Below the pieces are notes generated by a model that worked only from the letters and a program-made list of their open reading frames with translations, made no database searches and was not told the DNA's origin. A DNA stretch of 64,000 nt, taken from NCBI GenBank assembly GCA_034188985.1, contig JAXHVT010000066.1, positions 8,064 through 72,063 of the forward strand, in the 5' to 3' direction. The position numbers were made by a program, and so were the translations under genes. Positions 1 through 64,000 of this stretch are shown piece by piece. Numbering within the stretch: the first letter of the stretch is position 1; each line of letters begins with the position of its first letter. The DNA is from Actinomycetota bacterium (lineage in GTDB: Bacteria; Actinomycetota; Geothermincolia; Geothermincolales; RBG-13-55-18).

Positions 1-533
1 CAAGGAAGGCGGTTACGGAATGGATACGGATTTCCATCACCGCATCGCGGAAGTGGACCTGGACAAGGTGTGTATCGGCATGCGGGTAAAGGCGGTCTGG
101 GCGGAGAAGCGGCACGGCACCATTCACGACATACTCTACTTCAAGCCGGCCTGAACCCTCCCGACCGGCACCGTCCTTTAGCCAGTTTGAGGGGAAACGG
201 TAATGCCACCGTAAGAATCGGGATCGTCATATTAACCCTATTGACACCGGGAAGGCGATCGCTATAGAATAGGCGAGTGAGCGCTCACTTGTCAGGTGAT
301 GCGCCAGGTCATGGGGGGATCGGAGCTTGGATACACCAGTCTCCTCTCTTCAGGAAAAGAGATGCCGGTGCTTTCGTCGTTTTTCGATCTCCGGCAGGAG
401 GCGTGAGCGGTTGTGAAATGAACCACGCCGTCGCGAAACGTGGTCGCGTTATCCTTACGGCCTTTGCCGAAAGAGGAGACCGTCCCCCTGAGAGCGTTGA
501 TATTACGGGCGAATTGTATGCACGGGAGGTCTT

Positions 534-1103
534 ATGACTAAGGGAAACCGCCACGACGAGATAATCCTCTCCTCCATGGACGTCTTCGCCCGCACCAATT
601 ACGAGAAGGCTACCACCGCTCTCCTGGCCAAGGAGGCGGGCATCGCCGAGGGGACCCTCTATAAGTACTTCCCCAGCAAGAAGGAACTCTTCCTGGAGTG
701 TTTCCGCTTCATAGAAGGGCAGTTGATCGAGCGCTATGAGGCTATTTACAGGGAGAAAGAGGGCCGTCCACTGGAATCACTCAAGGGAGTTGCCCAGAGC
801 TACCTCGACTTCGTGAGGGAGAATCCCAGTATGAGGAAGTTCCTGGCCTTCGTGCTCAACAACAGCTTCGACAAGGACTTCATGCAGGAGCTTAAGGAAT
901 TCATGTATCTCAATATCAGGGCCACGGAGAGACTCCTCGAAGAAGCCATGGAAAAAAGGGAGCTGAAGCAGGTTGATCCACGCGTTACCGCTTGGTTCTT
1001 CGTAGGAGGATACTTCACCCTCATCCTGATGACGGAGATGGAGGACGAGGCCGTGCAGGATCCTGAGTTTCTGGACAAGTACATGAACTCGATCTACGAG
1101 TGA
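534..1103 (+). CDS. TetR/AcrR family transcriptional regulator
   Basis: N-terminal HTH typical of TetR (..LLAKEAGIAEGTLYKYFPSKKELF..); 189 aa; ends TGA. Confidence 0.8.
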   Translation: MTKGNRHDEIILSSMDVFARTNYEKATTALLAKEAGIAEGTLYKYFPSKKELFLECFRFIEGQLIERYEAIYREKEGRPLESLKGVAQSYLDFVRENPSMRKFLAFVLNNSFDKDFMQELKEFMYLNIRATERLLEEAMEKRELKQVDPRVTAWFFVGGYFTLILMTEMEDEAVQDPEFLDKYMNSIYE

Positions 1104-1221
1104 TGCCCGGTGTTTTACGGTCCTTGTTGAAGACCTGGGCGGTGAAGGTGCAATCGAGGCTTAGTCGTTCATAGGGGGATAAGACATAAGGCGCGTCGTT
1201 TTCATCGGTGGAGCGGGAGAC

Positions 1222-1749
1222 ATGGCACGGGTTGCCGAGGGCAAGCTACTGCAACTACACGAGGACTGCAGCCTGGTTCTGGCCGATATAGACCCGGGCA
1301 AGGCGGCGGAGGTGGCCGATGCTCTGGGGCATCCCGGCGTGGAGGACGGCCGAGTGGACATCTCCGAGGCGGTGGAACTGCTCATGGCCCTGGACGCCGG
1401 GGAGAACGTGAGGGCCGTGAAGCCCTATATCGCTATCCTGGGTGCCGTCATCTCTCAATTCGACGGGAGAGAGCTGGGACCGGGCGGCCTACGCCGCTTT
1501 CTCCGGGATATAGACGCCGAACCGCTGGGGGAGTCGGTGGGCGGCATCCTGGTGGCCGTTGAGGGTACGAAGGAGGACCGCAGGATAAGGATGCAGGCCG
1601 CTGAGTCCGACCGCCAGGGAGGGTCCGAGGGGGGCATGGATATGGACGAGGCCATGGGCACCCCCCACCGTTTTCGCCTCCCTGTTGCTGGACGGGAGTA
1701 TTGGAGAAAAAGGGGTGTTGGCCACCTAGGCCTGTGTGGACCCCGATGA
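1222..1749 (+). CDS. hypothetical protein, possible remnant. The in-frame upstream segment VVFIGGAGDMARV...VLADIDPGKAAEVADALG resembles an NAD(P)-binding Rossmann N-terminus but has no canonical start codon before it
   Basis: Frame analysis of 1183-1222 shows stops in all frames at about 1170-1185 and a GxGxxG-like strand without ATG/GTG/TTG; ORF is only 175 aa. Confidence 0.25.
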   Translation: MARVAEGKLLQLHEDCSLVLADIDPGKAAEVADALGHPGVEDGRVDISEAVELLMALDAGENVRAVKPYIAILGAVISQFDGRELGPGGLRRFLRDIDAEPLGESVGGILVAVEGTKEDRRIRMQAAESDRQGGSEGGMDMDEAMGTPHRFRLPVAGREYWRKRGVGHLGLCGPR

Positions 1750-2059
1750 ATTCGAGCGGCGCCTGGAGCAGGCCATGCCGGGATACGGCGACATGATGCG
1801 ATACGAGGAGCGGTTTATTTAGGCGGGGTATCCACCCGGAGGGCGCAGCCGGGTATGTGCTGGTGATGCGGTGCCCGTCGTTAAGAGAGTCGGCAATCGA
1901 GGTTTTGGTAGACGCTCGTTAATTGCATGATGCCGGATGGTACGTACCTTATAGCGAAGGCAGTTCGAGTATGCCCGTGATGCGCGGCCTCTCGGCTGTT
2001 AAGGGCTGGAGAAGGCTCAAGCATACGACGATGGAGGGCTCGATGAAAGAGGTGATGAT

Positions 2060-3778
2060 ATGACCCCGGAGGAGAGGAAGATGTACATGCGCCGGCTCTG
2101 GCTGGGATGGCGGCTTCTGCGCTCCTTGACCCTTTTCCTGATGGACGAGCACAGGCGCGGAACTCTCAAGGAGAACCTGCGCAGCATCAGGGAGGCGCGC
2201 TCCCTGTCGATGGCCAGGGACATGTCCCACGCCGAGCTGCTGGAGGAGAAAGCGGAAAAACTCTGCGACCGGCCCCTTCTCTACTTCAAGGACCAGGTTT
2301 TCAGCTATCGTGACATGAACCTCAACGCCAACCGCGTTGGCAACTTCCTGGCGGGGATGGGGGGCGGACCCGGCAGGGGCCTGGCTATCATCATGAGAAA
2401 CTCGCCCCGCTGGCTGGACGTATTCTTCGGCCTCGAGAAGATAGGCATGTATACCGTTCCGGTGAACATAGCCCTCAGGGCAGATCAGCTGGCTTACGTG
2501 ATCGACAACTCCGATGCGGAGTTCGTGGTTATAGACCACGACCTTCTGCCCATCTACCGGGCGGTGGAGGACAAGTTGGATAAGATACAACGAGTCATCG
2601 TCAATACCCGGGGAGCCCCGGACGATTTCGTTCTCCCCACGGGCGTCATGAGCCTTGACGACGCCTACGGACCCGGCTCCGACGCCTCTACGCCGGCGGT
2701 GGACTACGACCCCGGGGACCTGTGCGTGATAATGTATACATCCGGAACCACCGGCTTGCCCAAGGGAGTCGTGTACCGCTACGAGAACAGCAACGTCAAG
2801 GCCATATCCGTCGTAGGGCGCCTGCTGACCGGAAAGAAGGACGTGGCCTACACCTGCTACCCCCTCTTCCACGCCAACGCCCTGTTCCTCACCGTCACCC
2901 CCACCCTGCATTGCGAGGGAAGCATGGCCCTGGGGGAGAGGTTCAGCGCCAGCCGTTTCTGGGACGACATCCGACGTTACGGCGTGACCACCTTCAACGG
3001 CCTGGGGGCGGTGATGCCCATCCTCATGAAACAGCCGGAGCGGGCCGAGGATGCGGACAACGAGGTACGTTTCATTCTCTCCGCCGGCTGTCCCGCGGAT
3101 ATGTGGAGGGCCTTCGAAGACCGTTTCGGCCTCGAGATATTCGAGGGATACGGGGCGGTGGACGGAGGCGGGGTGTTGCTGGTCAATTTCGGCACCGCGC
3201 CGGTGGGGTCCATGGGCAAGCCCCTGGGCGCTAGGGTGAGAGTGATAGACGCCGGGGGCGGCGACGTCCCGGCCGGGACTCCCGGTGAACTCATAGCCTA
3301 CGTGGGAGAGCGCAAGGGATCCGTGGAATACTACAAGAACCCCGAGGCCACCAGCGACAAGATGCGCGATGGTTGGCTGTATACCGGAGACCTGGTCTAT
3401 ACGGATGAAATGGGATACATATATTTCGTGGGCCGCAACACCGAGTCCATGCGGGTCAAGGGCGAGAACGTATCGGCCTACGAGGTGGAGCAGGCCGTGC
3501 TGCAGCATTCCGATATCCTGGAGTGCGCGGTGTTCGCGGTTCCCTCGGAGCTGGCCGAGGACGACATCATGGTCACCCTGGTCCCGGTGGAGGGAAAAGA
3601 AGTGGACCCCTCCACCCTGCCCGCGTTCCTCTCCGATAAGCTGGCGAAGTTCGCTATCCCCCGCTACTTTCGGGTTATGGAGGAACTCCCCAAGACGGAG
3701 ACCCACCGGGTCATCAAGAGTGAGTTGGAGAAGGCGGGAGTAGCGCCGGATGCCTACGACGCGGAAAGGAAGGAGTGA
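2060..3778 (+). CDS. AMP-dependent acyl-CoA synthetase/ligase (FadD-like); true start probably internal (M at 2210 or 2222)
   Basis: AMP-binding motif YTSGTTGLPKGV, C-terminal lid domain; 572 aa ORF. Confidence 0.85.
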   Translation: MTPEERKMYMRRLWLGWRLLRSLTLFLMDEHRRGTLKENLRSIREARSLSMARDMSHAELLEEKAEKLCDRPLLYFKDQVFSYRDMNLNANRVGNFLAGMGGGPGRGLAIIMRNSPRWLDVFFGLEKIGMYTVPVNIALRADQLAYVIDNSDAEFVVIDHDLLPIYRAVEDKLDKIQRVIVNTRGAPDDFVLPTGVMSLDDAYGPGSDASTPAVDYDPGDLCVIMYTSGTTGLPKGVVYRYENSNVKAISVVGRLLTGKKDVAYTCYPLFHANALFLTVTPTLHCEGSMALGERFSASRFWDDIRRYGVTTFNGLGAVMPILMKQPERAEDADNEVRFILSAGCPADMWRAFEDRFGLEIFEGYGAVDGGGVLLVNFGTAPVGSMGKPLGARVRVIDAGGGDVPAGTPGELIAYVGERKGSVEYYKNPEATSDKMRDGWLYTGDLVYTDEMGYIYFVGRNTESMRVKGENVSAYEVEQAVLQHSDILECAVFAVPSELAEDDIMVTLVPVEGKEVDPSTLPAFLSDKLAKFAIPRYFRVMEELPKTETHRVIKSELEKAGVAPDAYDAERKE

Positions 3779-3782
3779 ACGC

Positions 3783-5030
3783 ATGAGCGAAAACGTTTAC
3801 ATAATCGGAGCGGGCATGATCCGTTTCAACAGGTACCCGGACTTAAGCATCAAGCAGATGACCGCCGAGGCCATGCAGGCCCTGTTCGAGGACATCGCGG
3901 TGGATAGGAAGGATATCCAGGCGGCATGGTTCTCCAACTCCGGCTGGGGCATGAGCCAGGGGCAGCACTGTATCCGGGGGCAGGTGGCGCTGTCGCCCCT
4001 GGGTATACAGGGCATACCCATCACCAACGTGGAGAACGCCTGCGCCGGGGGCTCCAATGCCCTCAGGGGAGCCTGGATGAGCGTCAAGGCCGGCCTCTAC
4101 GACCTGGTTCTCGCCGTGGGGGTGGAGAAGGTATATTTCCCCGAGGACCGCAAGAAGATGATGGAGGGGTTCGCCGCGGGGGCGGACGTCGAGTTCGTGC
4201 ATAACATAATAGAGGCCTTTCAAGCCGACGCCGCCAGGGAGGCCGCCGAGGAGGGAACGGAGGGCGAGGAGAAGAAGGGCGGCGACCACACCGCCTTCAT
4301 GGATATATACGCCATGGGTGCCCGCATGCACATGAAGACCTACGGGACCACTCAGAGGCAACTGGCGACCATCGCCGCCAAGAACCATCACAACGGTTCC
4401 ATGAATCCCATGGCCCAGTACCAGATGGACATGAGCGTGGAGGATGTAATCGACGACTACCAGGTGGCCTATCCTCTTACCCGCGCCATGTGCGCGCCCA
4501 TCGGGGACGGGGCCGCGGCGGCCATCGTCTGCTCGGAGCGGGCGTTGAAGAGGTTCCCGGAAGCCAGGCCGGTACGTATCCTGGCCTCCACCCTGGCCTC
4601 CGGCTCCATGCCGGACAGCGGCCTGGAGACAATCGGCAGGCGGCTGGGTGAGGAGGCTTTCGAGATGGCCGGCCTGGGACCGGAGGATCTGGACGTGGCC
4701 GAAGTCCACGACGCCACCGCCTTCGGGGAGCTCATGCAGACCGAGGAGCTGGGTTTCTGTCCACGGGGCGAGGGAGGCCCTTTCGCCGAGTCCGGGGCCA
4801 CCTCCCTGGGTGGCAGGATACCCGTGAACACCAGCGGGGGCCTGGAGTGCCGCGGACACCCCATCGGGGCCTCGGGCCTGGCCATGGTCTACGAGGTAGT
4901 GACCCAGTTGCGCGGGGAGGCCGGACCCAGGCAGGTGGAGGGCGCGCGTACGGGCCTGGTCGAGAACGGCGGGGGTTTCATCGGTATGGGCGAGGCGGCC
5001 ATGTGCGTTCACATATTGCAGCGTATCTAG
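3783..5030 (+). CDS. thiolase-like protein, SCP-x/nsLTP-type (propanoyl-CoA C-acyltransferase family)
   Basis: N-term VYIIGAGMIRF, CAGGSNAL, C-term GLVENGGGFIG motifs typical of SCP-x thiolases; RBS GGAAAGGAAGGAG before ATG 3783; ends TAG. Confidence 0.8.
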   Translation: MSENVYIIGAGMIRFNRYPDLSIKQMTAEAMQALFEDIAVDRKDIQAAWFSNSGWGMSQGQHCIRGQVALSPLGIQGIPITNVENACAGGSNALRGAWMSVKAGLYDLVLAVGVEKVYFPEDRKKMMEGFAAGADVEFVHNIIEAFQADAAREAAEEGTEGEEKKGGDHTAFMDIYAMGARMHMKTYGTTQRQLATIAAKNHHNGSMNPMAQYQMDMSVEDVIDDYQVAYPLTRAMCAPIGDGAAAAIVCSERALKRFPEARPVRILASTLASGSMPDSGLETIGRRLGEEAFEMAGLGPEDLDVAEVHDATAFGELMQTEELGFCPRGEGGPFAESGATSLGGRIPVNTSGGLECRGHPIGASGLAMVYEVVTQLRGEAGPRQVEGARTGLVENGGGFIGMGEAAMCVHILQRI

Positions 5031-5035
5031 CTGAC

Positions 5036-5195
5036 GCATGCGATCGGGCGACGATCTGTGTAAGAGCGACTGTACGAAAGATGATACAGGGAAACCAGTC
5101 GCCTGGAAGGAGACGGAGCGAGCCGCAGGCGAGCGTAGCGAGGTCCAGGCCTGGCACGCATGCGATCGGACGATGATCTGTGTAAGAGCGACTGT
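5036..5195. repeat. two direct copies of a 38-bp element (GCATGCGATCGGnCGAyGATCTGTGTAAGAGCGACTGT) at 5036-5073 and 5158-5195
   Basis: Read directly: near-identical 38-mers 122 bp apart in the thiolase/ACAD intergenic region. Confidence 0.7.
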
Positions 5196-5296
5196 GACGA
5201 CCGGAGGGAGGGCGCCGCGAGGATGAAAAGCACAAGGAGGCAAAAGAGGGTCGCGAGACCGTAATCATAGCGATGTAGAGATCGGGGGTAGATGGG

Positions 5297-6433
5297 ATGA
5301 AATCGACGGTCAGCGAAGAACTGAAGATGCTGGACGAGATGGCCAGGGACTTCGCCGTGAAGGAACTGGTGGACGATCGGGAGGAGAACGACAGGTTTCC
5401 CTTCGGGCCGCTCTTCGACCACGTGCTGGTCAAGGCCCAGGAGGTCGGTTTCTACGGCGTGCTTCTGCCGGAGGAGATGGGCGGTTCCGCCGAGCCGGTC
5501 TCCGCTCTCTGCCTGGTGCTGGAAGAGGTGTGCCGGGCTGATGCCAGCCTGGGCGGGACGGTGTTCACCAACGCCCTGGCCCAGGAGATAGTATCGCTGG
5601 CCGGGGGCGAAAACCTGCTCGGGGAGATCGTCTCCGGGGACGGTTCCTTCAAGGAGACCCTGCTGGCCTTCCCCTCCTTCAACAACCCGGGGGAGGTGGA
5701 GAACGCCGCCAGGGCGGCGGACAAGGACGGCGGATACCAGCTCTCGGGAACGGTGGAATACGTGGTGCTGGGCGGCCTGGCCTCCCGAGCACTCCTGCCC
5801 GCCCGCGTGGAGGGCGTGGAGGGTTACTCCTTCTTCCTGGTGGACCTGGGAGAGGCGGGGATCGAGGTATCGGAACCCGTGCTCAGCCTGGGCATGCACG
5901 CCTGCCCCGCCGTCGACATGACCCTGGAGGTTGTTCCAGGCCGGTTGCTGGGGAAGGAAGGCGAAGGAGATCGCTGCTTCGAGGGGGCGGTGGACCGACT
6001 CTCGGTGGCCGCCGCGGCCATGGCCGCCGGGGTGATGAAAGGATCATTCCTGGATGCCCTGGAGTACGGCAAGCAGAGGGAGCAGGGTGGAAGGCATATA
6101 GTGGATTGGTCGGGATTGAGGATGGTCCTGGCGGAGATGGTTATCAAGGCCAAGGTGGCCGATATGCTGGTGGAAAAAGCCGCGTACGCCGTGGACCACG
6201 AGGAGCCGGGCTGGAAGCTGGCGTCGCGCTCCGCCGCCATTCAGGTGCAGGAGTTGGCCGTGGACGTGACCACGGACGGCATTCAGGCTTTGGGCGGCTA
6301 CGGCTACATGAAGGACTACGGCCAGGAGAAACGTTTCCGCGACGCCAAACAGGTACAGTCGCTCATGGGTATAACGCCGCTGCGTCGGCTCAAGTTTATC
6401 GAGCGCGTCATTGGCGGGGAAATACCCTGGTGA
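5297..6433 (+). CDS. acyl-CoA dehydrogenase family protein
   Basis: ACAD-like N-, middle and C-terminal domains; C-terminal GGYGYMKDYGQEKRFRDAK motif. Confidence 0.8.
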   Translation: MKSTVSEELKMLDEMARDFAVKELVDDREENDRFPFGPLFDHVLVKAQEVGFYGVLLPEEMGGSAEPVSALCLVLEEVCRADASLGGTVFTNALAQEIVSLAGGENLLGEIVSGDGSFKETLLAFPSFNNPGEVENAARAADKDGGYQLSGTVEYVVLGGLASRALLPARVEGVEGYSFFLVDLGEAGIEVSEPVLSLGMHACPAVDMTLEVVPGRLLGKEGEGDRCFEGAVDRLSVAAAAMAAGVMKGSFLDALEYGKQREQGGRHIVDWSGLRMVLAEMVIKAKVADMLVEKAAYAVDHEEPGWKLASRSAAIQVQELAVDVTTDGIQALGGYGYMKDYGQEKRFRDAKQVQSLMGITPLRRLKFIERVIGGEIPW

Positions 6434-6449
6434 GGATAAGGGGGAAAAC

Positions 6450-7952
6450 ATGTTCGAAGGAGTAAATACGTCGACCCTGTTGGAGAAGCATCCCAGGCTT
6501 GAGGACGTGATGTGCAGCCTGGATACGGTAGGCAAGATGCCCAGGGGTATAAGCGATGAACTTCGGCAGGCCGTGGCCCTGGCCCGCCGCTTCAACGAGA
6601 CGGTGGCGCGCCCCTACGCCCTGGAGCTGGACCGCAAGATGCAGGAGGACCCCACCTATCTTCCCTGGGACCTGGTGGAGGAGATAAACCGCTGGGGTTT
6701 CTATACCGGCTGGATACCCAAGATCTTCGGCGGCAAGGGTTGGAACCTGGGAACCCTGATAGCCGTCGTGGAGGAACTGTGTTCCGAGTGCGCCGGCATA
6801 GGCAACCTCATGGGGGTGCAGTACTTCGGCATCTCCATCCTCTTCGCGGGCTGGAACGTGCGCATCATCGACAAAGTCTGCCGCGAGGTGGTGGAGGGAG
6901 AGCGTACCGGCAAGCCCTGCCTGGTCGCGGGCCTGGTCACCGAGCCGGGGGCGGGAACCGACGCGGAGGAGGTGGAGCTGCTCTCCAGGGCACAGGTGAA
7001 GTGCCAAGCCCGCAAGGTGGAGGGGGGATACGTGGTCAAAGGCACCAAGGTCTTCATCTCCAACGGCCATGTCTCCACCTGGCACATGCTCCTGGCCTAC
7101 GAGGATCTGGAACGCCCCGAGGAGACCATGATGTGCCTGGCGGTCAAGAACGGCACAAAGGGCTTTTCTTTCGGCAGGATGGAGAAGAAGATGGGCCAGA
7201 AAGGCTGCCCGGCCAGCGAGATGGTCTTCGAGGACTGCTTTATCCCGGACGAGAACGTCTGCATCAACTCGGAGCAGATAAAGAAATTGAAGCATTCCGC
7301 CAAGGAGACGGGGCAGCAGGTTATCGACTTCGTGGTCTCCCTCACCCGCCCCGGCGTGGGGGCCATGGGGGCCGGAGTGGCGCGGGGCGCCTTCCAGGAG
7401 GCCCTGGCCTTCGCGCGCGAGACCGAGGTGGACGGGAAGCCGCTCGTCAACCACGAATGGGCGCAGTGCCTTCTGGCGGAGATGTACGCCAACGCCGCCC
7501 TCGCCCGGCTGACCTACATGGAATGCAACCATGTAACCGGCCTCTACGGCATGGCATGGATGCTGAACTTAAAACCGCTTTATTACTATATGAAGATCAT
7601 GCCCACCTCGGTTATGGACCGCATTTTTCCCGCAATCAACAAGCTGGACGCCACCATGAATATATTCCGCAGGATCATCATGGACTGGCAGAAGGACGAG
7701 GACGCCAAACGGGCTTCGGGCTGGGCCTCCCTCTCCAAGTTCGCGGCGACCGACTTGGGGATCAGGAACTGCCACCTGGCCGTGGAGCTGATGGGGCAGG
7801 CGGGCATAAGGCATGAGAATAGAGTAGAAAAGTTCCTCAGGGATTCCAAGCTGCTGCAGATCTACGAGGGCACCAACCAGCTCAACCGCCTCAATCTCTT
7901 CAAGTGCATGGTAGCCCCAGGCGCCCCCGAGGCCCGGGTATTCGAGGAATAG
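6450..7952 (+). CDS. acyl-CoA dehydrogenase family protein (long form)
   Basis: ACAD motifs (..VFISNGHVS.., ..IYEGTNQLNRL..); RBS AAGGGGG before ATG 6450; ends TAG. Confidence 0.8.
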   Translation: MFEGVNTSTLLEKHPRLEDVMCSLDTVGKMPRGISDELRQAVALARRFNETVARPYALELDRKMQEDPTYLPWDLVEEINRWGFYTGWIPKIFGGKGWNLGTLIAVVEELCSECAGIGNLMGVQYFGISILFAGWNVRIIDKVCREVVEGERTGKPCLVAGLVTEPGAGTDAEEVELLSRAQVKCQARKVEGGYVVKGTKVFISNGHVSTWHMLLAYEDLERPEETMMCLAVKNGTKGFSFGRMEKKMGQKGCPASEMVFEDCFIPDENVCINSEQIKKLKHSAKETGQQVIDFVVSLTRPGVGAMGAGVARGAFQEALAFARETEVDGKPLVNHEWAQCLLAEMYANAALARLTYMECNHVTGLYGMAWMLNLKPLYYYMKIMPTSVMDRIFPAINKLDATMNIFRRIIMDWQKDEDAKRASGWASLSKFAATDLGIRNCHLAVELMGQAGIRHENRVEKFLRDSKLLQIYEGTNQLNRLNLFKCMVAPGAPEARVFEE

Positions 7953-7965
7953 GAAAGGAGGAGAA

Positions 7966-8727
7966 ATGACCGAGATACTGGACGTCGAGGAAAAGGCCCC
8001 GGCCAAGGCGTCGGAGTTCGCCGATATGTACATCTGGCACGAGGGCATGGACTGGAACCCAGTGGAGAAGGTGATCCTGGAGCGCCGTAGCGTGCGAAGG
8101 TACAAGGACAAGCAGGTCCCGGAGGCGCAGGTGCGCCGCATACTGGAGGCGGGGAGATTCGCTCCCACGGCGGGCAACTCCCAGTCCTGGAAATTCGTGG
8201 TGGTGCGTGACCGCGATATGATCGATGATATGCAGAGGTACGTTCAGCTGCGCTGCAAGATGTTCAAGTTCTTTCTCAATTGGCAGGTGAGCCCCCTGGG
8301 TAAGATCGCCTGGTTCTATCATCAGGCTGCCGCCCGGCTGATGCCCAACCTCATGCACCCCATCCCCTTCGGTGCCATCACCCTGATAGCCGATGGCAAG
8401 CTCAAGCTCTTCCACGACGCCCCCACCGTCATACTCATCCTCATGGACACGCGAGGAGCGGCCAAGCCCCCTGTGGATATAGGCATCTGCGGCCAGAACA
8501 TGGTGCTCGCCGCCCACAGCATGGGTCTGGGGACCTGCTGGGTGGGATTCGTGGAGGTCTTCAAGTTCGGGACCAAGTGGAACAAGAAGCTGGGCGTCGA
8601 ATGGCCCTACAGGCTGGTGGAGGGCGTCGCCCTCGGTTATCCGGTGGGCAATCCGGATGGCATGATCGAGCGCGAGCTGCAGGAGATCGACTGGTGGGAA
8701 GACGGCCGCAAGAGAACGGTATTCTAG
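7966..8727 (+). CDS. nitroreductase family protein
   Basis: RRSVRRY...AGRFAPTAGNSQSWKFVVV nitroreductase signature; ends TAG. Confidence 0.75.
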   Translation: MTEILDVEEKAPAKASEFADMYIWHEGMDWNPVEKVILERRSVRRYKDKQVPEAQVRRILEAGRFAPTAGNSQSWKFVVVRDRDMIDDMQRYVQLRCKMFKFFLNWQVSPLGKIAWFYHQAAARLMPNLMHPIPFGAITLIADGKLKLFHDAPTVILILMDTRGAAKPPVDIGICGQNMVLAAHSMGLGTCWVGFVEVFKFGTKWNKKLGVEWPYRLVEGVALGYPVGNPDGMIERELQEIDWWEDGRKRTVF

Positions 8728-8746
8728 AGGGAATGGGAGGTAGACA

Positions 8747-9079
8747 ATGGCTTATCTCACCTGGAAAGAGAGGACGACCATACCCACCTTCGACAATCCT
8801 GAACACGGGACATCGGGCCGCGTGGTTATAGACCACGACAAGTGCAACGGCTGCGGCAACTGCGCCATGATATGCCCAGGCAACTGCCTTTACGTGGCCG
8901 GGGTGGGCAAGGACAAGAAGGCCTACATGATAGACGCGGTCGTTCCCGACTGCATGTCCTGCAACGACTGCCAGGCCATGTGCCCCAGGGACGCCATCGA
9001 GGTGTGTTTGATCTACGACTTCGGGTATTTCTACAAGGTATTGCACCGGGGCAACCTGGCCTATCCCAGGAACTTCTGA
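8747..9079 (+). CDS. 4Fe-4S dicluster ferredoxin-like protein
   Basis: Two CxxCxxC(x3)CP motifs (CNGCGNCAMICP; CMSCNDCQAMCP). Confidence 0.75.
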   Translation: MAYLTWKERTTIPTFDNPEHGTSGRVVIDHDKCNGCGNCAMICPGNCLYVAGVGKDKKAYMIDAVVPDCMSCNDCQAMCPRDAIEVCLIYDFGYFYKVLHRGNLAYPRNF

Positions 9080-9317
9080 GACCGGATCAGCGTGGAAGCC
9101 GCCTGTACGGGAAGTCGGCGATGTGAGGGGGCGGCTTTCCGCCGCTTCCATGTCCGGAGTCCGACGCTTGGGAGCCGGACCGGGATTCGAGCGCGAGCGG
9201 GCCAATAGCGCCGTGATCCGGCTGGCCCGGACACGATAATCGTAATCGCGGGAGTCCGATTCCAGCCTTGATCCGGGCTAACCCAGAGACTCGAGACGGC
9301 ATGACTGAGAGGGAGAG

Positions 9318-10662
9318 ATGGAGATGGAAGAGGAACGCCCCTACTGGAACATGGACATGGAGTCCAGGCTCAACACCCCGGAGATGCGGGATATCCAGCT
9401 GGAGAAACTGAAGGTACTGCTCAAGAGGCTCTACGACAACGCGCCCTTCTACACGCGGCAGTTCGACGCGGCGGGGCTCAAGCCGGAGAAGGTGAAAAGC
9501 TTCGAGGACTTCTCGGCAGCGGTGCCCCTCCTCGACAAGTACGACCTGAGGGACATGGTGGCCGAGTTCGGGGGAGATATCCTCAGGTCATCGACCAGAT
9601 CATCCCGGTGGGCGTCGACGACCTGAACATCATGGCCACCACCACCGGCACGCCCACTCCCTATCCCATGACCACCCACGACATGGAGGACGTATGGGGG
9701 GAGGCCATGGTCAGGGACATGTGGCGGGCCGGGGTACGCTCCCGCGACCACATCCTCTTCTGCTTCGCCCTGTCCATGGTCATCGCCGGCATTCCCGCCA
9801 TGATGGGCTGCCAACGCCTGGGGGCCATGGCCATACCGGTGGGGGCGGAGGTGGGCACCGACCGCATCCTGCTCATGCAGACCCTCTTCCGGGGCACCGT
9901 GTATTCCGGTACGCAGTCGCTGGCCGAGTACCTCATAGAGAAGTGCAAGGAGCAGGAAGAGATCCCGGGGACCTGAGCCTGCGCATCATGACCTGCGGCG
10001 GGGAGCCGGAGGCAGGCATCCCCGAGGTCAGAGAGAGGCTGGAGTCCGCCTACGGGACCCGCGTCTTCGACGCCGGGACCGGCTTCGGCTTCTCCTGCGA
10101 TTACCCCGAGTACCGGGGCATGCACTGGACCGCCGACGACCTGGCCTACTACGAGCTGGTGGACCCGGACACCAGGGAGCCGGTGCCCCTTGAGGACGGC
10201 GCGCAGGGGGAGGCCCTGTTCACCATGCTGGAGGGCGACGGCATGGCCTGGCTGCGCACCAGCCTTGGCGACGTCCACCAGGTGTTCACCTACCCCTGCC
10301 CATGCGGCAAGCCGGCTTCCGCTACCGCATCGTGGGGCGCACCGACGACATGCTCAAGGTCAAGGGGGTCATCGTCTACCCCACCCAGGTGGAGGGGGTG
10401 GTGTCATCGTTCGTGCCCGAGGTTACCGGGGAGTGGCGCATCGTGCTCACCGAGAAGCCGCCACGGGTGGTCCCGCCCCTCAAGGTGAAGATAGAGAGGG
10501 GGGGAGTACCCGGCGGAGAGGCTGCCCGAGCTGGAGGGAAAGATAAAAGACGCCTTCCATACCAGGGCCAAGTTCAGGCCGGAGATCATCTGGGCCGAGC
10601 CCGGCGAGCTGGAGCGCTCCACCTACAAGGGCCAGGCTTTCGAGAGGCTGTACGGGGAATGA
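9318..10662 (+). pseudogene. phenylacetate-CoA ligase (PaaK)/coenzyme F390 synthetase family gene disrupted by at least 3-4 frameshifts
   Basis: PaaK-like segments lie in frame 0 (9318-9626), frame 2 (9608-9976), frame 1 (about 9980-10310), frame 0 (10302-10500) and frame 1 (10501-10662, ...AEPGELERSTYKGQAFERLYGE*). Shifts coincide with runs cccgggg (9970s) and ggggggg (about 10495). Confidence 0.75.
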
Positions 10663-10819
10663 GGCCGGCAAGGCGGCGCCCTCCCGATCCACGGCTTGTA
10701 TCGTCAAGGGGTATGAGGAGCATGTCCGGGCCGGACCTCGGCACGCGGATATGCATGGATGGAGGTGTTGCTTGATATACTGGTGACTTGACAGGCATAG
10801 CGGCGGCTTCAGGAGGTGT

Positions 10820-11671
10820 ATGTGGATGGGTAAGAGGGTGGCTGTCATCGCCCCCATGGGAATGGATCCGGAGATAGATATCCTGAGACAGATCATCGAG
10901 GGCGTCTTCATCCGTAATGCGGAGAAGGTCAAGGAAGGGGATACGGAGGTGGTCTTCCATCTCCTCAACTCCGGCTTCACGGACATCGACTTCTTCGGCT
11001 ATCTCTGCTTCAACGTGCGCAACGATTACGAGTTCTTCGAGGCGGCGCTGAAGGTGGGGGAGGAGGGATACGACGCCCTGGTCATCCACTGCGCCTTCGA
11101 TTCCATGCTCGATCCCCTGCGCCAGGCCCTGGATATCCCGGTGGTCGGGGTGCTGCAGTCCGGGATGCTCCTGGCCACCATGATGGGCCACCGCTTCGGC
11201 GTGGTCACCTTCAGCAAGACCGTGGTCCCCTATATAGAGGATATAATCGCCCGCTACGGTTTGAGGGACAGGGCGGTCCCGGTGCGCAGCTCGGAGAGCG
11301 CGGGCGAGGAGATGCTCATGAGCCTGGCCGACGCCCACGAGCTCATCGAGACCTTCTCCGACGCGGCGCGGAAATGTATAGCCGACGGGGCCGAGGTCCT
11401 GGTGCCGGGCTGAACGGTCATCGCGCCTGCCTTGAGCATGGCACCCGGCTGCGAGGATGAGTACCCCAATGGTTTCGTCCAGGTCGACGGGGTCCCAGTA
11501 GTCGACGTTATAAGCTCCGGCGTGAGGTTGGCCGAGGTCATGTCGTCCCTCAAGGAGGCCGGCCTGTCCTGGGTCAGCCGGGCCGGAATCTACCGCCGGC
11601 CTGAGCAGGAGATGATGGAGCGCAACCTGGAGGATTTTCCCTACCACGGATCCGGTGCCTGGCACTATTAG
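10820..11671 (+). CDS. Asp/Glu/hydantoin racemase family protein (hydantoin racemase/arylmalonate decarboxylase-like) with in-frame TGA at 11411-11413; candidate selenocysteine codon, otherwise a nonsense-mutated pseudogene
   Basis: ORFs 10820-11413 and 11432-11671 are in the same frame, separated only by the TGA. First catalytic-Cys signature LVIHCAFDSM present. TGA lies at LVPG[TGA]TVIAP, matching PROSITE racemase signature 2 ([LIVM](2)-x-[AG]-C-T) at the Cys position. Hairpin-forming sequence 11419-11458 lies downstream. Confidence 0.6.
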
Positions 11672-11804
11672 CGCCGGGGTTCGCGCGGGCGCCGTCGTCC
11701 ATGGCGCGTGACGGATTCCGGCCGCACGGCCGCGTGGTCGGAGATGGCGATCATGTGGAGAAAGGTCACCGTTGAGTGACGGAGCAGCATTAAAGGGGGC
11801 GGCG

Positions 11805-12437
11805 ATGGATATCTTGACCAACATCAAGGAAGGTATCACTGCAGGGGACCCGGTAAACGAACTGGTGCAAGAGGCTCTCTCGTCTATCGAGCCCGAGCTG
11901 ATACTGAACCGGGGGGTGGTGGCCGGCATACGGAGAGCCGGCGAACTGTGGCAGGAGGGGGAGTATTTCCTGCCCGATGTCATCCTGGCGGCGGAGACCT
12001 TCAAGGAGGCCATGGAACTGCTTGAGCCCCGCATCGGCGGCGGGGCGGATAAGGGAGCGGGCAGCTACCTCATAGGAGTGGTGGAGGGTGACATGCACGA
12101 CCTGGGCAAGTCCATAGTCATCGCCATGCTCACCTCCGGCGGTTTCGAGGTCATAGATCTGGGGTCGAACGTACCCATCCAGACCTTCGTGGACAAGGTC
12201 AGGGAGCACCAACCGGACATCGTGGGCGTGGGGGCCTACATGTCCACCACCATGCTCCTCATGAAGGACGTTGTCGAGGCCCTGGAGAAAGCCGGCCTGC
12301 GCGACGGGGTCAAGGTCATGGTGGGAGGGGTCCCCATAACCCCCCAGTACGCCGAGGACGTGGGGGCGGACAGCTACGGAAGGGACGCCATGGAGGCGCT
12401 GGAGAACGCCAGAAAACTCATGGGGGTGGAGTCATGA
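11805..12437 (+). CDS. corrinoid (cobalamin-binding) protein of methyltransferase systems (MtaC/MtbC/MttC-like)
   Basis: B12-binding DxHxxG motif (GDMHDLGK) plus N-terminal helical cap; RBS AAAGGGGG before ATG 11805 (alternative TTG 11772). Confidence 0.8.
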   Translation: MDILTNIKEGITAGDPVNELVQEALSSIEPELILNRGVVAGIRRAGELWQEGEYFLPDVILAAETFKEAMELLEPRIGGGADKGAGSYLIGVVEGDMHDLGKSIVIAMLTSGGFEVIDLGSNVPIQTFVDKVREHQPDIVGVGAYMSTTMLLMKDVVEALEKAGLRDGVKVMVGGVPITPQYAEDVGADSYGRDAMEALENARKLMGVES

Positions 12438-13765
12438 GCGCGAAAAGGAAACTCGTCGCGGCAGGCCTTGCGGCGGGCGCCGCCGCCGGAGCCTGCGCCT
12501 TGAGCCCGCCCTACATGAGGAGCAGCGCCCGCGGTTTTCTGTACGCGGCCGGGTTGAAGCAGGTGCCGCTGCCGGGACTGGGTAGGGTGGTGGCCACCAT
12601 ACTGGGGAAGCCGGACTACCCCCCCTGCTTCGCCCAGATGCACGAGCACGTTCAATATATCTCCGGGGTCGCGCCCCGGGAGTTCTACCTCACCGACGGC
12701 TACAAGATGGCCGTGACCACCAAGCTGGTCAACGACTACTACGGCATGGACGTGCCCCTGCCGTTCACCGACACCTACAACATCGAGGCGGAGGCCATGG
12801 GCGCGACCATGATAGCAGGGGACATAGACATGCCCACCATCGATTACAGGAAGCCGCTTGTAGAGAATATCTCGGATATAGACAGGATCGACATAGACTT
12901 CCAGCCGGACTGGGGGAGGATCGGGTACGTAATCGACACTATCAGGGCCATGAGGGAGGTGTGCGGGCTGCCCGAGCTGATCATCTTCTGCGCGCCCTTC
13001 AGCCTGGCGGTGGGCCTGCGCTCCTACCCCAAGCTCATCCGGGACATGCGCAAGGATCCCCCGGCCGCCCACGCCCTGATGACCTGGATAACCGAGGAGG
13101 TGCACCCCCGCTACCTGGGCCTGCTCAAGAGGGAGACGGGGGCCAGGATAGGCATCGGCGCCGACGCTTGGGCCGCCTTCCCCAACCTCACCGTGGACAT
13201 GGTCGAGGAATGGGTCGTCCCCTACAATTCCAGGCTCAGGCGGCGTATGAAGAAGGAGGGCATGGCCCTCATCCTCATAGGCGCCGCCGACTACTGCGAG
13301 GAACAGGCCGCCAGGTTCGACCGGGAGACCATGGAGGCCTGCTGGCTGACGCATTCCAGGAGCATAGTGGGCGATTGGGCCGTGAACGGCATGCCCTTCA
13401 TGGGCATGGGACGCACCCAGGAATGGCCCCTGGAGTGGATGCAGGAGTTCGCCGTGCGCGGCACCTCGAAGCGCTACGGCAAGAAGGCCATACTGGCCAG
13501 CGTCAACGCCAGGTTCATCAGGGAGGGCCCGGCGGAGGCCATAGTGGATTTCGTCAAGAGGACGGTGGATGTCCTGGCCAGGGAGGGCAAGTTTTTCATA
13601 TTCCTGGCCCAGGTTCCCGCGGCCACTCCCCCCGAGCACGTCCACGCCGCGGTGGCGGCGCTCAAGACCTACGGAAGGTACCCCATAGCCGAGGACCTGG
13701 ACGGGGTGGAATTCCGCGTACCGGAGTTCGAGCCCTTCGACGTGTGGCTGCGCAAGCAGGGATAA
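12434..13765 (+). CDS. uroporphyrinogen-decarboxylase (URO-D) family methyltransferase (MtaA/CmuA/O-demethylase MT-I-like)
   Basis: URO-D-fold conservation through 443 aa; ATGA overlap with corrinoid-protein stop suggests translational coupling. Confidence 0.75.
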   Translation: MSAKRKLVAAGLAAGAAAGACALSPPYMRSSARGFLYAAGLKQVPLPGLGRVVATILGKPDYPPCFAQMHEHVQYISGVAPREFYLTDGYKMAVTTKLVNDYYGMDVPLPFTDTYNIEAEAMGATMIAGDIDMPTIDYRKPLVENISDIDRIDIDFQPDWGRIGYVIDTIRAMREVCGLPELIIFCAPFSLAVGLRSYPKLIRDMRKDPPAAHALMTWITEEVHPRYLGLLKRETGARIGIGADAWAAFPNLTVDMVEEWVVPYNSRLRRRMKKEGMALILIGAADYCEEQAARFDRETMEACWLTHSRSIVGDWAVNGMPFMGMGRTQEWPLEWMQEFAVRGTSKRYGKKAILASVNARFIREGPAEAIVDFVKRTVDVLAREGKFFIFLAQVPAATPPEHVHAAVAALKTYGRYPIAEDLDGVEFRVPEFEPFDVWLRKQG

Positions 13766-13838
13766 AGGGCACCGGCCTTCGGCGTACAACACACGGAGGC
13801 AGGCCGTGGGCCGGTGATTGCGACAAGGAGGTTTCGCT

Positions 13839-14699
13839 TTGCTTGACAGGCTTTTCGGGAGGCGGAGAGGCGAACACGATTTCAGTGGAAAGATCGTGCT
13901 GGTGACGGGGGCCGCATCGGGCATCGGCCGCGGCGTGGCCCTGGCCTTCGCCCGGGCCGGCTCCGACCTGGTGCTGGTCGACGTGGACGGGGGGCGCCTG
14001 CGCGAGACCGCGGATATGGTGGAGGCGTCCGGCTCGCGCTGCCTGGCAAAACGCGTGGACGTATCCAGCCGTTCGCAGATGGAGGCCATGGCAGGTGAGG
14101 TGCTGTCCGATTGGGGTCGAGTGGACATCCTGATCAACAACGCCGGCGTGGGGGTAGGCGGCGAGCTGGTGAATATACCCATGGAGGACCTGGAATGGAT
14201 AGTGGGCATCAACCTCATGGGCGAGATATACGGCACGCGCCTCTTCCTCCCCCGCATGATCGAGCGGGGCGAGGGACATATCGTCAACGTGGCCTCCCTG
14301 TCCGGCCTGGTGCTCCTGCCCTTTCACCTCGCCTACACCACCACCAAGTTCGGGCTCACCGGTTTCTCCACCGCCCTGTGGGCGGAGACCAAGCGACACG
14401 GGGTGGGCGTTACCCTGGTGTGCCCGGGGGCGGTGAAGACAAATATCATGGAGCACACCCGCGCCCACGCGGGCGGCGATAAACAGGAGGAGGCGACGGA
14501 GAGGTTCGGCCGCCTCCTGCAGGAGAGGGGCAAGAGCCCGGACGAGGCGGCGGCGTTTATCCTCGACGCCGTGGCGGCAAAGAGGTTCCTCTGCCTGATG
14601 GGGGCGGAGGCCTATATCCTCTATTACCTGACCCGGCTGTCCCCCGGCTTCATGCGCCGGCTGGTGGCCTCGATAACCGGCCTCTTGTCGAAAGGATAA
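13839..14699 (+). CDS. SDR family oxidoreductase
   Basis: TGAASGIG Rossmann motif, NNAG, catalytic YxxxK (YTTTK); RBS AAGGAGG before TTG 13839 (longer ORF from 13818). Confidence 0.8.
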   Translation: MLDRLFGRRRGEHDFSGKIVLVTGAASGIGRGVALAFARAGSDLVLVDVDGGRLRETADMVEASGSRCLAKRVDVSSRSQMEAMAGEVLSDWGRVDILINNAGVGVGGELVNIPMEDLEWIVGINLMGEIYGTRLFLPRMIERGEGHIVNVASLSGLVLLPFHLAYTTTKFGLTGFSTALWAETKRHGVGVTLVCPGAVKTNIMEHTRAHAGGDKQEEATERFGRLLQERGKSPDEAAAFILDAVAAKRFLCLMGAEAYILYYLTRLSPGFMRRLVASITGLLSKG

Positions 14700-14824
14700 A
14701 CTCCGGGGAATGGAGAGGTACACTCACCTAGATCTCATCCCGGATTGCATGGCCGCCGGGTAGTCATCTCCCCGCGTAGCCGCATGGCGGAGACCGCTGT
14801 GCAAGTCTCTCACGATTTGGTCGA

Positions 14825-15322
14825 TTAAGTCTTTCTCCATCCGGCGATAAGCCTGCCGCATTCCTTTGCGGGAAGCCTCCTGCCCCTGGCGACCATTTTC
14901 TCCAGCGCATCGCTGGCATCCCTGGCATCGAAAACGCCGGATTCGACAAGTCGATCCAACAACCAGAGCGTACCATGTACCACGACACCTTCCCCCTCGG
15001 CGGCTTTCCTTAAAGCCTTGTCTCCGGTTAGAAGAGGCATTTTTCTCGATACGGCGATCCCCAGGAGAATAGCGTCGTTTCTCTTGATGGCTGGGTACCT
15101 CACGATGTAGGTTATCAGGCTTTGGAGTGTGGGGCCATCGAGCCCTATCGCTCTTAATCCCATGTCGGCGAGGTCTGAGACGCTGGGAGTTTCCAGTTCA
15201 TCATGCATTATCAGGTCGGTCGTTAAGAACTCGAAGTAAGACTCGAACAAGTAGTTGAGTGATTCCCCCGCCACGAAGTCGAATATAATGCAGGCGTCGA
15301 TCAGGAAAGACGTTCTCTTCAC
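14825..15322 (-). CDS. PIN-domain protein (COG2405-like putative nuclease)
   Basis: Conserved acidic residues (LIDACIIFD, HDELE, LTGDKALRKAA) and C-terminal GTLWLL motif typical of PIN; lies 6 nt downstream of the HTH-ImmA gene in a lower-GC island. Confidence 0.6.
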   Translation of the reverse strand: MKRTSFLIDACIIFDFVAGESLNYLFESYFEFLTTDLIMHDELETPSVSDLADMGLRAIGLDGPTLQSLITYIVRYPAIKRNDAILLGIAVSRKMPLLTGDKALRKAAEGEGVVVHGTLWLLDRLVESGVFDARDASDALEKMVARGRRLPAKECGRLIAGWRKT

Positions 15323-15328
15323 TGATGG

Positions 15329-16453
15329 TCACTTTACAGTTTCTTCGTCCGTCAAGGGCCAGAACAAACCGGCGTATTGTGAGGGAGAGAAAATATCCTT
15401 CGCGCTTTTCAGTGAAGAAGGCGCGATCTCCCGAATACCGGTCGCCACATCCACATACGATGAGCCCAGGAGTTCGACCGCCTTTGACTCGGAGATTACC
15501 TCCTCGGCCAGAAGATGCAGGATGATCTTCTCCATCCTTTTGGGTTTATCGGGTTCTATTTGATCGAAGGGCTCCCGTTTATCGAAATCATTGCTCCTGA
15601 AATACTTAAAAAAAGCCATGTAGAAGCCGCTTCCTATAATCCCGAGATCCTTGGCCCTGTAAACCCACGCCTGCATGCTCAGCTTGTACTTCCGTTTCAA
15701 TAGATACAACTCGTTCAGGTTTAGGGCGTGCCTTTTATGTCCCAACTCCTCGTATACGAGTTCCCTGGGTACCAGGAAAGCACCCGCGAACCGGTGGGCC
15801 GCTTTCTCCTCGTCGATCCCATCTCCCAACAGCATTAGCAGATGACCGAGTTCGTGGGCGAGATTGAAGAACTGCCGGTCACCGGGCAGTTTGTCCTTGA
15901 GGGCGATGACGGGGTCCTCATCGGCGTAGAAGGTGCATGCGTCGAATTCCCGGCATGCTTCGAAGAGGCCTATCTTCACGCCCCTGTCCTCGAGGATATC
16001 GATCATGCTCTCTACGGGATCGAGTCCCAGGCCCCAGTGGTTACGCAGATTGACGGCTATTCCCTCGATATCTTCAAGTTTCTCTGCAAACCTGTTCATA
16101 TCAACCGGTAGGCGTTTCCTGAACTCGATCCTTGAGGGAAGCAGGCTTTCGGCCTCCATGTATCTTTCCACCCACTCCCTTACCTGCCCGGTCAGCTTCT
16201 GCTCCTGTTTCCTGGGCATGGACAGGCGGCAGCGAAAAGCCATCGCCTTTAACTCGGGGCCCACCGGCCGCAGAAAGAACTCGGTCTTGATACCCAGGGC
16301 TTTCGCCAGCCTTACAAGCACTCCCGAGCTGGGCATGTCATGCCCGTTCTCGTATTTCGATATGGCCATGGCGCTGACGCCCGAAGCCTCTCCCAGCGCC
16401 CTCTGGCTCAAGCCCTTCATGTGGCGTGCCATCTTGATCCTCTCGCCGATCAT
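15329..16453 (-). CDS. XRE-family HTH fused to ImmA/IrrE (M78, COG2856) zinc metallopeptidase
   Basis: N-terminal Cro/C1 HTH (LSQRALGEASGVSAMAISKYENG); HEXXH (HELGHLL) peptidase motif; RBS GGAGG before ATG 16453. Confidence 0.8.
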   Translation of the reverse strand: MIGERIKMARHMKGLSQRALGEASGVSAMAISKYENGHDMPSSGVLVRLAKALGIKTEFFLRPVGPELKAMAFRCRLSMPRKQEQKLTGQVREWVERYMEAESLLPSRIEFRKRLPVDMNRFAEKLEDIEGIAVNLRNHWGLGLDPVESMIDILEDRGVKIGLFEACREFDACTFYADEDPVIALKDKLPGDRQFFNLAHELGHLLMLLGDGIDEEKAAHRFAGAFLVPRELVYEELGHKRHALNLNELYLLKRKYKLSMQAWVYRAKDLGIIGSGFYMAFFKYFRSNDFDKREPFDQIEPDKPKRMEKIILHLLAEEVISESKAVELLGSSYVDVATGIREIAPSSLKSAKDIFSPSQYAGLFWPLTDEETVK

Positions 16454-16571
16454 GCCAGCCACCTCCTTTCACCGGTTTACACAATAGCAAATATATTTCT
16501 ATATGTAAACTGCTAAGCCTGGAAGTTGATTTCCTGAAATGTCACCATGTACTGGTAAAATATAGTGTCGA

Positions 16572-18419
16572 ATGAAGGCTATTGCAGGGCGATTTAACGG
16601 TATGCCCGTTTGCTATGTTTTTCTGTCAAAGCTCCTTAGCGGGAATCTGTTATTAACAGACGGGAAAGCATTCCCCTATAGCAACTACAACAAGCGAAAT
16701 TATGAGCATACTGCAGAGGAATTACGGGCTAATGAAGATTGGCATAGGGGAATATTACCTGACGAGGAGGAACAAAGACTGAGGCGATTAACCGTTTCTC
16801 CTTCAAGGGAGAAGCTCGCACCAATAAGAGACTGCAATTTGGAGGCTCAACGGTTAATCTCACAAGCCAAAGATTTATGTGGCAGGTCCGTCACGACCCG
16901 TGTTATTGAAGATTTGAAGAACAGGCCCAGTGTTAATAGATGGGTCGAACAAGGCCTTCAACTCCATGCCGAACAACAATCTCCAAAGTGCCTCTTCTGT
17001 AATCAATCTCTACCACCGGGTCATCTTGCCAGGCTGGAAGCTCATTTCAGTGAAGAATACAAGCAGCTCATCGGTGAAGTAGGGAAACTGGAGCATGATA
17101 TTGAAGAAGAACGCAAGCGATTGGAATCAGGCCGCTTACCCGAGAAGGCATTATTGTATGAAGAATTCCAAGATGATTATGGGAATGCTATTGAAAGATA
17201 CGAAAGCGAGAAAGAGGGGTACCTGGACCTCCTTGATTATCTGCAGAACCGGCTGGAATCCAAAAAAGAAGATCCCTTCATGGATATTCAATGTGATTAT
17301 GAATCTTGGCGGATAGATATGGAAACCATGTCAAGCGTGAACGGATTGATAAGAAGACACAATGAAATGAGCGATAATTTTCAGAGAAAAGTTGAAGAGG
17401 CAAGGAGGGAACTCGAGGAGTCATATGTGGCGAAGGAGCTTGTACGGTTCACCGAATTGAGTGATCAGAAAAAATCCCAAGAGGAAATGATCAATAAGCT
17501 TGATAGAGAATTGTCCGGTATAAAGGAAAAGATCGAGCAACTGGAGCTGGGTATCAAGGATCATCTGCGGCCAGCGGAAGAATTGAACGAAGAGATCGGG
17601 CAATACCTAGGGCATGACGAGCTTCGCTTTGAGGCCAGCGAGGCCGAGGCAGGCTATAGCATTGTCCGTGAAGGGGAGCCCGCACGCTCATTATCCGAAG
17701 GGGAAAAGACGGCTCTGGCTTTTCTATATTTTCTGAGAACACTTACGGACAAGGATCTCGAGATAGAAGAAGGAATCGTTGTGATTGACGACCCTGTTTC
17801 CAGCTTGGATTCAACCTCACTGTACAATGCTTTTGGCTTTATGAAGGATCGTGTACAAGAGGCAGGTCAACTATTTGTTCTTACCCATAATTTCCTGTTC
17901 TTCCGGCAGGTTAAGAACTGGATGTCATATCTTAAGCAAAGAAAGAAGAAAGATATCGGATTTTATATGCTTCTTACCGAAAATGTGATAGATGGAAGAT
18001 GTTCTAGCATCGTGATATTAGATGAATTATTGAGAGACCATGAGACTGAATATCACTATCTTTTCAAACTTGTTTATGAAGCCGCAAATAGCGAACCTGG
18101 CAAAGGGAAGTTGCGAGACTACTATCATCTGCCAAACGTGGCACGCAGGCTTATGGAGGCTTTCCTTGAATTTACATTTCCAAATGAGAAGAATCTATAT
18201 TCAAAGATAGATCAAACAAATATCCTTGCAGCAAAGAAGGCGCGAATTAAGAGATTCTGTGATACTCATTCGCATAACGCTAGAATAAGCCAGCCTGAGC
18301 ATGATGCTTCAATCCTCGGTGAAACGCCGGCGATTATGAAAGATATCATGGTAATGATAGCCGAAACAAATCATGATCATTATGATCGCATGAAGGAGCT
18401 GGTGACCCCATCATCATGA
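16572..18419 (+). CDS. AAA_13-family (PrrC/RloC-like) ABC-type ATPase with C-terminal Rx4H (HEPN-like) nuclease motif; appears 5'-truncated and is probably non-functional
   Basis: ABC signature LSEGEK, Walker B/D-loop VVIDDPVSSLD, zinc-hook-like CLFC, H-loop THNF, C-terminal KRFCDTHSH (Rx4H). No Walker A (GxxGxGKT) anywhere; only about 140 aa precede the CxxC where full-length relatives have about 260. Lower GC than surroundings. Confidence 0.6.
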   Translation: MKAIAGRFNGMPVCYVFLSKLLSGNLLLTDGKAFPYSNYNKRNYEHTAEELRANEDWHRGILPDEEEQRLRRLTVSPSREKLAPIRDCNLEAQRLISQAKDLCGRSVTTRVIEDLKNRPSVNRWVEQGLQLHAEQQSPKCLFCNQSLPPGHLARLEAHFSEEYKQLIGEVGKLEHDIEEERKRLESGRLPEKALLYEEFQDDYGNAIERYESEKEGYLDLLDYLQNRLESKKEDPFMDIQCDYESWRIDMETMSSVNGLIRRHNEMSDNFQRKVEEARRELEESYVAKELVRFTELSDQKKSQEEMINKLDRELSGIKEKIEQLELGIKDHLRPAEELNEEIGQYLGHDELRFEASEAEAGYSIVREGEPARSLSEGEKTALAFLYFLRTLTDKDLEIEEGIVVIDDPVSSLDSTSLYNAFGFMKDRVQEAGQLFVLTHNFLFFRQVKNWMSYLKQRKKKDIGFYMLLTENVIDGRCSSIVILDELLRDHETEYHYLFKLVYEAANSEPGKGKLRDYYHLPNVARRLMEAFLEFTFPNEKNLYSKIDQTNILAAKKARIKRFCDTHSHNARISQPEHDASILGETPAIMKDIMVMIAETNHDHYDRMKELVTPSS

Positions 18420-18933
18420 GTATTATCGGAGTAAGCTTCTTAAAGATGGGGCAATCAACCGGAGCCGGAACCAATCTGGTGTGGTAGTGCTCCTTCGCCG
18501 GGATGATCGAGAAAATCCTCCGCGGGTACCGGAACCAAGCCATCGAAACGCTGCAGGTCATAGAGAACTTGATCGGACTGTCGAGTTAGATGCTCGAGGT
18601 CGGACGCAGGGGTGAATACCTGGGGCTTGTGGAGAAAGAGATGGACTTCCAAGATGCTTTTAAGGCAAACCATAGCGCGGTTAGAGTCTAGAGTGAAGAA
18701 GCGCTCCCGGTTGTTGTGAAGGTGGTAACCAAGACGGTGTGTACAGGGGTTGTCATCATTAAGCGGCAAGGGTTAGTGCCTGCGCAAACCCGCGAGGGTT
18801 GGTGAGGCGCACCTCGATTAAGCGAGGTCATCCTCCTTCGATTGACAAGTATGGGCCGCTGCCCGATACTCGGATGAGTGCCTCATATCGATGAGGCGGC
18901 GCACGAATAGAGCCGAGCCGAAAGATACTGGAT

Positions 18934-20382
18934 TTGAGCGACGCGAAAAGAGTAGCCAAGAACATAGCCTTGATCGTAGGTGGCGGGACCTTCCGGGCGG
19001 TCCTCATGCCACTCTTCACCATCTTCATCGCCAGGCAGCTGGGAACCGAGGGCTTCGGCGCCTTCTCCTTTATCCTCTCGCTGGCCTCTATCCTGGTCAT
19101 AGTGGGGGAGATGGGCCTGCCCAAGATGGTGGTCAGGGAGCTCGCCAACCACCGCGAGGACGTGGCCAAGTATATCGGAGACCTCACCGTCCTGCGCCTG
19201 ATCATGGGTATAGCCAGCGTGGGGATCGTCTACATGATCCTGGTCCTCGGCTCCCGTTCGGCCGATACCCGCCTGCCCCTCTTCCTCATCGGCATCAGCC
19301 TCCTGATATTCACCGGGCTGAGGAGGTTTTTCGACTCCATCTTCCAGGCTTTCGAGGTCATGAAATACCAGGCACTGGTGGATATAGTGGATATATTGCT
19401 GACCTTCGGCGTGGGCACGGCCCTGCTTTTCACAGGCCACGGCCTCATGGGTATCGCCTTCGCCATGATGGTCGGGGCGACAGTCTCCATGGTCATCGAC
19501 TTCATGGTCCTCACGCGCAAGCTGGGCAAGCCGGTCTTCTCCTTCGACCTGGCGTTCTGGAAGAGGATGATCCTGGGCGCCCTGCCTTTCGGCGTCATCG
19601 GGCTTCTGACCTTCCTCTTCGGCTACTCCAATACCGTATTGCTGTCGCTGTTCAAGGGGGATTACGAGGCGGGGTTGTTCAGCTCGGCCTACCGGGTGAT
19701 ATGGATGCTGGCCATCATCCCCGCGACCTGCATGACCGCCGTGTTTCCCTTCCTGGCCAGGATCGGCAAGTCACCGGGCGGCAGGCACCGCGAGGCCATT
19801 CGCCTGGTGGTCAAATACCTGGCCTGCCTCAGCCTCCCCTTCTCGGGGCTGCTGGCGATCTACGCGCCCCATATAATCTCCGCCGTCTACGGAAAGGACT
19901 ACGTGTCCGCCAGCCCGGCCCTGTGGATACTCGCCGCCATCCCCCTCTTCAGCTTCGCCTATATACCGCTCATCGACCTCATGAACGCCCATTACAAGCA
20001 GCGCTTCAGCGTCATCGCCATCCTGCTGTGCGCGGCCATAAACACCGGGTTGTGCCTGCTGCTGGCCCCGCTGTTGGGGTTGATCGGCGCGGCCGTCAGC
20101 ACCCTGGTGGCCGAGGCGTGTCTCTTCGCCGTCACGCTGTTCTTCTCCTGGAAGCATATGCGCATCAGCCCGCGCATGTTCAACTTCTGGAAGCCGCTGG
20201 TGGCCTCCATCGCGGCGGCCCTGGCCTTCCTGCCGCTGCGGAATATACTGCCGCCGGCGGAGATGATCATAGCTTTCTTTCTCATCTACCTGGCGGCCCT
20301 GCTGGCCCTGCGCACCTTCGACGGCGAGGACAGGCGGCTGTTCCGTTCCCTGCTGCCCGCCCGCCTGAGGAGCGGGAGCTGA
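18934..20382 (+). CDS. polysaccharide biosynthesis protein / oligosaccharide flippase (MOP superfamily, Wzx-like)
   Basis: About 14 predicted TM helices, N-terminal RQLGTEGFGAFSF motif typical of Wzx-type flippases; TTG start. Confidence 0.75.
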   Translation: MSDAKRVAKNIALIVGGGTFRAVLMPLFTIFIARQLGTEGFGAFSFILSLASILVIVGEMGLPKMVVRELANHREDVAKYIGDLTVLRLIMGIASVGIVYMILVLGSRSADTRLPLFLIGISLLIFTGLRRFFDSIFQAFEVMKYQALVDIVDILLTFGVGTALLFTGHGLMGIAFAMMVGATVSMVIDFMVLTRKLGKPVFSFDLAFWKRMILGALPFGVIGLLTFLFGYSNTVLLSLFKGDYEAGLFSSAYRVIWMLAIIPATCMTAVFPFLARIGKSPGGRHREAIRLVVKYLACLSLPFSGLLAIYAPHIISAVYGKDYVSASPALWILAAIPLFSFAYIPLIDLMNAHYKQRFSVIAILLCAAINTGLCLLLAPLLGLIGAAVSTLVAEACLFAVTLFFSWKHMRISPRMFNFWKPLVASIAAALAFLPLRNILPPAEMIIAFFLIYLAALLALRTFDGEDRRLFRSLLPARLRSGS

Positions 20383-20409
20383 CGGCCCGGCCGCGGCGGG
20401 GTTCGTTCA

Positions 20410-21511
20410 TCAGGTGATGTTTCTGGGAGTGACCTGGACCTCGAGGTCCCCTTGCTCGGAGAGATTCCACTCCACGCCGGATTCCGTGTCGAAGGCCATC
20501 TCGAAATTCCCCTGAACCAGGCCGATGACGATGAAGTGGAGGCAGGCGTTGCGCAGGTGCAGGTACGCCCCCCTCCCGTCTATCTCGAAGTCGACCAGGT
20601 TGCCCAATCCCCTCAGGGCAAGCTGGGTTCGCAGATCCTCGTCGGCCTCCATGATATCAAGGGTGTAAAAGCCCGTCCTCACGAACCTGCGCTGCGCCTC
20701 CACCACCGCCCGGGGAATGGCATCGCCCAGCTCCCATTCCAGCGCCGTAAAGATGGGATCCGGCAATTCAGGCCCCAGAATGGTCATGCGCCTGCCTGTA
20801 TAAACCTGCTTTATGATCCCCTTTTCCAGGTCCCAATCATAGCTGGACAAAGCCTTGGGGCAGCCACAGGTAGGGCAGACCTCCAGCTCGATGTCCCCGT
20901 CTTCGTGGGCGTATTCCTGGAGCCGCAGGCGCTCCTTCAGCACCTCGGGGTACTCCGCCCAACTGGTGGTGAATTCGTACAGCCCGGGAGATAGCTGCTT
21001 GTAGGATACGTCATGCTCGCCCCCAACCATGGCCGATACGACGCCGGCGATGGCCCCGGCGGCCTCCGGTACGGAGAAGGGGGCCTGGATGCGAAAGGTC
21101 GAGTAATCGCCGGCGTCTCTCTCGTAGCGCAAGCCCACGAACTCGTATCTCCCGTAACCGATTGCATGGCAGTAGGTCAGTATGGTGTCCGCGAAGGCTC
21201 GCGGATCCATGCGCTTGGACCGGATCATGTCCTTGACCTCATCGGGGAATAATCTGTTCATGTAGATCTCGGTCCCCCCTGGCGGCTATGTTCATGACGA
21301 ACGGCTCGATGGGTACGCCAATGATCTCACCGATATTCGCGAATAGCGGGTCAAGGTTCTCGCATTCGATGAAGGCGATACGGGCACCGGGATTCACCCT
21401 CTGGACGATATCCCCGTTGTTCAGCCACATCTGTCCCTGCACGAAAGGCTCGGGGACTTCGTATTCCGGGCAGCGATCGATATCCAGCATCAAGAGTCCT
21501 TTCCAGTACAT
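20410..21511 (-). pseudogene. tandem XylR_N/V4R sensor-module protein (paralog of 37757-38851) split by a frameshift
   Basis: N-terminal part (21239-21511) and C-terminal part (20410-21261) are homologous to consecutive halves of the 364-aa protein but sit in different frames; the shift maps to a G6 run (plus strand cccccc at about 21274-21279). Confidence 0.6.
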
Positions 21512-21745
21512 GGTAACACCTGTTGCTCATGCTTTTTTCTGAGCTGAAACCACCAATTGCACCGGATCGGGCGCTCAAAGGCTTTACGAAATAGGATGAT
21601 GCACGCAGGGTTTGTGCCTCGTTTTCCCGTCGCGTGAAAGCCGGCGTTGTGATCATGGATTTTCTCGCCGCGGGGGGATATATTGATAGGACGCAGAAGG
21701 ACGCTGGATATGGTTTTTCACCTCAAGGAATTTGTTATAATAGCA

Positions 21746-21761
21746 GTTACCGTTGGGTAAC
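21746..21761. promoter_or_regulatory. perfect inverted repeat GTTACCgttgGGTAAC immediately downstream of a TATAAT (21736-21741); candidate operator/promoter of the thiolase gene
   Basis: Read directly. Confidence 0.4.
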
Positions 21762-21827
21762 TACTTTTATCGATGCAGTGAACACCTTAGCCGACAGGCC
21801 GGGACAGAAGAAAGCGAGGTAGAAGAC

Positions 21828-23009
21828 ATGGCAGAACTGAAAGAATGCGTTCTGGTTGACGGGGTAAGGACCCCCAACTGCAGAGCCCACGCCCAGAAGG
21901 GGTGGTTCCGCGCCAAGCGCCCGGACGAGCTCTTGACCTACGTCTACAAGGCCCTCTTCGAGCGCAACCCCCAGGTCAAACCCGAGGAGATCGAGGCGGT
22001 ATTCTGCGGGACCGCCAACCAGACCGGCATGCAGAACGACATCGCCCGGCTGGGGTGGCTGGCCTCGGGATTTCCGGAGAGCGTGGCCACCAACGGCGTG
22101 AACCAGCAGTGCCCGTCGGGCATGTCCTGCGTGGAGCACGCCGCCCGCGCCATCATGTGCGGGGAGGGCGATATCTACATCGCCTCCGGCGTGGAGGACA
22201 TGCAGAACGTGAGCATGGGTATGGGAATGGATTTCCCGCCCCGCATCGCCGAGTATTATAATATGGCGGAGTTTCCCATGGGGCAGACGGCCGAGAAGAT
22301 AGCCGAACAGTACAATGTCAGCCGCGAGGACTCCGAGCTCATGGCCCTCCACAGCCATTTGAAGGCGGCGGCGGCCCGCGACGCGGGAAAGTTCGATGGC
22401 GAGATAGTGCCCGTGCCGGGCCTGGACACCGATGGCAACGAGTTCATGGTGGACAAGGACCAGTGGATAAGGGACAACGCGAGCCTGGAGCAGATGGCCG
22501 GGATGCAGCCCGCCTTCCGGCCCGACGGAAAAGTCACCGCGGCTATCAGCTCGCCGCTGACCACCGGCGCCTGCGCCGCGCTGCTGGTGAGCAGGGACAA
22601 GGCGGACGAGCTGGGCATGTCCTACCACGTACGCTACGGTGGCGGTGCCATGGCCGGATGCGACCCCACCGTGATGGGTATAGGGCCCCTCTTCGCGGCC
22701 CGCAAGCTGCTGGAGAGGGAGGGTCTGACCGTGGACGACATCGACATCTGGGAGCTCAACGAGGCCTTCGGCACCCAGTCCCTGGCCGTCATCCGCGAGC
22801 TGGGCATCGGCGAGAACGCCCCCTTCGACAACATCAACATCTGGGGCGGTGCCCTGGCGCTGGGCCACCCCCTGGGCGAGTCGGGGGCTCGCATAGTCAT
22901 CACCCTCAACAACATCATGAAGAAGGACCTGCCCGACGCCAAGCGCGGCGTGGCCATGCTGTGCGGCGGCTTCGGAAACGCCAACGCCACCTTGTGGGAG
23001 AAGGTATAG
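21828..23009 (+). CDS. acetyl-CoA C-acyltransferase (thiolase II, FadA-like)
   Basis: Thiolase motifs (NQQCPSGM active-site Cys region, C-terminal GHPLGESGARIV...CGGFGNANA); ends TAG. Confidence 0.85.
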   Translation: MAELKECVLVDGVRTPNCRAHAQKGWFRAKRPDELLTYVYKALFERNPQVKPEEIEAVFCGTANQTGMQNDIARLGWLASGFPESVATNGVNQQCPSGMSCVEHAARAIMCGEGDIYIASGVEDMQNVSMGMGMDFPPRIAEYYNMAEFPMGQTAEKIAEQYNVSREDSELMALHSHLKAAAARDAGKFDGEIVPVPGLDTDGNEFMVDKDQWIRDNASLEQMAGMQPAFRPDGKVTAAISSPLTTGACAALLVSRDKADELGMSYHVRYGGGAMAGCDPTVMGIGPLFAARKLLEREGLTVDDIDIWELNEAFGTQSLAVIRELGIGENAPFDNINIWGGALALGHPLGESGARIVITLNNIMKKDLPDAKRGVAMLCGGFGNANATLWEKV

Positions 23010-23036
23010 AAGCGGCGGGTTAAACCGGTTTGCAGA

Positions 23037-23062
23037 CAGGGGCGCGGTTCGCCGCGCCCCTG
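23037..23062 (+). terminator. Rho-independent terminator (CAGGGGCGCGG-ttcg-CCGCGCCCCTG followed by T-rich tract)
   Basis: Perfect 11-bp GC stem read directly, 25 nt after the thiolase stop. Confidence 0.6.
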
Positions 23063-23345
23063 TTCCGTTCCCGTTTGCTCGAAAGCGCTACTCGATGGCT
23101 TTGACGATCGTTACCCGTTCCAGCCCGGTTTTCGTGACTACGCGGTATTCGGTCGCCCCCGGCCTTACCGCCGGGATAGGCCGCGGCGATTCCACGCGAC
23201 CGCTCGGGCGCACGACGCTTTACGAAGCAGCGGGATGATGAATACCGGCGGAGTCCAACCGCGGTTGACGCGTTCTCGAGTCACCGCGGTGACGGTCCGA
23301 AAAGTAAGGAAACGTTAGACGGGAAGAGCGAACAGGAGAATACAC

Positions 23346-23837
23346 TTGAGCACGGGCTTGATTATCTTCCTCGCCGTGGTGCTTGGCGCGGCGGTTCTGG
23401 TGTTGAACGCCACCCTCATCCTGCGCTGGCTGAGGCGGTTGAGGAGGGAGGCCATAGCCGGCCTGCGCGAGGACGTGGGATCGCAGAGAGTCTACCAGGT
23501 GGACGACTGTAATTTCTTCGGCGTGGAATCGGCGGGTTACGGCCAGGCGAGGGGAAACGGCGTCATGGCCCTGGCGCAAAGAGGCATATACTTCCGCATG
23601 CTCATACCCCGTAAACATCTCTTTATCCCCCTGGCATCGGTACGGGAGATCTCCCATCCCCGCTGGTTCAAGGGAAGATCCAAGGCCAGGGAGCTGCTGC
23701 GCGTAGATTTCACCGGTCAGGCGGGCGAGAGGGACGCCGCGGCCTGGCTGGTCCCCCACCGTGAATGGTGGAAGGAGGCCATCCTGTCCCTGCGAGAAGG
23801 GCGGGAGCCCTCACCCAGCCCCCCAAGACGCCGCTAG
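23346..23837 (+). CDS. hypothetical membrane-anchored protein (N-terminal TM helix, PH-like C-terminal region)
   Basis: Hydrophobic N-terminus LIIFLAVVLGAAVLVL; no recognisable catalytic motifs; TTG start. Confidence 0.4.
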   Translation: MSTGLIIFLAVVLGAAVLVLNATLILRWLRRLRREAIAGLREDVGSQRVYQVDDCNFFGVESAGYGQARGNGVMALAQRGIYFRMLIPRKHLFIPLASVREISHPRWFKGRSKARELLRVDFTGQAGERDAAAWLVPHREWWKEAILSLREGREPSPSPPRRR

Positions 23838-24164
23838 CTGGAAGAGCGCCGTATTCCCATCCAGGGCCGGGCCGGCCGCGAGTTTGCACTGCCAGTGTAT
23901 CTCTGGCTTCTTACGAGTTGTATAATGCGGGCGATCGTTGGGTTGCGGGTGCTTTCGCATTACGGGTGATGGCGCCGGTGTCCGCGTGCGGACGGACTCA
24001 TGCGTATATGGAAAAACCGGTTGGTGGGGCCGCGACAGTTCGGGTTATTTGAGGTGCGAATCCCGGTGCACGAGCCGGGCATGCTTCGATACGGCATTTG
24101 CAAATCGTTTCCATTGGGTTCTATATGAATAGGGCGGCGGAATGCGCAAGAGAGGGCTTGCTTT

Positions 24165-24863
24165 ATGGAGAGGATACTGATAATCGAGGACGAGAGACCC
24201 ATGGCCGAGGCCATAGAGTTCAGCCTCAAGAAGGAAGGATACGGCGTGGACATAGCCCTGGACGGCGATGCCGGATGGGAGATGTGCGGCAGCGGGTCCT
24301 ACGACCTCATCCTTCTGGACCTCATGTTGCCCGGTATAGACGGGATGGAGATATGCCGCAGGTTGAGGCGGGATCGATCTACCCCGGTGATCATCCTCAC
24401 AGCCAAGGATGCCGACGTGGATAAGATCCTCGGGCTGGAGATGGGCGCCGACGATTATATAACCAAGCCCTTCAACATGCGCGAGCTGCTGGCGCGGGTG
24501 AGGGCGGTGATGAGGAGGGCACGGGTCGAGAAACCGGAGGCGGCCGGGAAGCGCCTGCAGGAGGGGAACATCATAATGGACGGGGAGAGGCACGAGGTCA
24601 TCGTAAACGGCGAAGTGGTGGAGATGCCGCTTATGGAGTACCGCCTGTTGGAGGCCTTCATGGCGAATCCGGGCAAGGCGCTTCCCCGCGAGTATCTCAT
24701 CGGCAAGGCCTGGGGCGGAGATTTCTACGGCCAGACCAAGACCCTGGACGTCCATATCCGCCGCCTGAGAGAGAAGGTGGAGGGGGATCCCGCCAGGCCC
24801 GAACGCATCATAACCGTGCGGGGCGTCGGCTACCGTTTCGAGGCAGGCGAACGGCCTAAATGA
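24165..24863 (+). CDS. phoP: OmpR/PhoB-family response regulator (PhoP/PhoB-like)
   Basis: Receiver domain (DD...D...K) plus winged-helix C-terminus; immediately upstream of a PhoR-like kinase and the pst operon. Confidence 0.8.
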   Translation: MERILIIEDERPMAEAIEFSLKKEGYGVDIALDGDAGWEMCGSGSYDLILLDLMLPGIDGMEICRRLRRDRSTPVIILTAKDADVDKILGLEMGADDYITKPFNMRELLARVRAVMRRARVEKPEAAGKRLQEGNIIMDGERHEVIVNGEVVEMPLMEYRLLEAFMANPGKALPREYLIGKAWGGDFYGQTKTLDVHIRRLREKVEGDPARPERIITVRGVGYRFEAGERPK

Positions 24864-26623
24864 AAGACCTGAAGCGGATACTGATCCTCAGGTATACTCT
24901 GCTTATCGCCGTCGTTCTGGCGGCGACTTCGCTGCTGGTGATCATACCGCTGCGTTCCTTTACCGTTTCCCGGGAAAAGGAGAGCCTGGAGGAGCAGGCC
25001 CGGGTCTTCTCCGGGGAGGTGGAGCGGTTATTCGAGGACCCTTCGTCTCCCCCGGATGTGGATCTCTATCTGGAAACGGTAGCTGGCGATCTGTCCACCC
25101 GGCTGACGGTCGTGAACCTCGAGGGCGTGGTTCAGGGCGACTCCGAGGCGGATGCGGCCGAGATGGAGAATCACGCCGGCAGGCCTGAGATAGTCGGGGC
25201 CCTGGCCGGCCGGGTCACTTCCTCGACCCGGGAATCACGTACCATCGGCAAGAGCTACATCTATGCCGCCGCTCCTGTTATCGTCGATGGTGAGATAGTC
25301 GGGGCGGCCCGCGTTTCCATGCCGGAGGAGAACGTGATGCCGGTGGTCCTGGATATCTGGTGGATTTTCCTGGGCGCTTTCGGCGTGCTTCTGCTGGTCG
25401 TGGTGGCGGTAAGTATCTGGACCGAGAGGACCATCGTGGGCGGCCTGCGAGGCATGAGCGAGGCCGCTGCCGGCCTGGCCTCCGGCGATCTGACGCGCAG
25501 GGTCGCCGAACCCGATATAGTGGATTTCTCCAAGCTGGCCCGGGATTTCAACCTCATGGCCGACCGGATCAGGGACACGGTCGAGGAGACGGCGGCGGAG
25601 AGGGGAAAGTTGCAGGCTGTTCTCAACAATGTCTCCGCCGGGGTGATGGTGACCGATTCCGACAGCCGTATAATCATGCTCAACCCGGCGGCGGAGGAGA
25701 TCCTGGGGGTGGAACAGGACGAGGCGGTGGACAAACGCGTCATCGAGATCTTCTCGAGCAGGGAGCTGGACGTCACCGTATCGCGCGCCGTCGCGGGAGA
25801 GCAGATGGACGAGGAGATAGAGCTGCTCTATCCGCAGAAGAGAGTGCTGCACGTCAAATCGAATCCGGTTACCGACTCCAGCGATAGGGTTGTGGCAACG
25901 GTCAGCGCCATCGAGGACATCACCGCCCTCAAGCGTATCAACCAGATCCGCCAGGATTTCGTGGCCAACGTGTCCCACGAGCTTCGGACCCCGGTAGCCT
26001 CGATAAAGGCGCTGACCGATTCGCTAGTGGCCGGCGCGTGGGACCAGAGGGAGACGGCGGAGCGTTTCCTGCGGGATATGGATCACGAGGCCGGCCGGCT
26101 CTCCCAGTTGATAGAGGACCTGCTGACCTTGAGCAAGCTGGAGGCCGAGGAGGCCGAACTGAAGCTGGAGGATGTCGATATCCGGGCGCTTATCGTGCAA
26201 TGCCTGGAGGCCAAGCGCAATCTGGCCGACGAATACGGAGTCTCGACCGAGGTGGCGGATGCCGGGCCGAAAGGAGATGTACGTGGCGATCAACGCCTGT
26301 TGAGAACCGCGCTGAGCAACCTGGTCGACAACGCTATCAAGTATAACCGTCCCGGGGGGAAGGTCGGGATCGAAATCCGGGACGACGGCCCCTATTTCGT
26401 CATGGAGGTAGAGGATAGCGGGATAGGTATACCCCGCGAGGAAATGCCGCGTATATTCGAGAGGTTCTACCGCCTGGACAAGGCCCGCTCGCGCGAGACG
26501 GGTGGAACCGGCCTGGGCCTTTCCATAGTGAAGCACATCGCTGAACTTCACCGGGGCGATATAAGCGTCAAGAGCGTGGAGGGAGAGGGTTCTACCTTCA
26601 CTCTCAGAATACCACGACGCTGA
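24860..26623 (+). CDS. phoR: sensor histidine kinase (PhoR-like; TM, HAMP, PAS, HisKA, HATPase_c)
   Basis: H-box SHELRTP, N-box NLVDNAIKY, G-boxes; ATGA overlap with the regulator gene. Confidence 0.85.
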   Translation: MKDLKRILILRYTLLIAVVLAATSLLVIIPLRSFTVSREKESLEEQARVFSGEVERLFEDPSSPPDVDLYLETVAGDLSTRLTVVNLEGVVQGDSEADAAEMENHAGRPEIVGALAGRVTSSTRESRTIGKSYIYAAAPVIVDGEIVGAARVSMPEENVMPVVLDIWWIFLGAFGVLLLVVVAVSIWTERTIVGGLRGMSEAAAGLASGDLTRRVAEPDIVDFSKLARDFNLMADRIRDTVEETAAERGKLQAVLNNVSAGVMVTDSDSRIIMLNPAAEEILGVEQDEAVDKRVIEIFSSRELDVTVSRAVAGEQMDEEIELLYPQKRVLHVKSNPVTDSSDRVVATVSAIEDITALKRINQIRQDFVANVSHELRTPVASIKALTDSLVAGAWDQRETAERFLRDMDHEAGRLSQLIEDLLTLSKLEAEEAELKLEDVDIRALIVQCLEAKRNLADEYGVSTEVADAGPKGDVRGDQRLLRTALSNLVDNAIKYNRPGGKVGIEIRDDGPYFVMEVEDSGIGIPREEMPRIFERFYRLDKARSRETGGTGLGLSIVKHIAELHRGDISVKSVEGEGSTFTLRIPRR

Positions 26624-26637
26624 AAACTCGAGCAGCG

Positions 26638-26665
26638 TTAACCGGAAATTAACCGTTTCTTAAGG
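26638..26665. promoter_or_regulatory. Pho-box-like direct repeats TTAACC-ggaaa-TTAACC-gtttc-TTAAGG (11-bp phasing)
   Basis: Read directly; OmpR/PhoB-family regulators bind direct hexamer repeats with 11-bp periodicity. Confidence 0.5.
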
Positions 26666-26778
26666 CACATTTTTCCCGCGGTAAACCCTTTCTTAATTCC
26701 CATATCGTGTAATGAAATCGATAGTATGATGCGGTTCCCAGCGGAGCCGCCGATTAAACGGGAAAGGAGGTAAGAGAT

Positions 26779-27255
26779 ATGAAAGTAGAGGCCATACCGG
26801 TTAGAGAGCTGGTGGAGGAGTGTCTCCGCGTCAAGGGTTCCCTGGCGGAGAGGAGCGGGATAAGTCTCGAGGCAAGTATCGAGGACCCGCGGGCCTTTCT
26901 GCACGGCGACCGCCGCCTGCTGATGACCGCCGTCAACAACCTCATCGATAACGCCATGAGGAACAACCGTTCGGGCGGAAAGATCAGCATAGCCTACCGT
27001 CACGACGGCACCAGGGAGTCCATCATGGTATCCGATACCGGCAAGGGTATACCTTACGACGAGCTGCGCTCCATAAAGGATATGTTCTGCTGGTCCGGAA
27101 AGCGTTCAATCGATGAGCTCGAGTCCGTTGAAGACGAGCTGATCGGGCTCTCAATCGTGAGGGATGTAGCCGACCTGCACGGCGGACGGGTTGGTGTACG
27201 CAGCCTGGAGGGAGAGGGCTCCACCTTCAGCTTCCATCTGCCGCGCCGCGGATAA
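26779..27255 (+). CDS. stand-alone HATPase_c domain protein; partial paralog of the C-terminus of the adjacent PhoR-like kinase, lacking the His-phosphotransfer domain
   Basis: Aligns to the last ~150 aa of 24860-26623 (N-box LIDNAMRN, G-boxes, ...GEGSTFSFHLPRRG vs ...GEGSTFTLRIPRR); no H-box. Confidence 0.6.
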   Translation: MKVEAIPVRELVEECLRVKGSLAERSGISLEASIEDPRAFLHGDRRLLMTAVNNLIDNAMRNNRSGGKISIAYRHDGTRESIMVSDTGKGIPYDELRSIKDMFCWSGKRSIDELESVEDELIGLSIVRDVADLHGGRVGVRSLEGEGSTFSFHLPRRG

Positions 27256-27264
27256 CCCGCGGCG

Positions 27265-27292
27265 TTAACCTCGATTTAACCTTTCTTTAATC
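27265..27292. promoter_or_regulatory. Pho-box-like direct repeats TTAACC-tcgat-TTAACC-tttct-TTAATC upstream of pstS
   Basis: Read directly; same hexamer and phasing as 26638-26665. Confidence 0.5.
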
Positions 27293-27444
27293 AAGATTTT
27301 GATCCCGGGAAACCTGTAATTCACCGCGGGGTGCTTGAATATGCGTGGGTGAGGAATATGAAAAAAATGCAGCACGAATCTTACGGCAGCTTGGGAAAGA
27401 GATCTCGCGGCTTGGGCGGAAAAGGGGCGTACTTAGAATCCGGG

Positions 27445-27482
27445 TTCAACAAGAATTTACCTTCCTTAAACCCGTTTTTAAC
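27445..27482. promoter_or_regulatory. second Pho-box-like array (TTCAAC/TTTACC/TTAAAC/TTTAAC at 10-11-bp phasing), about 125-160 nt upstream of pstS
   Basis: Read directly. Confidence 0.45.
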
Positions 27483-27607
27483 GCGGGGATGCTTGAATGT
27501 TCGAGAGCCCGGTAAGCGGCTGTCGGCGCCTGGCAGCGGGAACGGCGCTTTTTAAATAGATCGGGTTAGATAAAAAGAGAAAGAGAGTCAGTAAGAAGGA
27601 GGAGAGA

Positions 27608-28525
27608 ATGAGCGTAAAGAGAATGAGCTGGATTTTCGTGGTCTCCCTGGCGGTTGCCCTTCTCTTAGTTTTTGCGGCCGCGGGATGCGGGGACAGCGAC
27701 GAGAGCACGGACGATACGACCACCGGGGATACCGGGTCCACCTTGAGCGGCGAGTTAACCCTTTCCGGTTCGACCACCGTGCTGCCCATCGCCCAGGAGG
27801 CGGCGGACATGTTCATGGAGGAAAACCCCGACGTGACCGTCACCGTGCAGGGCGGCGGCTCCAGCGTGGGCATCTCCAACGTGGCCGAGGGCGTAGTCGA
27901 TATCGGCGACGCCTCCCGCGGCCTCAAGGAAGACGAGGGGGATCTGGGCCTGGTGGATCACGAGATCGCCCTGGATGTCATCACCATCATCGTCAACCCC
28001 GACGTGCCCGTGAACGATCTCACCGTCGATCGGGCCAAGGGCATCTTCACCGGCGAGATCACCAACTGGAGCGAGGTGGGAGGACCGGACGCCGGCATCA
28101 CCGTGGTCATCCGCGACGAGGCCTCCGGCACCAGGGAGATCTTCGACGGCAAGGTACTGGGCAAGGACGTCATGCCGGTGCAGGGCGCCATCGAGACCAA
28201 CTCCAACGGCATCATGAGGCAGACCGTCAGCTCCACGCCCAACTCTATCGGCTACATCTCGCTGGGGTACCTGGACAGCTCTGTGACCCCGGTCAAATAC
28301 GAGGGAGTGGAGGCATCTGCGGATAACGCGGTCTCCGGAGATTACCCGCTCTCCCGCTACCTGCACATGTTCACCAAGGGGACGGCCACCGGCCTGGCCG
28401 AGGAGTTCATCGATTTCATCCTCTCCGATGACTTCCAGGACGAGGTGGTGTCCACCGAGTACATCCCCATGACCGAGACTAGTATCCACGGCAGTCGTGT
28501 AGGCGGAAGCAGCGATAGAGGCTGA
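27608..28525 (+). CDS. pstS: phosphate ABC transporter substrate-binding lipoprotein PstS
   Basis: Signal peptide with lipobox (AAAGC), PstS/PBP-2 family conservation. Confidence 0.85.
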   Translation: MSVKRMSWIFVVSLAVALLLVFAAAGCGDSDESTDDTTTGDTGSTLSGELTLSGSTTVLPIAQEAADMFMEENPDVTVTVQGGGSSVGISNVAEGVVDIGDASRGLKEDEGDLGLVDHEIALDVITIIVNPDVPVNDLTVDRAKGIFTGEITNWSEVGGPDAGITVVIRDEASGTREIFDGKVLGKDVMPVQGAIETNSNGIMRQTVSSTPNSIGYISLGYLDSSVTPVKYEGVEASADNAVSGDYPLSRYLHMFTKGTATGLAEEFIDFILSDDFQDEVVSTEYIPMTETSIHGSRVGGSSDRG

Positions 28526-28546
28526 AGACGAGACGGGAGGCCGGCC

Positions 28547-29410
28547 TTGCAGGGTGCTATAGGCAGGGAATGGATAGTCAAGAAGGTGCTCTTCGTGCTG
28601 GCCATGATGACGGTGCTGGGCATAGTTCTCATCATCTTCTTCGTGGCCAAGGAGTCAGTCCCCGCCCTCACCGATGTCGGCCTCGGAAATCTCTTCAGCT
28701 CGACCTGGCAACCCAAGACTGGCCAGTACGGAATACTGGTCTTCATAACGGGTACATTAGCGACCACCGCCGGGGGGCTGATCCTGGGAGCCCCCCTAGC
28801 CATCGGCTCGGCTATATTCCTCACCCAAATGGCCCCCCGGCGGGCTCGGTCCATCGTCACCAGGGGAGTGGAGCTCCTGGCTGGCGTTCCATCCATCGTA
28901 CTGGGATGGCTGGGCTTCACGGTCATGGTGCCCTGGATAAGGGATCTCACCAACAGCCCCGGCACGGGCGTACTGGCCGCCTCCATCCTCCTGGGCATCA
29001 TGATCATACCCACCATCACCACCATAGCGATAGACGCCCTGGAGGCGGTGCCCAAGTCGCATCAGGAGGCCTCGCTGGCCATGGGCGCCACCAGGTGGCA
29101 GACAATCCGGCGCGTGCAGGTCCCGGCGGCCAAGTCCGGCCTGCTGGTTGCCATAATCCTGGGCATGGGAAGGGCCATAGGTGAGACCATGGCCGTGGCC
29201 CTGGTGATAGGCCCCGCCTCGAGCTTTCCCTCCTCCCTGACCTCGCCCACCCATACCCTGACCACCAAGATATTGATCGAGATGGGCGAGTCCACCGGGG
29301 TACAGCGCTCGGCCCTCTTCGTGATGGGGCTGGTGCTGCTGCTTATCGCCATGGCGCTCATCATCACCATAAGGCTGGTATCCCGGGAGAGAAAGGTCGC
29401 CGCCCGATGA
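28547..29410 (+). CDS. pstC: phosphate ABC transporter permease PstC
   Basis: Six-TM permease with EAA-like loop, PstC family. Confidence 0.85.
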   Translation: MQGAIGREWIVKKVLFVLAMMTVLGIVLIIFFVAKESVPALTDVGLGNLFSSTWQPKTGQYGILVFITGTLATTAGGLILGAPLAIGSAIFLTQMAPRRARSIVTRGVELLAGVPSIVLGWLGFTVMVPWIRDLTNSPGTGVLAASILLGIMIIPTITTIAIDALEAVPKSHQEASLAMGATRWQTIRRVQVPAAKSGLLVAIILGMGRAIGETMAVALVIGPASSFPSSLTSPTHTLTTKILIEMGESTGVQRSALFVMGLVLLLIAMALIITIRLVSRERKVAAR

Positions 29411-30393
29411 AAATGGACCTGGATACCGACATGGACGTAGAAGTCGAGAGCCCGCCGTTGGATGAAGAGGAAAAGGCAGTTGGCGGGCGGAGCGACGTCG
29501 AAAGGCGCATGCGGGAGAGGATAGAGCGCACGGAGAGGCGGGCCGCCATCTGCGACCGCATCGCCACAGTGGTCATCTGGGGCCTCGCCCTGTTCGGGCT
29601 GGGAATCCTGGCCTTCATCATCGGCACCATCCTGGTGCGGGGCCTTACCACCGCCCTTACTCCCGGCTTCGTGTTCGGGAAACCCGAGGCCATAAGGGAG
29701 GGGGGAGGTATATGGCCCATGATCGTATCCTCCTTCTACCTGGCGCTTCTCACCATAGCCATCGCCATCCCGCTGGGCGTGGGCGCGGCCATCTACATGG
29801 CCGAGTTCGCCAGGGAGGGCTGGGTGACCCGGGTGGTTCGCTTCGGGGCTGACAGCCTGTCCACCGTGCCATCGGTGGTGTTCGGCATCTTCGGCATGGT
29901 GCTGTTCGTCATCTATTTCGGCCTCGGTTATTCCCTGCTGGCCGGCGCCCTGACGCTTGCCCTGCTCAACCTGCCAATGGTAATGCGCACCACGGAGGAG
30001 GCATTGAAGGCCGTGCCCTGTTCCTACCGGGAGGCCTCCATGGGCCTGGGGGCCACGCGCTGGGAGACGGTGAAGAAGGTCCTGCTCCCAAGCGCCATGC
30101 CCGGGATAACCACCGGAGCCGTGCTGACCATCGGGAGGATAGTGGGCGAGAGCGCCGCCGTCATCTACACCGTGGGCATATTCATCAGGAAGGTCCCCAC
30201 CTCGCCCCTGTCGCCGGCGGCCCCCATGGCCGCGAACATATGGCATACATATACCGAGGGCGCCCTGGTCTCGGATTGGATGAGGGTGGCCAACGGGGAG
30301 GCGGCGTTCCTGCTGCTGGTGGTTCTGGTATTGAACCTGCTGGCCAGGCTGGCCGCCAACAGGTTTCAGAAGAGATTGGGAGCGGTGAAGTAG
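29407..30393 (+). CDS. pstA: phosphate ABC transporter permease PstA
   Basis: PstA-family permease; 4-nt overlap with pstC. Confidence 0.85.
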
Positions 30394-30394
30394 A

Positions 30395-31183
30395 TTGTCC
30401 GATAACGGGAACGAGATCAAGTTCGAACTCCGCGAGATGGACCTCTTCTACGACGGCTTCAAGGCCCTGGAGGATGTAGACCTGGATATCGAGTGCCGTA
30501 ATATAACCGCTATCATAGGCCCGTCCGGCTGTGGCAAGTCCTCGGCCCTGCGCTGCCTGAACCGCATGAACGACCTGGTGGACGGCGCCAGGGTGGAGGG
30601 CACGGTAAACCTGGATGGGGAGAACATATATCGTAAAAACTACAACGTGGTGGAGCTGCGCAAGAGGGTGGGCATGGTCTTCCAGAAGCCCAACCCTTTC
30701 CCCAAGTCCATCTACGAAAACGTGACCTTCGGCCCCAGGCTCTTCGGCATCAGGGACAGGGAGACCCTGGAAGGCATCGTGGAGGAGAGCCTGCGCAAGG
30801 CGGCCTTGTGGAGCGAGGTCGAGGGCAAGCTGAAGACATCGGCCCTTGCCCTGTCGGGTGGGCAGCAGCAGAGGCTGTGCATAGCCCGGGTACTGGCCGT
30901 CTCCCCCGAGGTCATCCTGCTGGACGAGCCCTGCTCAGCCCTGGACCCTATAGCCACCCAGAGGATCGAGGACCTGCTCTCGGAATTGAAGGAGACTTAT
31001 ACTATAGTAATAGTGACCCACAACATGCAGCAGGCGGCCAGGTTGAGCGACTATACCGCTTTCTTCATGATAGAGGAGCAGGGGGATCCCGGAAAGATTG
31101 TGGAGTTCGGCCCCACAAATACCATATTCACCAATCCCGACGACGAGCGCACCGAGCGCTATATAACGGGCCGGTTCGGGTAA
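30395..31183 (+). CDS. pstB: phosphate ABC transporter ATP-binding protein PstB
   Basis: Walker [10 protein letters not shown], signature LSGGQQQR, Walker B ILLDEP. Confidence 0.9.
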
Positions 31184-31200
31184 GAAAGGCGAGGTGGGTT

Positions 31201-31857
31201 TTGCCTTTGGAGCTGAGAAAGGATTTTCAAGAACAGCTGGACGACCTCTACGCGGAGCTGCTGCACATGGGAAGCGACGTGCTGGAGACCATAGAGAAGA
31301 CCCGTCTGTGTTTCCTGAGCGTGGACCACGAGGCCGCCGACGAGATAATCGCCGGAGACGACCTCTTCGACGAGTACCGCGACCGCATAGAGGAGGGCGG
31401 CCTGGAGATCATAGCCCGCCAGGCCCCGGTGGCGGTCGATCTCAGGTTGATAATAATCATCATGCGCATCGCCCAGCATTTCGAGCGCGTGGCCGATCTC
31501 TGCGAGGACATAGCCGTGGCCGTCAAGTACATCCCCTCCGGCTACGTTCCATCCTGGATCCGCGACAACATCGATGAGATGGCCCGCAGGGCCATCAGCA
31601 TCGTAGAGCGCTCCATAGAGTGCTTCAAGGAACGCAACCTGGAGCTGGTCATGGAACTGGAAATCATGGACGATGCCGTGGACAAGCTGCATCGCGGTTT
31701 CTTCAGGGAGTTCGACCGCGGCCGCGAGGAGGAGCTGGACATGGCCATCCGCATCGTCATGATCAGCAGGTTTTTCGAGCGCATAGCGGACCACGCCGTG
31801 GACATAGGCGAACACGTGCGTTTCGTGGTGGAGGGAACCATTTCGTCCGGGGAATGA
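31201..31857 (+). CDS. phoU: phosphate signalling complex protein PhoU
   Basis: Two PhoU repeats (...RIAQHFERVADLCEDIA.../...RFFERIADHAVDIGEHV); RBS GGCGAGGTGG before TTG 31201. Confidence 0.8.
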   Translation: MPLELRKDFQEQLDDLYAELLHMGSDVLETIEKTRLCFLSVDHEAADEIIAGDDLFDEYRDRIEEGGLEIIARQAPVAVDLRLIIIIMRIAQHFERVADLCEDIAVAVKYIPSGYVPSWIRDNIDEMARRAISIVERSIECFKERNLELVMELEIMDDAVDKLHRGFFREFDRGREEELDMAIRIVMISRFFERIADHAVDIGEHVRFVVEGTISSGE

Positions 31858-32230
31858 TGCCCCTTACGCATATGCCTGCTCCCCGTTCCAGGCATGCCTC
31901 ACGGGACCGCCTCCCATTGCGGCGGGCCTTTCGGCCGAGATCTGTCCCCCGCGTTATACTGGCCACCCTATACAATTCACGCATGCGCCGCTTTTTCGAG
32001 CCGCCCGTAACTATCCTACGGGAACCCGTCCGGGGCGTCGGCGAAATGCTCGGGTGAGCGCGGGCCCGGTGGAGAAAGGCCATGGTGCCCGTGGGAAGCG
32101 TCCCCCCGATACCGCCTTTATCTTGGGATTCGAGCTGGAAAACCGCCTGGCGCATCTCGGCGATTTACGGTTACATCGGGCTTGCATACCTTAAAATGAA
32201 CCTTTGGTCATATGATAAAATACCACTATA

Positions 32231-32259
32231 TTGACAATAATATTAACTTATAATAAAAT
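32231..32259 (+). promoter_or_regulatory. consensus sigma70-type promoter TTGACA-N17-TAAAAT inside an AT-rich island, about 190 nt upstream of the thiolase/DUF35 operon
   Basis: Read directly (32231-32236 TTGACA; 32254-32259 TAAAAT). Confidence 0.4.
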
Positions 32260-32456
32260 TTTCCTGTATTATCGGTCATATTCTATTAGACGAGGGCTAA
32301 AAAGGCTGGAGGCTGAGGCATCAACACGTGGAGTAAGAGCGTGCGGCGCTCTATATAAATCTTCAGGCTCGATTGCTACTCGTATGGGGGGTGAGATATG
32401 CGGCAAGTGGTACGGAGGACACCCGTTTTTCACCGTTTGAAAATGGAGGTGAATTT

Positions 32457-33593
32457 ATGGCTGAAAGAGTGGCTATAGTAGGTGTCAAGGAGCACAAGCC
32501 CGCCGAGGCGTACCGGAACCTGCACTTTACCAGCCTCATAGTGGATACGGTGATGCCCTTCCTGGAGGAGATAAACATGCCCTGGGAGGAGATGGAGAGC
32601 CTGGTGGGCGCCGGTTGCGACATGCTGGACGGTCGTTCCATCTCCAGCGTGTTCACCGTGGACCCCATGGGCGGGTTCATGAAAGAGGAATCGAAGGTCG
32701 AGGAAGATATCGCGTTGGCGGTCATGTACGCTTTCATGCGTGTGGCCTCGGGCAGTTTTAAAAACGCCCTGGTCTGCGGATACGGCAAGGGCTCGGAGCT
32801 TCACCCCCACTTCTTCACCGGGCTTCAGTCGGAGCCCGTCTTCATGAAGCCCTTGGGCCTGGACGGATTGACCACCAGCGCTATTCAGGCCACCGCTTAT
32901 ATGAGTAAATACGGAGTCAGCAGGGAGGCGGGGGCGGCCATGGCGGCGCACGATCTGCACAACGCGTTGAAGAATCCCAACGCGCAGAGGGCCATGGACG
33001 TCACCGTGGATGAGGTTCTCAAATCGAAGGAGCTGGCCTACCCCATCACCGAGTTGGAGTACGTGCCGGTTTCGGACGGCTGCGTGGCCGTTATGCTCGC
33101 CAGCGAGGAGGTGGCCGGGAAATACACCGATAAACCGGTGTGGATAGAGGGCATCGGAAACTGCAACGATCTCTTCTACCCCGGTCACCGCGACCTGGCT
33201 GATTCCCGTGGCGTCAAGGCAGCGGCCGAGCGGGCCTACAAGATGGCGGACATTGGCGCATCGGATATCGATCTGGCCGAGGTATACGGCTACAGCTCCT
33301 GGCAGGAGCTCATGGTTCTGGAGGGAATGGGCTTCGCCGAGGATGGAGCCGCCCCTAAGGCTCTCGAGGCCGGTAAGTTTGGTATGGAGGGAGAGCTTCC
33401 GGTCAACATGTCGGGGGGCGCGCTGTCCGCCAACGTCTGGATGGCATGCGGGGGTTCGAGGATAGCCGAATGCTTCCTACAGCTTCGCGGTGAGGCCGGA
33501 GACCGCCAGGTTGACGGCGCTAAGAAGGCGGCGGCCCACGCCACCACCGGGTTGGCCCTGCAGTCCAACACGGTTATGGTACTGGGGAGGTAG
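32457..33593 (+). CDS. thiolase-like protein (SCP-x type), first of a tandem pair
   Basis: SCP-x thiolase conservation; C-terminal LRGEAGDRQVDGAKKAAAHATTGLA; RBS GGAGG before ATG 32457. Confidence 0.8.
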   Translation: MAERVAIVGVKEHKPAEAYRNLHFTSLIVDTVMPFLEEINMPWEEMESLVGAGCDMLDGRSISSVFTVDPMGGFMKEESKVEEDIALAVMYAFMRVASGSFKNALVCGYGKGSELHPHFFTGLQSEPVFMKPLGLDGLTTSAIQATAYMSKYGVSREAGAAMAAHDLHNALKNPNAQRAMDVTVDEVLKSKELAYPITELEYVPVSDGCVAVMLASEEVAGKYTDKPVWIEGIGNCNDLFYPGHRDLADSRGVKAAAERAYKMADIGASDIDLAEVYGYSSWQELMVLEGMGFAEDGAAPKALEAGKFGMEGELPVNMSGGALSANVWMACGGSRIAECFLQLRGEAGDRQVDGAKKAAAHATTGLALQSNTVMVLGR

Positions 33594-33598
33594 ATGAT

Positions 33599-34759
33599 AT
33601 GCCAAGGAAAGTAGCGGTTATCGGAACGGGTCAGACCAAGACCAAGATGCGGCGCACCGACGTCGACTTCCCCGGACTGGTACACGAGGCCGTATCGCGG
33701 GCCCTAGAGGACGCGGGGATCACCATCAAGGATATCGACGCTGTGGTGTTCGGGAGCTCTCCCGAATACTTCGAGGGCGTCAACAATCCCGAGAAATGGT
33801 GCCTGGACGCTTCCGGCGGCTTTATGAAGCCTCAGTTCCGCATCCATACCGGGGGTACGGTGGGGGCCTCCACCGGTATCGGGGGGTTTTATCACGTGGC
33901 CTCGGGAATGTACGACATCGTCCTGGCTGTCACCGGCGACAAGCTATCGGAGGGCGAGGTCCAATACAATCTCTCCACGGTGTACGATCCCATATTCGGC
34001 AGGGATATGGCCTGTGGGGCGCCCAGCGCCGTGGCCCATCAGGCCTCCCGTTACATGCATAAGTACGGGGTTACGGAGGAACAGACGGCCGTAGCGGCCG
34101 TACAGGACCGCAAGCATGCTCAGAACAACCCCTACGCCCAACTGCAGCTGGATATAACGGTCGAAGACGTTATGAAGTCACCTCCCATCTCCTCCCCTAT
34201 TAAATTGCTGGACGCCTGCCCCGCCTCGGATGGAGCAGCGGCCATGGTGTTCGCGGTCGAGGAAAAGGCGGAGAAGATGTGCCGGAGGCCGGCATGGGTA
34301 CGGGCGGTTTCCGCCATAGCCGAGACGGCGAACTACGCTTATCGCGATTGGTCGGAGCCAATAGCGTTGATCAAGGCGGCCAAGAAATGTTACGCGGCCT
34401 GTGGTATCGACAATCCACGCAAGCAGCTGGATGTGATCGAGATGTACGATGCATTCAGCCCCCAGATGCTCATATGGGCCGAGTCCCTGGGCCTCTGCGA
34501 ACGCGGCGATGGCGGTAAGTTCATCGAGTCCGGGGCCGCATCCATGGAGGGCGACATCCCCATCAATCCCTCTGGAGGAGTGCTGTCCGCCAATACCATC
34601 GGCGCCACGGCCATGGTGCGCCAGGTCGAGGTCTGCCTGCAGGTTATGAGTAAGGCTGACAAGCGGCAGGTTGACGAGGCCAGTTGGGGACTGGCCCATG
34701 GCTGGGGCGGAGGCATCCAGTTCCATACCGTGATGGTCGTCAGCAGCGAGAAGCCCTGA
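33599..34759 (+). CDS. thiolase-like protein (SCP-x type), second of the pair
   Basis: VAVIGTGQTK N-terminus; C-terminal GWGGGIQFHTVMVV. Confidence 0.8.
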   Translation: MPRKVAVIGTGQTKTKMRRTDVDFPGLVHEAVSRALEDAGITIKDIDAVVFGSSPEYFEGVNNPEKWCLDASGGFMKPQFRIHTGGTVGASTGIGGFYHVASGMYDIVLAVTGDKLSEGEVQYNLSTVYDPIFGRDMACGAPSAVAHQASRYMHKYGVTEEQTAVAAVQDRKHAQNNPYAQLQLDITVEDVMKSPPISSPIKLLDACPASDGAAAMVFAVEEKAEKMCRRPAWVRAVSAIAETANYAYRDWSEPIALIKAAKKCYAACGIDNPRKQLDVIEMYDAFSPQMLIWAESLGLCERGDGGKFIESGAASMEGDIPINPSGGVLSANTIGATAMVRQVEVCLQVMSKADKRQVDEASWGLAHGWGGGIQFHTVMVVSSEKP

Positions 34760-34776
34760 GTCGCAAGGTGGTGAGA

Positions 34777-35229
34777 ATGATGGCTGAGGAAAAATACGGA
34801 GTCATGAAGGGTCATATAGGAGACGCTCCCTACAACTGGACCACCGGAAAGACGGCGGGCCGGCTGCTTCAGGAATTCCGCGACAACCGCAAGTTCGTGG
34901 GATTCAAATGTCCCGGCTGCGGCAAGGTTTACTTTCCAGCCAAGGACATCTGCGGCGAGTGCTACGTACCGCTCGAGGAGGAGCCGGTCGAGGTAGGCCC
35001 GGAGGGCGAGGTAATATCCTACACTATCGTGCGCGAGGCCAACCCCGAGTCGCCAGCCGAAGCCCCTTACGTCCTGGGTATGGTCAAGCTGGACGGCGCG
35101 GATACGGCGGTAATCGGACTGCTCCTGGCCGGGGACAAGGACGTCCAGGTAGGCATGCGAGTGAAGCCGGAGTGGAAGGAAGAGCGCATGGGCCATTTCA
35201 GCGATCTCGAGGGCTTCGTCTCGGCATGA
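34777..35229 (+). CDS. DUF35 OB-fold/Zn-ribbon protein (thiolase partner)
   Basis: CPGCGKVYFPAKDICGECY rubredoxin-like ribbon followed by OB-fold region. Confidence 0.8.
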   Translation: MMAEEKYGVMKGHIGDAPYNWTTGKTAGRLLQEFRDNRKFVGFKCPGCGKVYFPAKDICGECYVPLEEEPVEVGPEGEVISYTIVREANPESPAEAPYVLGMVKLDGADTAVIGLLLAGDKDVQVGMRVKPEWKEERMGHFSDLEGFVSA

Positions 35230-35257
35230 GCACCCCGTGGAGGAAAGGAGTGATGAA

Positions 35258-35713
35258 ATGTCCGAGGAGGTAGTGGAGTTCCAGGGACGTATTAACGTTC
35301 CCTATGAATGGGCCTATGGAGAGAATCTGACCAGGTTCTTCGAGGGCACCAGGAATAAAAAGATATACGGTGCTCGCTGTCCTTCCTGCAAGGGCGTGAT
35401 AACGCCGCCTTACCCTTATTGCCAGAGGTGTTTCGTTCCCACCGAGGAAGAGTGGATAGAACTTCCCCATACCGCCAGGGTGGACGCCTTTACCGTGGTC
35501 TACCTGCCCTTTCCGGGCCAGCCCATGGATCCCCCCTATGCTTATGCCACGCTGGTCGTGGACGGTAGCGACGGATATTATCTTCACATGCTGGGCGAGT
35601 GCGAGTTCGAGGATATACACTGCGACATGAAGGTGGAGGCGGTCTGGAATCCCGAGCCCAAGGGGGACCTCTACGATATACTCTACTGGAGGCCGATAAA
35701 GGAAGCTAAGTAA
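35258..35713 (+). CDS. DUF35 OB-fold/Zn-ribbon protein (second copy)
   Basis: CPSCKGVITPPYPYCQRC ribbon plus OB-fold; RBS GGAGGAAAGGAG upstream. Confidence 0.8.
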   Translation: MSEEVVEFQGRINVPYEWAYGENLTRFFEGTRNKKIYGARCPSCKGVITPPYPYCQRCFVPTEEEWIELPHTARVDAFTVVYLPFPGQPMDPPYAYATLVVDGSDGYYLHMLGECEFEDIHCDMKVEAVWNPEPKGDLYDILYWRPIKEAK

Positions 35714-35723
35714 GGATAAATCC

Positions 35724-35760
35724 GGGGGGTGGGGCCTCGCTCCCACCCCCTATATTATTC
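35724..35760 (+). terminator. Rho-independent terminator (GGGGGTGGG-gcctcgct-CCCACCCCC followed by TATATTATTC)
   Basis: 9-bp GC stem read directly, 11 nt after the stop. Confidence 0.6.
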
Positions 35761-35780
35761 GGGAGAGACGGGAGGAAGGT

Positions 35781-36518
35781 TTGGTCTTGAAAAGGGAACC
35801 CGGCCGGCGGGGCGATCGAGGGGAGCAACTGCTGAGAGCGGCGAGGGAGGTCTTCTCCCGCAAGGGATATAACGAGGTCACCGTGGCGGATATCACAGCA
35901 GAGGCCGGCTTGGCCAAGGGTACCCTGTACCTCTACTTCCAGAGCAAGGAGGAGCTCTTCCTGGAGGTGATAAGGGACGCCATTCAGAGGTTGCGTCACG
36001 CCCTGGGAGAGGCGGTGGGAGACGTGGACGACCCACTGGAGAGGGTGAAGGTATCGGTGCCCTTCATCTTCAAGTTCTGCCACCAGGAGGCCGGGCTCTA
36101 CCTGGCCATATTCCAGCAGTCTTCCTTCCTCCAGAGCGAGCGCCACGAAGAGTACAAGGCCCTCTACGAGCCCCTGGCCAGGGATTTCCAGATGACCATC
36201 GAGGAGGGGGTGAGGCGCGGCGTCTTCAGGGCCGGCAACCCCTACCTTCTATCCCACGGGGTTCACGGTTTCCTGGCCAGCCTTATTTACCAGTGGCTAC
36301 TGCTGGAGAAGGAGGGAGGGGCACCGCCCGGTTACCTGGAGGAGATGTCCGAGACCGTGAGCCGTTTCTTCTACTACGGCCTGGTTGGCGAGTCCTTTCC
36401 GGAGCTTGGGGAGCTGAGCGAGGGATTGAGGGCCCAGTACCGCCACCAGCTCGAGGAGATACACGAGTGGCAGCGTGAGTTGGTCAGGCTGGAGAAAATC
36501 CTCCGCTCCTACATCTAG
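35781..36518 (+). CDS. TetR/AcrR family transcriptional regulator
   Basis: TetR HTH (YNEVTVADITAEAGLAKGTLYLYFQSKEELF). Confidence 0.8.
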   Translation: MVLKREPGRRGDRGEQLLRAAREVFSRKGYNEVTVADITAEAGLAKGTLYLYFQSKEELFLEVIRDAIQRLRHALGEAVGDVDDPLERVKVSVPFIFKFCHQEAGLYLAIFQQSSFLQSERHEEYKALYEPLARDFQMTIEEGVRRGVFRAGNPYLLSHGVHGFLASLIYQWLLLEKEGGAPPGYLEEMSETVSRFFYYGLVGESFPELGELSEGLRAQYRHQLEEIHEWQRELVRLEKILRSYI

Positions 36519-36742
36519 GGGTCGGGTTCCGAGTTATAAAAAATATTCTTACTATTGATCGATCGTCGAAGACGGAGATACGAAACTCGATTAATAGGTA
36601 ACATATGGGGTAAAAACCGGTTTTCGAGGCCTGACACCAGGCCCGTCAAGATGTTACCCCCGAGTTTAAATTTTGATATGATAGTCCATATCGTTTGTCG
36701 GGAAAAGGCTGTAAAGATCTCTGGCCAGCCACTGATTTAAGC

Positions 36743-36757
36743 AACGGTTCAACCGTT
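36743..36757. promoter_or_regulatory. perfect palindrome AACGGTTcAACCGTT about 40 nt upstream of the SDR gene, within a palindrome-rich intergenic region; candidate operator
   Basis: Read directly; the region also carries AAAACCGGTTTT (36616-36627) and distant GGTAAC/GTTACC half-sites. Confidence 0.4.
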
Positions 36758-36795
36758 ATCAAAACGGGTTGTTAGAACGGTTAAGGAGGGTAACC

Positions 36796-37617
36796 ATGAA
36801 GGAAGAGAAGAAAAAAGACGTTCGCGGCAAGGTATTTCTAGTCACCGGGGGCGCCATGGGTATGGGGCGCGGAATGGCCGAGCGCTTCGCCAGGGATGGG
36901 GCAAAGGTGGTGCTGTGGGATATCAATCCCGTTGAGTTGGATAAAACGGAGCGCCAGATGAAAGAAAGGGACATGGACGTCTACTCTTACGTGGTGGACG
37001 TAACCGACCGTGAACAGGTCTACGACACGGCGGAGAAGGTGAAGAGGGAAGTGGGCGCGGTCGACGTAATCATGAACAACGCCGGCATCGTCAGGGGCGG
37101 TCCCTTTATGGAGGTGAGCGACGACGATCACTATGCCACCATGGACATCAACTTCAACGCATACATGTGGATGATCAAGGCTTTCATGGGGGATATGATG
37201 GCCCGCAACGACGGCCATATCATAAACATAGCCTCGGCGGCGGGGTTGACCTGCGTGCCGTTGCTGGCCAATTATTGTGCCAGCAAGGCCGCCGTGGTCA
37301 ATTTCACCGATTCCATGAGAATGGAAATGAAGCGCCTGGGTTACAAAGGTGTCAAGTTCACCATAATCTGCCCCAGCTACGTCCAGACGGGAATGTTCGA
37401 GGGTGTCAAGGCCCCCTTCGTGACCCCCTGGATGACCACAGAGGAGATGTGCGACAAGATATACAAGGGGTATCACAAGGACAAGAAGATGGTGGCGGAG
37501 CCATTTATGGTCAAGTTGGTTCCAGCCTTGAGGGGTATATCGCCGCGATTTGTCTACGACGTGTTCTCCGTTTTCCTGGGCGTGTCACGTTCCATGGAGG
37601 AATGGCGAGGGCACTGA
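36796..37617 (+). CDS. SDR family oxidoreductase
   Basis: TGGAMGMG Rossmann motif, NNAG, catalytic YCASK; RBS AAGGAGGG before ATG. Confidence 0.8.
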   Translation: MKEEKKKDVRGKVFLVTGGAMGMGRGMAERFARDGAKVVLWDINPVELDKTERQMKERDMDVYSYVVDVTDREQVYDTAEKVKREVGAVDVIMNNAGIVRGGPFMEVSDDDHYATMDINFNAYMWMIKAFMGDMMARNDGHIINIASAAGLTCVPLLANYCASKAAVVNFTDSMRMEMKRLGYKGVKFTIICPSYVQTGMFEGVKAPFVTPWMTTEEMCDKIYKGYHKDKKMVAEPFMVKLVPALRGISPRFVYDVFSVFLGVSRSMEEWRGH

Positions 37618-37756
37618 CGAAGTGGGCGGAAAGCGCTGTTGGTCCAGGTATTATTCTATATTCCAGCGTGAAGGTAACGATATCCGACGTGGTTACCGAG
37701 GATAAGGGTTCTGGCCTCTCTTCGCTGTCGGGAGACGACGTGGAAGGGATTTAGCT

Positions 37757-38851
37757 GTGCCCGATATTGACAAGTGCCCGGAGTGCAGGGTCCCGAGGCA
37801 GATAACGTCCGAGCACATATGGCGGAACAACGGGGTGATAATCTCCAAGCGAGATTCTACCCACCGCATGGTATTCTTCGAGAGCGACAACCTGGATCAC
37901 CTGTACCACGGGATCGCGGAGCTGATCGGCATGCCGATCGAGCACCTGGTGATCGATGCCTCGCGCAGGTCCACCCAGGCCTATATAGACCGCCTGGTTC
38001 CCGATGACATCAAGGAGCTGATGAGGCAGCGGGACATGGAGATAAGTCTGGTCATCGAGGCCATGTTCACCACCTCCAGGTTGATGGGATACGGTCGGCT
38101 CTCCCTGGTTGACGTACGCTACGAGGGCGATAAGAAGGATTTCGTTACCGTTCGCCTGGAAAAGCCCTACTCTCTTCCCCTCTGCTACGGTAACTTTTCG
38201 GGGACGGTCGAGGCCCTGATTGGTGGGGAGCCGGGTATCGAATACGGAGAGGTGTCCCCCGGGGTATACGAAGCCATGGTGTTCTCCTCCGAGATCCCTT
38301 CCGAGCTGAAGAAGAGACTGCATTGGAGAGGATATCTTCAGAAGTACAAAGAGGGCCATATTGAGCTGGAACGTTGCGGCACCTGCGGGGGGCCGAGGGC
38401 ACTCTCCAGCTTTCATTGGGACCTGGACATGGGAGTGATCAGGAGCACCACCACGGGCAAAAGGATGGTTATAACCGGCCCATCGATGATAGACCCCGTC
38501 TTCGAGGACCTCGAGCAGGAGCTTGGCGATTCCATCCCCCGCGTGGTCGTGGAGGCCCAGAAGAGATTCGTGAAGACAGGCTTTTTCTCCGTCGGTGAGG
38601 TCGACGACGAGGCCTCTCTACGTAGCCGGCTGGCCTTGAGGGGCCTGGGCAATATGGTCGAGGTAAGGATGGGCAGAAAGGGTGTCCGCCTGGTGCTGGA
38701 GAACGCCGCCCTGCATCTTCTGGGCGTGGGTATGGCTCAGGGCCTGTACGAGCTGGCTTTCAACGTGGAGTCGGAGGTGGATTGGGAGCTTTCCGAGGAT
38801 GGCGTACTGCATATTGAGGTCAACCCTAAAGGCCATTCGCTTAACCTCTGA
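37757..38851 (+). CDS. tandem-duplicated sensor-module protein: two repeats of [CxxC knuckle + XylR_N-like + V4R (4-vinyl-reductase-like)]; no DNA-binding or AAA+ output domain
   Basis: Repeats CPECRV...HIWRNNGVI...RMVF...AELIGMP and CGTCGG...HWDLDMGVI...RMVI...EQELGDS resemble the XylR/DmpR A-domain N-terminus. GxG...N(S/A)(A/C)LH..G.G.AQG stretches resemble V4R. GTG start; family name assigned by motif recall only. Confidence 0.5.
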   Translation: MPDIDKCPECRVPRQITSEHIWRNNGVIISKRDSTHRMVFFESDNLDHLYHGIAELIGMPIEHLVIDASRRSTQAYIDRLVPDDIKELMRQRDMEISLVIEAMFTTSRLMGYGRLSLVDVRYEGDKKDFVTVRLEKPYSLPLCYGNFSGTVEALIGGEPGIEYGEVSPGVYEAMVFSSEIPSELKKRLHWRGYLQKYKEGHIELERCGTCGGPRALSSFHWDLDMGVIRSTTTGKRMVITGPSMIDPVFEDLEQELGDSIPRVVVEAQKRFVKTGFFSVGEVDDEASLRSRLALRGLGNMVEVRMGRKGVRLVLENAALHLLGVGMAQGLYELAFNVESEVDWELSEDGVLHIEVNPKGHSLNL

Positions 38852-38954
38852 GCGGCAACCCCGCCCGTTCGAGCGCTCAATACCCGCATGATGGAGACCG
38901 TACATTGATGTATGCCACGTTCAAACCATGGGTGGCTGAGCGGCGATAGATTAG

Positions 38955-40112
38955 ATGGATTATAAAGTCCAAAATATAATGATGGAAGCTCGCAAGGAAC
39001 CTGGAGGTGTAGCTGCGATGGCTGGAGAGGGTGTATGTCCGGAGTGCGGAGTTCCCAGGCATATTACCTCCGAACACATGTGGCTGAACAGCGGCGCCAT
39101 AGTGCAAAGCCGCGAGAGTAAGACCCGCATGGTCTTCATCGAGTGCGAAAACCTAGACCCGCTCTTCCGGGGCATAGAGGGCGTTATCGGCATGCCCATC
39201 GAACGCGCCGTGAACGCGACCAAGTGCAAGGCGGTCCGTTCATATCTGGGCAACCTGCTGCCGGAGGTTACCAGGTAGCTGTTGCGGAAGCGGGAGATAG
39301 ACCGGAGGCCGGTGAATGACGGATTCAGGTCCATGGCGGGCATGTCCGGCTATGGCAGGTACGAGGTTGTGGGCTACCGCCACGAGCAGGACGTGGACGG
39401 CTATATCATCGAAACAATATCCAAACCCTATTCCGTGCCCCTGGCCTGCGGGGATATTGCCGATGCCTTCGAGGTAATCTACGGCTGCGAGCTGGGGGTA
39501 AGATACGAGATAAAATCCCCCGACCTGTACGAGGTGACCTGCTACGTGTCCAACCACCCACGGGAGTTCAAGGGAAGGCTGCGCTTCGAGTAGCGGCAAC
39601 TCAAGGGCGGGGACATCGAGCTGGAGAGATGCGCGAGCTGCGAGGGCCCCGCGGCTCTTTCCAATTTCAGGTGTATTCCGGAACGGGGCGTCATCAAGGG
39701 GGTCATCACGGACAGATGCATGGTCCTGACCGGTATGGAGCTCGAAGCCATCTTTGGCGAGCTCGAGAGGGAGCTGGGCGATACCATCACCAAGGTGGTA
39801 ACAGAGACGCAGCGCCGTTTCGTGAGAACCTGCTTCTACGACGTCGAGGGCATGGGCAAGCTGGACATGCGGGACCAACTGGCCCTGCGGGGGCTGGGAA
39901 ACCTACGGGAGCTGTCCTCGGATGAAAGGGTACTGCACGTGAAGGTCGAAAACATCTTCCTGCACCTGATGGTGGTGGGCCTGGTCCAGGGTCTCTACGA
40001 GCAAGCCAGGGTTACCGACAGCCGGGTGGAATGGGAGCTCTCGGACGAGGGTACCCTGGATATTGAGGTATACCCTCGAGTGCGGGCAGCGGCAGGGAGA
40101 AAGAGGTCTTAG
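38955..40112 (+). pseudogene. paralog of the 37757-38851 XylR_N/V4R module protein, interrupted by two in-frame TAG codons (39276-39278, 39594-39596)
   Basis: ORFs 38955-39278, 39282-39593 and 39720-40112 are all frame 0 and collinear with the intact paralog over its full length. TAG is used as a genuine stop by at least six other genes here. Confidence 0.6.
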
Positions 40113-40504
40113 CGTAGGTCTTCCCCCCGTGTATAGCCGCGATTATTCCAACCGTGCCCTCTGAGGGGTGGAATTCGGGCCTCAGGTCATACGGCTTATT
40201 CTATCCACCCTCTCCCGCGACTCGGGATGGACGTCGATGCATCTCTCGAGATACTTGTCCAGAAGGTAGTTCGATTCCTGCGGGTGATTGATAAGCATGT
40301 GGTTGATCAAGGGCGCGTACCAGCCCGTTGTCTTTATCCGTATAAACTCCGTTTTCTTGATGTCGTTCTGAATCGATAAGGGGGATCGAGCTTGCTCGCG
40401 CGATACCCTGGATCACGGGACTCGATTCATGCGGTGTTTGGTGCCGACGTTGTGGTAGAATCGCTGCATAACCGGAAAACATCGGATTAAGTCAGGCATG
40501 TGAC

Positions 40505-41932
40505 ATGATAAGAGTTCGCTTCGCTCCCTCCCCCACCGGGTATCTCCACCTGGGTTCGGCCAGGACGGCGCTGTTCAACTGGCTCGTCGCCCGGGGCGAG
40601 TCCGGGCGTATGGTCCTGCGCGTCGAGGACACCGACCGCCGGCGATCCAGCCGCGACATGGAGGATTCCATCCTGGAGGACCTGCGCTGGCTGGGCCTGG
40701 AATGGGACGAGGGGCCGGACATCGGGGGTGAGTACGCCCCTTACCGCCAGAGCGAGCGGGGAGATATCTACCGTGAGCACGCCGGGAGGCTGCTGGAGGA
40801 GGGCAAGGCCTACCCGTGTTACTGTACACTCGAGGAGCTGGAGGAGAGGAAGCAGAAGGCTTTGGCCGAGGGCCGGGCTCCCATCTACGATGGCAACTGC
40901 CGCGAACTCACCGCGCAGGAGAGGATGGAGAGGGAGGCGGAGGGCAGGCGGCCCGCCCTGCGCTTCAGGGTGCCTGAGGGCGATATCGAGTTCGAGGACC
41001 TGCTGCACGGAAAGATGCGTTTCTCCTCCAGTGTTATCGGGGATTTTCTTATCACGCGTAACGATGGAAGCGCAGGCTTCAACTTCTCGGTCGTCGTCGA
41101 TGATGCCACCATGAAGATAAGCCATGTCATACGGGGGGAAGACCACCTGACAAATACGGCGCGCCACGTGCTGCTCTTCCAGGCCCTGGGATATCCCGTG
41201 CCACTCTATCTTCATCAATCCCTGCTCATGGGTTCCGACGGAGCCAAGATGAGCAAGAGGCACGGGGCCACCGCGGTGAGGAATTACCGTGAGGCTGGAT
41301 ACCTGCCGGGGGCTCTGACCAACTACCTGGCTCTTCTTTCCTGGTCTCCTCCGGAGGGTAGAGAGGTACTGGGGTTGGATGAGCTGGCTAGATCCTTCGA
41401 TATCCGCCAGCTATCGGCCAGCCCGGCCGTCTTCGACAGGGAGAAGCTCGATTGGTTGAACGGCAGGCATATCAGGAACATGCCCCTGGATACCCTGGTC
41501 GAAAAGGCCGCGCCCTTCGCGCCCGGCTGGTCCGGCCATCCCCTCTTCCCCCTGATGATCGAGTCCGTGCTGGATAACATAGTCACCTTGGGCGAGCTGC
41601 CCTTTTACATGGAGGTATACGGCGAGCCGGCGAAACCCGGGGAGAAGGCCGCGCCCTGGCTGCGCGGTGATACGGCCCTGAGGGTCCTGGGGAGGGCCTT
41701 GAGGGACCTGTCCTCGATCGAGATCGAGGACCTTGAAGATGCCCGGGAGTTGATCGCCTCCCTGAAGCAGGAGTTCCTGGAGAAAGGTATGAAGCCCAGG
41801 GAGGTGCTGATGCCTGTCAGGGTGGCTCTCACCGGTAGGGAACGAGGCCCCGCCCTGCCCTATATCGTGACCGTCCTCGGCGGCACGGAGTGCGAGGAGC
41901 GCCTACGCCGGGCCCTGGCGGGCATGGAATAA
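40505..41932 (+). CDS. gltX: glutamate--tRNA ligase
   Basis: HIGH (PSPTGYLHLGSAR) and KMSKR motifs, class-I GluRS conservation. Confidence 0.9.
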   Translation: MIRVRFAPSPTGYLHLGSARTALFNWLVARGESGRMVLRVEDTDRRRSSRDMEDSILEDLRWLGLEWDEGPDIGGEYAPYRQSERGDIYREHAGRLLEEGKAYPCYCTLEELEERKQKALAEGRAPIYDGNCRELTAQERMEREAEGRRPALRFRVPEGDIEFEDLLHGKMRFSSSVIGDFLITRNDGSAGFNFSVVVDDATMKISHVIRGEDHLTNTARHVLLFQALGYPVPLYLHQSLLMGSDGAKMSKRHGATAVRNYREAGYLPGALTNYLALLSWSPPEGREVLGLDELARSFDIRQLSASPAVFDREKLDWLNGRHIRNMPLDTLVEKAAPFAPGWSGHPLFPLMIESVLDNIVTLGELPFYMEVYGEPAKPGEKAAPWLRGDTALRVLGRALRDLSSIEIEDLEDARELIASLKQEFLEKGMKPREVLMPVRVALTGRERGPALPYIVTVLGGTECEERLRRALAGME

Positions 41933-42007
41933 CCGCCGATACCTTAAAAGTCATCATCATAGACTATATAATTAGCCCTGTAGCTCAGCTTGTAGCCAGC
42001 ATGGGAG

Positions 42008-42760
42008 GTGGTCATGTTTAAGGAAATCGTGGAGGATCTGGAGGCGGCGAGGGATCGCGACCCGGCCGCCAGGAACGCCCTGGAGCTGCTCCTTGCCTAC
42101 CCGGGACTGCATGCCCTGTGGATGCATCGCCTGACACACCGGTTGTGGGAGATGAATCTGCCGGTGATACCCCGCCTCTTATCCCACCTCAACCGCATGA
42201 TAACCGGCATCGAGATCCATCCGGGTGCGAGGATCGGCAGGGGAGTTTTCATCGACCACGGCATGGGCGTGGTTATCGGTGAGACGGCCGAGGTGGGCGA
42301 TCAGGTAACCCTCTACCAGGGAGTGACCCTGGGAGGCACGGGAAAGGAGAAAGGCAAGCGTCACCCCACCGTGGGCAGCAACGTGGTGATCGCGGCGGGA
42401 GCCAAGGTCCTGGGGCCTATAACCGTGGGCGATAACTCCACGGTGGGAGCCGGAGCGGTGGTTATTCGGGATGTCCCCCCCAACTGCACCGTGGTGGGGG
42501 TGCCGGGAAGGGTCGTTATACGGGAGGGGGAGCCGGTGGTGGATCTCAGACACGGCGCGATACCCGACCCGGTTATGGAGAGGATCGAGAGCCTGGACGT
42601 GCTTATCAGGAAGATGGAGGATCGCATGCTGAGCACTCAGCTGGAGCTGGAGATGACAGAGGAGAAGCTGCACAGGGCCGTGGAGGAGCTGCACGACGTG
42701 GAGAAACACATGGACGATCCCGTGCAGGGATCGGGACACGAGGATGACGGAAAGGACTGA
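42008..42760 (+). CDS. cysE: serine O-acetyltransferase (short form with C-terminal coiled-coil tail)
   Basis: Left-handed beta-helix hexapeptide repeats; conserved ...[11 protein letters not shown] tail as in Bacillus CysE. Confidence 0.85.
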
Positions 42761-42768
42761 TCCAATCC

Positions 42769-44277
<1,509 letters not shown>

Positions 44278-44328
44278 ATTGCAGCATGAAACGGACCCGT
44301 CCATGACCAAGGGAGGCCTTGATCCAGA

Positions 44329-45075
44329 TTGAGATACGAACAGGTGGAGGGAAGGCGCGCCGTATTGGAGGCCCTGAAGGGCAGCAGGCCCGTCTACGAG
44401 CTGCTCATGGCCGAGGGCATGAAGCCCGCGAGGATACTGGAGGATATCACGGCTGCGGCCCGGAGCAAGAGGATTTCCCTCACCTTCATGCCGCGCCGGG
44501 AGATCGATCGCCTGGCCCGCTCCGATAACCACCAGGGGGTCGTGGCCCGCGTCGAGCCCTACCGCTACGCTAACTTCAAGGGCGTACTCCGTTTCCTGGA
44601 GGAGAAAGAGGAGGAGGATTCCCTGGTGGTATTGCTCGACGGTGTGACCGATCCCAGGAACCTGGGAAGCATCGCCCGCACTTGCGAGGCCACGGGAGTG
44701 GACGCCCTGCTCCTGCCGCGCAGCCGCGCAGCCCCGGTCACCCCGGCGGTTTTCCATTCCTCGGCGGGAGCCGTGGAGAACCTGACAGTGGCCACTGTGC
44801 CCAACCTGGCGAGCGTCATGCGCGAGCTCAAGGCCGTAGGGTTATGGATAGTAGGGGCGGACGCAGCCGTAGAGAAGTCATGCTACGAGGCCGATCTCAC
44901 CGGGCCCATCGCCCTGGTCATGGGCTCCGAGGGAGGTGGCCTGCACCGCTTGGTGCGGGAGACGTGCGATATCCTGGTGCGGGTTCCCATGTTCGGCCAA
45001 ACCGCCTCCTTGAACGTCTCCGTGGCCGCTGCGGTAATTCTCTACGAGGCACTGCGACAGAGGGGCGCAACGTGA
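44329..45075 (+). CDS. rlmB: 23S rRNA (guanosine2251-2'-O)-methyltransferase RlmB (TrmH/SpoU family)
   Basis: SpoU motifs (LLDGVTDPRNLGSIARTCEA; ALVMGSEGGGL; PMFGQTASLNVSVAAAV); TTG start. Confidence 0.8.
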   Translation: MRYEQVEGRRAVLEALKGSRPVYELLMAEGMKPARILEDITAAARSKRISLTFMPRREIDRLARSDNHQGVVARVEPYRYANFKGVLRFLEEKEEEDSLVVLLDGVTDPRNLGSIARTCEATGVDALLLPRSRAAPVTPAVFHSSAGAVENLTVATVPNLASVMRELKAVGLWIVGADAAVEKSCYEADLTGPIALVMGSEGGGLHRLVRETCDILVRVPMFGQTASLNVSVAAAVILYEALRQRGAT

Positions 45076-45581
45076 GAGCGCTTTTAGTCGACGGCTACAA
45101 CGCCGTATACGCGCATCCCGATCTGTCCGGCCTGGTTGAAAGCGACCCTTATGCGGCCAGGGAGGGCTTGATAAGGGAACTCTCGCCCCTGGCCTCGACC
45201 TCCGGCTACGAGCTGGTGATCATCGTCTTTGACGCCGGTGGCTCGAGGCAGGCGGAGCCGGTATGGGAGGACAGGGGGGGATTGAGGGTGGTATTCACGC
45301 GCCGCAGCCAGACCGCGGATGGCTTTATCGAGGCCGCCGTGCGCCGGCTGGTGAAAGAGGGCGATGTGGAGGTGGCCACGTCCGATCGCCTGCTAGCTTC
45401 CCTTGCCTCGGGCTTCGGGGCGGGCAGTATGAGTTGTAAAGCCCTTTTCCACCGCACCCGGGAAGCCCTGGAGGAGACACGCCGTGAGGCGGACAGGTTG
45501 ACCGGGAGCGGAAGAACCCCACTCGAGGACAGGCTAAGCGATGAAATCCGACGCCTACTGGACGAGATGCGATACCGTTGA
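45072..45581 (+). CDS. NYN/PIN-like domain protein YacP-like
   Basis: N-terminal LLVDGYNAV... motif and position between rlmB and sigH as in Bacillus; GTGA overlap with rlmB stop. Confidence 0.65.
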   Translation: MRALLVDGYNAVYAHPDLSGLVESDPYAAREGLIRELSPLASTSGYELVIIVFDAGGSRQAEPVWEDRGGLRVVFTRRSQTADGFIEAAVRRLVKEGDVEVATSDRLLASLASGFGAGSMSCKALFHRTREALEETRREADRLTGSGRTPLEDRLSDEIRRLLDEMRYR

Positions 45582-45759
45582 TAGAGACTTCCCGGACAGC
45601 CGATACCCTGTAAAGACTACGGAGAGCGTGCCGAAACAAAAACAAGGACGAGGTGCCGGGAAGCGGGTATATTGCCGGTTTTCACCCCATTTCAAGGTCG
45701 AAAAGCGCGATGAATAGAGGTTTAGCGCTGGGTATAATCTTATATAGTCTTCATCATAG

Positions 45760-45789
45760 CCACCACCACCACCACCACCACCGCCGCCG
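45760..45789. repeat. trinucleotide microsatellite (CCA)7(CCG)3 in the sigH leader/promoter region
   Basis: Read directly; lies about 20 nt downstream of an extended -10 (TGgGTATAAT, 45729-45738) and about 35-70 nt upstream of the sigH start. Confidence 0.85.
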
Positions 45790-45821
45790 CGGCTTTTTCT
45801 CGGAGCACCAGGGTATGCAGG

Positions 45822-46505
45822 TTGGGTAATCAAGTAGTCGAAACGAGGGATGCGAGGGATATGGAGCGAACCGTACGGCTTCTAACCGATTTGGATGGGC
45901 TCTCCGACGACAGTGTCATGGAGCTGGCTCGACGGGGCGTGGCCCAGGCCTTTGACGTTTTAATGAGCAGATACAGGGAGATGGTGAGGAAAAAGGTACG
46001 CTCGTATTTTCTGGTGGGCGCGGACGAGGATGACCTGGTGCAGGAGGGGATGATTGGACTCTTCAAGGCGGTGCGGGATTACCGCCGTGACCGCTGCGAT
46101 TCGTTTCCCGCCTTCGCTGACCTCTGCATCACCCGCCAGATAATAACCGCCGTCAAGACCGCCTCCCGCCTCAAGCACAAGCCGCTGAACACTTATATAA
46201 GCCTGAACCGCCCGGTCTGCCTGGAGGAGTACCCGGATCGGGTTCTGATGGATCTGCTGAGCGAATCATACATGAGGGATCCCGTGGAGCTGGTGATAGG
46301 CAGGGAGGAGATGGAGAGGATCCTCAGGTGCGTGAGAAACGAGCTGTCCCGGCTGGAGGCGGAGGTGCTGGGCCTGTATCTGGATGGTAATTCATACCAG
46401 GATATCGCCGCAGTCCTGGGCTGCCGCGTGAAATCGGTGGACAACGCCCTGCAGAGGGTCAAACGAAAGATCGGTTTTTTCATGCGCGCCGCCAGCAGCG
46501 CCTGA
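45822..46505 (+). CDS. sigH: RNA polymerase sigma-H factor (sigma-70 family, SigH-like)
   Basis: Strong similarity to the Bacillus SigH pattern (EDDLVQEGMIGLFKAVRDY...FADLCITRQIITA...SVDNALQRVKRKI); start may be ATG at 45861. Confidence 0.8.
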   Translation: MGNQVVETRDARDMERTVRLLTDLDGLSDDSVMELARRGVAQAFDVLMSRYREMVRKKVRSYFLVGADEDDLVQEGMIGLFKAVRDYRRDRCDSFPAFADLCITRQIITAVKTASRLKHKPLNTYISLNRPVCLEEYPDRVLMDLLSESYMRDPVELVIGREEMERILRCVRNELSRLEAEVLGLYLDGNSYQDIAAVLGCRVKSVDNALQRVKRKIGFFMRAASSA

Positions 46506-46565
46506 GACTTTATCGCCGACATCCTTGACCTGTGCTCGAAAGCGGGAGAACATAGATGACGCGGG

Positions 46566-46640
46566 GCCGGTGTAGCTCAATGGTAGAGCGTCCGCCTTGT
46601 AAGCGGTTGGTTGGAGGTTCGATTCCTCTCACCGGCTCCA
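46566..46640 (+). tRNA. tRNA-Thr (anticodon TGT), CCA encoded
   Basis: Hand-folded cloverleaf: acceptor GCCGGTG/CACCGGC, D-stem GCTC/GAGC, anticodon loop CTTGTAA, T-arm GGAGG-TTCGATT-CCTCT, discriminator T plus CCA. Confidence 0.8.
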
Positions 46641-46751
46641 ATACCATCCGGGGCCATATACCGTGGGTACGCGGTCGGGGGTCGATCGAACTCGAGGCCG
46701 TATCTCAATGTTTCCCCCACGGTCTGTACTCTCGGGGTTAGATGCCGGGCG

Positions 46752-47621
46752 CTAATCCCCGTTCCCTTTGCGCAGCGAGAGTATGACCGCGCCTCCGATT
46801 ATAAAGACGAAGGAACCCAGCCGCAGGAGAAGCATCCCCAGGCCGGTGGGCAGGGGTTCGTGCATGGCTACGATGCCGATGATGATGGGGATGAGGTTGG
46901 AGATGCCGGTGGTGATGGGAACCACGATGATGGCCTTCCCCCTCTGCATGGCTATCTGGTCCAACACCAGGGTTATGAAGGGTAGGAAGAGGATCATCCA
47001 CAGGTAGGGCGAGAGGAGGGCGTGGCGGAAACCGTGCTCCCAGAAGCGGCTGCCGAAGTCGTTCCAGGCCAGCTTGATGATCACGGCGGTGAGCCCGATG
47101 AGCACCCCGGAGGCCACGGCGATGAGGTTGGGGGCTTGCTCGTGTTTCTTGGTGAGGCCGTTGTAGAGAGACAACCCGGCCACGATGAAGAAAAAGAAGA
47201 CGAAGAACCACAGGATGACAGGGTTGTAGGTGAACTCCTTGGAGGGGACGCCTATGAGGCTGCGGCCCAGCATGACGAGGCCGGCTATGATGGTGCCAAT
47301 GCCCAACCAGTCGGCCAGCGTGGGTTTCTCCCCCAACCTGGTTATGGCCAGAACCGCCAGCAGGGCTATCCCCGCCGTGTTGATGGGTTGGACTATGGAC
47401 AGGGGAGCCAGCCCCAGAGCCAGCCCTTTTATGAAAGTACCCCCGAATTGCAGCCCCTGGGCCTCCAGCCAGGGACGGCACTTCACGAAGGTCCTGGCCG
47501 TTTCCCAGGGTGACTGCGAACCGATGAGGGGGAGCTTGTCCAGCTCCCTCTTCTGCATGTAGCCGCTGTAGTTGATCATGGTCGTGGCTATCAAAGCCAG
47601 TATGATGGCCAGAGCTAGCAT
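46752..47621 (-). CDS. DMT-superfamily (EamA-like) membrane transporter
   Basis: About 10 TM helices in two repeated halves; the 334-aa ORF in another frame is Arg/Gly-rich and judged spurious. Confidence 0.65.
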   Translation of the reverse strand: MLALAIILALIATTMINYSGYMQKRELDKLPLIGSQSPWETARTFVKCRPWLEAQGLQFGGTFIKGLALGLAPLSIVQPINTAGIALLAVLAITRLGEKPTLADWLGIGTIIAGLVMLGRSLIGVPSKEFTYNPVILWFFVFFFFIVAGLSLYNGLTKKHEQAPNLIAVASGVLIGLTAVIIKLAWNDFGSRFWEHGFRHALLSPYLWMILFLPFITLVLDQIAMQRGKAIIVVPITTGISNLIPIIIGIVAMHEPLPTGLGMLLLRLGSFVFIIGGAVILSLRKGNGD

Positions 47622-47710
47622 ACCTGCAACCTCCCAGGAGTATTCTAAAAGCTGGGGGTGATAAGTGAAAGACGCCGCAACGCCGGTTTTTGCTCCCTCC
47701 CGGCCGCTCC

Positions 47711-48736
47711 TCAGTCCTCAACCCTGTAATAATTGGTGCCATCGCGCACCTGCTTGACCACCAGCCCCTCTTCCTCGAGGATCACCAGGTGGCCCAGTAT
47801 CTCCCGCATGGCCAGAAAAATGTTGGTGGGGGACGTCTCCGCATCCACGAAGCGGATGAGGTCCAGGCCCATTTCCAGTATGGTCATCTCCCGCCCGCGA
47901 AGGTTGGCTACGATATAACGCTTACGCTGCTCGTGGTGGATGTGGATATCCTCGATGCGGCCCCGGAAGTTGGAGATACAGTTGCCGTGCCCGGGCAGCG
48001 CCTGGACCACCGGGAGGTCCGCGAGTCTCGATATTGAGTCCAGGAAGTCGGGCAGCCCGCTCTGCTTGCCGTCGGGGCGGTCAGGGTAGATATCGGGATT
48101 GGGGGTGATCTTGTCCAGCAGCAGGTCGCCGGTGAGTATAAGGCGGTAGTCCCTTATATAGAGCACGATGTGGTCCAGGCAGTGCCCCGGTGTATATATC
48201 ACCTCCAGCCGGAAGGGGTTCCCTTCCAGCACCTCCCCTCCCTCCACTATAGTGTCCACCCGGGTCGATTCGGCCACGTACAGCCACCGGTTCATCATGG
48301 ACTGGTTGGTCCGCATGAGATCCGGGGAGAGACCTAGGGTACGGCTTATGCGGATGAGGTCCTCCATCTCCCGGAGTACGGTGCCTCGGTAGTCGGTCAT
48401 CTTGGGAACGGCCAGGCGGTGGCAGATCAGCTCGGCGCAGCTGGCCTCCACGAGGCGGGCCGCCATTCCCATGTGGTCGGGATGGGTATGGGTGACGATC
48501 ACCCTCTCCAGCCGCCCGGGCTCGTGGCCGGTTCTCCTCAAAGCCTCCTCGAGGTCGTCCCAGGTGCCCTCCATCACTGGGCCGGTGTCGACGAGGGTCA
48601 GGGGGTCGCCCTCCAGGAGATAGACGTTGACCTGGTCCATGCGGAAGGGCATGGCCAGCCTTATCTTGTACAACCCGGGCAGAATTCTTTTGATCAGGGC
48701 CAAGACGGCAATCCCCCCTGTAGAGAAACGCCTCAC
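47711..48736 (-). CDS. MBL-fold metallo-hydrolase
   Basis: HxHxDH motif (THTHPDH) and downstream His/Asp ligands. Confidence 0.75.
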   Translation of the reverse strand: MRRFSTGGIAVLALIKRILPGLYKIRLAMPFRMDQVNVYLLEGDPLTLVDTGPVMEGTWDDLEEALRRTGHEPGRLERVIVTHTHPDHMGMAARLVEASCAELICHRLAVPKMTDYRGTVLREMEDLIRISRTLGLSPDLMRTNQSMMNRWLYVAESTRVDTIVEGGEVLEGNPFRLEVIYTPGHCLDHIVLYIRDYRLILTGDLLLDKITPNPDIYPDRPDGKQSGLPDFLDSISRLADLPVVQALPGHGNCISNFRGRIEDIHIHHEQRKRYIVANLRGREMTILEMGLDLIRFVDAETSPTNIFLAMREILGHLVILEEEGLVVKQVRDGTNYYRVED

Positions 48737-48824
48737 GAGCAGGCGGGAGAACGAAACACGCTTCCTCGCGATATACAGATTATAACCGAAACGCGTCCGG
48801 CGGTACCCGGGCGGTGTGGAAACC

Positions 48825-51383
48825 TCATTCCTCCCCCGGGGGATCCGCCTCCGGCAGTGTGGTGGGCCGCAGCGCCGGCGGGGTCTCCATTTCGGTACCG
48901 GTCGGCCCCCCCGCCGCCGGTGAGGTCGCCCGCGCCTCCCGGCGCTTTGTCTCGCGGCTGGCTATAATGGCCAGTAGGCTGGGAAGCACCAGCACCGCTC
49001 CGAAGAGGGCCCCGAGGAGGGCTACGGCGGTAGTGATACCGAACCTCTGCATCATGGTCATGCCGGAGGCGCCCAGTATGGCGAATACGCCGCAGGTGGT
49101 GAGAGCCGCGGCCAGCAGGGCCCTCCCCACGTGCAGGACGGTGTTCTTGATAGACTCGTCCAGTGGGGTTTCCCCGTGACTCCACTCCTCGCGGAAGCGG
49201 TGGGTGATATGGATACCGAAGTCGATGCCCGCCCCTATTACCAGCGAGGAAACCATCACCGTCATGATGTCCAGCGGCCATCCCAATGCGAAGAGCAAGA
49301 TGATCTCCACAAATACGCCGCACATTACCACCACCAGCGCGGCCAGCCCATATGCCAGGGACCTGAAGACGACAATCAGGACAAAGGCGCAGAGGAGCAG
49401 GGCCAGGCCCGAGGTCTTGAGCTGGGTGGGTAGGATGTTGCCCAGCAGGTCGGCCACCAGGAAGGTCATGCCCGTGGAGCTGAGGTCCATCTGCGACTGC
49501 TCCTCGACGGCGGCGGCGTGGTCGCGTATGATATCCGCCTTGAGACGGTACTCATCCTCGACGTCCGGGTAACCAGAGGTTAAGCTTATCATGGCATAGG
49601 TAGCGCCCTCATCATTCTTGACCAACTGGTTCACGTCCATCTGCTGGCCCAGCAGGGCCACAGTCTCCTCCACGCCCTGCCGGGAGTCGGGAAGCTCCCC
49701 GCCGTTGGCCTTTTTCACCAGGTCGGCTAGAGAGACGATCCTATCGCGCGAGAAATAGTCCTCGCTATCCGGTTGATTGCGCACATCGTTGGCTATGGCG
49801 TCCTTCATCCCTAGCAGCAACTCCAGGTTCTCAGGCTCGTAGACGTCCCCTTTCACCAGGACGACGTCGCTGCTCTGGGGACCGAAGTAATCGGTTACAA
49901 GCAGCGAGGCTTCCCGGCTGGGCATGCCCTCTGGGAACATCTTAGTAACGTCGGCGCCGGTCTTGACGTTGAAGATGGCGAAGACGGCGAAGCCCACCAG
50001 CAGCAGGGTTATCACCGTCACCGTCCAGTGGTGGCGCTCCGAAACCAGGGCCATCCTCACCAGGGCGCTGTCGGTTATGCGCCCGTACCAGGCGTCGCGC
50101 CGCCTGGCGCGCATCTTATCCAGGTGGGCCTCCAGCTTCTCCTTCCTCTTCCTGCGGTCCCGGATGACCACGATGGCCGGTAGCAGGGTGAGCGAGAGCA
50201 GGAAGCTGAAGGCGATCCCCAGCACGCACAGCAGCCCGAAATCCCGCATGGGGGGCATGTCGGTGATCATGAAGGAGGAGAAACCGATCATGGTAGTGAC
50301 GGCGGTGAGGAACACCGCCACCCCCACCGTTTTAACCGAGGTGGTGGCGGAGAGATTGACGCTCTCGCCGTCCTCCCTCTCCTCGTAGTAGCGGCTCAGC
50401 ACATGGATGACGTAGGCGATGTTGATACCCAGCATCAGGGGCATGACGGCGATGCTCATGGTGGTGTAGGCGATGCCCGCCCAACCCATCACCCCCAGGA
50501 TCCAGGCGATGGCCACGAAGATAATAAGCAGAGGCAGTGCTATATCCGAGAAACGCCGGAAGGTGAGGTAGAGGATGAGCATGACGAACAGGAAGGCTAT
50601 GAGCATCAGCTTATTGGTCTCCCTCTGCATGAATTCTTTGGAGTCCTTTTGCATGGAGGCGTTTCCGGCGATATAGGTCTCCAGGCCCTCGATGTCCCCG
50701 AACTCATCGGCCACGAAATCGTCCAGCTTCTCGGCCAGCTCCACCTGTTCGTTCTCGCTGAGGTCCGGGCTCACCTGGAAGCTGATGAGGGCCGCGGTCC
50801 TGTCCTCGTTGATGCTGCCTCCCACGACTCGCTCGCTATTGTCCATGAATATGGCCATCGTCTGTTCGCGCATCTCCTCGGGCATCTCGTACCCTAAGAG
50901 GGCCTCGAAGTCCCCCAGGATGGTTGAAGAGGGATCGGGATCCACGTAGAAGTCCAGTATTTGCGCGAGCATGGCGTCGTCGATAGGTATATCTTCGAAC
51001 GATATCTCGAGTCCAAGATTCTCGGGCATTGTTTTTAGAAAATCGAGATAGGTCTCCACATTGAGGATCTCTCCCTCCTCGAAGCCCTCCTCCGCCATCA
51101 TCTCCGAGGACAGCTCGAGGAGCTTCTCCGTTATCTCCGGGGAAGTGATGTCGTCCGCCACCAGCAGCACGTTCTCGTAGGAGATGCCACCGAACCTGTC
51201 ACCCACCTCCTCCAGGGCTTGAACCGATTCATAGTCCTCGGGCATCATCGCCTCCTGGCTCAGCTCGGTGGTGATGCGGGGAAAGCCCGCGGCCAGGAAC
51301 AGCGTTATAAGGGTAACCGCCAGCACTACCAGCCAGGGCCTTTTCTCCGAGATGCTGGCCAGATATCCGAATATCTTCTTCAC
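48825..51383 (-). CDS. MMPL/RND-superfamily membrane transporter
   Basis: 852 aa with two 6-TM bundles separated by large periplasmic loops; MMPL-type organisation. Confidence 0.8.
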   Translation of the reverse strand: MKKIFGYLASISEKRPWLVVLAVTLITLFLAAGFPRITTELSQEAMMPEDYESVQALEEVGDRFGGISYENVLLVADDITSPEITEKLLELSSEMMAEEGFEEGEILNVETYLDFLKTMPENLGLEISFEDIPIDDAMLAQILDFYVDPDPSSTILGDFEALLGYEMPEEMREQTMAIFMDNSERVVGGSINEDRTAALISFQVSPDLSENEQVELAEKLDDFVADEFGDIEGLETYIAGNASMQKDSKEFMQRETNKLMLIAFLFVMLILYLTFRRFSDIALPLLIIFVAIAWILGVMGWAGIAYTTMSIAVMPLMLGINIAYVIHVLSRYYEEREDGESVNLSATTSVKTVGVAVFLTAVTTMIGFSSFMITDMPPMRDFGLLCVLGIAFSFLLSLTLLPAIVVIRDRRKRKEKLEAHLDKMRARRRDAWYGRITDSALVRMALVSERHHWTVTVITLLLVGFAVFAIFNVKTGADVTKMFPEGMPSREASLLVTDYFGPQSSDVVLVKGDVYEPENLELLLGMKDAIANDVRNQPDSEDYFSRDRIVSLADLVKKANGGELPDSRQGVEETVALLGQQMDVNQLVKNDEGATYAMISLTSGYPDVEDEYRLKADIIRDHAAAVEEQSQMDLSSTGMTFLVADLLGNILPTQLKTSGLALLLCAFVLIVVFRSLAYGLAALVVVMCGVFVEIILLFALGWPLDIMTVMVSSLVIGAGIDFGIHITHRFREEWSHGETPLDESIKNTVLHVGRALLAAALTTCGVFAILGASGMTMMQRFGITTAVALLGALFGAVLVLPSLLAIIASRETKRREARATSPAAGGPTGTEMETPPALRPTTLPEADPPGEE

Positions 51384-51452
51384 AATATCGCGCCCCCTAT
51401 CTTAGTTGTTGAGATCTCGATCGCGATCCTTGCCCGCTTCGAGACGATGTCT

Positions 51453-51899
51453 CTATCTCTGTTCTCCCTGTTCCAGGCTCTGCTCTATACCCTTCACCAG
51501 GGCGAGCAGGACCTCTCTATCCTCTTCGGATACCGGATGCAGGAGTTCCTTCATCATATCCAGGTTGTCCTCCTCGAGTCTCCGGATTACCTTCAGGCCT
51601 TTTTCGGAAACGGATACCATGACAACGCGGCGATCATCGCGGCTCCTCTCCCGCTTCACCAGGCCTTTCTCCACCAGCCGGTCCACCATGCGCGTGGTCA
51701 CTCCCTGGTTTACCTCCAGGTGCTGGGACAGCTCGCTCATGCTGAGGGCCCCGCTGTGGCTCAGCTCCATCAACAGCACGCCCTGGGGAGGGGAGAGCTC
51801 GATATCCTCTTCGGTAAGGGTGGTATTGCGGAACTTGCGCATGATGCGGATTATGATGTTCCAGAGTTCCTGTATATAGACTTCGAGTTCGTCTTCCAT
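51453..51899 (-). CDS. MarR family transcriptional regulator
   Basis: Winged-helix MarR core (...LSMSELSQHLEVNQGVTTRMVDRLVEKGLVKRERSRDDRR...). Confidence 0.8.
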   Translation of the reverse strand: MEDELEVYIQELWNIIIRIMRKFRNTTLTEEDIELSPPQGVLLMELSHSGALSMSELSQHLEVNQGVTTRMVDRLVEKGLVKRERSRDDRRVVMVSVSEKGLKVIRRLEEDNLDMMKELLHPVSEEDREVLLALVKGIEQSLEQGEQR

Positions 51900-52178
51900 G
51901 TTCCTTGCTAATACTAATATTTGCTGATAACAATTATTCGCAATCGAACATAATACATCTTGTATCGTCATGTCAAGGGCTTTCATTAAGCTTCTTTTCG
52001 GGAGGGCCTCAACCGGAAATACCTCAAGCTCGGAGACCTCTTTTCCACAACCGGATATCGCCGTTGACGGTTCGCCACGGGGTGAAACCCAATGACGGTG
52101 AACGGGTGGATCGAGGACCCGTTCCCCCGAATGTAGTAAGGTGATATGAGGGGAGTGATCGAGAGAGGATGCCTGAAG

Positions 52179-53258
52179 ATGCGTGATGAGAAGCGTGGTG
52201 TGGTGGTGGCCATGAGTGGCGGAGTGGACTCCTCCGTAGCCGCCGCGCTGCTGGTGGAGAGAGGTTTCCGGGTCACGGGGGTCACCTTCCGCGTATGGGA
52301 AGAGGGCGCCGCCACCCCGCGTGGCCGGGTGCGCCTGTTCTCGGACCCGGAGGAGGCGGCGAGGGTGGCCGGAAGGCTGGGCGTGGAGCACCGCGTGATC
52401 GACCTCAGGGAGCGCTTTACCTCGGAGGTGGTGGAGCCCTTCGCGCGGGAATATCTGAGGGGCCGTACCCCCAATCCCTGCGTGGAGTGCAACCGCCGGG
52501 TCAGGTTCCCGGCCCTCATGGAGGCGATACGCGCCCTGGATGCCGATCTCATTGCAACAGGCCATTACGCCCGCATGGGGGGGGAGGAGGGTGAGAGCCC
52601 ATCCCTCCTCCGGGCCTCGAGCGTCGGTAAGGACCAATCCTACGTGCTATACGGCATGTCCCGGGAGGAGCTGCGGCACTGCGTTTTCCCCAACGGCGAT
52701 CTGGCCAAGAGCGAGATAATGGAGGCCGCCGCGGCGCGTGGGTTCGACGCGGCGGAGAGGGTGGAAAGCCAGGAGATATGCTTTCTCCACGGGGGGAATT
52801 ACCGGGAATTCCTGGCCGTGCGCTATCCCGAGGCCCTGTCCCCCGGCCCTGTCCTGGATACCTTCGGAAGGGAGATCGGCGAACACCGTGGCATCGCCTT
52901 CTACACCGTGGGCCAGAGGCGGGGGCTGGGGGTTTCGGCTCCCCATCCCCTGTACGTGGTGAGGTTGGATCCTGACGAAAATGCGGTGGTGTTGGGACGC
53001 GGTGATGAGGTTCCTGGCGATTACCTGCGTGCAAGCGGGACACATTGGGCAGGAAGCCGCCCGCCCGCTTCCTCCTTCGAGGCCCGGGCCATGGTGCGCT
53101 ACAATTCCAGGCCGGCGCCCTGCCGGGTGGAGGTCACGGACGGTGGCTTCGAGCTTCGCTTCGGTGAACGGGTGTGGGCCCTTACACCGGGACAGCACGC
53201 CGTCCTGTACAGCGGAGACGAGGTCCTGGGCGGGGGGGTAATCGAGTCCGTCCTCTAG
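52179..53258 (+). CDS. mnmA: tRNA 2-thiouridine(34) synthase MnmA
   Basis: PP-loop SGGVDSS, catalytic Cys region NPCVECNRRVRF, C-terminal barrel. Confidence 0.85.
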   Translation: MRDEKRGVVVAMSGGVDSSVAAALLVERGFRVTGVTFRVWEEGAATPRGRVRLFSDPEEAARVAGRLGVEHRVIDLRERFTSEVVEPFAREYLRGRTPNPCVECNRRVRFPALMEAIRALDADLIATGHYARMGGEEGESPSLLRASSVGKDQSYVLYGMSREELRHCVFPNGDLAKSEIMEAAAARGFDAAERVESQEICFLHGGNYREFLAVRYPEALSPGPVLDTFGREIGEHRGIAFYTVGQRRGLGVSAPHPLYVVRLDPDENAVVLGRGDEVPGDYLRASGTHWAGSRPPASSFEARAMVRYNSRPAPCRVEVTDGGFELRFGERVWALTPGQHAVLYSGDEVLGGGVIESVL

Positions 53259-53268
53259 ATAACGAGGT

Positions 53269-54099
53269 TCACTCCATATCGATCTTGAGCCCCTTCAGCT
53301 TGCGATACCTGCTCAATATGTACAGCTCGTTGTAGATCTCCACATGAAGGTTTCCAGGCAGCCTTCCGGAGCTGCCAGCCGCGCGTTGCCCGGCCAGCCC
53401 GAAGAAGGCCAGGGCCGCGACGGTAGCCTCGAAGTAGGGCTCGCCTCCCGCCAGCATGACGGCGATGGCCGTGGTGGCCATGCAGCCCGTTCCCGTAACC
53501 CTGCCCAGCAGGGGATGGCCGTTGCCGATCCGGGCCAGCCTGCCTCCGTCCACCACGGTGTCCACCTCCCCGGTTACCGCCGCCACGCAACCCAGCCGGC
53601 TCGCCACCCCCTGGGCGGTATACCCCGCCTCCCCGGATACGGAGAGGGATTCCACCCCGCGGATCTCCGCTTTCTCGCCCGCCAGGACAGCCATCTCCGC
53701 GGCGTTTCCCCTTACCACCGCGAAGTTGATCTCCTCCGTCAGCCGCAGCGCCAGGCTTGTGCGGTAGGTGGTGGCCCCGGTTCCCACCGGATCCAGGATC
53801 ACGGGGACACCGGCACGGTTAGCGGCTCGTCCCGCCAGTATCATGCTCTCCTCCAGTTCCGGGTAAGGAGTACCCATGTTAACCACCAGTGCCTGGGCCT
53901 GGGTGGCCATCTCCTCCACTTCCTCCCGGGCATGAGCCATGACCGGAAGCGCGCCCATGCAGAGGGTGGCGTTGGCCGTCTCGTTCATCACCACCATGTT
54001 GGTTATATGATGGATCAGCGGCTTGCGGTCCTCGATCCCCTCCAGTCTCTCGATCAGGAAGCGTGCCAGTTCCTGTTTCGCGGCCATGGCGGTCCTCAA
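53269..54099 (-). CDS. thiM: hydroxyethylthiazole kinase
   Basis: ThiM motifs (HHITNMVVMNETANATL..., GTGCMAT); ATGA overlap with upstream receiver gene. Confidence 0.7.
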   Translation of the reverse strand: MRTAMAAKQELARFLIERLEGIEDRKPLIHHITNMVVMNETANATLCMGALPVMAHAREEVEEMATQAQALVVNMGTPYPELEESMILAGRAANRAGVPVILDPVGTGATTYRTSLALRLTEEINFAVVRGNAAEMAVLAGEKAEIRGVESLSVSGEAGYTAQGVASRLGCVAAVTGEVDTVVDGGRLARIGNGHPLLGRVTGTGCMATTAIAVMLAGGEPYFEATVAALAFFGLAGQRAAGSSGRLPGNLHVEIYNELYILSRYRKLKGLKIDME

Positions 54100-54497
54100 T
54101 CCCTTCCGCCCAAAAGCGATGACACCGTTTCCAGGAGCTCGTCGGGATCGGCCGGTTTCTCCAGGTAGGCGGCGTAATCCATGCGATGGCCGGTCTCCAG
54201 CTCGTAGCGGCGGTTGCTTACCTCCTCGCGTACCGAGGTAAGTATGATGATGGGGATCCCGGACCAGGGCTCGTAGCCGGGCTCGCGCAGCGCGTTGAAT
54301 ACGCCGAAGCCGTCCACCAGGGGCATGAGCAGATCCAGGACTATCAGATCGGGACTCTCCAGCTTGATCTTCTCCAGGGCCTCCGCGCCGTCACCGGCGG
54401 TTATCAGATCGTATCCCTCGTCCTCGAGGAGTATGGAGATGACCTCTATAACGTCGGGATCGTCGTCGGCAAGGAGTATCTTCTCAGCCATGGGCAT
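54096..54497 (-). CDS. single-domain response regulator (CheY-like receiver)
   Basis: ILLADDDPD...DLIVLDLLMP...K receiver signature; 133 aa. Confidence 0.8.
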   Translation of the reverse strand: MPMAEKILLADDDPDVIEVISILLEDEGYDLITAGDGAEALEKIKLESPDLIVLDLLMPLVDGFGVFNALREPGYEPWSGIPIIILTSVREEVSNRRYELETGHRMDYAAYLEKPADPDELLETVSSLLGGRD

Positions 54498-54527
54498 ACC
54501 TCCGTATAAACTCTGTACCAGCTCACT

Positions 54528-55850
54528 CTATAGAATATCAACGTTATTCCGGCCGCCGTTTTCCTTAAGCTTCCAGCGTTCCTCGATATGGCAGGTGACG
54601 CCCACCGGTATGGAGAAGCAGACACGGGTCCCCGTTTCCTTGTGCGGCGGCGGGCTCTCCGCCCATATCCTGCCGTGATGCATGTCGACGATACGCTTGC
54701 AGATGGAAAGGCCGAGGCCGGTCCCCTCCACCGATTCCGGGTCCCCCTTGTAGAACTCCTCGAAAACGTGGGGCAGCTTATCCGGCTCGATACCCTCGCC
54801 ATTGTCCTCCACGCATACCACGACCGAGTCCTCATCCCTCCTGGCGCTGATATGGATATTGCCTCCCCGGGGTGTGAAACGCACCGAGTTCGAGACCAGG
54901 TTGAGGATAAGCTGCTGCAGGCGGATCTCCGAGGCGAAGATCTCGGGTAGGGGACGGTGGATCTCGGTGGTTACGGCTACGCCCTTGGGCTCGGACAGCT
55001 CGTGGGCCATCTCCACCGCCGCCCCCAGCATATCGTCCCACAGTACCGGCTTGAACTCCGAGACCACCTGGCCGCTCTCCAGGCGGGAGAGCTCCAGCAG
55101 GTCGCTGATAAGCTCCATCATACCGTCGATGCGTTGTATGCTGCGGCGTATGCCGTTGGTCATGCGCTCGTCAAGGAGGTCCACGCTCTTGCGCAGCAGC
55201 AGCTTGAGGTAACCCTGCACCGCCACCAAGGGGGACTTCAGGTCGTGGGTTACCATGGAGAGGAAGCTAAGGAAATGGCGCCTCTCGTCCCTTATGCGCG
55301 CCAGGTCGCGGCGTGCCTCCTCGGCGTCTCTGGCCAGGCGGTCCTGGTCCTCGGCCCTCTGCAGGATGATGCCCCCCAGCTCGGCTATGGAATCCAGGAA
55401 GTCCAATTCCTCACGATCGAACTTCTTCTTCTCCGAGAAGTACAGGCGCATTACCCCTCTTATCTTGTACCGGGCCCTGACGGGGAGAAAGGCTATGGAG
55501 ACCACGCCCCCCTTCTGCGCCTCTTCCTTGTACCGCACCCTGGGATCGCTCTTCACGTCCAATACCAGGAGGGGCGTTCCCTTGAGCACCTGCTCCTTGG
55601 CCTCGCGTTTCAGGATCTGTTGCGTATAGGGATATTCCTCGCTCATACCATAGGTTATGCGGTGGAGCAGGTGCCGGTTATCGGCGGAGAGGGTGAGGAA
55701 CGAGCAGCCCTTGGCCTCGGTGCCCAGCGTGGTGGATTCGACCAGGGCCCTGATAACGTTGTCCACCCCGCCGGCGGCCACAACGGAGCTGGCTATCTCC
55801 TGTATTATCCTGTGCCTCAATGAATATCCCCCTTGCAGCTGGACCGACAA
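54528..55850 (-). CDS. GAF-domain sensor histidine kinase
   Basis: N-terminal GAF, H-box MVTHDLKSP, N/G boxes (NLVSNSVRF; GTGLGLSI). Confidence 0.8.
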   Translation of the reverse strand: MSVQLQGGYSLRHRIIQEIASSVVAAGGVDNVIRALVESTTLGTEAKGCSFLTLSADNRHLLHRITYGMSEEYPYTQQILKREAKEQVLKGTPLLVLDVKSDPRVRYKEEAQKGGVVSIAFLPVRARYKIRGVMRLYFSEKKKFDREELDFLDSIAELGGIILQRAEDQDRLARDAEEARRDLARIRDERRHFLSFLSMVTHDLKSPLVAVQGYLKLLLRKSVDLLDERMTNGIRRSIQRIDGMMELISDLLELSRLESGQVVSEFKPVLWDDMLGAAVEMAHELSEPKGVAVTTEIHRPLPEIFASEIRLQQLILNLVSNSVRFTPRGGNIHISARRDEDSVVVCVEDNGEGIEPDKLPHVFEEFYKGDPESVEGTGLGLSICKRIVDMHHGRIWAESPPPHKETGTRVCFSIPVGVTCHIEERWKLKENGGRNNVDIL

Positions 55851-56086
55851 CCGCCCCGGGTTCGCCGCGAAAATCCGATGTGCTTCCTCCTATTATAACC
55901 CAGGAAGATAGCGGGCAAACCGGCATCGTACCTGGTCTATCGCCGTCCCCACCCGTTGCTGTTTATATGGATGCAAAGATTCTATACTGATAGTGGTCAC
56001 GTTATACGGGGAGTCTGACGAAAGATAATAGGGAGTACGGAAGAGCCCGCGTTGAGATATGGCCGGGACGGAAAGGAGCATGATAG

Positions 56087-57733
56087 ATGTTTTCGTCAAA
56101 GCTGAGAAAGGACTATATGGAAGAAGCGCAAGCCCGCGTGTTCGACGTGCTTATAGTGGGGGGCGGGATAACCGGCGCCTGCACGGCCAGGGACGCGGCC
56201 AGGCGGGGTCTTTCCACGGTCATAGTGGAGAAGAACGACTGGGCTTTCGGCACCAGCTCCCGTTCCTCCAAGTTGGTCCACGGCGGCCTGCGCTACCTGG
56301 AGTTGTACGATTTCAAGCTGGTCTTCGAGGCCTGCCGCGAGCGGCGACGCCTTCTGCTCAACGCCCCCCATGTAGTCTGGCCACAATCCTTCGTTTTTCC
56401 CGTTTACAAGGGGGACAAGAACGGGCTCATCCTTATAGATATGGGACTCTGGCTCTATGACGTCCTGGCCCTTTTCCGCAACGTTCAGCCGCACCAGATG
56501 CACGGTCCAAGGCGCATACTGGAGGTGGAACCGGAGTTGGACCGCGATCGCCTGAAGGGGGGCGGCCAGTTCTACGACTGTTCAACGGACGATGCGCGGC
56601 TTACCCTGTCCCACGTGCAGTCCGCCTACCTGGAGGGCGCCGTCTGCCTGAGCTACACCCAGGTGATCGATTTCCTGCGCCAGGACGGTATGCTCCGCGG
56701 CGCCAGGGTCCGGGACAAGGTCGGGGGCGGGGAGTTCGACATCGAGGCCAGGGTGGTTTTCAACTGCTCCGGGCCTTGGACGGATAGTGTGTGTGGCCTG
56801 GACGAGCACGATATCTCGCCCAAGCTGCGGCCCACCAAGGGTTCCCATGTCATCGTCCCCTGGGAGAGGATAAAGGCCTATAACGCCATGCCGGTTATCT
56901 CGCCATCGGACGGACGCATGCTCTTTGTGGTTCCCTGGGGAGATTACGTCCTGATAGGCACCACGGATACCGATTACGAGGGCGACTACGATACCATCCA
57001 TGCCTCCGCCTGGGACGTCGATTACATCCTGGAGGCAGCCAACCGCGCCATGCCCGGTACGGGACTGACCTATGACGACGTCATCAGCACCTATGCGGGC
57101 CTGCGCCCCCTCATCTGGGAGAGCGGTGGGCAGGACGTCAAGGAATTCCAGGTATCCAGGGAGCACTCCGTATACGAGAGCCATTCCGGGCTCATCACCA
57201 TCGCCGGGGGCAAGCTCACCACTGCCCGCTCCATGGCCGAGGAGCTGGTGGACTTAGCGGAGAAGCGGCTGGAGGAGCGCTACGGGCTCGCGCCTTCGGG
57301 ATGTACCACCAGGAACGCCCAGGTCTATGGCAAGGACGGTTTGGATTTCTCCCGGCGCCTGCGCAGGCTGGCCGGCGAGGTACGCCTTGATGACGAGGTG
57401 GTGGATAAGATGCAGCACCTTGGCACCGGGGCCTTGAGGGTGCTCAATATACTCGGGGAGGACGCCTCGCTGGCGGAGCGCCTTGGCGAGTATGTCCCCT
57501 ACATCGGGGCTGAGGTTGTATACTCGGCCCGCAACGAAGCCGTGGTTAATCTCGAGGATTTCATGGTGCGGCGAAGCCTCATATTCTACGAGGATTGGGA
57601 GCAAGGCCTGGGCTGCGCGGAAAGGGCGGCCGACATCCTGGCGCGTGAGCTGGGCTGGGACGAGGAGGAGAAGAAGCGCCAGGTCGAGGAGTATCGCCGC
57701 GTGGTGGAACTGTCCCGTGCCTACAGGTCATAG
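56087..57733 (+). CDS. FAD-dependent glycerol-3-phosphate dehydrogenase (GlpD/GlpA family)
   Basis: DVLIVGGGITGAC FAD motif, DAO domain, C-terminal GlpD-type helical domain; RBS GGAAAGGAG. Confidence 0.8.
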   Translation: MFSSKLRKDYMEEAQARVFDVLIVGGGITGACTARDAARRGLSTVIVEKNDWAFGTSSRSSKLVHGGLRYLELYDFKLVFEACRERRRLLLNAPHVVWPQSFVFPVYKGDKNGLILIDMGLWLYDVLALFRNVQPHQMHGPRRILEVEPELDRDRLKGGGQFYDCSTDDARLTLSHVQSAYLEGAVCLSYTQVIDFLRQDGMLRGARVRDKVGGGEFDIEARVVFNCSGPWTDSVCGLDEHDISPKLRPTKGSHVIVPWERIKAYNAMPVISPSDGRMLFVVPWGDYVLIGTTDTDYEGDYDTIHASAWDVDYILEAANRAMPGTGLTYDDVISTYAGLRPLIWESGGQDVKEFQVSREHSVYESHSGLITIAGGKLTTARSMAEELVDLAEKRLEERYGLAPSGCTTRNAQVYGKDGLDFSRRLRRLAGEVRLDDEVVDKMQHLGTGALRVLNILGEDASLAERLGEYVPYIGAEVVYSARNEAVVNLEDFMVRRSLIFYEDWEQGLGCAERAADILARELGWDEEEKKRQVEEYRRVVELSRAYRS

Positions 57734-57768
57734 GCACGGGTATCGGGCCAGGACTGTTGTCTGAGAGG

Positions 57769-59184
57769 CTACCGGCCGCGATCCTCTAAACCCTCCACCG
57801 TGCAGAAACAGGTCTTTCCCAGCAGCCTGGCCTCGGCAAGGTACCCTCCCACTATGGGCAGGTCCAGGGGATGGCTGAAGGGCGGAGCGTAGGCCAGGTC
57901 CAGCGAGGTCATGTCGGTGACGGTCAGACCTGCGCGCACCACAGTGGCGAGGATATCCAACCTCTTGTCCACGGCGGCGGAATAGTCTCCCACCAGTTGG
58001 GCGCCGAGGACCCGTCCTGAGGCTGTATCTACGGTCATGCGCACCGCCATGACCCCTCCACCTCTGTAGTAGCCGGGAAGCGAGGTGTCCTCGAAATCCA
58101 ACATGTCGGCCTCGAATCCGGCGGCCTCAGCCTCGTCCATGCTCAGGCCGGTCTTTCCCACCGTTAGATCGAAGGCTTTGAGGATAAAGGTGCCCTGCAC
58201 CCCGGGAAAAGGCGCCTCGTTGCCCGAGGCGGTCTCCGCCGCTGTCCTTCCCTGTTTGCGGGCGGTTGAGCCCAAAGGAATCCAGCTCTCCTCGCCGGAT
58301 ATCATGTTACGGGTGGTGGCGCAGTCGCCGCAGGCCAGGATGTCGGGGATGCTGGTGCGCATGTGCTCGTCGACCCTTATGGCCCCCTTGGCCCCCAGCT
58401 CCACGCCGGCCTTCTCCGCCGGCGCGCTCACCGGCCTGACGCCCATACTCAACAGTACAAGGTCGGCCGGCAGCTCTCTGTCGGTGGTTACCACCTTCCT
58501 CACCGTTCCGCTGTCGCCCTCCAGTGATTCCACCTTATCTCCCAGGAGCAGCTCAACGCCTTTGCTCTCCAGGTGATCGGATACCCTGTTGGCCATATCC
58601 GTGTCCATGAGTGGCATTACCTGGCCTAAGAGTTCCACCAGGTGCACCTCCATCCCCAGGTTCCTGAGGGCCTCGCACATCTCCAGGCCTATGGCTCCTC
58701 CCCCCACGACGACCGCGCGAGAGGGTGCCTGCAGATCGATATAGGATTTGATTCTCAAGGCGTGGGTAAGGGAGCGCAGCACGAAGACCCCCTGGAGGTC
58801 TTTACCGGGCAGAGGCGGCACGAAGGGGGAGGCGCCGGTGGCTATGATCAGCTTGTCATACTCACGATGGAACTCGCTCACACCTACCAGGTCCGCTACG
58901 CGTATGGTCTTGTTTTCGGGGTCGATGGAGTTAACGCGGTGACGCAGGAAGACGCGGATATCCTGCCGGCTCTCGAACTCGTCGGGCAGCCTGGCCAGCA
59001 GCTTGCGCCAGTTGGGACTGCGACCGCCGATAAAATAGGGAAGCCCGCAACCCGCGTAGGATATGAACTCGTCACGGTCGTATATCTCGATCTCCGTCTC
59101 CTGGCAGCACCTCCGGGCCTTGGCGGCCGCCGTGGCTCCGCCCGCCACTCCGCCGATGACGACGATCCTCCATGGCTTGGTCAT
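57769..59184 (-). CDS. CoA-disulfide reductase/NADH oxidase-family FAD-dependent pyridine nucleotide-disulfide oxidoreductase
   Basis: RIVVIGGVAGG FAD motif, redox Cys SYAGCGLPY, second Rossmann VVVGGGAIGLE; RBS GGGAGAGGG before ATG 59184. Confidence 0.75.
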   Translation of the reverse strand: MTKPWRIVVIGGVAGGATAAAKARRCCQETEIEIYDRDEFISYAGCGLPYFIGGRSPNWRKLLARLPDEFESRQDIRVFLRHRVNSIDPENKTIRVADLVGVSEFHREYDKLIIATGASPFVPPLPGKDLQGVFVLRSLTHALRIKSYIDLQAPSRAVVVGGGAIGLEMCEALRNLGMEVHLVELLGQVMPLMDTDMANRVSDHLESKGVELLLGDKVESLEGDSGTVRKVVTTDRELPADLVLLSMGVRPVSAPAEKAGVELGAKGAIRVDEHMRTSIPDILACGDCATTRNMISGEESWIPLGSTARKQGRTAAETASGNEAPFPGVQGTFILKAFDLTVGKTGLSMDEAEAAGFEADMLDFEDTSLPGYYRGGGVMAVRMTVDTASGRVLGAQLVGDYSAAVDKRLDILATVVRAGLTVTDMTSLDLAYAPPFSHPLDLPIVGGYLAEARLLGKTCFCTVEGLEDRGR

Positions 59185-59266
59185 CCATATCACCCTCTCC
59201 CGCTCGAATACGATAGAATCATCTAGACAAATCATATGATTCCCCGTTTCAACAGGAGGAAACATA

Positions 59267-60475
59267 ATGAACGAGGTGTACATCGCCGGCATCGGCATGA
59301 CGAATATCGGCCACCATGACGAGGACGCTCACGAGCTGGGAGTGCTGGCCTGCGTCGAGACTCTACGCGATGCAGGCGTTTCGCCCTCCCAGGTGGAGAG
59401 CTTGATCTCCACGCCGCACGGTTACATGGCCGAAAACCGGAAATTCACGGGCCAGAGGATGGCGGACTACCTGGGAATCGCGGCCGTTTTCATGATGGAC
59501 GTGGACAGCGGGGGCAACTCCTCCTCCGTGGCGATGCACACCGCCTGCGACCAGATCGAGCTGGGGAAGATCGGCTCGTGCCTGGTCTACGCCTCGCAGA
59601 AGGAGTTTCCCAAGAAGTACTTGCAAGCGAACGTGACCGAGTACTTCCACCTCATCATATCCGCCGACTCCCTATACGACAGCTACCAGGCCGCCTACGG
59701 GGTTATAAGCCCTCTGCCCTCTTACGCCATGGCCGTGCAGCGCTACATGTATCGCCATGGTGTCACGGCCGAGGATATAGCCAGGGTGGTTGTACTCTTA
59801 AGAGAGCACGCCTTGAAGCATCCCCAGGCCGCCTACGGCGAACCCGTGAGCCTGGAGGAAGTGCTGTCCGGCCCCATGGTATCGCCCCCCATGCACCGGC
59901 TGGAGAGCTCGGAGATCCACGACGGTGCGGCCGCCGTCTTGCTGGTCTCTGGGGACCTGGTGCGTGAGCGGGACAGGGCCGGACGGGTGACCGCGATCGG
60001 GGAGGCACACGACGCCACCAGCTTCATTCCCCATAGCGGCGAGATCGACGAATTTCCCTGCGTGCGGCGTGCCGCGCGGCAGGCCCTGGAGCGCAGCGGT
60101 TATACCATAGAGAACATCGACGTAGCCGAGGTATACGGCGCCTTCGCGGGAGTGGAGCTGATGATGTATGAGGAGCTGGGTTTCTTCGAGCAGGGAGAGG
60201 CGCCGGCGGCGGTCCGCGAGGGAAGGACCATCCACGGCGGCGAGGTGCTCCTGAATCCCAGCGGCGGACGCCTGTCCCTTGGGTACCTCACATATGCCAC
60301 CCCATTGCTGGAGATGGTGGAGATCGTAAGGCAGTTGCGTGGGGGGGGCGGGGGAGCGCCAGAGACCCGGCGCCTTGGTGGGACTCGTCCACACCGAGCA
60401 GGGATTTATAAACGGTTCCCTGGTGACCATCTTAGACCGCCCCCATACGGGGTACGCGCATCGAGGGGGGTTAGT
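59267..60475 (+). pseudogene. thiolase-like protein (SCP-x type) with frameshift in a G8-C-G5 run (60341-60355) near its C-terminus; gene end uncertain
   Basis: Frame 2 carries the thiolase up to ...VRQLRGG. The conserved C-terminus GERQ.PGALVGLVHTEQGF...SLVTIL continues in frame 0. No in-frame stop separates it from the downstream DUF35 reading frame. Confidence 0.5.
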
Positions 60476-60476
60476 C

Positions 60477-60872
60477 ATGGACACCAGGCCTTATATGCAG
60501 GACGGGGCGGCGGAGGAGTTCTTCTCCCGCTTGAAGGAAGGGAGGTTTCAGGGCACCCGCTATCGCCGTTGCGACCGCATCCACTACCCGCCGCGCCTGG
60601 TATACCCGGACTGCCTGGGCGACGACCTGGAGTGGTAGGATCTGCCCCGGGAGGGCGAACTGCTGGCCTTCAGCTCGCAGCAGGCCGCCCTGCGCTGCAG
60701 GGAACCGGATGTCATAGGGGTTGTTGCCCTGGAGGGCGTGGGCAACGTCATAAACCGCATAGACGCACCATACGGCGAATTGAGCATCGGGCAAAAGGTA
60801 TTCTTCGATACCTGGGAGACGCCAGACGGGCTGGTCCTTCACCAGTTCCGACCCGGAGGGAAGGGCGTTTAA
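60477..60872 (+). pseudogene. DUF35 OB-fold/Zn-ribbon protein with in-frame TAG at 60636-60638
   Basis: RBS GAGGGGGG before ATG 60477; ribbon RCDRIHYPPRLVYPDCLGDDLEW-[TAG]-DLPREGELLAFSS... followed by OB-fold region up to TAA 60870-60872. Confidence 0.5.
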
Positions 60873-60999
60873 TGGAGTCGTGCCTCGGGTCATCATCTCG
60901 AGGTTATTCTACGCATATCCTCCGGGCTGGAAACGGGCGGAGCTGAGCGTTGACTTGAGATCGCCACGTTCGTTCCCGGCCGGGGGTGGAGTAATTCAT

Positions 61000-62388
61000 A
61001 TGTATGGGCGAGGACAACGGGGATTAGCGAAGATGGCTGGTGATTACGAAGAAGAGAGGGAATTAGCGGTACTGGGCGAGTGCGAGACGGGGCCGGCGCC
61101 CTCGCCACCGCCCGTGGAGACGTCCGGAAGGACCCTGTTCAAAGGAGGCGTCCTCTCCGCGTTCAGTTACAGAGATTTCTCGTTGCTGTGGACGGGCGCC
61201 CTGCTCTCTAACACCGGTACCTGGGTGCATATGAGTGCCCTGTTCTGGTACGTGAAAGAGCTTACGGGCTCCGATGCCTGGGTCGGAATGGTCACGGTGG
61301 CGAACTTCATACCCGTGCTGTTCCTGGTCCTTTTCGCGGGCTCCCTGGCCGATGTTCTCAACCGCAAGGTGCTTATCTTCGTGACCCAGGCGGTAATGAT
61401 GTTGGGCGCCTTCGCCCTTGGCATGCTGACCTCGCTTGGAGCCGGCAACCTGACGGTGATAATGATAATAACCTTTATCATGGGAACCGCATTCACCTTC
61501 AACTTCCCCGCTTGGCGGGCCATCATCACCGACCTGGTGCGGCCCGAGGACATACTCAACGCCGTGGCCCTGGATGCCGCAGAGTTCAACGTGGCTCGTT
61601 TTATCGGCCCCTGGTTGGGGGGTTTCATCATCGCCTCCTTCAGCGTCAGCGTCGCCTTCTACGTCAACGCGCTGAGCTTCTTTACCGTTCTCGGCTCGCT
61701 CCTGCTGATAAAGACAAGGACCCCCAAGAGCCCTCCCCATCCCGAGGGTATGATCAAGCATGTCCACGAGATACTCGTATACGCCTGGGATAATCGCTGG
61801 GCCTTAAACGTGCTGGTGGTGCTGGTCATCGCCGCCATATTCGGGCTTCCCTTCATCGTTCTCCTTCCCGGCATGGCCAGGGACGTGCTGGGCCAGGAGG
61901 CGGGGGGGTACGGGCTGCTCCTGGGCTTCGTGGGGCTGGGAGCGGCCGCCGCGGCTCCCTTTGTCACCTGGCTCAATCGCCGTTTCAAGGAGAGCGAGAT
62001 CATCAAGATATCGGCCTTTCTCTCCGGCCTGATGCTGGTCGGCTTCTCTCTTTCCCGTACCTTCTGGCTGTCCCTGCTGCTGTCCATGGGCCTGGGCGCC
62101 TTCTTCCTGATGCTGTCGGCTGCCGTAAACACCGTGCTGCAATCAAGGGTCGAAAGGCTCATGAGGGGGCGTATAATGAGCCTCTATATATTGGTTTTCC
62201 AGGGTATGCTGCCTATAGGCGGCATGGTTATGGGGATTCTGGCCGACCGGATTTCGGCACCCTTCGTTCTCCTGGTAGGGGGTATAGTGTGCACGGTGAT
62301 GGCGGTCGTGCTCTTCATGTTCCCCTCCTTCTTGAAGGGCGCCGTGTCGCCGCTGCACTTGCCCGAATGCGATCGAGAGCCGACTTAG
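61000..62388 (+). CDS. MFS transporter
   Basis: 12-TM MFS topology with ...FSLLWTGALLSNTG... N-terminal motif; RBS GGGTGGAG before ATG 61000 (alternative 61033). Confidence 0.7.
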   Translation: MYGRGQRGLAKMAGDYEEERELAVLGECETGPAPSPPPVETSGRTLFKGGVLSAFSYRDFSLLWTGALLSNTGTWVHMSALFWYVKELTGSDAWVGMVTVANFIPVLFLVLFAGSLADVLNRKVLIFVTQAVMMLGAFALGMLTSLGAGNLTVIMIITFIMGTAFTFNFPAWRAIITDLVRPEDILNAVALDAAEFNVARFIGPWLGGFIIASFSVSVAFYVNALSFFTVLGSLLLIKTRTPKSPPHPEGMIKHVHEILVYAWDNRWALNVLVVLVIAAIFGLPFIVLLPGMARDVLGQEAGGYGLLLGFVGLGAAAAAPFVTWLNRRFKESEIIKISAFLSGLMLVGFSLSRTFWLSLLLSMGLGAFFLMLSAAVNTVLQSRVERLMRGRIMSLYILVFQGMLPIGGMVMGILADRISAPFVLLVGGIVCTVMAVVLFMFPSFLKGAVSPLHLPECDREPT

Positions 62389-62495
62389 CTTGGGGGTCAC
62401 ATCCTTGACCTTGGATTCTATACCATATTTTTCATGGTAATTACTGGTTGATAATACCAGATCTAAGATGTGACCCCTGTTGGTGGTGGTGTTTT

Positions 62496-63386
62496 ATGAT
62501 CGAGGAAGTCAGCGAGGGTTTATACCTGGTGATGGGCGCCAACCGGGGGCGCTTCCCCTATTCCCACTCCATATTGGCCGTCGGGGACGCCATCGCGCTC
62601 TTCGATACCGGCTGCGGGGCGGAGGCCATCCGGGAGGTAACGGGGCGTTTCCCAGTGGACCTGGTGATAAATTCCCATACGCATCCCGATCATTTCTCGG
62701 GCAACCACCACTTCCGGGAACATGAACTGTGGGTACCGGAGATGTTCGCGGATATACTGCCCGACCTGGAGGCCATGTCCTTGCGGCTGGCCGGTGAAGG
62801 AGATGCGGCCAGGGACTGGCTGCACCTGGTGAGGGAGATCCTCGGACACCGGCCCACGCCATGCACGGACCGCTTTCGGGAGGGCGATGTCATCGATCTG
62901 GGCCGCCTCAGGCTCACGGCTCTCCATACGCCGGGGCACACCGCCGATCACTTCTGTTTCCTCGAGGAGGGCAAGGGCATCCTCCTGTCCTTCGATATCG
63001 ACCTCACTCCATTCGGGCCCTGGTACGGGCACGTGGAGTGCGACCTGGGGGATTTCCGCTCCTCGCTGCGGCGTATTCGCGACCTCGAGCCACGCATGAT
63101 AGTATCCTCCCACCGTCATCCCGTCACCTCCGGGATCAGGGAGGAATTGGACGCCTTCGAGGCCCATTTCGATGCCCGCACCATGAGGATCGCAGGCATG
63201 CTGGAGGAGGGGAGCGCCATGCCGGAGGAGCTGTCACGGGTTTCGCCCATATACGGCGTGCCACAGAGCGATTTCCCCCTTTTCCGCTACTTCGAGTCAC
63301 GCATGATAGAAAAACACCTGGAGCTCCTGGTCGAGGAAGGCGGGGCCGTGATCATGGAGGACGGTTCCTACCGGCTCATCTCTTGA
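62496..63386 (+). CDS. MBL-fold metallo-hydrolase
   Basis: HTHPDHFSG metal-binding motif and downstream His ligands (HTPGHTADH). Confidence 0.75.
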   Translation: MIEEVSEGLYLVMGANRGRFPYSHSILAVGDAIALFDTGCGAEAIREVTGRFPVDLVINSHTHPDHFSGNHHFREHELWVPEMFADILPDLEAMSLRLAGEGDAARDWLHLVREILGHRPTPCTDRFREGDVIDLGRLRLTALHTPGHTADHFCFLEEGKGILLSFDIDLTPFGPWYGHVECDLGDFRSSLRRIRDLEPRMIVSSHRHPVTSGIREELDAFEAHFDARTMRIAGMLEEGSAMPEELSRVSPIYGVPQSDFPLFRYFESRMIEKHLELLVEEGGAVIMEDGSYRLIS

Positions 63387-63869
63387 AGGACCGTCGAGGG
63401 GTGCGAGGGACGGATCGTGTCGGCCTCTGCGGAGCCTGGAGCGGACGGTGGGAAGCCCATGCGATGTAAAGCGGCGGCATCCGACGCATGGTTGTTCCGG
63501 ACTGACGATCTCCACGGCTCGCTTTACGACGTGATCCGCCCTATATCGAACTACCGGCATGGATTTGATCTCGCTGTCCTTACGTTGCGCTCGAATCAAC
63601 CGTCCGCAGCTTCGCGCTACGAGCTGACATTAAAAAGCGGTTTTCCACATATCCCTTGAGCAAGGATTTCGCCTGTTCGGTGGCGAATCTCCTATCGGTC
63701 TGCTCCATATCTTCTCCCTTCATCTGGACTGCGTCTCCAGACTTCAATTGAAAGCCTAGTCAAGTGGATAAGTCAGCCGGCAGTCCGTGCAGATCATCGG
63801 CTGTAATATCCCAGTGCCCGGTTTTGAATTTTAGATAACAAGGATCAAACTGGTCATTGACATTCAAAC

Positions 63870-63898
63870 GCAAATATCTTAGAATTTCCCATCTGAAA
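63870..63898 (+). promoter_or_regulatory. near-consensus sigma70-type promoter TTGACA-N17-TAGAAT in a lower-GC region; transcript runs off the window end
   Basis: Read directly. Confidence 0.4.
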
Positions 63899-64000
63899 GG
63901 CAATTTAATAAAAGACAGGTTCTTGCTCTCCGAGTCCTTACACCTAAGGCCGGTGGCTATGGTGAAGGACCGATAGGGTGCGGATGGAAACGATCGTGCC

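Follow-up and report, generated by a model that had tools for sequence, protein, structure and literature searches.

The gene at 10820-11671 raises the question of whether an in-frame TGA, placed where a racemase active site calls for a catalytic cysteine, is a stop, a defect, or a selenocysteine (Sec) codon. The gene lies on the forward strand of the 64-kb stretch of DNA that was analyzed (hereafter, the window). TGA 11411-11413 is the sole in-frame stop inside the gene, and the terminal stop is TAG 11669-11671. The initial annotation had described two ORFs that form one frame interrupted by this TGA alone, and the frame analysis of the whole interval agrees. The apparent start of the second ORF at 11432 is merely the first TTG picked up by the ORF lister, and the frame is unbroken from 11414. 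At the 5' end, orthologs and database gene calls begin at an alternative start, ATG 10826 (MGKRV..., giving 281 codons), so the first two codons from ATG 10820 are uncertain. The gene and its parts are as follows.

10820-11671, + strand: racemase-family gene, whole; 283 codons from ATG 10820, read through one internal TGA
11090-11092, + strand: TGC codon of the first catalytic cysteine, Cys91; motif VIHCAFD, invariant in all 23 Sec-type clusters
11411-11413, + strand: TGA codon of the predicted Sec198; VLVPG-U-T, second catalytic cysteine position
11414-11668, + strand: post-TGA segment of 85 codons; C-terminal part of the second domain, with the FPYHGSG tail
11425-11443, + strand: conserved hairpin core, a putative apical bacterial SECIS (bSECIS) element; begins 12-15 nt after the UGA, with the loop at 17-20 nt

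The predicted protein around the UGA reads ...AEVLVPG-U-TVIAPALSMAPGCE... The post-TGA segment has a GC3 of 0.81, which is comparable to that of real genes, and aligns with the C-terminal parts of racemases in the PDB and of OpaE. It also includes an invariant cysteine, Cys211 (11450-11452). In current annotations, members of this family are everywhere represented by a truncated protein of 195 residues and an orphan ORF of about 80 residues.

The read-through protein matches the Asp/Glu/hydantoin racemase profile PF01177 (E = 8.8e-27; 94.7 bits against a cut-off of 31) over residues 74-238, a range that spans the TGA. Matches in the PDB, all of low identity, include allantoin and hydantoin racemases and OpaE (5lfd, 2eq5, 3qvj, and 9qbx; E-values of 4e-10 to 1e-4). 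These profile and structure-database matches place the protein in the Asp/Glu/hydantoin racemase superfamily, and its pseudo-symmetric two-domain fold, in which the catalytic pair would sit where the domains meet, is inferred from homology to the solved structures. No NCBIfam equivalog matched the protein, with sub-threshold scores only (17.9 bits against a cut-off of 231), and the automatic JGI names "allantoin racemase" are therefore unsupported. A specific allantoin or hydantoin racemase function is unsupported on the same ground and also by the neighboring genes, which are not those of purine or hydantoin catabolism.

Both catalytic positions can be placed by alignment. In the OpaE alignment, the counterpart of the Cys91 motif is liiNCfgD, the first-cysteine motif, whose Cys is numbered Cys90 (PMC12661438). 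The TGA aligns with Cys199 of OpaE (GCT motif), with Cys184 of allantoin racemase, and with the catalytic cysteine of hydantoin racemase; in the same column, 66 of the 97 full-length homologs have Cys. Cys199 of OpaE is catalytic, and the C199S mutant keeps no more than 0.3% of the activity (PMC12661438). The second catalytic position (G-C-T/G motif) is TGA here and, if read as Sec, the motif would be present in a chalcogen-analog form. These alignments bear out the initial annotation on two points, namely that the first catalytic-cysteine signature is intact (IHCAFD, with its Cys codon at 11090-11092) and that the TGA falls in the second.

The TGA recurs far beyond this genome. A further 23 homolog clusters (at 90% identity), sharing 41-80% identity with the window protein, stop after ...VLVPG at the same column. 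All 17 independent loci, found in MAGs of Actinomycetota and Deltaproteobacteria (Desulfobacteraceae), have TGA and never TAA or TAG at this site, and in each the frame continues for about 85 conserved codons to a common C-terminus (...FPYHGSGxW). Orthologs that end at the TGA, which had been named beforehand as evidence against recoding, are thus not what these loci contain. The pN/pS ratio is 0.46 before and 0.43 after the TGA. Assemblies that carry the gene include GCA_016931915.1 (JAFGDU01), GCA_964462595.1 (CAYWXM01), QZKE01, and GCA_964473615.1 (CAYYPQ01). One MAG has two paralogs (L002 and L004), both of which carry the TGA. A true TGA stop terminates 12 of the 16 Sec-type genes, and TGA also ends 25 of the 49 likely genes in the window, which rules out a reassigned genetic code.

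The Sec forms group together as a single clade whose sister is of the Cys type, an arrangement usual for Sec/Cys homolog pairs. A Cys-type twig (P0003/P0004) is nested; there, a Cys codon has arisen from the TGA, and only the second cysteine is kept. The most divergent Sec-type member (P0062) may have VLVPS followed by TGA at the site. It is this conservation among orthologs, rather than the single sequence, that makes the TGA a more-than-chance feature.

A hairpin is found shortly after the UGA, and its core may pair in two registers. Register 1, GCC-UGC-[CUUGA]-GCA-U-GGC, has 92% of cells paired across the orthologs and is the one chosen by RNAalifold. Register 2, UGCC(U.U)U-[GAGC]-A(U)GGCA, has 86% of cells paired. 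The deltaproteobacterial copies show a compensatory change from C-G to U-A in register 1, and the covariation of the hairpin amounts to essentially one evolutionary event. Synonymous diversity reaches its gene-wide minimum at residues 202-208, on the hairpin, and in codons 199-206 synonymous changes accumulate at half the rate. Together with the conserved pairing, this suppression speaks for a functional element. Part of the hairpin sequence is imposed by the conserved A-P-A-L-S peptide, as judged from the Cys-type gene in locus L038, which partly retains the hairpin. A covariance model of the TGA and hairpin, run over 325 kb, scored only at the sites of this family, apart from a weak echo in that same Cys-type gene.

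The long stem-loop drawn in the initial annotation is identical to the RNAfold minimum free energy (MFE) structure of 11411-11460 (-18.1 kcal/mol over 50 nt). As a single-sequence fold, this structure is not exceptional (z = -1.07), with 31 of 200 shuffles folding equally well. Conservation extends only to its core at +15 to +33. The long outer stems were rejected as a conserved element, with the outer helices paired in 66-73% of cells and the pair 15-39 broken in 12 of the 17 loci. A complete lack of conserved structure in the TGA-containing orthologs, which had also been listed as an argument against recoding, does not describe these genes, as the hairpin core is kept.

The bSECIS model has a loop of 3-9 nt, an upper stem of at least 4 bp, a G in the first two loop positions, a spacing of 16-37 nt, and an MFE of -7.5 kcal/mol or lower (PMC13188914). 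The window hairpin falls within this model in stem length, spacing (17-20 nt), and MFE. Read strictly, neither of its first two loop positions is a G, and it fits the model only when the U.U mismatch is tolerated, which justifies the earlier caveat about its loop motif. The deltaproteobacterial copies and the copy in locus L017 fit the bSECIS geometry: their stem has 6 bp, their tetraloop starts with G, and the spacing is 20 nt. The Rfam SECIS models gave no match, and a permissive threshold on 11380-11500 gave chance matches only.

For the Sec machinery, selA, selB, selC, selD, and tRNA-Sec were found neither in the 64-kb window nor in about 325 kb of related flanks. ARAGORN and Rfam searches of the window returned only a tRNA-Thr and a Moco riboswitch, and ARAGORN found no tRNA in 20 related loci. 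No SelA, SelB, or SelD was detected by Pfam among 20 of the larger window genes, and the neighbor annotations of nine contigs included no Sec machinery. Deltaproteobacteria are rich in selenoproteins, and Sec is used by some Actinobacteria (PMC5029168). A second selenoprotein gene was not found in the window or flanks, and the racemase gene is the only one in the window with a coding-like extension beyond a TGA. Among other in-frame stops, TGA 28523 was rejected as a Sec site because it marks the PstS/PstC boundary, and TAG 54528 was rejected as a recoded codon because it marks a kinase/regulator boundary. Pyrrolysine was rejected at the in-frame TAGs 39276 and 39591, where homologs carry Lys and Glu, each one substitution from TAG. 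Sec forms are known in the family of the CMD gene beside the ortholog in locus L033, but the copy at that locus is of the Cys type (CEPC).

The TGA might be a nonsense mutation or a sequencing error in a gene that has become a pseudogene in this genome. Such an origin would accord with the use of TGA as a normal stop here and with the decayed genes that exist in the MAG (a frameshifted PaaK-like neighbor and a gene with two premature TAGs). It does not accord with the recurrence of an identical TGA across two phyla, at 17 independent loci and in 24 protein clusters with identities as low as 41%, nor with a frame that is intact and under purifying selection after the TGA. Furthermore, an independent Logan assembly also shows this TGA. 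Conservation leaves this explanation effectively refuted, with a negligible probability. Alternatively, the TGA may be a true stop, such that an N-terminal piece of 197 residues is assembled with a C-terminal piece re-initiated at Met207 (ATG 11438) or TTG 11432. In favor of such a split enzyme, codon 207 is ATG in most Sec-type genes, whereas Cys-type relatives have Ile, Val, or Leu. The pN/pS of 0.92 over the eight codons from the TGA to Met207 would also permit it, although this value is uninformative because synonymous change is suppressed there. However, codon 207 is AAG in locus L017, and no Shine-Dalgarno-like sequence precedes the ATG of codon 207. The eight intervening codons never have indels or stops, and their Pro and Leu positions are as in the Cys-type proteins. 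A mere terminator would not have to be TGA in every case, and a split would remove the residue that is indispensable in characterized relatives (no more than 0.3% activity in OpaE C199S). Re-initiation is accordingly regarded as very improbable.

The UGA could also be read through without Sec. Trp, Cys, Arg, or Gly might be inserted by a near-cognate or suppressor tRNA, or Cys might enter via the Sec pathway at selenium scarcity, and the hairpin would then act as a read-through stimulator. The Sec machinery missing from the window and the approximately 325 kb of flanks would fit this explanation, as would a hairpin that follows the canonical bSECIS model only in part. However, the Cys-type relatives allow only Cys or Sec at this catalytic position, and global recoding is absent, as seen from the TGA stops that end 12 of 16 Sec-type genes and 25 of 49 window genes. 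For Cys insertion in particular, the strict retention of TGA is hard to explain, given that TGC and TGT are one mutation away and that such a change has arisen in the P0003/P0004 twig. Read-through of this kind is considered unlikely.

The preferred reading is therefore that of a Sec codon. A monophyletic set of orthologs spanning two phyla keeps the codon as TGA and has a downstream frame under selection. On this comparative evidence, the racemase-family gene very likely encodes Sec at the UGA and represents a probable new selenoprotein family. The gene had initially been flagged as a candidate selenoprotein, a proposal that is now supported by the conservation of the TGA and the selected downstream frame in 17 loci. 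A racemase-type family is absent from the 2026 catalogs, which list 119 (PMC13188914) and 111 (BSepDB text; PMC13326102) families, in agreement with the earlier remark that no Sec-containing member of the racemase family had been described. Decoding of the UGA as Sec198 would involve Sec-tRNA(Sec) and the elongation factor SelB and would be directed by the conserved hairpin approximately 12-32 nt downstream.

The genomic neighborhood may bear on the function of the enzyme. Three genes around the racemase gene are as follows.

9318-10775, + strand: PaaK-like gene (phenylacetate-CoA-ligase family), directly upstream, with several frameshifts here
11772-12437, + strand: corrinoid (B12-binding) protein gene, directly downstream on the same contig (Pfam annotation)
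12434-13765, + strand: URO-D-family methyltransferase gene, downstream of the corrinoid protein gene (Pfam annotation)

In the PaaK-like gene, tblastn changes frame near 9585, 9955, and 10293-10502. This genome has genuinely broken genes, which include the PaaK-like gene and a gene with two premature TAGs. At the syntenic locus L042, the PaaK-like gene is intact and located 30 nt upstream of the racemase gene. The ligase gene is also intact in L040, and intact neighbors are found in L040, L042, L007, and L008. The pair of genes for a corrinoid protein and a URO-D methyltransferase recurs near the racemase gene in some of the Actinomycetota loci (L012 and L002/L039). Overall, the conserved neighbors comprise a PaaK-like CoA ligase, acyl-CoA dehydrogenases, a thiolase, a ferredoxin, a nitroreductase, and parts of a corrinoid methyltransferase system. 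These neighbors suggest that the racemase may epimerize an organic acid on its way into anaerobic, CoA-dependent degradation.

As for catalysis, the enzyme would use 1,1-proton transfer to invert a stereocenter beside a carboxylate or amide, following the established two-base mechanism of the family, in which proton abstraction by one catalytic residue is matched by proton donation from the other residue on the opposite face. The Cys91/Sec198 pair would provide two chemically unequal bases. The pKa of a selenol is near 5, compared with about 8.5 for a thiol, and Sec198 would therefore be permanently deprotonated and act as the abstracting base. Such a base may accelerate or bias one direction of the reaction. 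A tentative proposal, for which the odds are somewhat less than even, is that the protein is the first isomerase-class selenoenzyme. It would be a cofactor-independent two-base racemase or epimerase that pairs a selenolate base (Sec198) with a thiol (Cys91), and this asymmetry may render it effectively unidirectional or active at low pH. In uncultured Actinomycetota and Desulfobacterota, its role may be to serve an anaerobic pathway that combines a PaaK-like CoA ligase with beta-oxidation-type enzymes and corrinoid methyltransferases.

In almost every selenoprotein known so far, Sec takes part in redox chemistry or serves as a nucleophile. A proton-abstracting Sec in a two-base racemase, if true, would widen selenium biochemistry to plain acid/base catalysis, and it would provide a natural Cys/Sec "unbalanced dyad" for testing ideas on racemase directionality. 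Recognition of the family would also mend the truncated and orphan-ORF annotations, add a family to selenoprotein catalogs and predictors, and point to probable Sec use in a set of uncultured anaerobic Actinomycetota.

The predicted protein may be compared with several known systems. With the thioredoxin-like selenoproteins of the VPGUxxT family (NF041383, "OS_HP5"), it has the local string V-P-G-U in common (VLVPGUT in the window). Kinship with that family was rejected because the protein, with U changed to C, has no match at E <= 0.01 in NCBIfam release 20 and belongs to the PF01177 fold family, which is not thioredoxin-like; the likeness in sequence is coincidental. Resemblances to established bacterial selenoproteins (FdhA, GrdB, PrdB, SelD, and arsenite methyltransferase) are broader. 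These include a UGA at a catalytic Cys position with Cys-containing homologs, flanks conserved on both sides of the UGA, a conserved hairpin just downstream, and carriers that in part are anaerobic Deltaproteobacteria, a selenoprotein-rich group. Unlike in those selenoproteins, the window hairpin is only partly canonical. Moreover, most cataloged selenoprotein families are thiol oxidoreductases (UxxC/CxxU), whereas the Sec of the window protein would be an acid/base catalyst in an isomerase.

Among racemases, the protein resembles the allantoin and hydantoin racemases and OpaE in belonging to the same Pfam family and in its pair of active-site motifs, of which the first contains Cys and the second reads G-[C/U]-T. 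The alignment with OpaE is nearly full length and includes the C-terminal motif (FPYHG in the window protein and YPFSG in OpaE). Two-base 1,1-proton transfer has been demonstrated for KpAllR and OpaE (PMC12661438), and the same mechanism would be expected here by analogy. However, TGA (predicted Sec) stands in place of the Cys codon for the second catalytic residue of those enzymes, and, unlike for the allantoin and hydantoin racemases, the neighboring genes encode CoA ligase, beta-oxidation-like, and corrinoid methyltransferase functions instead of purine or hydantoin catabolism. A further parallel is offered by EcL-DER, an L-Asp/Glu-specific racemase in which an "unbalanced" Thr83/Cys197 pair gives quasi-unidirectional catalysis (PMC12661438). 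In EcL-DER, as predicted for the window enzyme, the two catalytic positions are chemically unequal and the key residue is at the second, and the P0003/P0004 twig likewise has the second Cys only. By this inferred analogy, the imbalance in the window enzyme would be one of Cys and Sec instead of Thr and Cys.

The gene at 10820-11671 (+) is a single uninterrupted frame of 283 codons, with TGA 11411-11413 as the sole internal stop and TAG 11669-11671 as the terminal one, so that the continuous frame proposed in the initial annotation is confirmed. The first two codons are uncertain because orthologs and database gene calls start at the second ATG (10826, MGKRV...). With U changed to Cys, the product matches PF01177 (Asp/Glu/hydantoin racemase; 94.7 bits, cut-off 31) over residues 74-238, a match that spans the TGA. 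The NCBI annotation of this gene is a 195-residue 'aspartate/glutamate racemase family protein'. The product has no equivalog-level assignment in NCBIfam, which leaves the automatic label 'allantoin racemase' unsupported.

The first catalytic cysteine signature named in the initial annotation (Cys91) is intact (VIHCAFD, codon 11090-11092). For the second, sequence searches of the PDB matched allantoin racemase (5lfd, E=4e-10), Pyrococcus hydantoin racemase (2eq5), Klebsiella AllR (3qvj), and the fungal epimerase OpaE (9qbx; alignment over residues 71-277), and all of these alignments place the TGA in the column occupied by the Cys of a G-C-T/G motif. The characterized relatives OpaE and KpAllR have Cys in this motif, whereas the window gene has TGA in the same column. 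The catalytic dyads of their stepwise 1,1-proton transfer are Cys90/Cys199 and Cys79/Cys184, respectively, and the C199S substitution leaves OpaE with at most 0.3% activity (PMC12661438). As judged from these alignments, the TGA occupies the position of a catalytic Cys.

A search over 5.8 billion proteins retrieved 147 homologs, among which 24 distinct 90%-identity clusters (including that of the window) stop at one common alignment column. These truncated clusters are nearly all exactly 195 residues long, have 41–100% identity to the window protein, and end in ...VLVPG, except for one ending in ...VLVPS. In the next column, 66 full-length homologs (262–296 aa) have Cys. DNA of the homolog genes was taken from genome and metagenome collections, and the codon after VLVPG is TGA in all 17 independent loci of the TGA-containing (Sec) type, never TAA or TAG. 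Rather than ending there, these genes continue for ~85 in-frame codons of conserved protein (...MAPGCE..YPNG...VDGVPVVDVIS.GVRLAEV...WISR...FPYHGSG.W) up to a common C-terminus. The TGA-containing gene occurs in five Actinomycetota MAGs, in three Deltaproteobacteria/Desulfobacteraceae MAGs, and on metagenome contigs. Two diverged paralogs, both with in-frame TGA, are present in a single MAG, JAFGDU01 (Zod_Metabat.1188), with identities to the window protein of 73% and 64%, respectively:

L002 5071-5915: racemase paralog
L004 3359-4200: racemase paralog

A racemase copy with 43% identity on a single metagenome contig (L021 730-1546) has an internal frameshift and, after VLVPG, neither TGA nor downstream frame; the sequence becomes A+T-rich, and this copy looks like a decayed gene or chimeric assembly. 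The contig L041 (ENA contig_170534) has the pattern typical of long reads with uncorrected indel errors, nearly all of its genes being fragmented into short ORFs; even so, it preserves the racemase TGA and the downstream frame.

Selection on the two parts of the protein is similar, with pN/pS (Nei-Gojobori counts, all pairs) of 0.46 for residues 3-197 and 0.43 for residues 199-283. Third-position GC past the TGA is 0.81, like that of real genes in the window. These patterns indicate that the part past the TGA is translated. The genetic code is standard: TGA is the true terminal stop in 12 of 16 orthologs and ends 25 of the 49 likely genes of the window, and therefore only the internal racemase TGA is read through. 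Two further apparent in-frame stops in the window are each explained by two ordinary adjacent genes that share a frame by chance:

27608-31183 (+): pstS/pstC, TGA 28523-28525
54096-55850 (-): histidine kinase/response regulator pair, TAG 54528-54530

The stem-loop drawn in the initial annotation at 11419-11458 coincides with the optimal RNAfold structure of 11411-11460 (-18.1 kcal/mol), with a folding energy unremarkable for such G+C-rich sequence (z=-1.07). Across 18 orthologous sites, only its core (11425-11443) is conserved, whereas its two outer helices have 66–73% of cells paired and 12 of 17 sequences lack pair 15-39. The register GCC-UGC-[CUUGA]-GCA-U-GGC, which RNAalifold picks independently, has 92% of cells paired, compared with 86% for UGCCUU-[GAGC]-AUGGCA; the TGA-containing orthologs thus share a downstream structure. 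The third inner pair of the core changes from C-G to U-A in deltaproteobacterial copies. Synonymous variation is an independent signal for this element: the synonymous rate is halved in codons 199-206 (0.31 vs. 0.64 elsewhere), and among 7-codon windows residues 202-208 have the lowest synonymous diversity of the gene (0.20 vs. a mean of 0.45). The published model of the bacterial SECIS specifies a loop of 3–9 nt, a stem of at least 4 bp, G in the first two loop positions, a spacing of 16–37 nt, and an MFE of -7.5 kcal/mol or lower (PMC13188914). The spacing (17–20 nt), stem, and energy of the hairpin fit this model. The loop-G rule is satisfied by the deltaproteobacterial copies and locus L017 (6-bp stem, GCAC or GAGC tetraloop, 20-nt spacing), and by the window copy only if a U.U mismatch is tolerated, in agreement with the earlier caveat that its loop is not a textbook match. 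Among relatives with Cys at this position, the hairpin is absent in L036 and L037 and partly kept in L038, which indicates that part of its sequence is dictated by the conserved A-P-A-L-S peptide. No Rfam match was found for the hairpin. With clear conservation, partial canonical features, and covariation that amounts to essentially one event, the SECIS evidence is moderate.

The TGA and the downstream frame are conserved across orthologs, which excludes a pseudogene or sequencing error; their presence at all 17 loci likewise contradicts the nonsense mutation that the initial annotation had offered as its alternative. Re-initiation at Met207 to give a split enzyme is unlikely: such an enzyme would lose an essential catalytic residue, no ribosome-binding site precedes the ATG at codon 207, this codon is AAG in L017, and the stop after VLVPG is invariably TGA. 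Read-through of UGA independent of Sec is also disfavored, given that only Cys or Sec among the candidate residues suits the catalytic position in Cys-type relatives, and that a Cys codon is one mutation from TGA, which argues against read-through inserting Cys.

No tRNA-Sec, selA, selB, selD, or second selenoprotein gene was found within the 64-kb window or in ~325 kb of related flanks. Deltaproteobacteria are rich in selenoproteins and the Sec trait occurs in some Actinobacteria (PMC5029168), a background favorable to Sec use by the carriers at the level of these groups, not of these particular genomes. Taken together, the conserved TGA at the catalytic Cys position, the translated downstream frame, and the conserved hairpin nearby support the initial interpretation as a selenoprotein, in which UGA would be read as Sec (Sec198) by SelB-dependent insertion.

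The locus of a 77% identical ortholog (L042) is syntenic with window 2060-20382. Both have, in order, genes for thiolase, acyl-CoA dehydrogenases, nitroreductase, ferredoxin, PaaK-like CoA ligase, and racemase, followed by a methyltransferase component, a short-chain dehydrogenase, and, further on, a polysaccharide synthesis gene. The PaaK-like ligase of L042 is intact and ends 30 nt upstream of the racemase; such ligases also adjoin or lie near the racemase in L040, L007, and L008. The window copy directly upstream of the racemase (9318-10775 (+), phenylacetate-CoA-ligase family) is split over three frames; compared with the intact L040 and L042 orthologs, it changes frame at ~9585, ~9955, and 10293-10502. 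It is fragmented likewise in an independent Logan assembly, and is either a pseudogene or affected by indel errors. A B12-binding and URO-D pair recurs in L012 and L002, and other racemase loci differ in gene neighbors. These neighbors point weakly to a role in epimerizing an organic acid that enters an anaerobic CoA-dependent catabolic pathway. In addition, a ~360-residue family without Pfam match and with two CxxC pairs recurs in L040, L003, and L001. Its proximity to the Sec-racemase gene (a few kb) in several Actinomycetota loci suggests that the two are functionally linked. Its copies include:

Window 20410-21511 (-): aligns as two overlapping pieces, may be frameshifted
Window 37757-38851 (+): family copy
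Window 38955-40112 (+): in-frame TAGs 39276-39278 and 39591-39593
L040 10367-11470: family copy
L003 7568-8644: family copy
L033 5618-6682 (-): family copy

Homologs of the third copy have Lys and Glu at its TAG positions (AAG/GAG to TAG), which argues against pyrrolysine recoding; this gene is probably a pseudogene. A Moco riboswitch aptamer (63916-64000 (+); 43.7 bits, gathering score 36) is cut by the window end.

Neighbor-joining analysis of the N-terminal domain placed the Sec-type genes in a single clade, whose sister clade is of the Cys type (P0020, P0033, P0040, and P0059). Nested within the Sec clade is a small twig of Cys-type genes (P0003/P0004):

L036 2097-2936: P0003 gene
L037 52-894: P0004 gene

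Both keep Cys at the Sec position and have the first catalytic Cys replaced by Leu or Ser, a one-base active site that resembles arylmalonate decarboxylase or EcL-DER.

Neither PF01177 nor a racemase entry occurs in a 2026 review's table of 119 prokaryotic selenoprotein families with domain identifiers, and the text of the BSepDB paper (111 families) mentions no racemase family. Full-text searches of openly accessible papers for selenoprotein with racemase, hydantoin, or Asp_Glu_race returned nothing relevant. To this extent, the earlier remark that no Sec-containing member had been described holds, and the genes most probably represent a selenoprotein family that had not been catalogued before, in which the two-cysteine racemases have a Sec-containing variant. 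As an addition, the family is solid and mechanistically intriguing but involves no new principle.

Selenols have a lower pKa than thiols. Considered with the mechanism of the family, this property suggests that Sec198 may act as a permanently deprotonated base and Cys91 as the proton donor. The Sec clade and its nearest Cys-type relatives share conserved Cys186 and Cys211, and a redox or nucleophilic role of Sec, such as a selenenyl-sulfide with Cys211 or Cys186, is a possible alternative. The VPGU string of the racemase also occurs in the VPGUxxT thioredoxin-like selenoprotein family, a coincidence that does not indicate kinship. Under the base/donor model, the unbalanced Cys91/Sec198 dyad would follow a logic like that of the EcL-DER Thr/Cys pair (PMC12661438).

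What the first reader, a model, noticed from the sequence alone, without database searches (positions are those of the whole stretch)
14825..18419. Lower-GC island with a fused HTH-ImmA/IrrE protease gene, a PIN nuclease and a decapitated PrrC/RloC-like ATPase: remnant of a defence locus
GC content drops visibly across about 14.8-18.9 kb. The island encodes on the minus strand an XRE-HTH fused to an ImmA/IrrE (HEXXH) peptidase, followed 6 nt later by a PIN-domain protein. Divergently it encodes an AAA_13-family protein with ABC signature, Walker B, Zn-hook CxxC and a C-terminal Rx4H motif. All three protein classes are typical of phage-defence and abortive-infection modules. The HTH-protease plus PIN pair has the layout of a toxin/antitoxin-like switch, where the protease-linked repressor would be inactivated on a stress signal.
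Basis: partly seen in the sequence, partly recalled or inferred. Interest (0 to 1): 0.6.

Follow-up and report, generated by a model that had tools for sequence, protein, structure and literature searches.

The report
Toxin-antitoxin cassette beside wrecked RloC/restriction locus
A 4-kb foreign, low-GC insert holds one intact two-gene "repressor-protease plus PIN nuclease" module of an already predicted kind, next to the dead remains of an anticodon-nuclease gene and a restriction-enzyme gene; it is a tidy but ordinary example of defence-island decay.

Summary
GC falls to 0.44-0.55 over about 14.75-18.83 kb, against 0.62-0.65 in the flanking genes.

- **Intact cassette.** The HTH+M78 protein (PADLOC RmrA, 175 bits; HELGH intact) and the 165-aa DUF3368/COG2405 protein form a conserved two-gene unit. 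The 165-aa protein has a PIN fold (AF2 pLDDT 94; all top PDB hits are VapC/PIN). In 78 of 79 surveyed loci the same HTH-M78 gene lies directly upstream. A conserved palindrome, GGTT(T/G)ACA-N20-23-inverse, overlaps its promoter.
- **Dead rloC.** The AAA_13 gene is an RloC-type anticodon nuclease that has lost about 150 N-terminal codons, including Walker A. The zinc hook, ABC signature, Walker B and the R-x3-E-x38-SH triad are kept. Published Walker A mutants of RloC and PrrC are inactive.
- **New here.** Positions 18473-18706 are a stop-ridden fragment of a type I restriction subunit gene (hsdR). A related MAG has the two flanking genes adjacent, with a 163-nt spacer. AAA_13 never accompanies the cassette elsewhere (0 of 90 loci), but type I R-M genes do so often.

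The architecture was already predicted by Matelska 2017 and Ernits 2023. This is a new member of a known kind, of low to moderate interest.

The parts
14825..15322 (-). PIN-like nuclease gene of the COG2405/DUF3368 clade (165 aa), the presumed toxin or effector of the cassette
   Evidence: DUF3368 scores 30.2 bits, above its cut-off; PIN PF01850 scores 17 bits, below its cut-off. D9, D15, D36, D83 and T99-G100-D101 are invariant in 25 homologs. The AF2 model has pLDDT 94.4. All top Foldseek PDB hits are PIN/VapC proteins (1y82, 5h4h, 1v8o, 3tnd; probability 1.0, TM 0.6-0.7). A profile search of PDB sequences hits only PIN proteins.
15329..16462 (-). Fused XRE-type HTH and M78 (ImmA/IrrE-type) zinc peptidase gene, the presumed repressor/antitoxin. 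The likely true start is the ATG at 16453 (374 aa), preceded by AGGAGG
   Evidence: HTH_3 scores 54.8 bits and Peptidase_M78 45.9 bits. PADLOC RmrA scores 175 bits over residues 3-331. NCBIfam spr1629 antitoxin scores 135 bits, below its cut-off of 335. The HELGH motif (H203, E204, H207) and E219 are invariant. The HTH domain's best PDB sequence match is ImmR of ICEBs1 (7t8i, E 7e-11). The AF2 model has pLDDT 86, and its best fold hits are IrrE 3dti, PprI 8sln and CapP 7t5t. The NCBI protein P0152 is 374 aa. The Shine-Dalgarno sequence was read.
16475..16510 (.). Operator-like inverted repeat GTTTACA-N22-TGTAAAC. It overlaps a minus-strand promoter-like site (TTTACA-17-TATTGT, 16509 to 16481) that would drive the cassette
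   Evidence: The same palindrome type, GGTT(T/G)ACA-N20-23-inverse, lies 10-20 nt upstream of the HTH-M78 start in most related loci. The best inverted-repeat arm is at least 8 nt in 62% of 81 upstream regions, against 3.7% of shuffled controls.
16572..18419 (+). 5'-truncated RloC-type anticodon-nuclease gene (rloC'). It lacks about 150 N-terminal codons including Walker A, and homology to full-length proteins begins about 17-25 codons into the ORF
   Evidence: AAA_13 scores 399 bits over profile positions 152-712 of 713. PADLOC PDC-S06 scores 643 bits over positions 167-737 of 740, and PrrC gives E 1.2e-8. In alignment A2 with 743-762-aa homologs, the GWNGxGKT motif is absent. No N-terminal fragment is found in the window. 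C140/C143, LSEGEKT, DDP, THN and R525-x3-E529-x38-S567-H568 are all retained. Of the columns invariant in the 8 full-length homologs, 115 of 125 are kept, within the control range. This protein is absent from the NCBI sources although its two neighbours are present there.
18473..18739 (+). Pseudogene fragment of a type I restriction enzyme R subunit (hsdR, C-terminal domain) with in-frame stops
   Evidence: tblastx and tblastn match the HsdR of locus L012 at residues 879-956: 50% identity over 78 aa, E 2e-15, with 3 in-frame stops. Pfam T1RH-like_C PF11867 scores 55.9 bits (cut-off 26.8) over profile positions 198-276 of 329.
18842..18870 (+). Promoter-like site of the flanking flippase gene (TTGACA-17-GATACT). 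It is host sequence and marks the right border of the island at about 18.83 kb
   Evidence: The site matches 10 of 12 consensus positions. The motif 'cgattgaca...catact' is shared with the 163-nt SDR-flippase spacer of the related MAG L019.
14700..14824 (.). Left border zone between the SDR stop codon and the PIN stop codon. It carries no recognisable repeat, att site or gene fragment

Best explanation
A horizontally acquired island of about 4.1 kb (about 14.75-18.83 kb) lies between an SDR gene and a polysaccharide flippase gene. It has two unrelated contents.

**(1) An intact two-gene cassette.** It consists of an XRE-HTH fused to an M78 zinc peptidase, followed by a PIN-like (COG2405/DUF3368) nuclease.
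- The most likely working model is a Rosmer-like toxin-antitoxin or abortive-infection switch.
- The HTH-M78 protein binds the palindrome over its own promoter and keeps the operon low. It also neutralises the PIN protein.
- A trigger activates the peptidase, which cuts the HTH or neutralising part in cis or in trans. By analogy with ImmA, IrrE and CapP, the trigger could be DNA damage, single-stranded DNA or a phage product.
- This releases and over-expresses the PIN RNase, which arrests growth.

**(2) The wreck of a type I restriction-modification-linked RloC locus.**
- The rloC gene has lost its first ~150 codons, including Walker A, so it can no longer activate its anticodon nuclease.
- An ~80-codon fragment of hsdR, broken by stop codons, also survives.

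**Shown here:** gene identities, folds, motif retention, the truncation, the hsdR relic, absence of the island from a relative, conservation of the pair, and conservation of its palindrome.

**Inferred:** toxicity of the PIN protein, neutralisation and autorepression by the HTH-M78 protein, protease gating and its trigger, and inactivity of rloC'.
For: **Composition and foreign origin.**. The empty site is in L019, where the SDR and flippase genes are 64% and 85% identical at the protein level and sit 163 nt apart.

**Cassette.**
- Pfam, PADLOC and NCBIfam hits.
- PIN fold and invariant acidic residues.
- Invariant HELGH motif.
- ImmR-like HTH and IrrE/PprI/CapP-like peptidase fold.
- HTH-M78 lies directly upstream on the same strand in 78 of 79 surveyed metagenomic and viral loci, and in 3 of 3 inspected plasmids, in unrelated neighbourhoods.
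- Conserved promoter-overlapping palindrome.
- Published support: fused HTH-DUF955 upstream of COG2405 PIN proposed as a novel TA (PMC5499597); the ImmA/Rosmer antitoxin node linked to PIN-like toxins, with RmrA confirmed as an antitoxin in other Rosmer systems (PMC10440598); CapP cleaves CapH when bound to ssDNA (10.1101/2022.04.27.489752).

**rloC'.**
- Truncation and retained motifs.
- The triad fits the published R-X3-E-X36-52-(S)H motif (PMC2610378).
- Walker A mutant K44A abolishes RloC ACNase activity in vivo (PMC3458546).
- PrrC K46 and T47 are essential, and the isolated nuclease domain is non-toxic (PMC3025547).
- A full-length homolog lies in an hsdM-hsdS-AAA_13-GmrSD-hsdR operon.

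**hsdR relic.**
Against: - No experiment exists for any HTH-M78/COG2405 pair, so toxicity and neutralisation are assumed from the architecture.
- The Pfam PIN model itself is below threshold. No PADLOC RmrT model matches the PIN protein, so defence catalogues would not call this a Rosmer system.
- The AF2 model shows an all-helical C-terminal region rather than the GAF domain that helps form the ssDNA-binding groove in IrrE and CapP. The ssDNA trigger therefore may not transfer.
- rloC' is a clean 615-codon ORF with normal retention of conserved residues, while the neighbouring hsdR fragment has 3 stops in 78 codons. This fits a recent truncation but does not exclude continued selection on the headless protein.
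- Weak promoter-like sites lie just upstream of rloC'.
- No mobility signature (repeats, tRNA, integrase) explains how the island arrived.
Confidence: 0.7

Rival explanations
1. The HTH-M78/PIN pair is mainly a regulator of a neighbouring defence operon, not a stand-alone toxin-antitoxin. It would act as a fused CapH-CapP-type, damage-responsive controller with a VapC-like accessory. In the window it has been orphaned by the loss of the type I R-M genes it once controlled.
For: - In 13 of the 20 hsd-linked loci, an hsdR or hsdM reading frame opens on the same strand within 70 nt of the PIN stop.
- 17 of 90 surveyed loci carry type I hsd genes, and 6 of the 25 with long flanks do.
- The HTH domain superposes on R-M controller C-proteins (C.AhdI, C.BclI; TM 0.8-0.9) and on CapH.
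- Lau et al. list a DISARM locus with a vapC-like gene plus a CapH-CapP fusion-like gene.
- Matelska et al. note PIN-like genes that appear transcriptionally coupled to type I R-M.
- The window carries an hsdR relic.
Against: - Most loci with long flanks (19 of 25) show no detected hsd gene, and the pair occurs between ordinary metabolic genes. The cassette therefore persists on its own.
- In the window the hsdR relic is on the other side of rloC' and is not downstream of the PIN gene.
- A pure regulator does not need a nuclease with a conserved active site.
- The hsd detection used few reference proteins, so the counts are rough.
Confidence: 0.2
2. The pair is a selfish addiction module with no role in phage defence. 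It survives in the island because its loss kills the cell, which would also explain why it outlived the R-M and rloC genes.
For: - It is a compact two-gene layout with translational coupling or overlap.
- It occurs on plasmids: 45 PLSDB records, 34 of them conjugative or mobilizable.
- It lies next to other TA genes such as PemK and RelB.
- It is the only intact part of a decayed island.
Against: - Other RmrA-type systems protect against phage (PMC10440598).
- The pair is enriched beside R-M genes.
- It is found on 10 IMG/VR viral contigs.
- Addiction and defence are not mutually exclusive.
Confidence: 0.25
3. The headless RloC protein is still functional. One example would be a nuclease or ATPase-lid protein expressed from the divergent promoter region and placed under control of the HTH-M78 repressor.
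For: - The ORF is intact over 615 codons in AT-rich DNA.
- It keeps 92% of the columns invariant in homologs, and all ten changes are conservative.
- Promoter-like sites lie at 16534-16566, next to the operator.
- The neighbouring hsdR relic is far more decayed.
Against: - Walker A is indispensable in RloC and PrrC, and an isolated PrrC nuclease domain is inert.
- No Shine-Dalgarno sequence precedes either candidate ATG.
- The protein appears only in a Logan source and not in the NCBI sources, although both neighbouring genes' proteins are listed there.
- Other short database entries are frameshift-split genes that retain their N-terminal part.
- No other pair locus has an AAA_13 gene.
Confidence: 0.05
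4. The juxtaposition is an assembly artefact, that is, a chimeric MAG contig.
For: In an independent Logan assembly of run SRR24907504, the sequence breaks into two contigs inside the HTH-M78 gene. They overlap by only 30 nt, at 15732-15761.
Against: - Both Logan contigs are 100% identical to the window.
- One carries SDR, PIN and the HTH-M78 3' part. The other carries the HTH-M78 5' part, rloC', the hsdR relic and the flippase gene. Each junction of interest is therefore reproduced.
- The HTH-M78 ORF is continuous and aligns end to end with its orthologs across the break.
Confidence: 0.03

Closest known systems
HTH-DUF955 (COG2856) + COG2405/DUF3368 PIN-like predicted TA systems (Matelska, Steczkiewicz and Ginalski 2017, NAR; PMC5499597)
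   Same: The architecture is identical. A fused Xre-HTH and M78 peptidase gene, with a conserved HEXXH motif, lies directly upstream of a COG2405/DUF3368 PIN-like gene. That paper proposes the same idea of a protease-gated repressor/antitoxin, and it also notes links between PIN-like toxins and type I R-M.
   Different: Nothing structural differs. The window protein has a C-terminal tail about 20 aa longer than its orthologs, and a 6-nt gap where they usually have a roughly 20-nt gene overlap. The published system is a prediction only, and the papers searched report no experiment.
Rosmer (RmrTA) anti-phage toxin-antitoxin systems (Millman 2022; Ernits 2023, PMC10440598)
   Same: The antitoxin-type protein matches 14 PADLOC RmrA models (up to 175 bits) across nearly its whole length. 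NetFlax links the same ImmA/Rosmer antitoxin node (D25) to PIN-like toxins.
   Different: The partner matches no RmrT model. Characterised RmrT toxins, such as the one from phage Kita, depolarise the membrane and are not nucleases. Phage protection was not tested here.
ImmR/ImmA (ICEBs1), DdrO/IrrE-PprI (Deinococcus) and CapH/CapP (CBASS) repressor-protease pairs
   Same: The HTH domain is most similar to ImmR (7t8i, E 7e-11). The peptidase fold is closest to IrrE, PprI and CapP. The shared logic is a repressor inactivated by a cognate M78 peptidase.
   Different: Here the repressor and peptidase are one polypeptide. The C-terminal region is all-helical, with no GAF domain. The regulated cargo is a PIN nuclease rather than an integrase, DNA-repair genes or CBASS. 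The trigger is unknown.
RloC, the wobble-nucleotide-excising anticodon nuclease (Davidov and Kaufmann 2008, PMC2610378), and PrrC
   Same: It shares the AAA_13/COG4694 family, a CxxC zinc hook within a coiled-coil insert, the ABC signature, Walker B with D-loop, the switch His, and the ACNase triad R525-x3-E529-x38-S567-H568. A close homolog is embedded in a type I R-M operon.
   Different: The first ~150 residues, including Walker A, are deleted and are absent from the window. From published mutants the protein is therefore expected to be inactive.
PADLOC candidate system PDC-S06
   Same: This is the best-scoring model for the AAA_13 protein: 643 bits, E 2e-193.
   Different: Only profile positions 167-737 of 740 are matched, so the N-terminal ATPase lobe is missing.

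Membership tests
PIN domain superfamily, COG2405/DUF3368 clade | Match to Pfam DUF3368 (PF11848) above the gathering score | tested here: met
   30.2 bits against a cut-off of 27.3, residues 115-158. Homologs are precomputed as PF11848, some with PF01850 as well.
PIN domain superfamily, COG2405/DUF3368 clade | Match to Pfam PIN (PF01850) above the gathering score | tested here: not met
   17 bits against a cut-off of 23.6; only profile positions 82-119 align.
PIN domain superfamily, COG2405/DUF3368 clade | PIN fold | tested here: met
   The AF2 model has pLDDT 94.4. All listed Foldseek PDB hits are PIN-like nucleases, mostly PIN/VapC (1y82, 5h4h, 1v8o, 3tnd), at probability 1.0 and TM 0.6-0.7 for the best. 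An HMM search of PDB sequences hits only PIN proteins.
PIN domain superfamily, COG2405/DUF3368 clade | Conserved acidic active-site residues | tested here: met
   D9, D36, D83 and D101 (plus D15) are invariant in 25 homologs. Their clustering in three dimensions was not measured.
PIN domain superfamily, COG2405/DUF3368 clade | Metal-dependent nuclease activity and toxicity | not testable with these tools
   Requires expression and RNA-cleavage assays.
Rosmer (RmrTA) | RmrA: HTH and M78 peptidase antitoxin | tested here: met
   14 PADLOC RmrA models match; the best is 174.6 bits, E 6.8e-52, residues 3-331.
Rosmer (RmrTA) | Adjacent RmrT toxin recognised by RmrT models | tested here: not met
   The neighbouring protein's only PADLOC hit is PDC-S70 at E 0.01. 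No RmrT model matches.
Rosmer (RmrTA) | Protection against phage | not testable with these tools
   Requires cloning and phage challenge.
ImmA/IrrE/CapP M78 peptidases | Peptidase_M78 domain with an HEXXH zinc site | tested here: met
   PF06114 scores 45.9 bits against a cut-off of 22. H203-E204-L-G-H207 and E219 are invariant in 27 homologs. Fold hits include IrrE 3dti, PprI 8sln and CapP 7t5t.
ImmA/IrrE/CapP M78 peptidases | C-terminal GAF-like domain that forms the ssDNA groove (IrrE and CapP) | tested here: not met
   In the AF2 model, residues 278-344 are helices only and the tail is disordered. The GAF role is described in PMC13228613.
ImmA/IrrE/CapP M78 peptidases | Separate cognate HTH repressor as substrate | tested here: not met
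   The HTH is fused to the N-terminus of the same polypeptide. Fifteen such CapH-CapP fusions are reported in CBASS loci.
NCBIfam spr1629 family repressor/antitoxin (NF052239) | Score above the curated cut-off | tested here: not met
   135.3 bits against a cut-off of 335.
RloC anticodon nuclease | AAA_13/COG4694 family membership | tested here: met
   PF13166 scores 399 bits. JGI names several homologs 'wobble nucleotide-excising tRNase'. The PADLOC PrrC model gives E 1.2e-8.
RloC anticodon nuclease | Walker A (P-loop) at the N-terminus | tested here: not met
   The GWNGxGKT motif of the homologs has no counterpart. No N-terminal fragment is found in the window on either strand.
RloC anticodon nuclease | CxxC zinc hook within a coiled-coil insert | tested here: met
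   C140 and C143 (CLFC) are invariant. The coiled coil itself was not computed.
RloC anticodon nuclease | ABC signature, Walker B with D-loop, and switch His | tested here: met
   LSEGEKT, VVIDDPVSSLD and T438-H439 are invariant.
RloC anticodon nuclease | ACNase triad Arg-X3-Glu-X36-52-His, often with Ser before the His | tested here: met
   R525-x3-E529-x38-S567-H568; R525, E529 and H568 are in invariant columns. The motif definition comes from PMC2610378.
Type I R-M HsdR subunit | T1RH-like_C domain | tested here: met
   PF11867 scores 55.9 bits against a cut-off of 26.8 on the translation of 18500-18739 with stops masked.
Type I R-M HsdR subunit | Intact full-length ORF with helicase/ResIII and nuclease domains | tested here: not met
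   Only residues equivalent to 879-956 of a 1024-aa HsdR remain, with 3 in-frame stops. No other HsdR similarity is found in the window.

The most novel reading that the evidence does not exclude
HTH-M78/COG2405-PIN cassettes may be 'restriction-linked' modules in the same sense as PrrC and RloC. They would be protease-gated controller-plus-toxin units that often sit at the head of hsdR or hsdM operons, sharing one palindromic operator. On a damage or anti-restriction signal they would both induce the type I R-M genes and release a PIN RNase as a second line of defence. On this reading the window shows a fossil: such a cassette has outlived its R-M and RloC neighbours.
Probability: 0.15. Interest if true: 0.55.

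Novelty: new member of a known kind. Interest (0 to 1): 0.3.

Why it matters
Taken alone, the locus is a textbook snapshot of defence-island turnover. A selfish two-gene cassette stays intact while a neighbouring anticodon nuclease and restriction enzyme are deleted and decay.

The comparative by-products are more useful than the locus itself.
- The pairing of HTH-M78 with COG2405 PIN is almost invariant (78 of 79 loci).
- A family-wide palindromic operator gives a concrete DNA target for experiments.
- The cassette is frequently joined in an operon-like way to type I R-M genes.

No member of this cassette family has been tested. It is compact and widespread in metagenomes, and it also occurs on plasmids and on viral contigs. 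It is therefore a reasonable candidate for a toxicity, neutralisation and phage-defence assay, and for asking what activates a fused repressor-protease that lacks the GAF sensor domain.

Tried and rejected
- **Mobility signatures.** No flanking direct or inverted repeats. The only tRNA is at 46.5 kb. No integrase was seen. No Rfam family matches in 14.3-19.3 kb.
- **Displaced 5' part of rloC.** It might have been moved by insertion or inversion of the cassette. tblastn with eight N-terminal queries against the whole window gave nothing better than E 0.05, so it is a true deletion.
- **The 104-aa minus-strand ORF at 18455-18769.** By eye it looked like a degenerate IS200/Y1 transposase. It has no Pfam hit and no tblastn hit in plasmids. 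The idea was dropped once the plus strand of the same DNA proved to be an hsdR fragment.
- **Recurrent natural 'short form' of RloC.** Database entries of 592-631 aa suggested this. Both entries whose loci were examined are frameshift-split genes with the N-terminal ORF still adjacent and with different break points, so the idea was rejected.
- **Chimeric contig.** Rejected, because the independent Logan contigs are 100% identical and overlap inside a continuous, orthologous ORF.
- **Exact-sequence look-up of the 377-aa ORF.** It failed because NCBI starts the gene at the ATG three codons further in, giving 374 aa.
- **Metagenome scan with the 25-sequence PIN alignment.** It was repeated successfully with a 10-sequence alignment.
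- **Close DNA relatives of the island.** None were sought. The best protein identities are only 42-57%.

Full report
**Observation.** The low-GC island is real. One-kb bins read 0.52, 0.50, 0.44 and 0.49 for 15-19 kb, against about 0.60-0.66 around it.

The island has two compositional parts:
- the minus-strand pair has GC 0.53-0.55 and GC3 0.65-0.70;
- the plus-strand AAA_13 gene has GC 0.437 and GC3 0.445;
- the flanking SDR and flippase genes have GC 0.62-0.65 and GC3 0.84-0.88.

The window comes from a MAG labelled Actinomycetota.

**The cassette: what the two proteins are.** The 377-aa protein has an HTH_3 domain (54.8 bits) and a Peptidase_M78 domain (45.9 bits).
- It matches 14 PADLOC RmrA (Rosmer antitoxin) models over almost its full length, the best at 175 bits.
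- It stays below the NCBIfam spr1629 antitoxin cut-off.
- HELGH (H203, E204, H207) and E219 are invariant in orthologs.
- The HTH domain's best match among solved structures is ImmR of ICEBs1, the natural substrate of ImmA.
- The AF2 model (pLDDT 86) is closest in fold to IrrE, PprI and CapP. Its HTH superposes on R-M controller C-proteins, CapH and the P22 c2 repressor.
- Its C-terminal ~70 ordered residues are all-helical, so it lacks the GAF domain of IrrE and CapP.
- The real start is probably the ATG at 16453, preceded by AGGAGG.

The 165-aa protein passes Pfam DUF3368 but not Pfam PIN.
- Its PIN nature is nevertheless well supported. D9, D36, D83 and D101 are invariant in 25 homologs.
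- The AF2 model has pLDDT 94.4.
- All leading Foldseek hits in the PDB are PIN/VapC proteins.
- A profile search of PDB sequences finds only PIN proteins.

**The cassette: how it behaves across genomes.** I collected 80 metagenomic and 10 IMG/VR loci with a PIN-family profile. To these I added loci from exact look-ups and plasmids.
- Of the 79 surveyed loci with enough upstream sequence, 78 have an orthologous HTH-M78 gene directly upstream on the same strand. The remaining one has it on the opposite strand.
- Neighbourhoods are otherwise unrelated: metabolic genes, other TA genes, a TniQ element, CRISPR genes.
- The pair is therefore a self-contained mobile two-gene unit. It occurs on 45 PLSDB plasmids.
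- None of the 90 surveyed loci carries an AAA_13 gene. The pair and the RloC-like gene are not one system.
- By contrast, 17 of 90 loci carry type I R-M genes, as do 6 of the 25 with long flanks, and this is a lower bound. In 13 of the 20 hsd-linked loci, an hsdR or hsdM frame opens within 70 nt of the PIN stop on the same strand.

Upstream of the HTH-M78 start, most loci have a palindrome of the form GGTT(T/G)ACA-N20-23-inverse, 10-20 nt from the start codon.
- The best inverted-repeat arm is at least 8 nt in 62% of 81 loci, against 3.7% of shuffled controls.
- The window has GTTTACA-N22-TGTAAAC at 16475-16510. It overlaps a promoter-like TTTACA-17-TATTGT on the minus strand.
- This assigns the AT-rich 110-nt intergenic region to the cassette. 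It also gives a plausible operator for autorepression, which is an inference.

**The AAA_13 gene is a beheaded rloC.** Pfam AAA_13 aligns from profile position 152 and PADLOC PDC-S06 from position 167.
- Full-length homologs are 743-762 aa and begin with GWNGxGKT.
- Homology in the window begins about 17-25 codons into the ORF.
- No N-terminal fragment exists anywhere in the window on either strand.
- What remains is complete: CxxC (C140/C143), LSEGEKT, VVIDDPVSSLD, TH, and R525-x3-E529-x38-S567-H568.
- That last motif fits the published RloC triad Arg-X3-Glu-X36-52-(Ser)His (PMC2610378).
- The closest named homolog sits in an hsdM-DUF1016-hsdS-AAA_13-x-GmrSD-hsdR operon, the classic PrrC/RloC niche.
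- Walker A mutants of RloC (K44A) and PrrC (K46, T47) are inactive, and the isolated PrrC nuclease domain is inert (PMC3458546 and PMC3025547). The headless protein is therefore expected to be dead, which is an inference.

The remnant retains 115 of the 125 columns that are invariant in eight full-length homologs. Controls range from 91% to 99%, and all ten changes are conservative. The truncation therefore looks recent.

Both other short database entries whose loci I examined are frameshift-split genes that keep their N-terminal ORF. That is not the case here.

**A second relic and the borders.** The 410 nt after rloC' contain a fragment of a type I HsdR C-terminal domain on the plus strand.
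- Positions 18473-18706 are 50% identical over 78 aa to residues 879-956 of the HsdR in locus L012, with three in-frame stops.
- Pfam T1RH-like_C scores 55.9 bits.
- The right part of the island is therefore the wreck of a type I R-M-linked rloC locus.

In a related MAG (L019, Actinobacteria bacterium SURF_21) the SDR and flippase genes are adjacent with a 163-nt spacer. The flippase promoter-like motif there is shared with window 18836-18870.
- This puts the island at about 14.75-18.83 kb.
- A second relative (L018) has different, metabolic cargo at the same site.
- How the island arrived is unknown. I found no repeats, tRNA, integrase or Rfam hit.

**Mechanism.** The best-supported model is a Rosmer-like, protease-gated toxin-antitoxin or abortive-infection switch.
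- HTH-M78 represses its own promoter at the palindrome and neutralises the PIN protein.
- A signal activates the M78 peptidase to cut the repressor or neutralising part.
- This frees and induces the PIN RNase.

The steps shown here are the domain identities, the folds, conservation of both active sites, the obligate pairing and the conserved operator. Toxicity, neutralisation, self-cleavage and the trigger are inferred. ssDNA sensing as in CapP or IrrE may not transfer, because the GAF domain is missing.

A rival reading is that the cassette is a fused CapH-CapP-type controller of an adjacent defence operon. The operon-like joins to hsdR/hsdM support it, as does the DISARM example in Lau et al.. 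The many stand-alone copies argue against it.

**Comparison with what is known, and novelty.**
- The exact architecture, fused HTH-DUF955 upstream of a COG2405/DUF3368 PIN, was described and interpreted as a novel TA by Matelska et al. 2017. They also noted PIN-like genes coupled to type I R-M.
- Ernits et al. 2023 link the ImmA/Rosmer antitoxin node to PIN-like toxins.
- RloC and its R-M linkage are well characterised.
- By PADLOC models the locus is not a Rosmer system, because no RmrT model matches.

The verdict is a new member of a known, still unvalidated, kind, lying next to ordinary gene decay. Interest is low to moderate. The transferable results are the family-wide operator and the quantified R-M linkage.

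**Caveats.**
- The hsd detection used a handful of reference proteins, so counts are lower bounds.
- The survey loci were chosen by similarity to the PIN protein, which cannot reveal HTH-M78 genes paired with other toxins.
- One close HTH-M78 homolog (P0154, 56% identical) sits without a PIN gene, beside a methylase fragment and a DUF499 gene.
- An independent Logan assembly breaks inside the HTH-M78 gene at 15732-15761. Both contigs are nevertheless 100% identical to the window and overlap there.

Noticed in passing
window 15732-15761: The Logan assembly of run SRR24907504 splits here, inside the HTH-M78 gene, into two contigs that overlap by 30 nt. Both are 100% identical to the window. This suggests a branch in the assembly graph, for example a strain variant or a second similar HTH-M78 copy in the sample.
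   Followed up: partly
L020 (Vibrio fluvialis pIDH5335-1), L021 (Sulfuricurvum pSULKU03), L055, L071, L076, L079, L083, L084, L107, L112: In many loci the HTH-M78/PIN cassette is followed within 0-20 nt, on the same strand, by hsdR or hsdM, or it sits between hsdM/S and hsdR. It looks co-transcribed with type I restriction-modification genes.
   Followed up: partly
upstream of the HTH-M78 genes in L023-L112; window 16475-16510: A family-wide palindrome, GGTT(T/G)ACA-N20-23-TGT(A/C)AACC, lies 10-20 nt before the start codon. The arms resemble a -35 box. It is probably the operator of the fused repressor.
   Followed up: partly
L018 12230-14190 and L019 8312-8474: The SDR-flippase junction varies between related Actinomycetota MAGs. 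It is empty (163 nt) in L019. In L018 it holds a GC-normal, apparently frameshifted metabolic gene and a short tandem repeat (GCACTCACCTCGGCT / GGCACAAGC units).
   Followed up: partly
window 18420-18835 versus 16572-18419: The hsdR relic has GC about 0.54, similar to the cassette and unlike rloC' (0.44). It carries 3 stops in 78 codons, whereas rloC' has none in 615. The two relics therefore differ in age or in origin.
   Followed up: no
P0133: A 972-aa homolog combines HsdM domains (HsdM_N, N6_Mtase) with AAA_13 in one protein. This would be a physical fusion of a type I methylase with an RloC-like protein.
   Followed up: no
L113-L116: The closest HTH-M78 homolog (P0154, 56% identical) has no PIN partner. 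It lies between a 104-aa N6_Mtase fragment and an 879-aa DUF499 protein, with a Y1 transposase-like gene nearby. This may be another decayed or re-partnered defence locus.
   Followed up: no
P0224, P0237: Two 434-aa HTH-M78 homologs carry an added nucleotidyltransferase domain (PF18765/PF01909). This hints at partner or domain swapping within this antitoxin family.
   Followed up: no
L117, L118, L120 versus L119: Downstream of one and the same HTH-M78 protein (P0159), the PIN gene is 166 aa in one contig but is called as 126 aa, with no DUF3368 hit, in three others. The toxin gene may be truncated or frameshifted in part of that population.
   Followed up: no
window 51001-52000 and 1-1000: Two further, milder GC dips (0.538 and 0.548) appear in the 1-kb profile. 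They were not examined.
   Followed up: no

Follow-up and report, generated by a model that had tools for sequence, protein, structure and literature searches.

The regulators XylR, DmpR, MopR and PoxR sense their effectors through an A domain (PF06505 plus PF02830), which is fused to an AAA+ sigma54-activator domain and a DNA-binding domain. In DmpR, A domains dimerize via the intertwined residues 18-45, and a zinc site in the V4R part is formed by C151, E172, C177 and C185 (PMC7264223). Pocket domains also occur without an output, as in the stand-alone V4R or "predicted hydrocarbon-binding" proteins (COG1719; MJ1460, BchJ, P0287, P0310), and stand-alone XylR_N plus V4R proteins such as P0287 and P0310 hold a single module in 210-240 aa. 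V4R and Bet3 proteins have two Gx3G glycine doublets in the packing helices alpha2 and alpha5, and TRAPP/Bet3 paralogs function in pairs, as homo- or heterodimers (PMC2253512). Here, we describe a family of proteins predicted to combine two modules of this kind in one chain, identified through one intact gene and two damaged paralogs in a 64-kb stretch of actinomycetotal DNA (hereafter, the window).

The intact gene (copy 1, Table 1) is listed at NCBI as SWK76_14885, a "hypothetical protein" from an Actinomycetota MAG (P0001, 100% identity), and its start agrees with the N-termini of homologues, which follow the pattern MP.I..CPECGVP. As the original prediction from the DNA alone had proposed, the protein is an internal duplication of one module. 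Its halves match each other in BLASTP (E 4e-7 over 69 aa), and a profile-profile alignment of module 1 with module 2 in hhalign gives a probability of 98.7% and an E-value of 1.4e-16 over 157 columns. The V4R/Bet3-like part of module 1 has the predicted secondary structure alpha-alpha-beta-beta-alpha-beta-beta. Module 1 is the more variable of the two in the family (mean pairwise identity 32.7%, versus 42.5% for the more conserved module 2).

Table 1. Coordinates of the three family copies in the window and of the features within them.
Feature	Position	Strand	Remarks
Copy 1, intact family gene, 364 aa	37757..38851	+	GTG start; identical to SWK76_14885
Module 1 of copy 1, residues 1-178	37757..38290	+	Cys2 knuckle and beta mini-domain (1-45), then V4R/Bet3-like part
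CxxC no. 1, C7-P-E-C10	37775..37786	+	Invariant in family
Module 2 of copy 1, residues 205-357	38369..38827	+	Element order as in module 1; motifs VVEAQRRF and ALRGLGN conserved
CxxC no. 2, C207-G-T-C210	38375..38386	+	Invariant; codons read directly
Copy 2, paralog pseudogene	38955..40112	+	Single frame kept, full-length; two in-frame TAG codons
TAG no. 1, copy 2	39276..39278	+	Aligns with Glu of nearest relatives
TAG no. 2, copy 2	39591..39593	+	Aligns with a mostly conserved Tyr (Y193 of copy 1); Y or V in nearest relatives
Copy 3, frameshifted paralog	20410..21511	-	At the conserved position "thiolase <-> family gene(s) -> Polysacc_synt"
G6 run with +1 frameshift, copy 3	21274..21279	-	C-run on + strand; removal of one G gives a 366-aa ORF
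TAC codon, copy 3	21461..21463	-	Invariant Cys10 to Tyr; CPEYEVPEP versus CPECKVPEP in orthologues

The AF2 model of the 364-aa protein is of high confidence (pLDDT 91.6, pTM 0.89), with secondary-structure elements in identical order in both halves. When the module-1 model was compared with the PDB in Foldseek, the top 12 matches were all A domains of PoxR, MopR or DmpR (E 1.2e-6 to 3.5e-5), with a TM-score of about 0.6 (TMq 0.55-0.63 over 187-203 columns, about 197; TMt 0.56-0.61 against the isolated PoxR and MopR sensor domains). In E-value, the next tier (H-NOX, BcsD, TRAPP) is worse by a factor of about 70 to 2000, and the weaker matches comprise H-NOX, TRAPP/Bet3, YslB and the V4R protein MJ1460. 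The full-length model also matches A domains and falls in the same superfamily as module 1 alone. The fold of the modelled module is that of the A domain by which XylR, DmpR, MopR and PoxR sense their effectors. When module 1 was modelled alone, confidence at the N-terminus fell and strand 37-42 vanished relative to the full-length model, which is consistent with a packing of the module 1 N-terminal segment on module 2, although the shallower alignment (24 sequences, versus 68 for the full-length model) may alone explain the lower N-terminal confidence.

At the sequence level, the relationship is not visible. Scans of Pfam and NCBIfam with the three copies, 68 members and a distant subfamily returned no domain above threshold; at E<=1 neither PF06505 nor PF02830 matched any of the window copies, and both are absent from the 25 Pfam families most matched at E<=10 by the 68 members. 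No XylR-family or V4R chain was matched by the family profile among all PDB sequences, where the only matches, below threshold, were of the CxxCG knuckles to rubrerythrin and L37e. Against an XylR A-domain profile of 46 sequences, built from homologues of pWW0 XylR, the two modules scored E-values of 0.18 and 0.12 in hhalign (probability <1%), which is not significant; what short local matches there were fell, for both modules, on one XylR segment, 33-72. The most distant subfamily did not serve as a bridge to V4R, as its database search (alignment A5) gave only Actinomycetota hypothetical proteins without Pfam domains. The predicted XylR-A/V4R identity thus holds for the modelled fold and fails as sequence similarity, including the HMM similarity to PF02830 and PF06505 that had been proposed as a check. 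Homology to XylR_N/V4R, as opposed to convergence on a fold, would follow from predicted structure only. It had also been said that the family cannot be placed among characterized ones, and this agrees with the lack of any Pfam or NCBIfam match; our literature search found no publications on the family.

The family has exactly four invariant cysteines. C7, C10, C207 and C210, the CxxC pairs noted in the original prediction, are each conserved at 1.00 among 279 full-length members, and the sole departure from the pattern in about 300 sequences is an R at position 10 of P0189. The same 279 members share no fifth conserved Cys and no conserved His. There is one CxxC per module, with 200 residues between the two pairs, so neither module alone can form a four-ligand site. 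The knuckles resemble the CxxCG of rubredoxin and rubrerythrin, and the arrangement typical of rubredoxin-like domains and zinc ribbons, two knuckles within about 20-40 residues of one small domain, was not found. Each module also carries one Gx3G (G145/G149 and G325/G329) in the helix between beta2 and beta3. A second Gx3G doublet is not evident; in module 2, the other helix has A267 as its conserved small residue.

The proteins contain the two modules only, with no AAA+, HTH or other output or DNA-binding domain. The same absence was part of the original prediction and extends to the family, since all of the approximately 530 cluster representatives are stand-alone and nearly all are 345-385 aa long. 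Apparent domain fusions in two long members were rejected, one as a start miscall (P0010) and one as a low-complexity read-through tail (P0152). The family comprises at least 531 clusters at 50% identity and was seen only in MAGs of Geothermincolia-type Actinomycetota, where each genome has 8 to 12 or more paralogs, dispersed or in tandem. Tandem pairs, triplets or quadruplets are frequent, and pseudogenization is recurrent. For a related Ca. Solincola MAG, the published genome size is about 2.8 Mb.

The three copies in the window share 42-45% pairwise identity and are therefore old paralogs. Two had been described as decayed, and we find the same lesions: two TAG codons in copy 2 and a +1 frameshift in copy 3. 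Copy 2 probably has its family-type start at the ATG at 39018. Conserved residues have been lost from it by the changes G149D, W221C, R236C and A267T; by eye, G211E, P261T and G275C are further changes. Copy 3 is broken into two minus-strand reading frames, 21511..21239 (90 aa) and 21261..20410 (283 aa), and the frameshift in its G-run could be an assembly error. Judged from their sequences, copy 2 (two nonsense codons) and copy 3 (the frameshift and Cys10Tyr) are young pseudogenes. Of 40 conserved positions, copy 2 is damaged at four and copy 3 at one, where the family median is 1 and the maximum 14. The damage to both copies is light, and we counted this against the pseudogene reading. A promoter and terminator consensus scan around the genes gave no more sites than shuffled controls.

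Copy 2 might instead be functional, with its two TAG codons decoded as pyrrolysine or passed by programmed read-through. Both internal stops are indeed TAG, the frame is otherwise unbroken across 386 codons, and copy 2 is 61-62% identical to its nearest intact relatives (L018:5803-7047 and L067:6989-8095), as high a value as for copy 1. These relatives, however, have sense codons at both sites, encoding Glu and Tyr or Val, and the four substitutions listed above remove near-invariant residues in copy 2 uniquely. TAG terminates 11 of the 56 long ORFs of the window, at least seven of them clear genes; the well-supported cases include the adjacent TetR gene, a thiolase-like gene and copy 2 itself. 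Neither tRNA-Pyl nor pyl genes were found within the 64-kb window. TAG is thus an ordinary stop here, which makes copy 2 a pseudogene and not a pyrrolysine gene, and we consider recoding extremely unlikely.

By Pfam, the genes upstream are two SCP-x-type thiolase-like genes, two DUF35/ChsH2 OB-fold genes, a TetR gene and an SDR gene, with a canonical thiolase adjoining copy 3. The original prediction had named these neighbours correctly and had suggested a role for the family in their presumed catabolic locus. The second part is not borne out. The thiolase, DUF35, TetR and SDR genes have a counterpart in none of 85 related loci, and in the 12 syntenic loci their place is taken by the arrangement PhoU - family gene(s) - GltX. 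Sequence comparison marks the neighbours as an insertion specific to the window, so a functional link to them is not supported. When all ORFs of the 85 loci were clustered, the recurrent neighbour sets (PhoU/GltX; thiolase/Polysacc_synt; a GGR-like FAD enzyme with B12-radical-SAM/MazG/CARDB) marked just three orthologous positions. No partner gene, whether kinase, cyclase or transcription factor, was common to the paralogous loci, and signalling in trans therefore has no genomic support.

On the predicted structure, the most likely function is that of a stand-alone receptor or carrier, pseudo-dimeric within one covalent chain, whose ligands would be small and hydrophobic. Each of the two fused homologous modules of this soluble protein would comprise an N-terminal intertwining segment and a V4R/Bet3/H-NOX-like alpha/beta pocket, and the A-domain homodimer of the regulators, interlocked by its N-terminal segments, may have become a covalent pseudo-dimer by gene duplication. 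Each module opens with one CxxC(G)xP knuckle, and the four invariant cysteines may jointly hold one putative metal centre (Zn, Fe or an Fe-S cluster). Such a centre would clamp both N-terminal segments together and replace the Cys-Glu-Cys-Cys zinc site of the XylR type in the V4R part. A small hydrophobic or aromatic ligand would be bound, and since there is no output domain, the protein would act in trans as a sensor or carrier. The faster-evolving module 1 may set ligand specificity, while the conserved module 2 may contact a common partner. The family has grown by duplication to its many dispersed and tandem paralogs in Geothermincolia-type Actinomycetota, with turnover by pseudogenization. 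We judge this explanation as a whole, a fused XylR-A-like pseudo-dimer with a shared Cys4 metal clamp serving as a trans-acting ligand sensor or carrier, somewhat likelier to be right than wrong.

Alternatively, the family could be enzymatic. The V4R-like pocket would then hold a hydrophobic substrate, and the four cysteines would bind a redox-active Fe or Fe-S centre for its conversion, much as D27 (DUF4033), a carotenoid isomerase, combines a related superfold with four conserved cysteines on a metal cluster ([4Fe-4S]). The invariance of the cysteines would fit such a role, as would the proximity of some paralogs to lipid or acyl-CoA enzymes and to a B12-radical-SAM/geranylgeranyl-reductase pair, and the hosts are presumably anaerobes rich in Fe-S proteins. 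In D27, however, the cysteines belong to the pocket itself (beta-sheet and helix), whereas here they form N-terminal knuckles separate from the V4R part. In structure, the family is matched best by sensor domains and not by enzymes, and its paralog number (8 to 12 or more in a genome), the rapid evolution of module 1 and the frequency of pseudogenes are commoner in families that bind or sense than in those with a single enzyme activity. We therefore regard an enzyme as unlikely.

The knuckles might also contact DNA or RNA in the manner of zinc ribbons, giving a nucleic-acid-binding regulator with its output built in. Up to 42 of 68 members do match zinc-ribbon families weakly (best zf-Mss51, E 7e-7), but these Pfam matches are below threshold and span just about 15-20 residues, covering a single knuckle, the knuckle is a lone CxxC without a second one nearby, no HTH or other DNA-binding domain is present, and the remainder of each module is predicted to be a ligand-pocket fold. 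This possibility is highly doubtful. A structural role, in which paralogs form hetero-oligomeric assembly platforms like the TRAPP Bet3-family subunits and tandem genes encode partner subunits, seems distinctly unlikely to us. TRAPP/Bet3 subunits are among the structural matches, their pairing of paralogs is a precedent (PMC2253512), and tandem family genes are common. Nevertheless, the TRAPP matches of the module-1 model are far weaker than those of the XylR type (E about 7e-3 versus 1e-6). Several genomes (L009, L011-L013) lack the second family gene between PhoU and GltX, and copy 2 is not an orthologue of that gene, so no fixed pairing of subunits is conserved.

The receptor-or-carrier reading does not amount to a new kind of system, and the function is a putative one. 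A bolder version, which we find unlikely as it stands, would be a hitherto unrecognized, Geothermincolia-specific class of trans-acting small-molecule or redox receptors, in which ligand binding or redox state would alter the shared Cys4 Fe, Fe-S or Zn clamp of the pseudo-dimer and be relayed to partners. If this were true, a dozen paralogs per genome would constitute a sensory repertoire in a phylum without sigma54 enhancer-binding proteins; Actinomycetota are generally regarded as lacking sigma54. On the predicted structure, a fused pseudo-dimer with a split four-cysteine site would be a new architecture in the V4R/XylR-A/H-NOX/Bet3 pocket-fold superfamily, and an uncultured, deep-branching class of Actinomycetota would possess the "A domain" of aromatic-sensing regulators as an expanded family with no output. 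For genomes of about 2.8 Mb, it ranks among the larger uncharacterized paralog families. The identity of the ligand would inform Geothermincolia physiology, and compact ligand-binding scaffolds for biosensors are possible.

Among known systems, H-NOX and TRAPP Bet3 appear to share with the family the pocket fold of alpha-helices and a four-stranded beta-sheet, and they act in trans on partners or as subunits of oligomers, as the family may also do. Their structural scores are far weaker than those of the XylR type. No counterpart of the H-NOX proximal His was found, since no His is conserved at >=85% in the 279 full-length members; H20 varies (H, L, Q, Y, N and others), and a haem-ligating His is unlikely. 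D27 has a single module where the family has two, with no detectable similarity in sequence. The stand-alone V4R proteins are like the family in presenting a pocket domain without an output; a single Gx3G helix motif in each module recalls the V4R doublets, and MJ1460 (PDB 2oso) shares the fold of the full-length model (Foldseek E 1e-2). They are single modules recognized by Pfam, whereas the family has tandem modules with Cys knuckles and, unlike them, is confined to one actinomycetotal class. The closest system is the A domain of XylR, DmpR, MopR and PoxR, which the modelled module matches from end to end, across about 190-200 residues with the N-terminal segment included. The family differs in having no significant sequence or profile similarity, neither of the fused regulatory domains, and, in place of the Cys-Glu-Cys-Cys zinc site, which is not conserved, a CxxC at the opening of each module. 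Where XylR-type proteins pair two A domains by their N-terminal segments, this family carries both modules in one chain.

The original prediction of one intact gene and two damaged paralogs was confirmed in place by ORF translation. The product of the intact gene, copy 1, is identical to SWK76_14885, an NCBI hypothetical protein from an Actinomycetota MAG, and a Shine-Dalgarno-like stretch, GGAAGGGA, lies a few bases upstream of the gene. Copy 2 follows 104 bp downstream, and copy 3 is split because a G6 run (plus-strand C-run 21274-21279) holds a G too many; taking that G out in silico restores a 366-aa ORF. The three copies share only 42-45% pairwise identity and are therefore old paralogs, not products of recent duplication.

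Coordinates of family genes and neighboring features (L-handles denote related genomic loci fetched for comparison)
Feature	Position	Strand	Remarks
Copy 1, intact ORF, 364 aa	37757-38851	+	GTG start
Copy 2, full-length paralog in single frame	38955-40112	+	two internal stops; translation
Internal stop, copy 2	39276-39278	+	TAG
Internal stop, copy 2	39591-39593	+	TAG
Copy 3, two pieces (90 aa + 283 aa)	20410-21511	-	frameshift
SCP-x-type thiolase-like gene	32373-33593
SCP-x-type thiolase-like gene	33599-34759
DUF35/ChsH2 OB-fold genes (two)	34684-35713
TetR	35781-36518
SDR	36769-37617
Canonical thiolase	21753-23009		beside copy 3
Distant-subfamily gene	L048:6549-7673(-)		four Cys kept
Distant-subfamily gene	L052:13074-14249(-)		four Cys kept
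Distant-subfamily gene	L060:12364-13503(-)		four Cys kept
Distant-subfamily gene	L062:12611-13750(-)		four Cys kept
Distant-subfamily gene	L064:12257-13396(-)		four Cys kept
Distant-subfamily gene	L065:11990-13126(-)		four Cys kept
Split gene, other genome	L031:5754-6850		two ORFs; ORF search
Split gene, other genome	L070:713-1770		two ORFs; ORF search
Split gene, other genome	L073:7001-8117		two ORFs; ORF search
Split gene, other genome	L080:6941-8082		two ORFs; ORF search
Split gene, other genome	L082:7022-8035		two ORFs; ORF search

The proposed tandem duplication of a CxxC-headed module is borne out. The two halves of the protein match each other by BLASTP over the first 69 residues (E 4e-7) and, in a profile-profile comparison built on 68 homologues, over the whole module (157 columns, probability 98.7%, E 1.4e-16). 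Across about 300 family sequences spanning both sites, C7, C10, C207 and C210 never vary except in the homolog P0189 (R at 10), and each has a conservation of 1.00 in the 279 full-length members, which have no conserved His or further Cys; H20 is variable. There is thus exactly one C-x2-C-(G)-x-P knuckle per module, and behind each knuckle come three further invariant residues, W, G and R (W22/G26/R37 and W221/G226/R236). The modules differ in evolutionary rate, with a mean pairwise identity of 42.5% in module 2 (residues 205-357) and 32.7% in module 1 (residues 5-178); the most variable stretch of the copy 1 protein is 71-110 and the most conserved are 251-270 and 291-300.

The original prediction likened each module to an XylR-A domain N-terminally and to V4R in its second part, with no output domain. 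Predicted structure upholds this assignment; sequence comparison does not. Neither V4R nor XylR_N matched the three copies in a Pfam scan at E≤1 or ranked among the top Pfam families of 68 members at E≤10, an NCBIfam scan returned no match for the family, and a family profile searched against all PDB sequences found no XylR-type or V4R chain. Against an XylR A-domain profile of 46 sequences (pWW0 XylR and homologues), hhalign gave non-significant E values of 0.18 and 0.12 for the two modules, the short local matches of both falling on one XylR segment, 33-72. As far as sequence comparison reaches, the family matches nothing known.

The AlphaFold2 model of full-length copy 1 is confident (pLDDT 91.6, pTM 0.89) and presents twice the order knuckle, short helix, three strands, four helices and beta-beta-alpha-beta-beta. 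In a Foldseek search against the PDB, it matched only the H-NOX/XylR-A/TRAPP-Bet3/YslB/V4R (MJ1460) superfold. For module 1 modeled alone (pLDDT 81.5), every one of the best 12 matches is a PoxR, MopR or DmpR A domain, all of them aromatic sensors (E 1.2e-6 to 3.5e-5), aligned over 187-203 columns, the full length of both proteins, and its TM-score against isolated PoxR/MopR sensor domains is about 0.6 under both normalizations. H-NOX, BcsD and TRAPP follow in a next tier beginning at E 2e-3. Each module also keeps one Gx3G doublet (G145/G149, G325/G329), located in the helix that separates beta2 from beta3; V4R and Bet3 are described with glycine doublets of this type, two of them, in helices alpha2 and alpha5 (PMC2253512), and a second is not evident here. 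These models make it very likely that the family carries an XylR-A-like pocket module twice in one stand-alone chain.

Both paralogs show the decay originally proposed. TAG works as a normal stop in this DNA: 11 of 56 long ORFs end with it, among them TetR, a thiolase-like gene and copy 2. Read-through of TAG, an alternative that concerns copy 2 only, would make this copy a recoded gene, which we reject given ordinary TAG usage, the absence of tRNA-Pyl from the window, and what its relatives encode. Its nearest intact relatives (L018:5803-7047 and L067:6989-8095, 61-62% identity) read Glu and Tyr/Val where copy 2 has its internal TAGs, and the losses of G149, W221, R236 and A267, out of 40 conserved positions, are unique to copy 2; its relatives miss 0-2 of these positions. 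Copy 2 is a young pseudogene. Nor is it orthologous to the second, intact family gene that related PhoU-GltX loci carry, the two sharing only 46% identity. A C follows all three TAGs of copy 2, two internal and one terminal (39276-39279, 39591-39594, 40110-40113), and several copy-2-specific replacements give Cys codons (R to C, W to C, G to C). The G-run frameshift of copy 3 could by itself be an assembly error; the Cys10 to Tyr change in its otherwise invariant knuckle (codon 21461-21463) argues for true inactivation.

The thiolase, DUF35, SDR and TetR neighbors are real, and a role in this catabolic locus had been suggested from them. At 12 syntenic loci in related genomes, the order is PhoU, family gene (sometimes a second), GltX, CysE and CysS. 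None of the 85 related loci has a counterpart of the window's TetR, DUF35 or SCP-x thiolase genes, and matches to the SDR there reach at most 34% identity; the block, about 5.9 kb long, is an insertion specific to the window. The stretch 32373-37617 resembles a lineage-specific inserted acyl-CoA/steroid-side-chain-type cassette and is absent from the 12 syntenic loci. Copy 3 occupies a second conserved position, with the layout thiolase <-> family gene(s) -> Polysacc_synt flippase (8-9 loci), and at a third the family gene lies between a GGR-like FAD enzyme with a B12-radical-SAM protein and a MazG/CARDB/kinase-regulator pair. We found no neighbor that recurs from one of these paralogous positions to another, so context yields no functional partner and, with the block absent from related loci, the catabolic role is unsupported.

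Several other features of the window were observed. The ORF at 23346-23837 (163 aa), which lies downstream of the canonical thiolase and lacks Pfam or NCBIfam matches, is kept at the same position in seven related loci (40-57% identity). A 158-aa ORF consisting of a HATPase_c domain alone (26779-27255) follows a PAS/HAMP histidine kinase, a layout shared by L001 (165 aa) and L003 (162 aa). Just upstream of the flippase/copy 3 region, a low-GC island (14825-18419; GC 0.47 at 16-18 kb, about 0.60 elsewhere) encodes a DUF3368 protein, an HTH + Peptidase_M78 (ImmA/IrrE-type) protein and a 615-aa AAA_13 ATPase, and is probably a mobile or defense insertion. A 443-aa URO-D-family protein (12434-13765) adjoins an SDR; this family includes MtaA/CmuA-like methyltransferases.

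An exhaustive profile search (E≤1e-3) recovered 531 cluster representatives at 50% identity, with full-length matches of about 345-385 aa; many shorter listed matches are fragments, and two longer sequences were rejected as fusions, being annotation artifacts. Wherever a record title names a taxon, the named sources and all 80 scan loci are Actinomycetota MAGs (L080 is labeled merely "uncultured bacterium"), with finer placements in Ca. Solincola, Ca. Geothermincola, Geothermincolia/Geothermincolales and Anoxymicrobiaceae and one record of "Acidimicrobium ferrooxidans". Scanning species-representative genomes with one peptide pattern gave at least 80 loci, up to at least nine in a single MAG, and family genes commonly stand in tandems of 2-4, these counts being lower bounds. 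More distant is a subfamily of 374-380 aa (374-391 aa at the six tabulated loci) that has about 20% identity to the copy 1 protein, keeps all four Cys and is likewise restricted to these MAGs; the tabulated genes lie about 5 kb downstream of a P0120-type paralog on the opposite strand, and the window's own genome has a member, SWK76_06130, near the paralog SWK76_06100. Split genes elsewhere reflect either recurrent pseudogenization or MAG indel errors. The family evolves through birth and death.

As to function, the best-supported reading, to which we give about an even chance, is that the pocket of these stand-alone proteins would bind a small hydrophobic or aromatic ligand and that the protein would act in trans, either sensing the ligand or carrying it. 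The two fused modules would form a covalent pseudo-dimer, in which both knuckles might jointly build one Cys4 metal site or clamp. Less well supported alternatives are an Fe-S or Fe enzyme resembling D27 and a hetero-oligomeric scaffold resembling Bet3. The knuckles might also serve a nucleic-acid binder via a zinc ribbon; among the top Pfam families of 68 members at E≤10, the matches are single-knuckle zinc-ribbon matches only.

The pseudo-dimer may have a parallel in DmpR, whose A domains dimerize via intertwined residues 18-45 of both partners (PMC7264223). Modeled alone, module 1 drops in region 30-50 from pLDDT >90 to about 65 and loses strand 37-42 relative to the full-length model, although its shallower alignment confounds the lower N-terminal pLDDT; this fits an N-terminal segment of module 1 that would pack on module 2 in the manner of the DmpR dimer. 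The metal sites differ: DmpR binds zinc through C151/E172/C177/C185 within the V4R part (PMC7264223), whereas the V4R part here lacks conserved Cys, the only ones being in the two N-terminal knuckles. The superfold is well known, and stand-alone single-module XylR_N+V4R proteins such as P0287 and P0310 are known already. New are the tandem fusion of modules, the split Cys2+Cys2 site in place of an internal zinc site, sequences that have diverged past all current family models, and a strong lineage-specific expansion.
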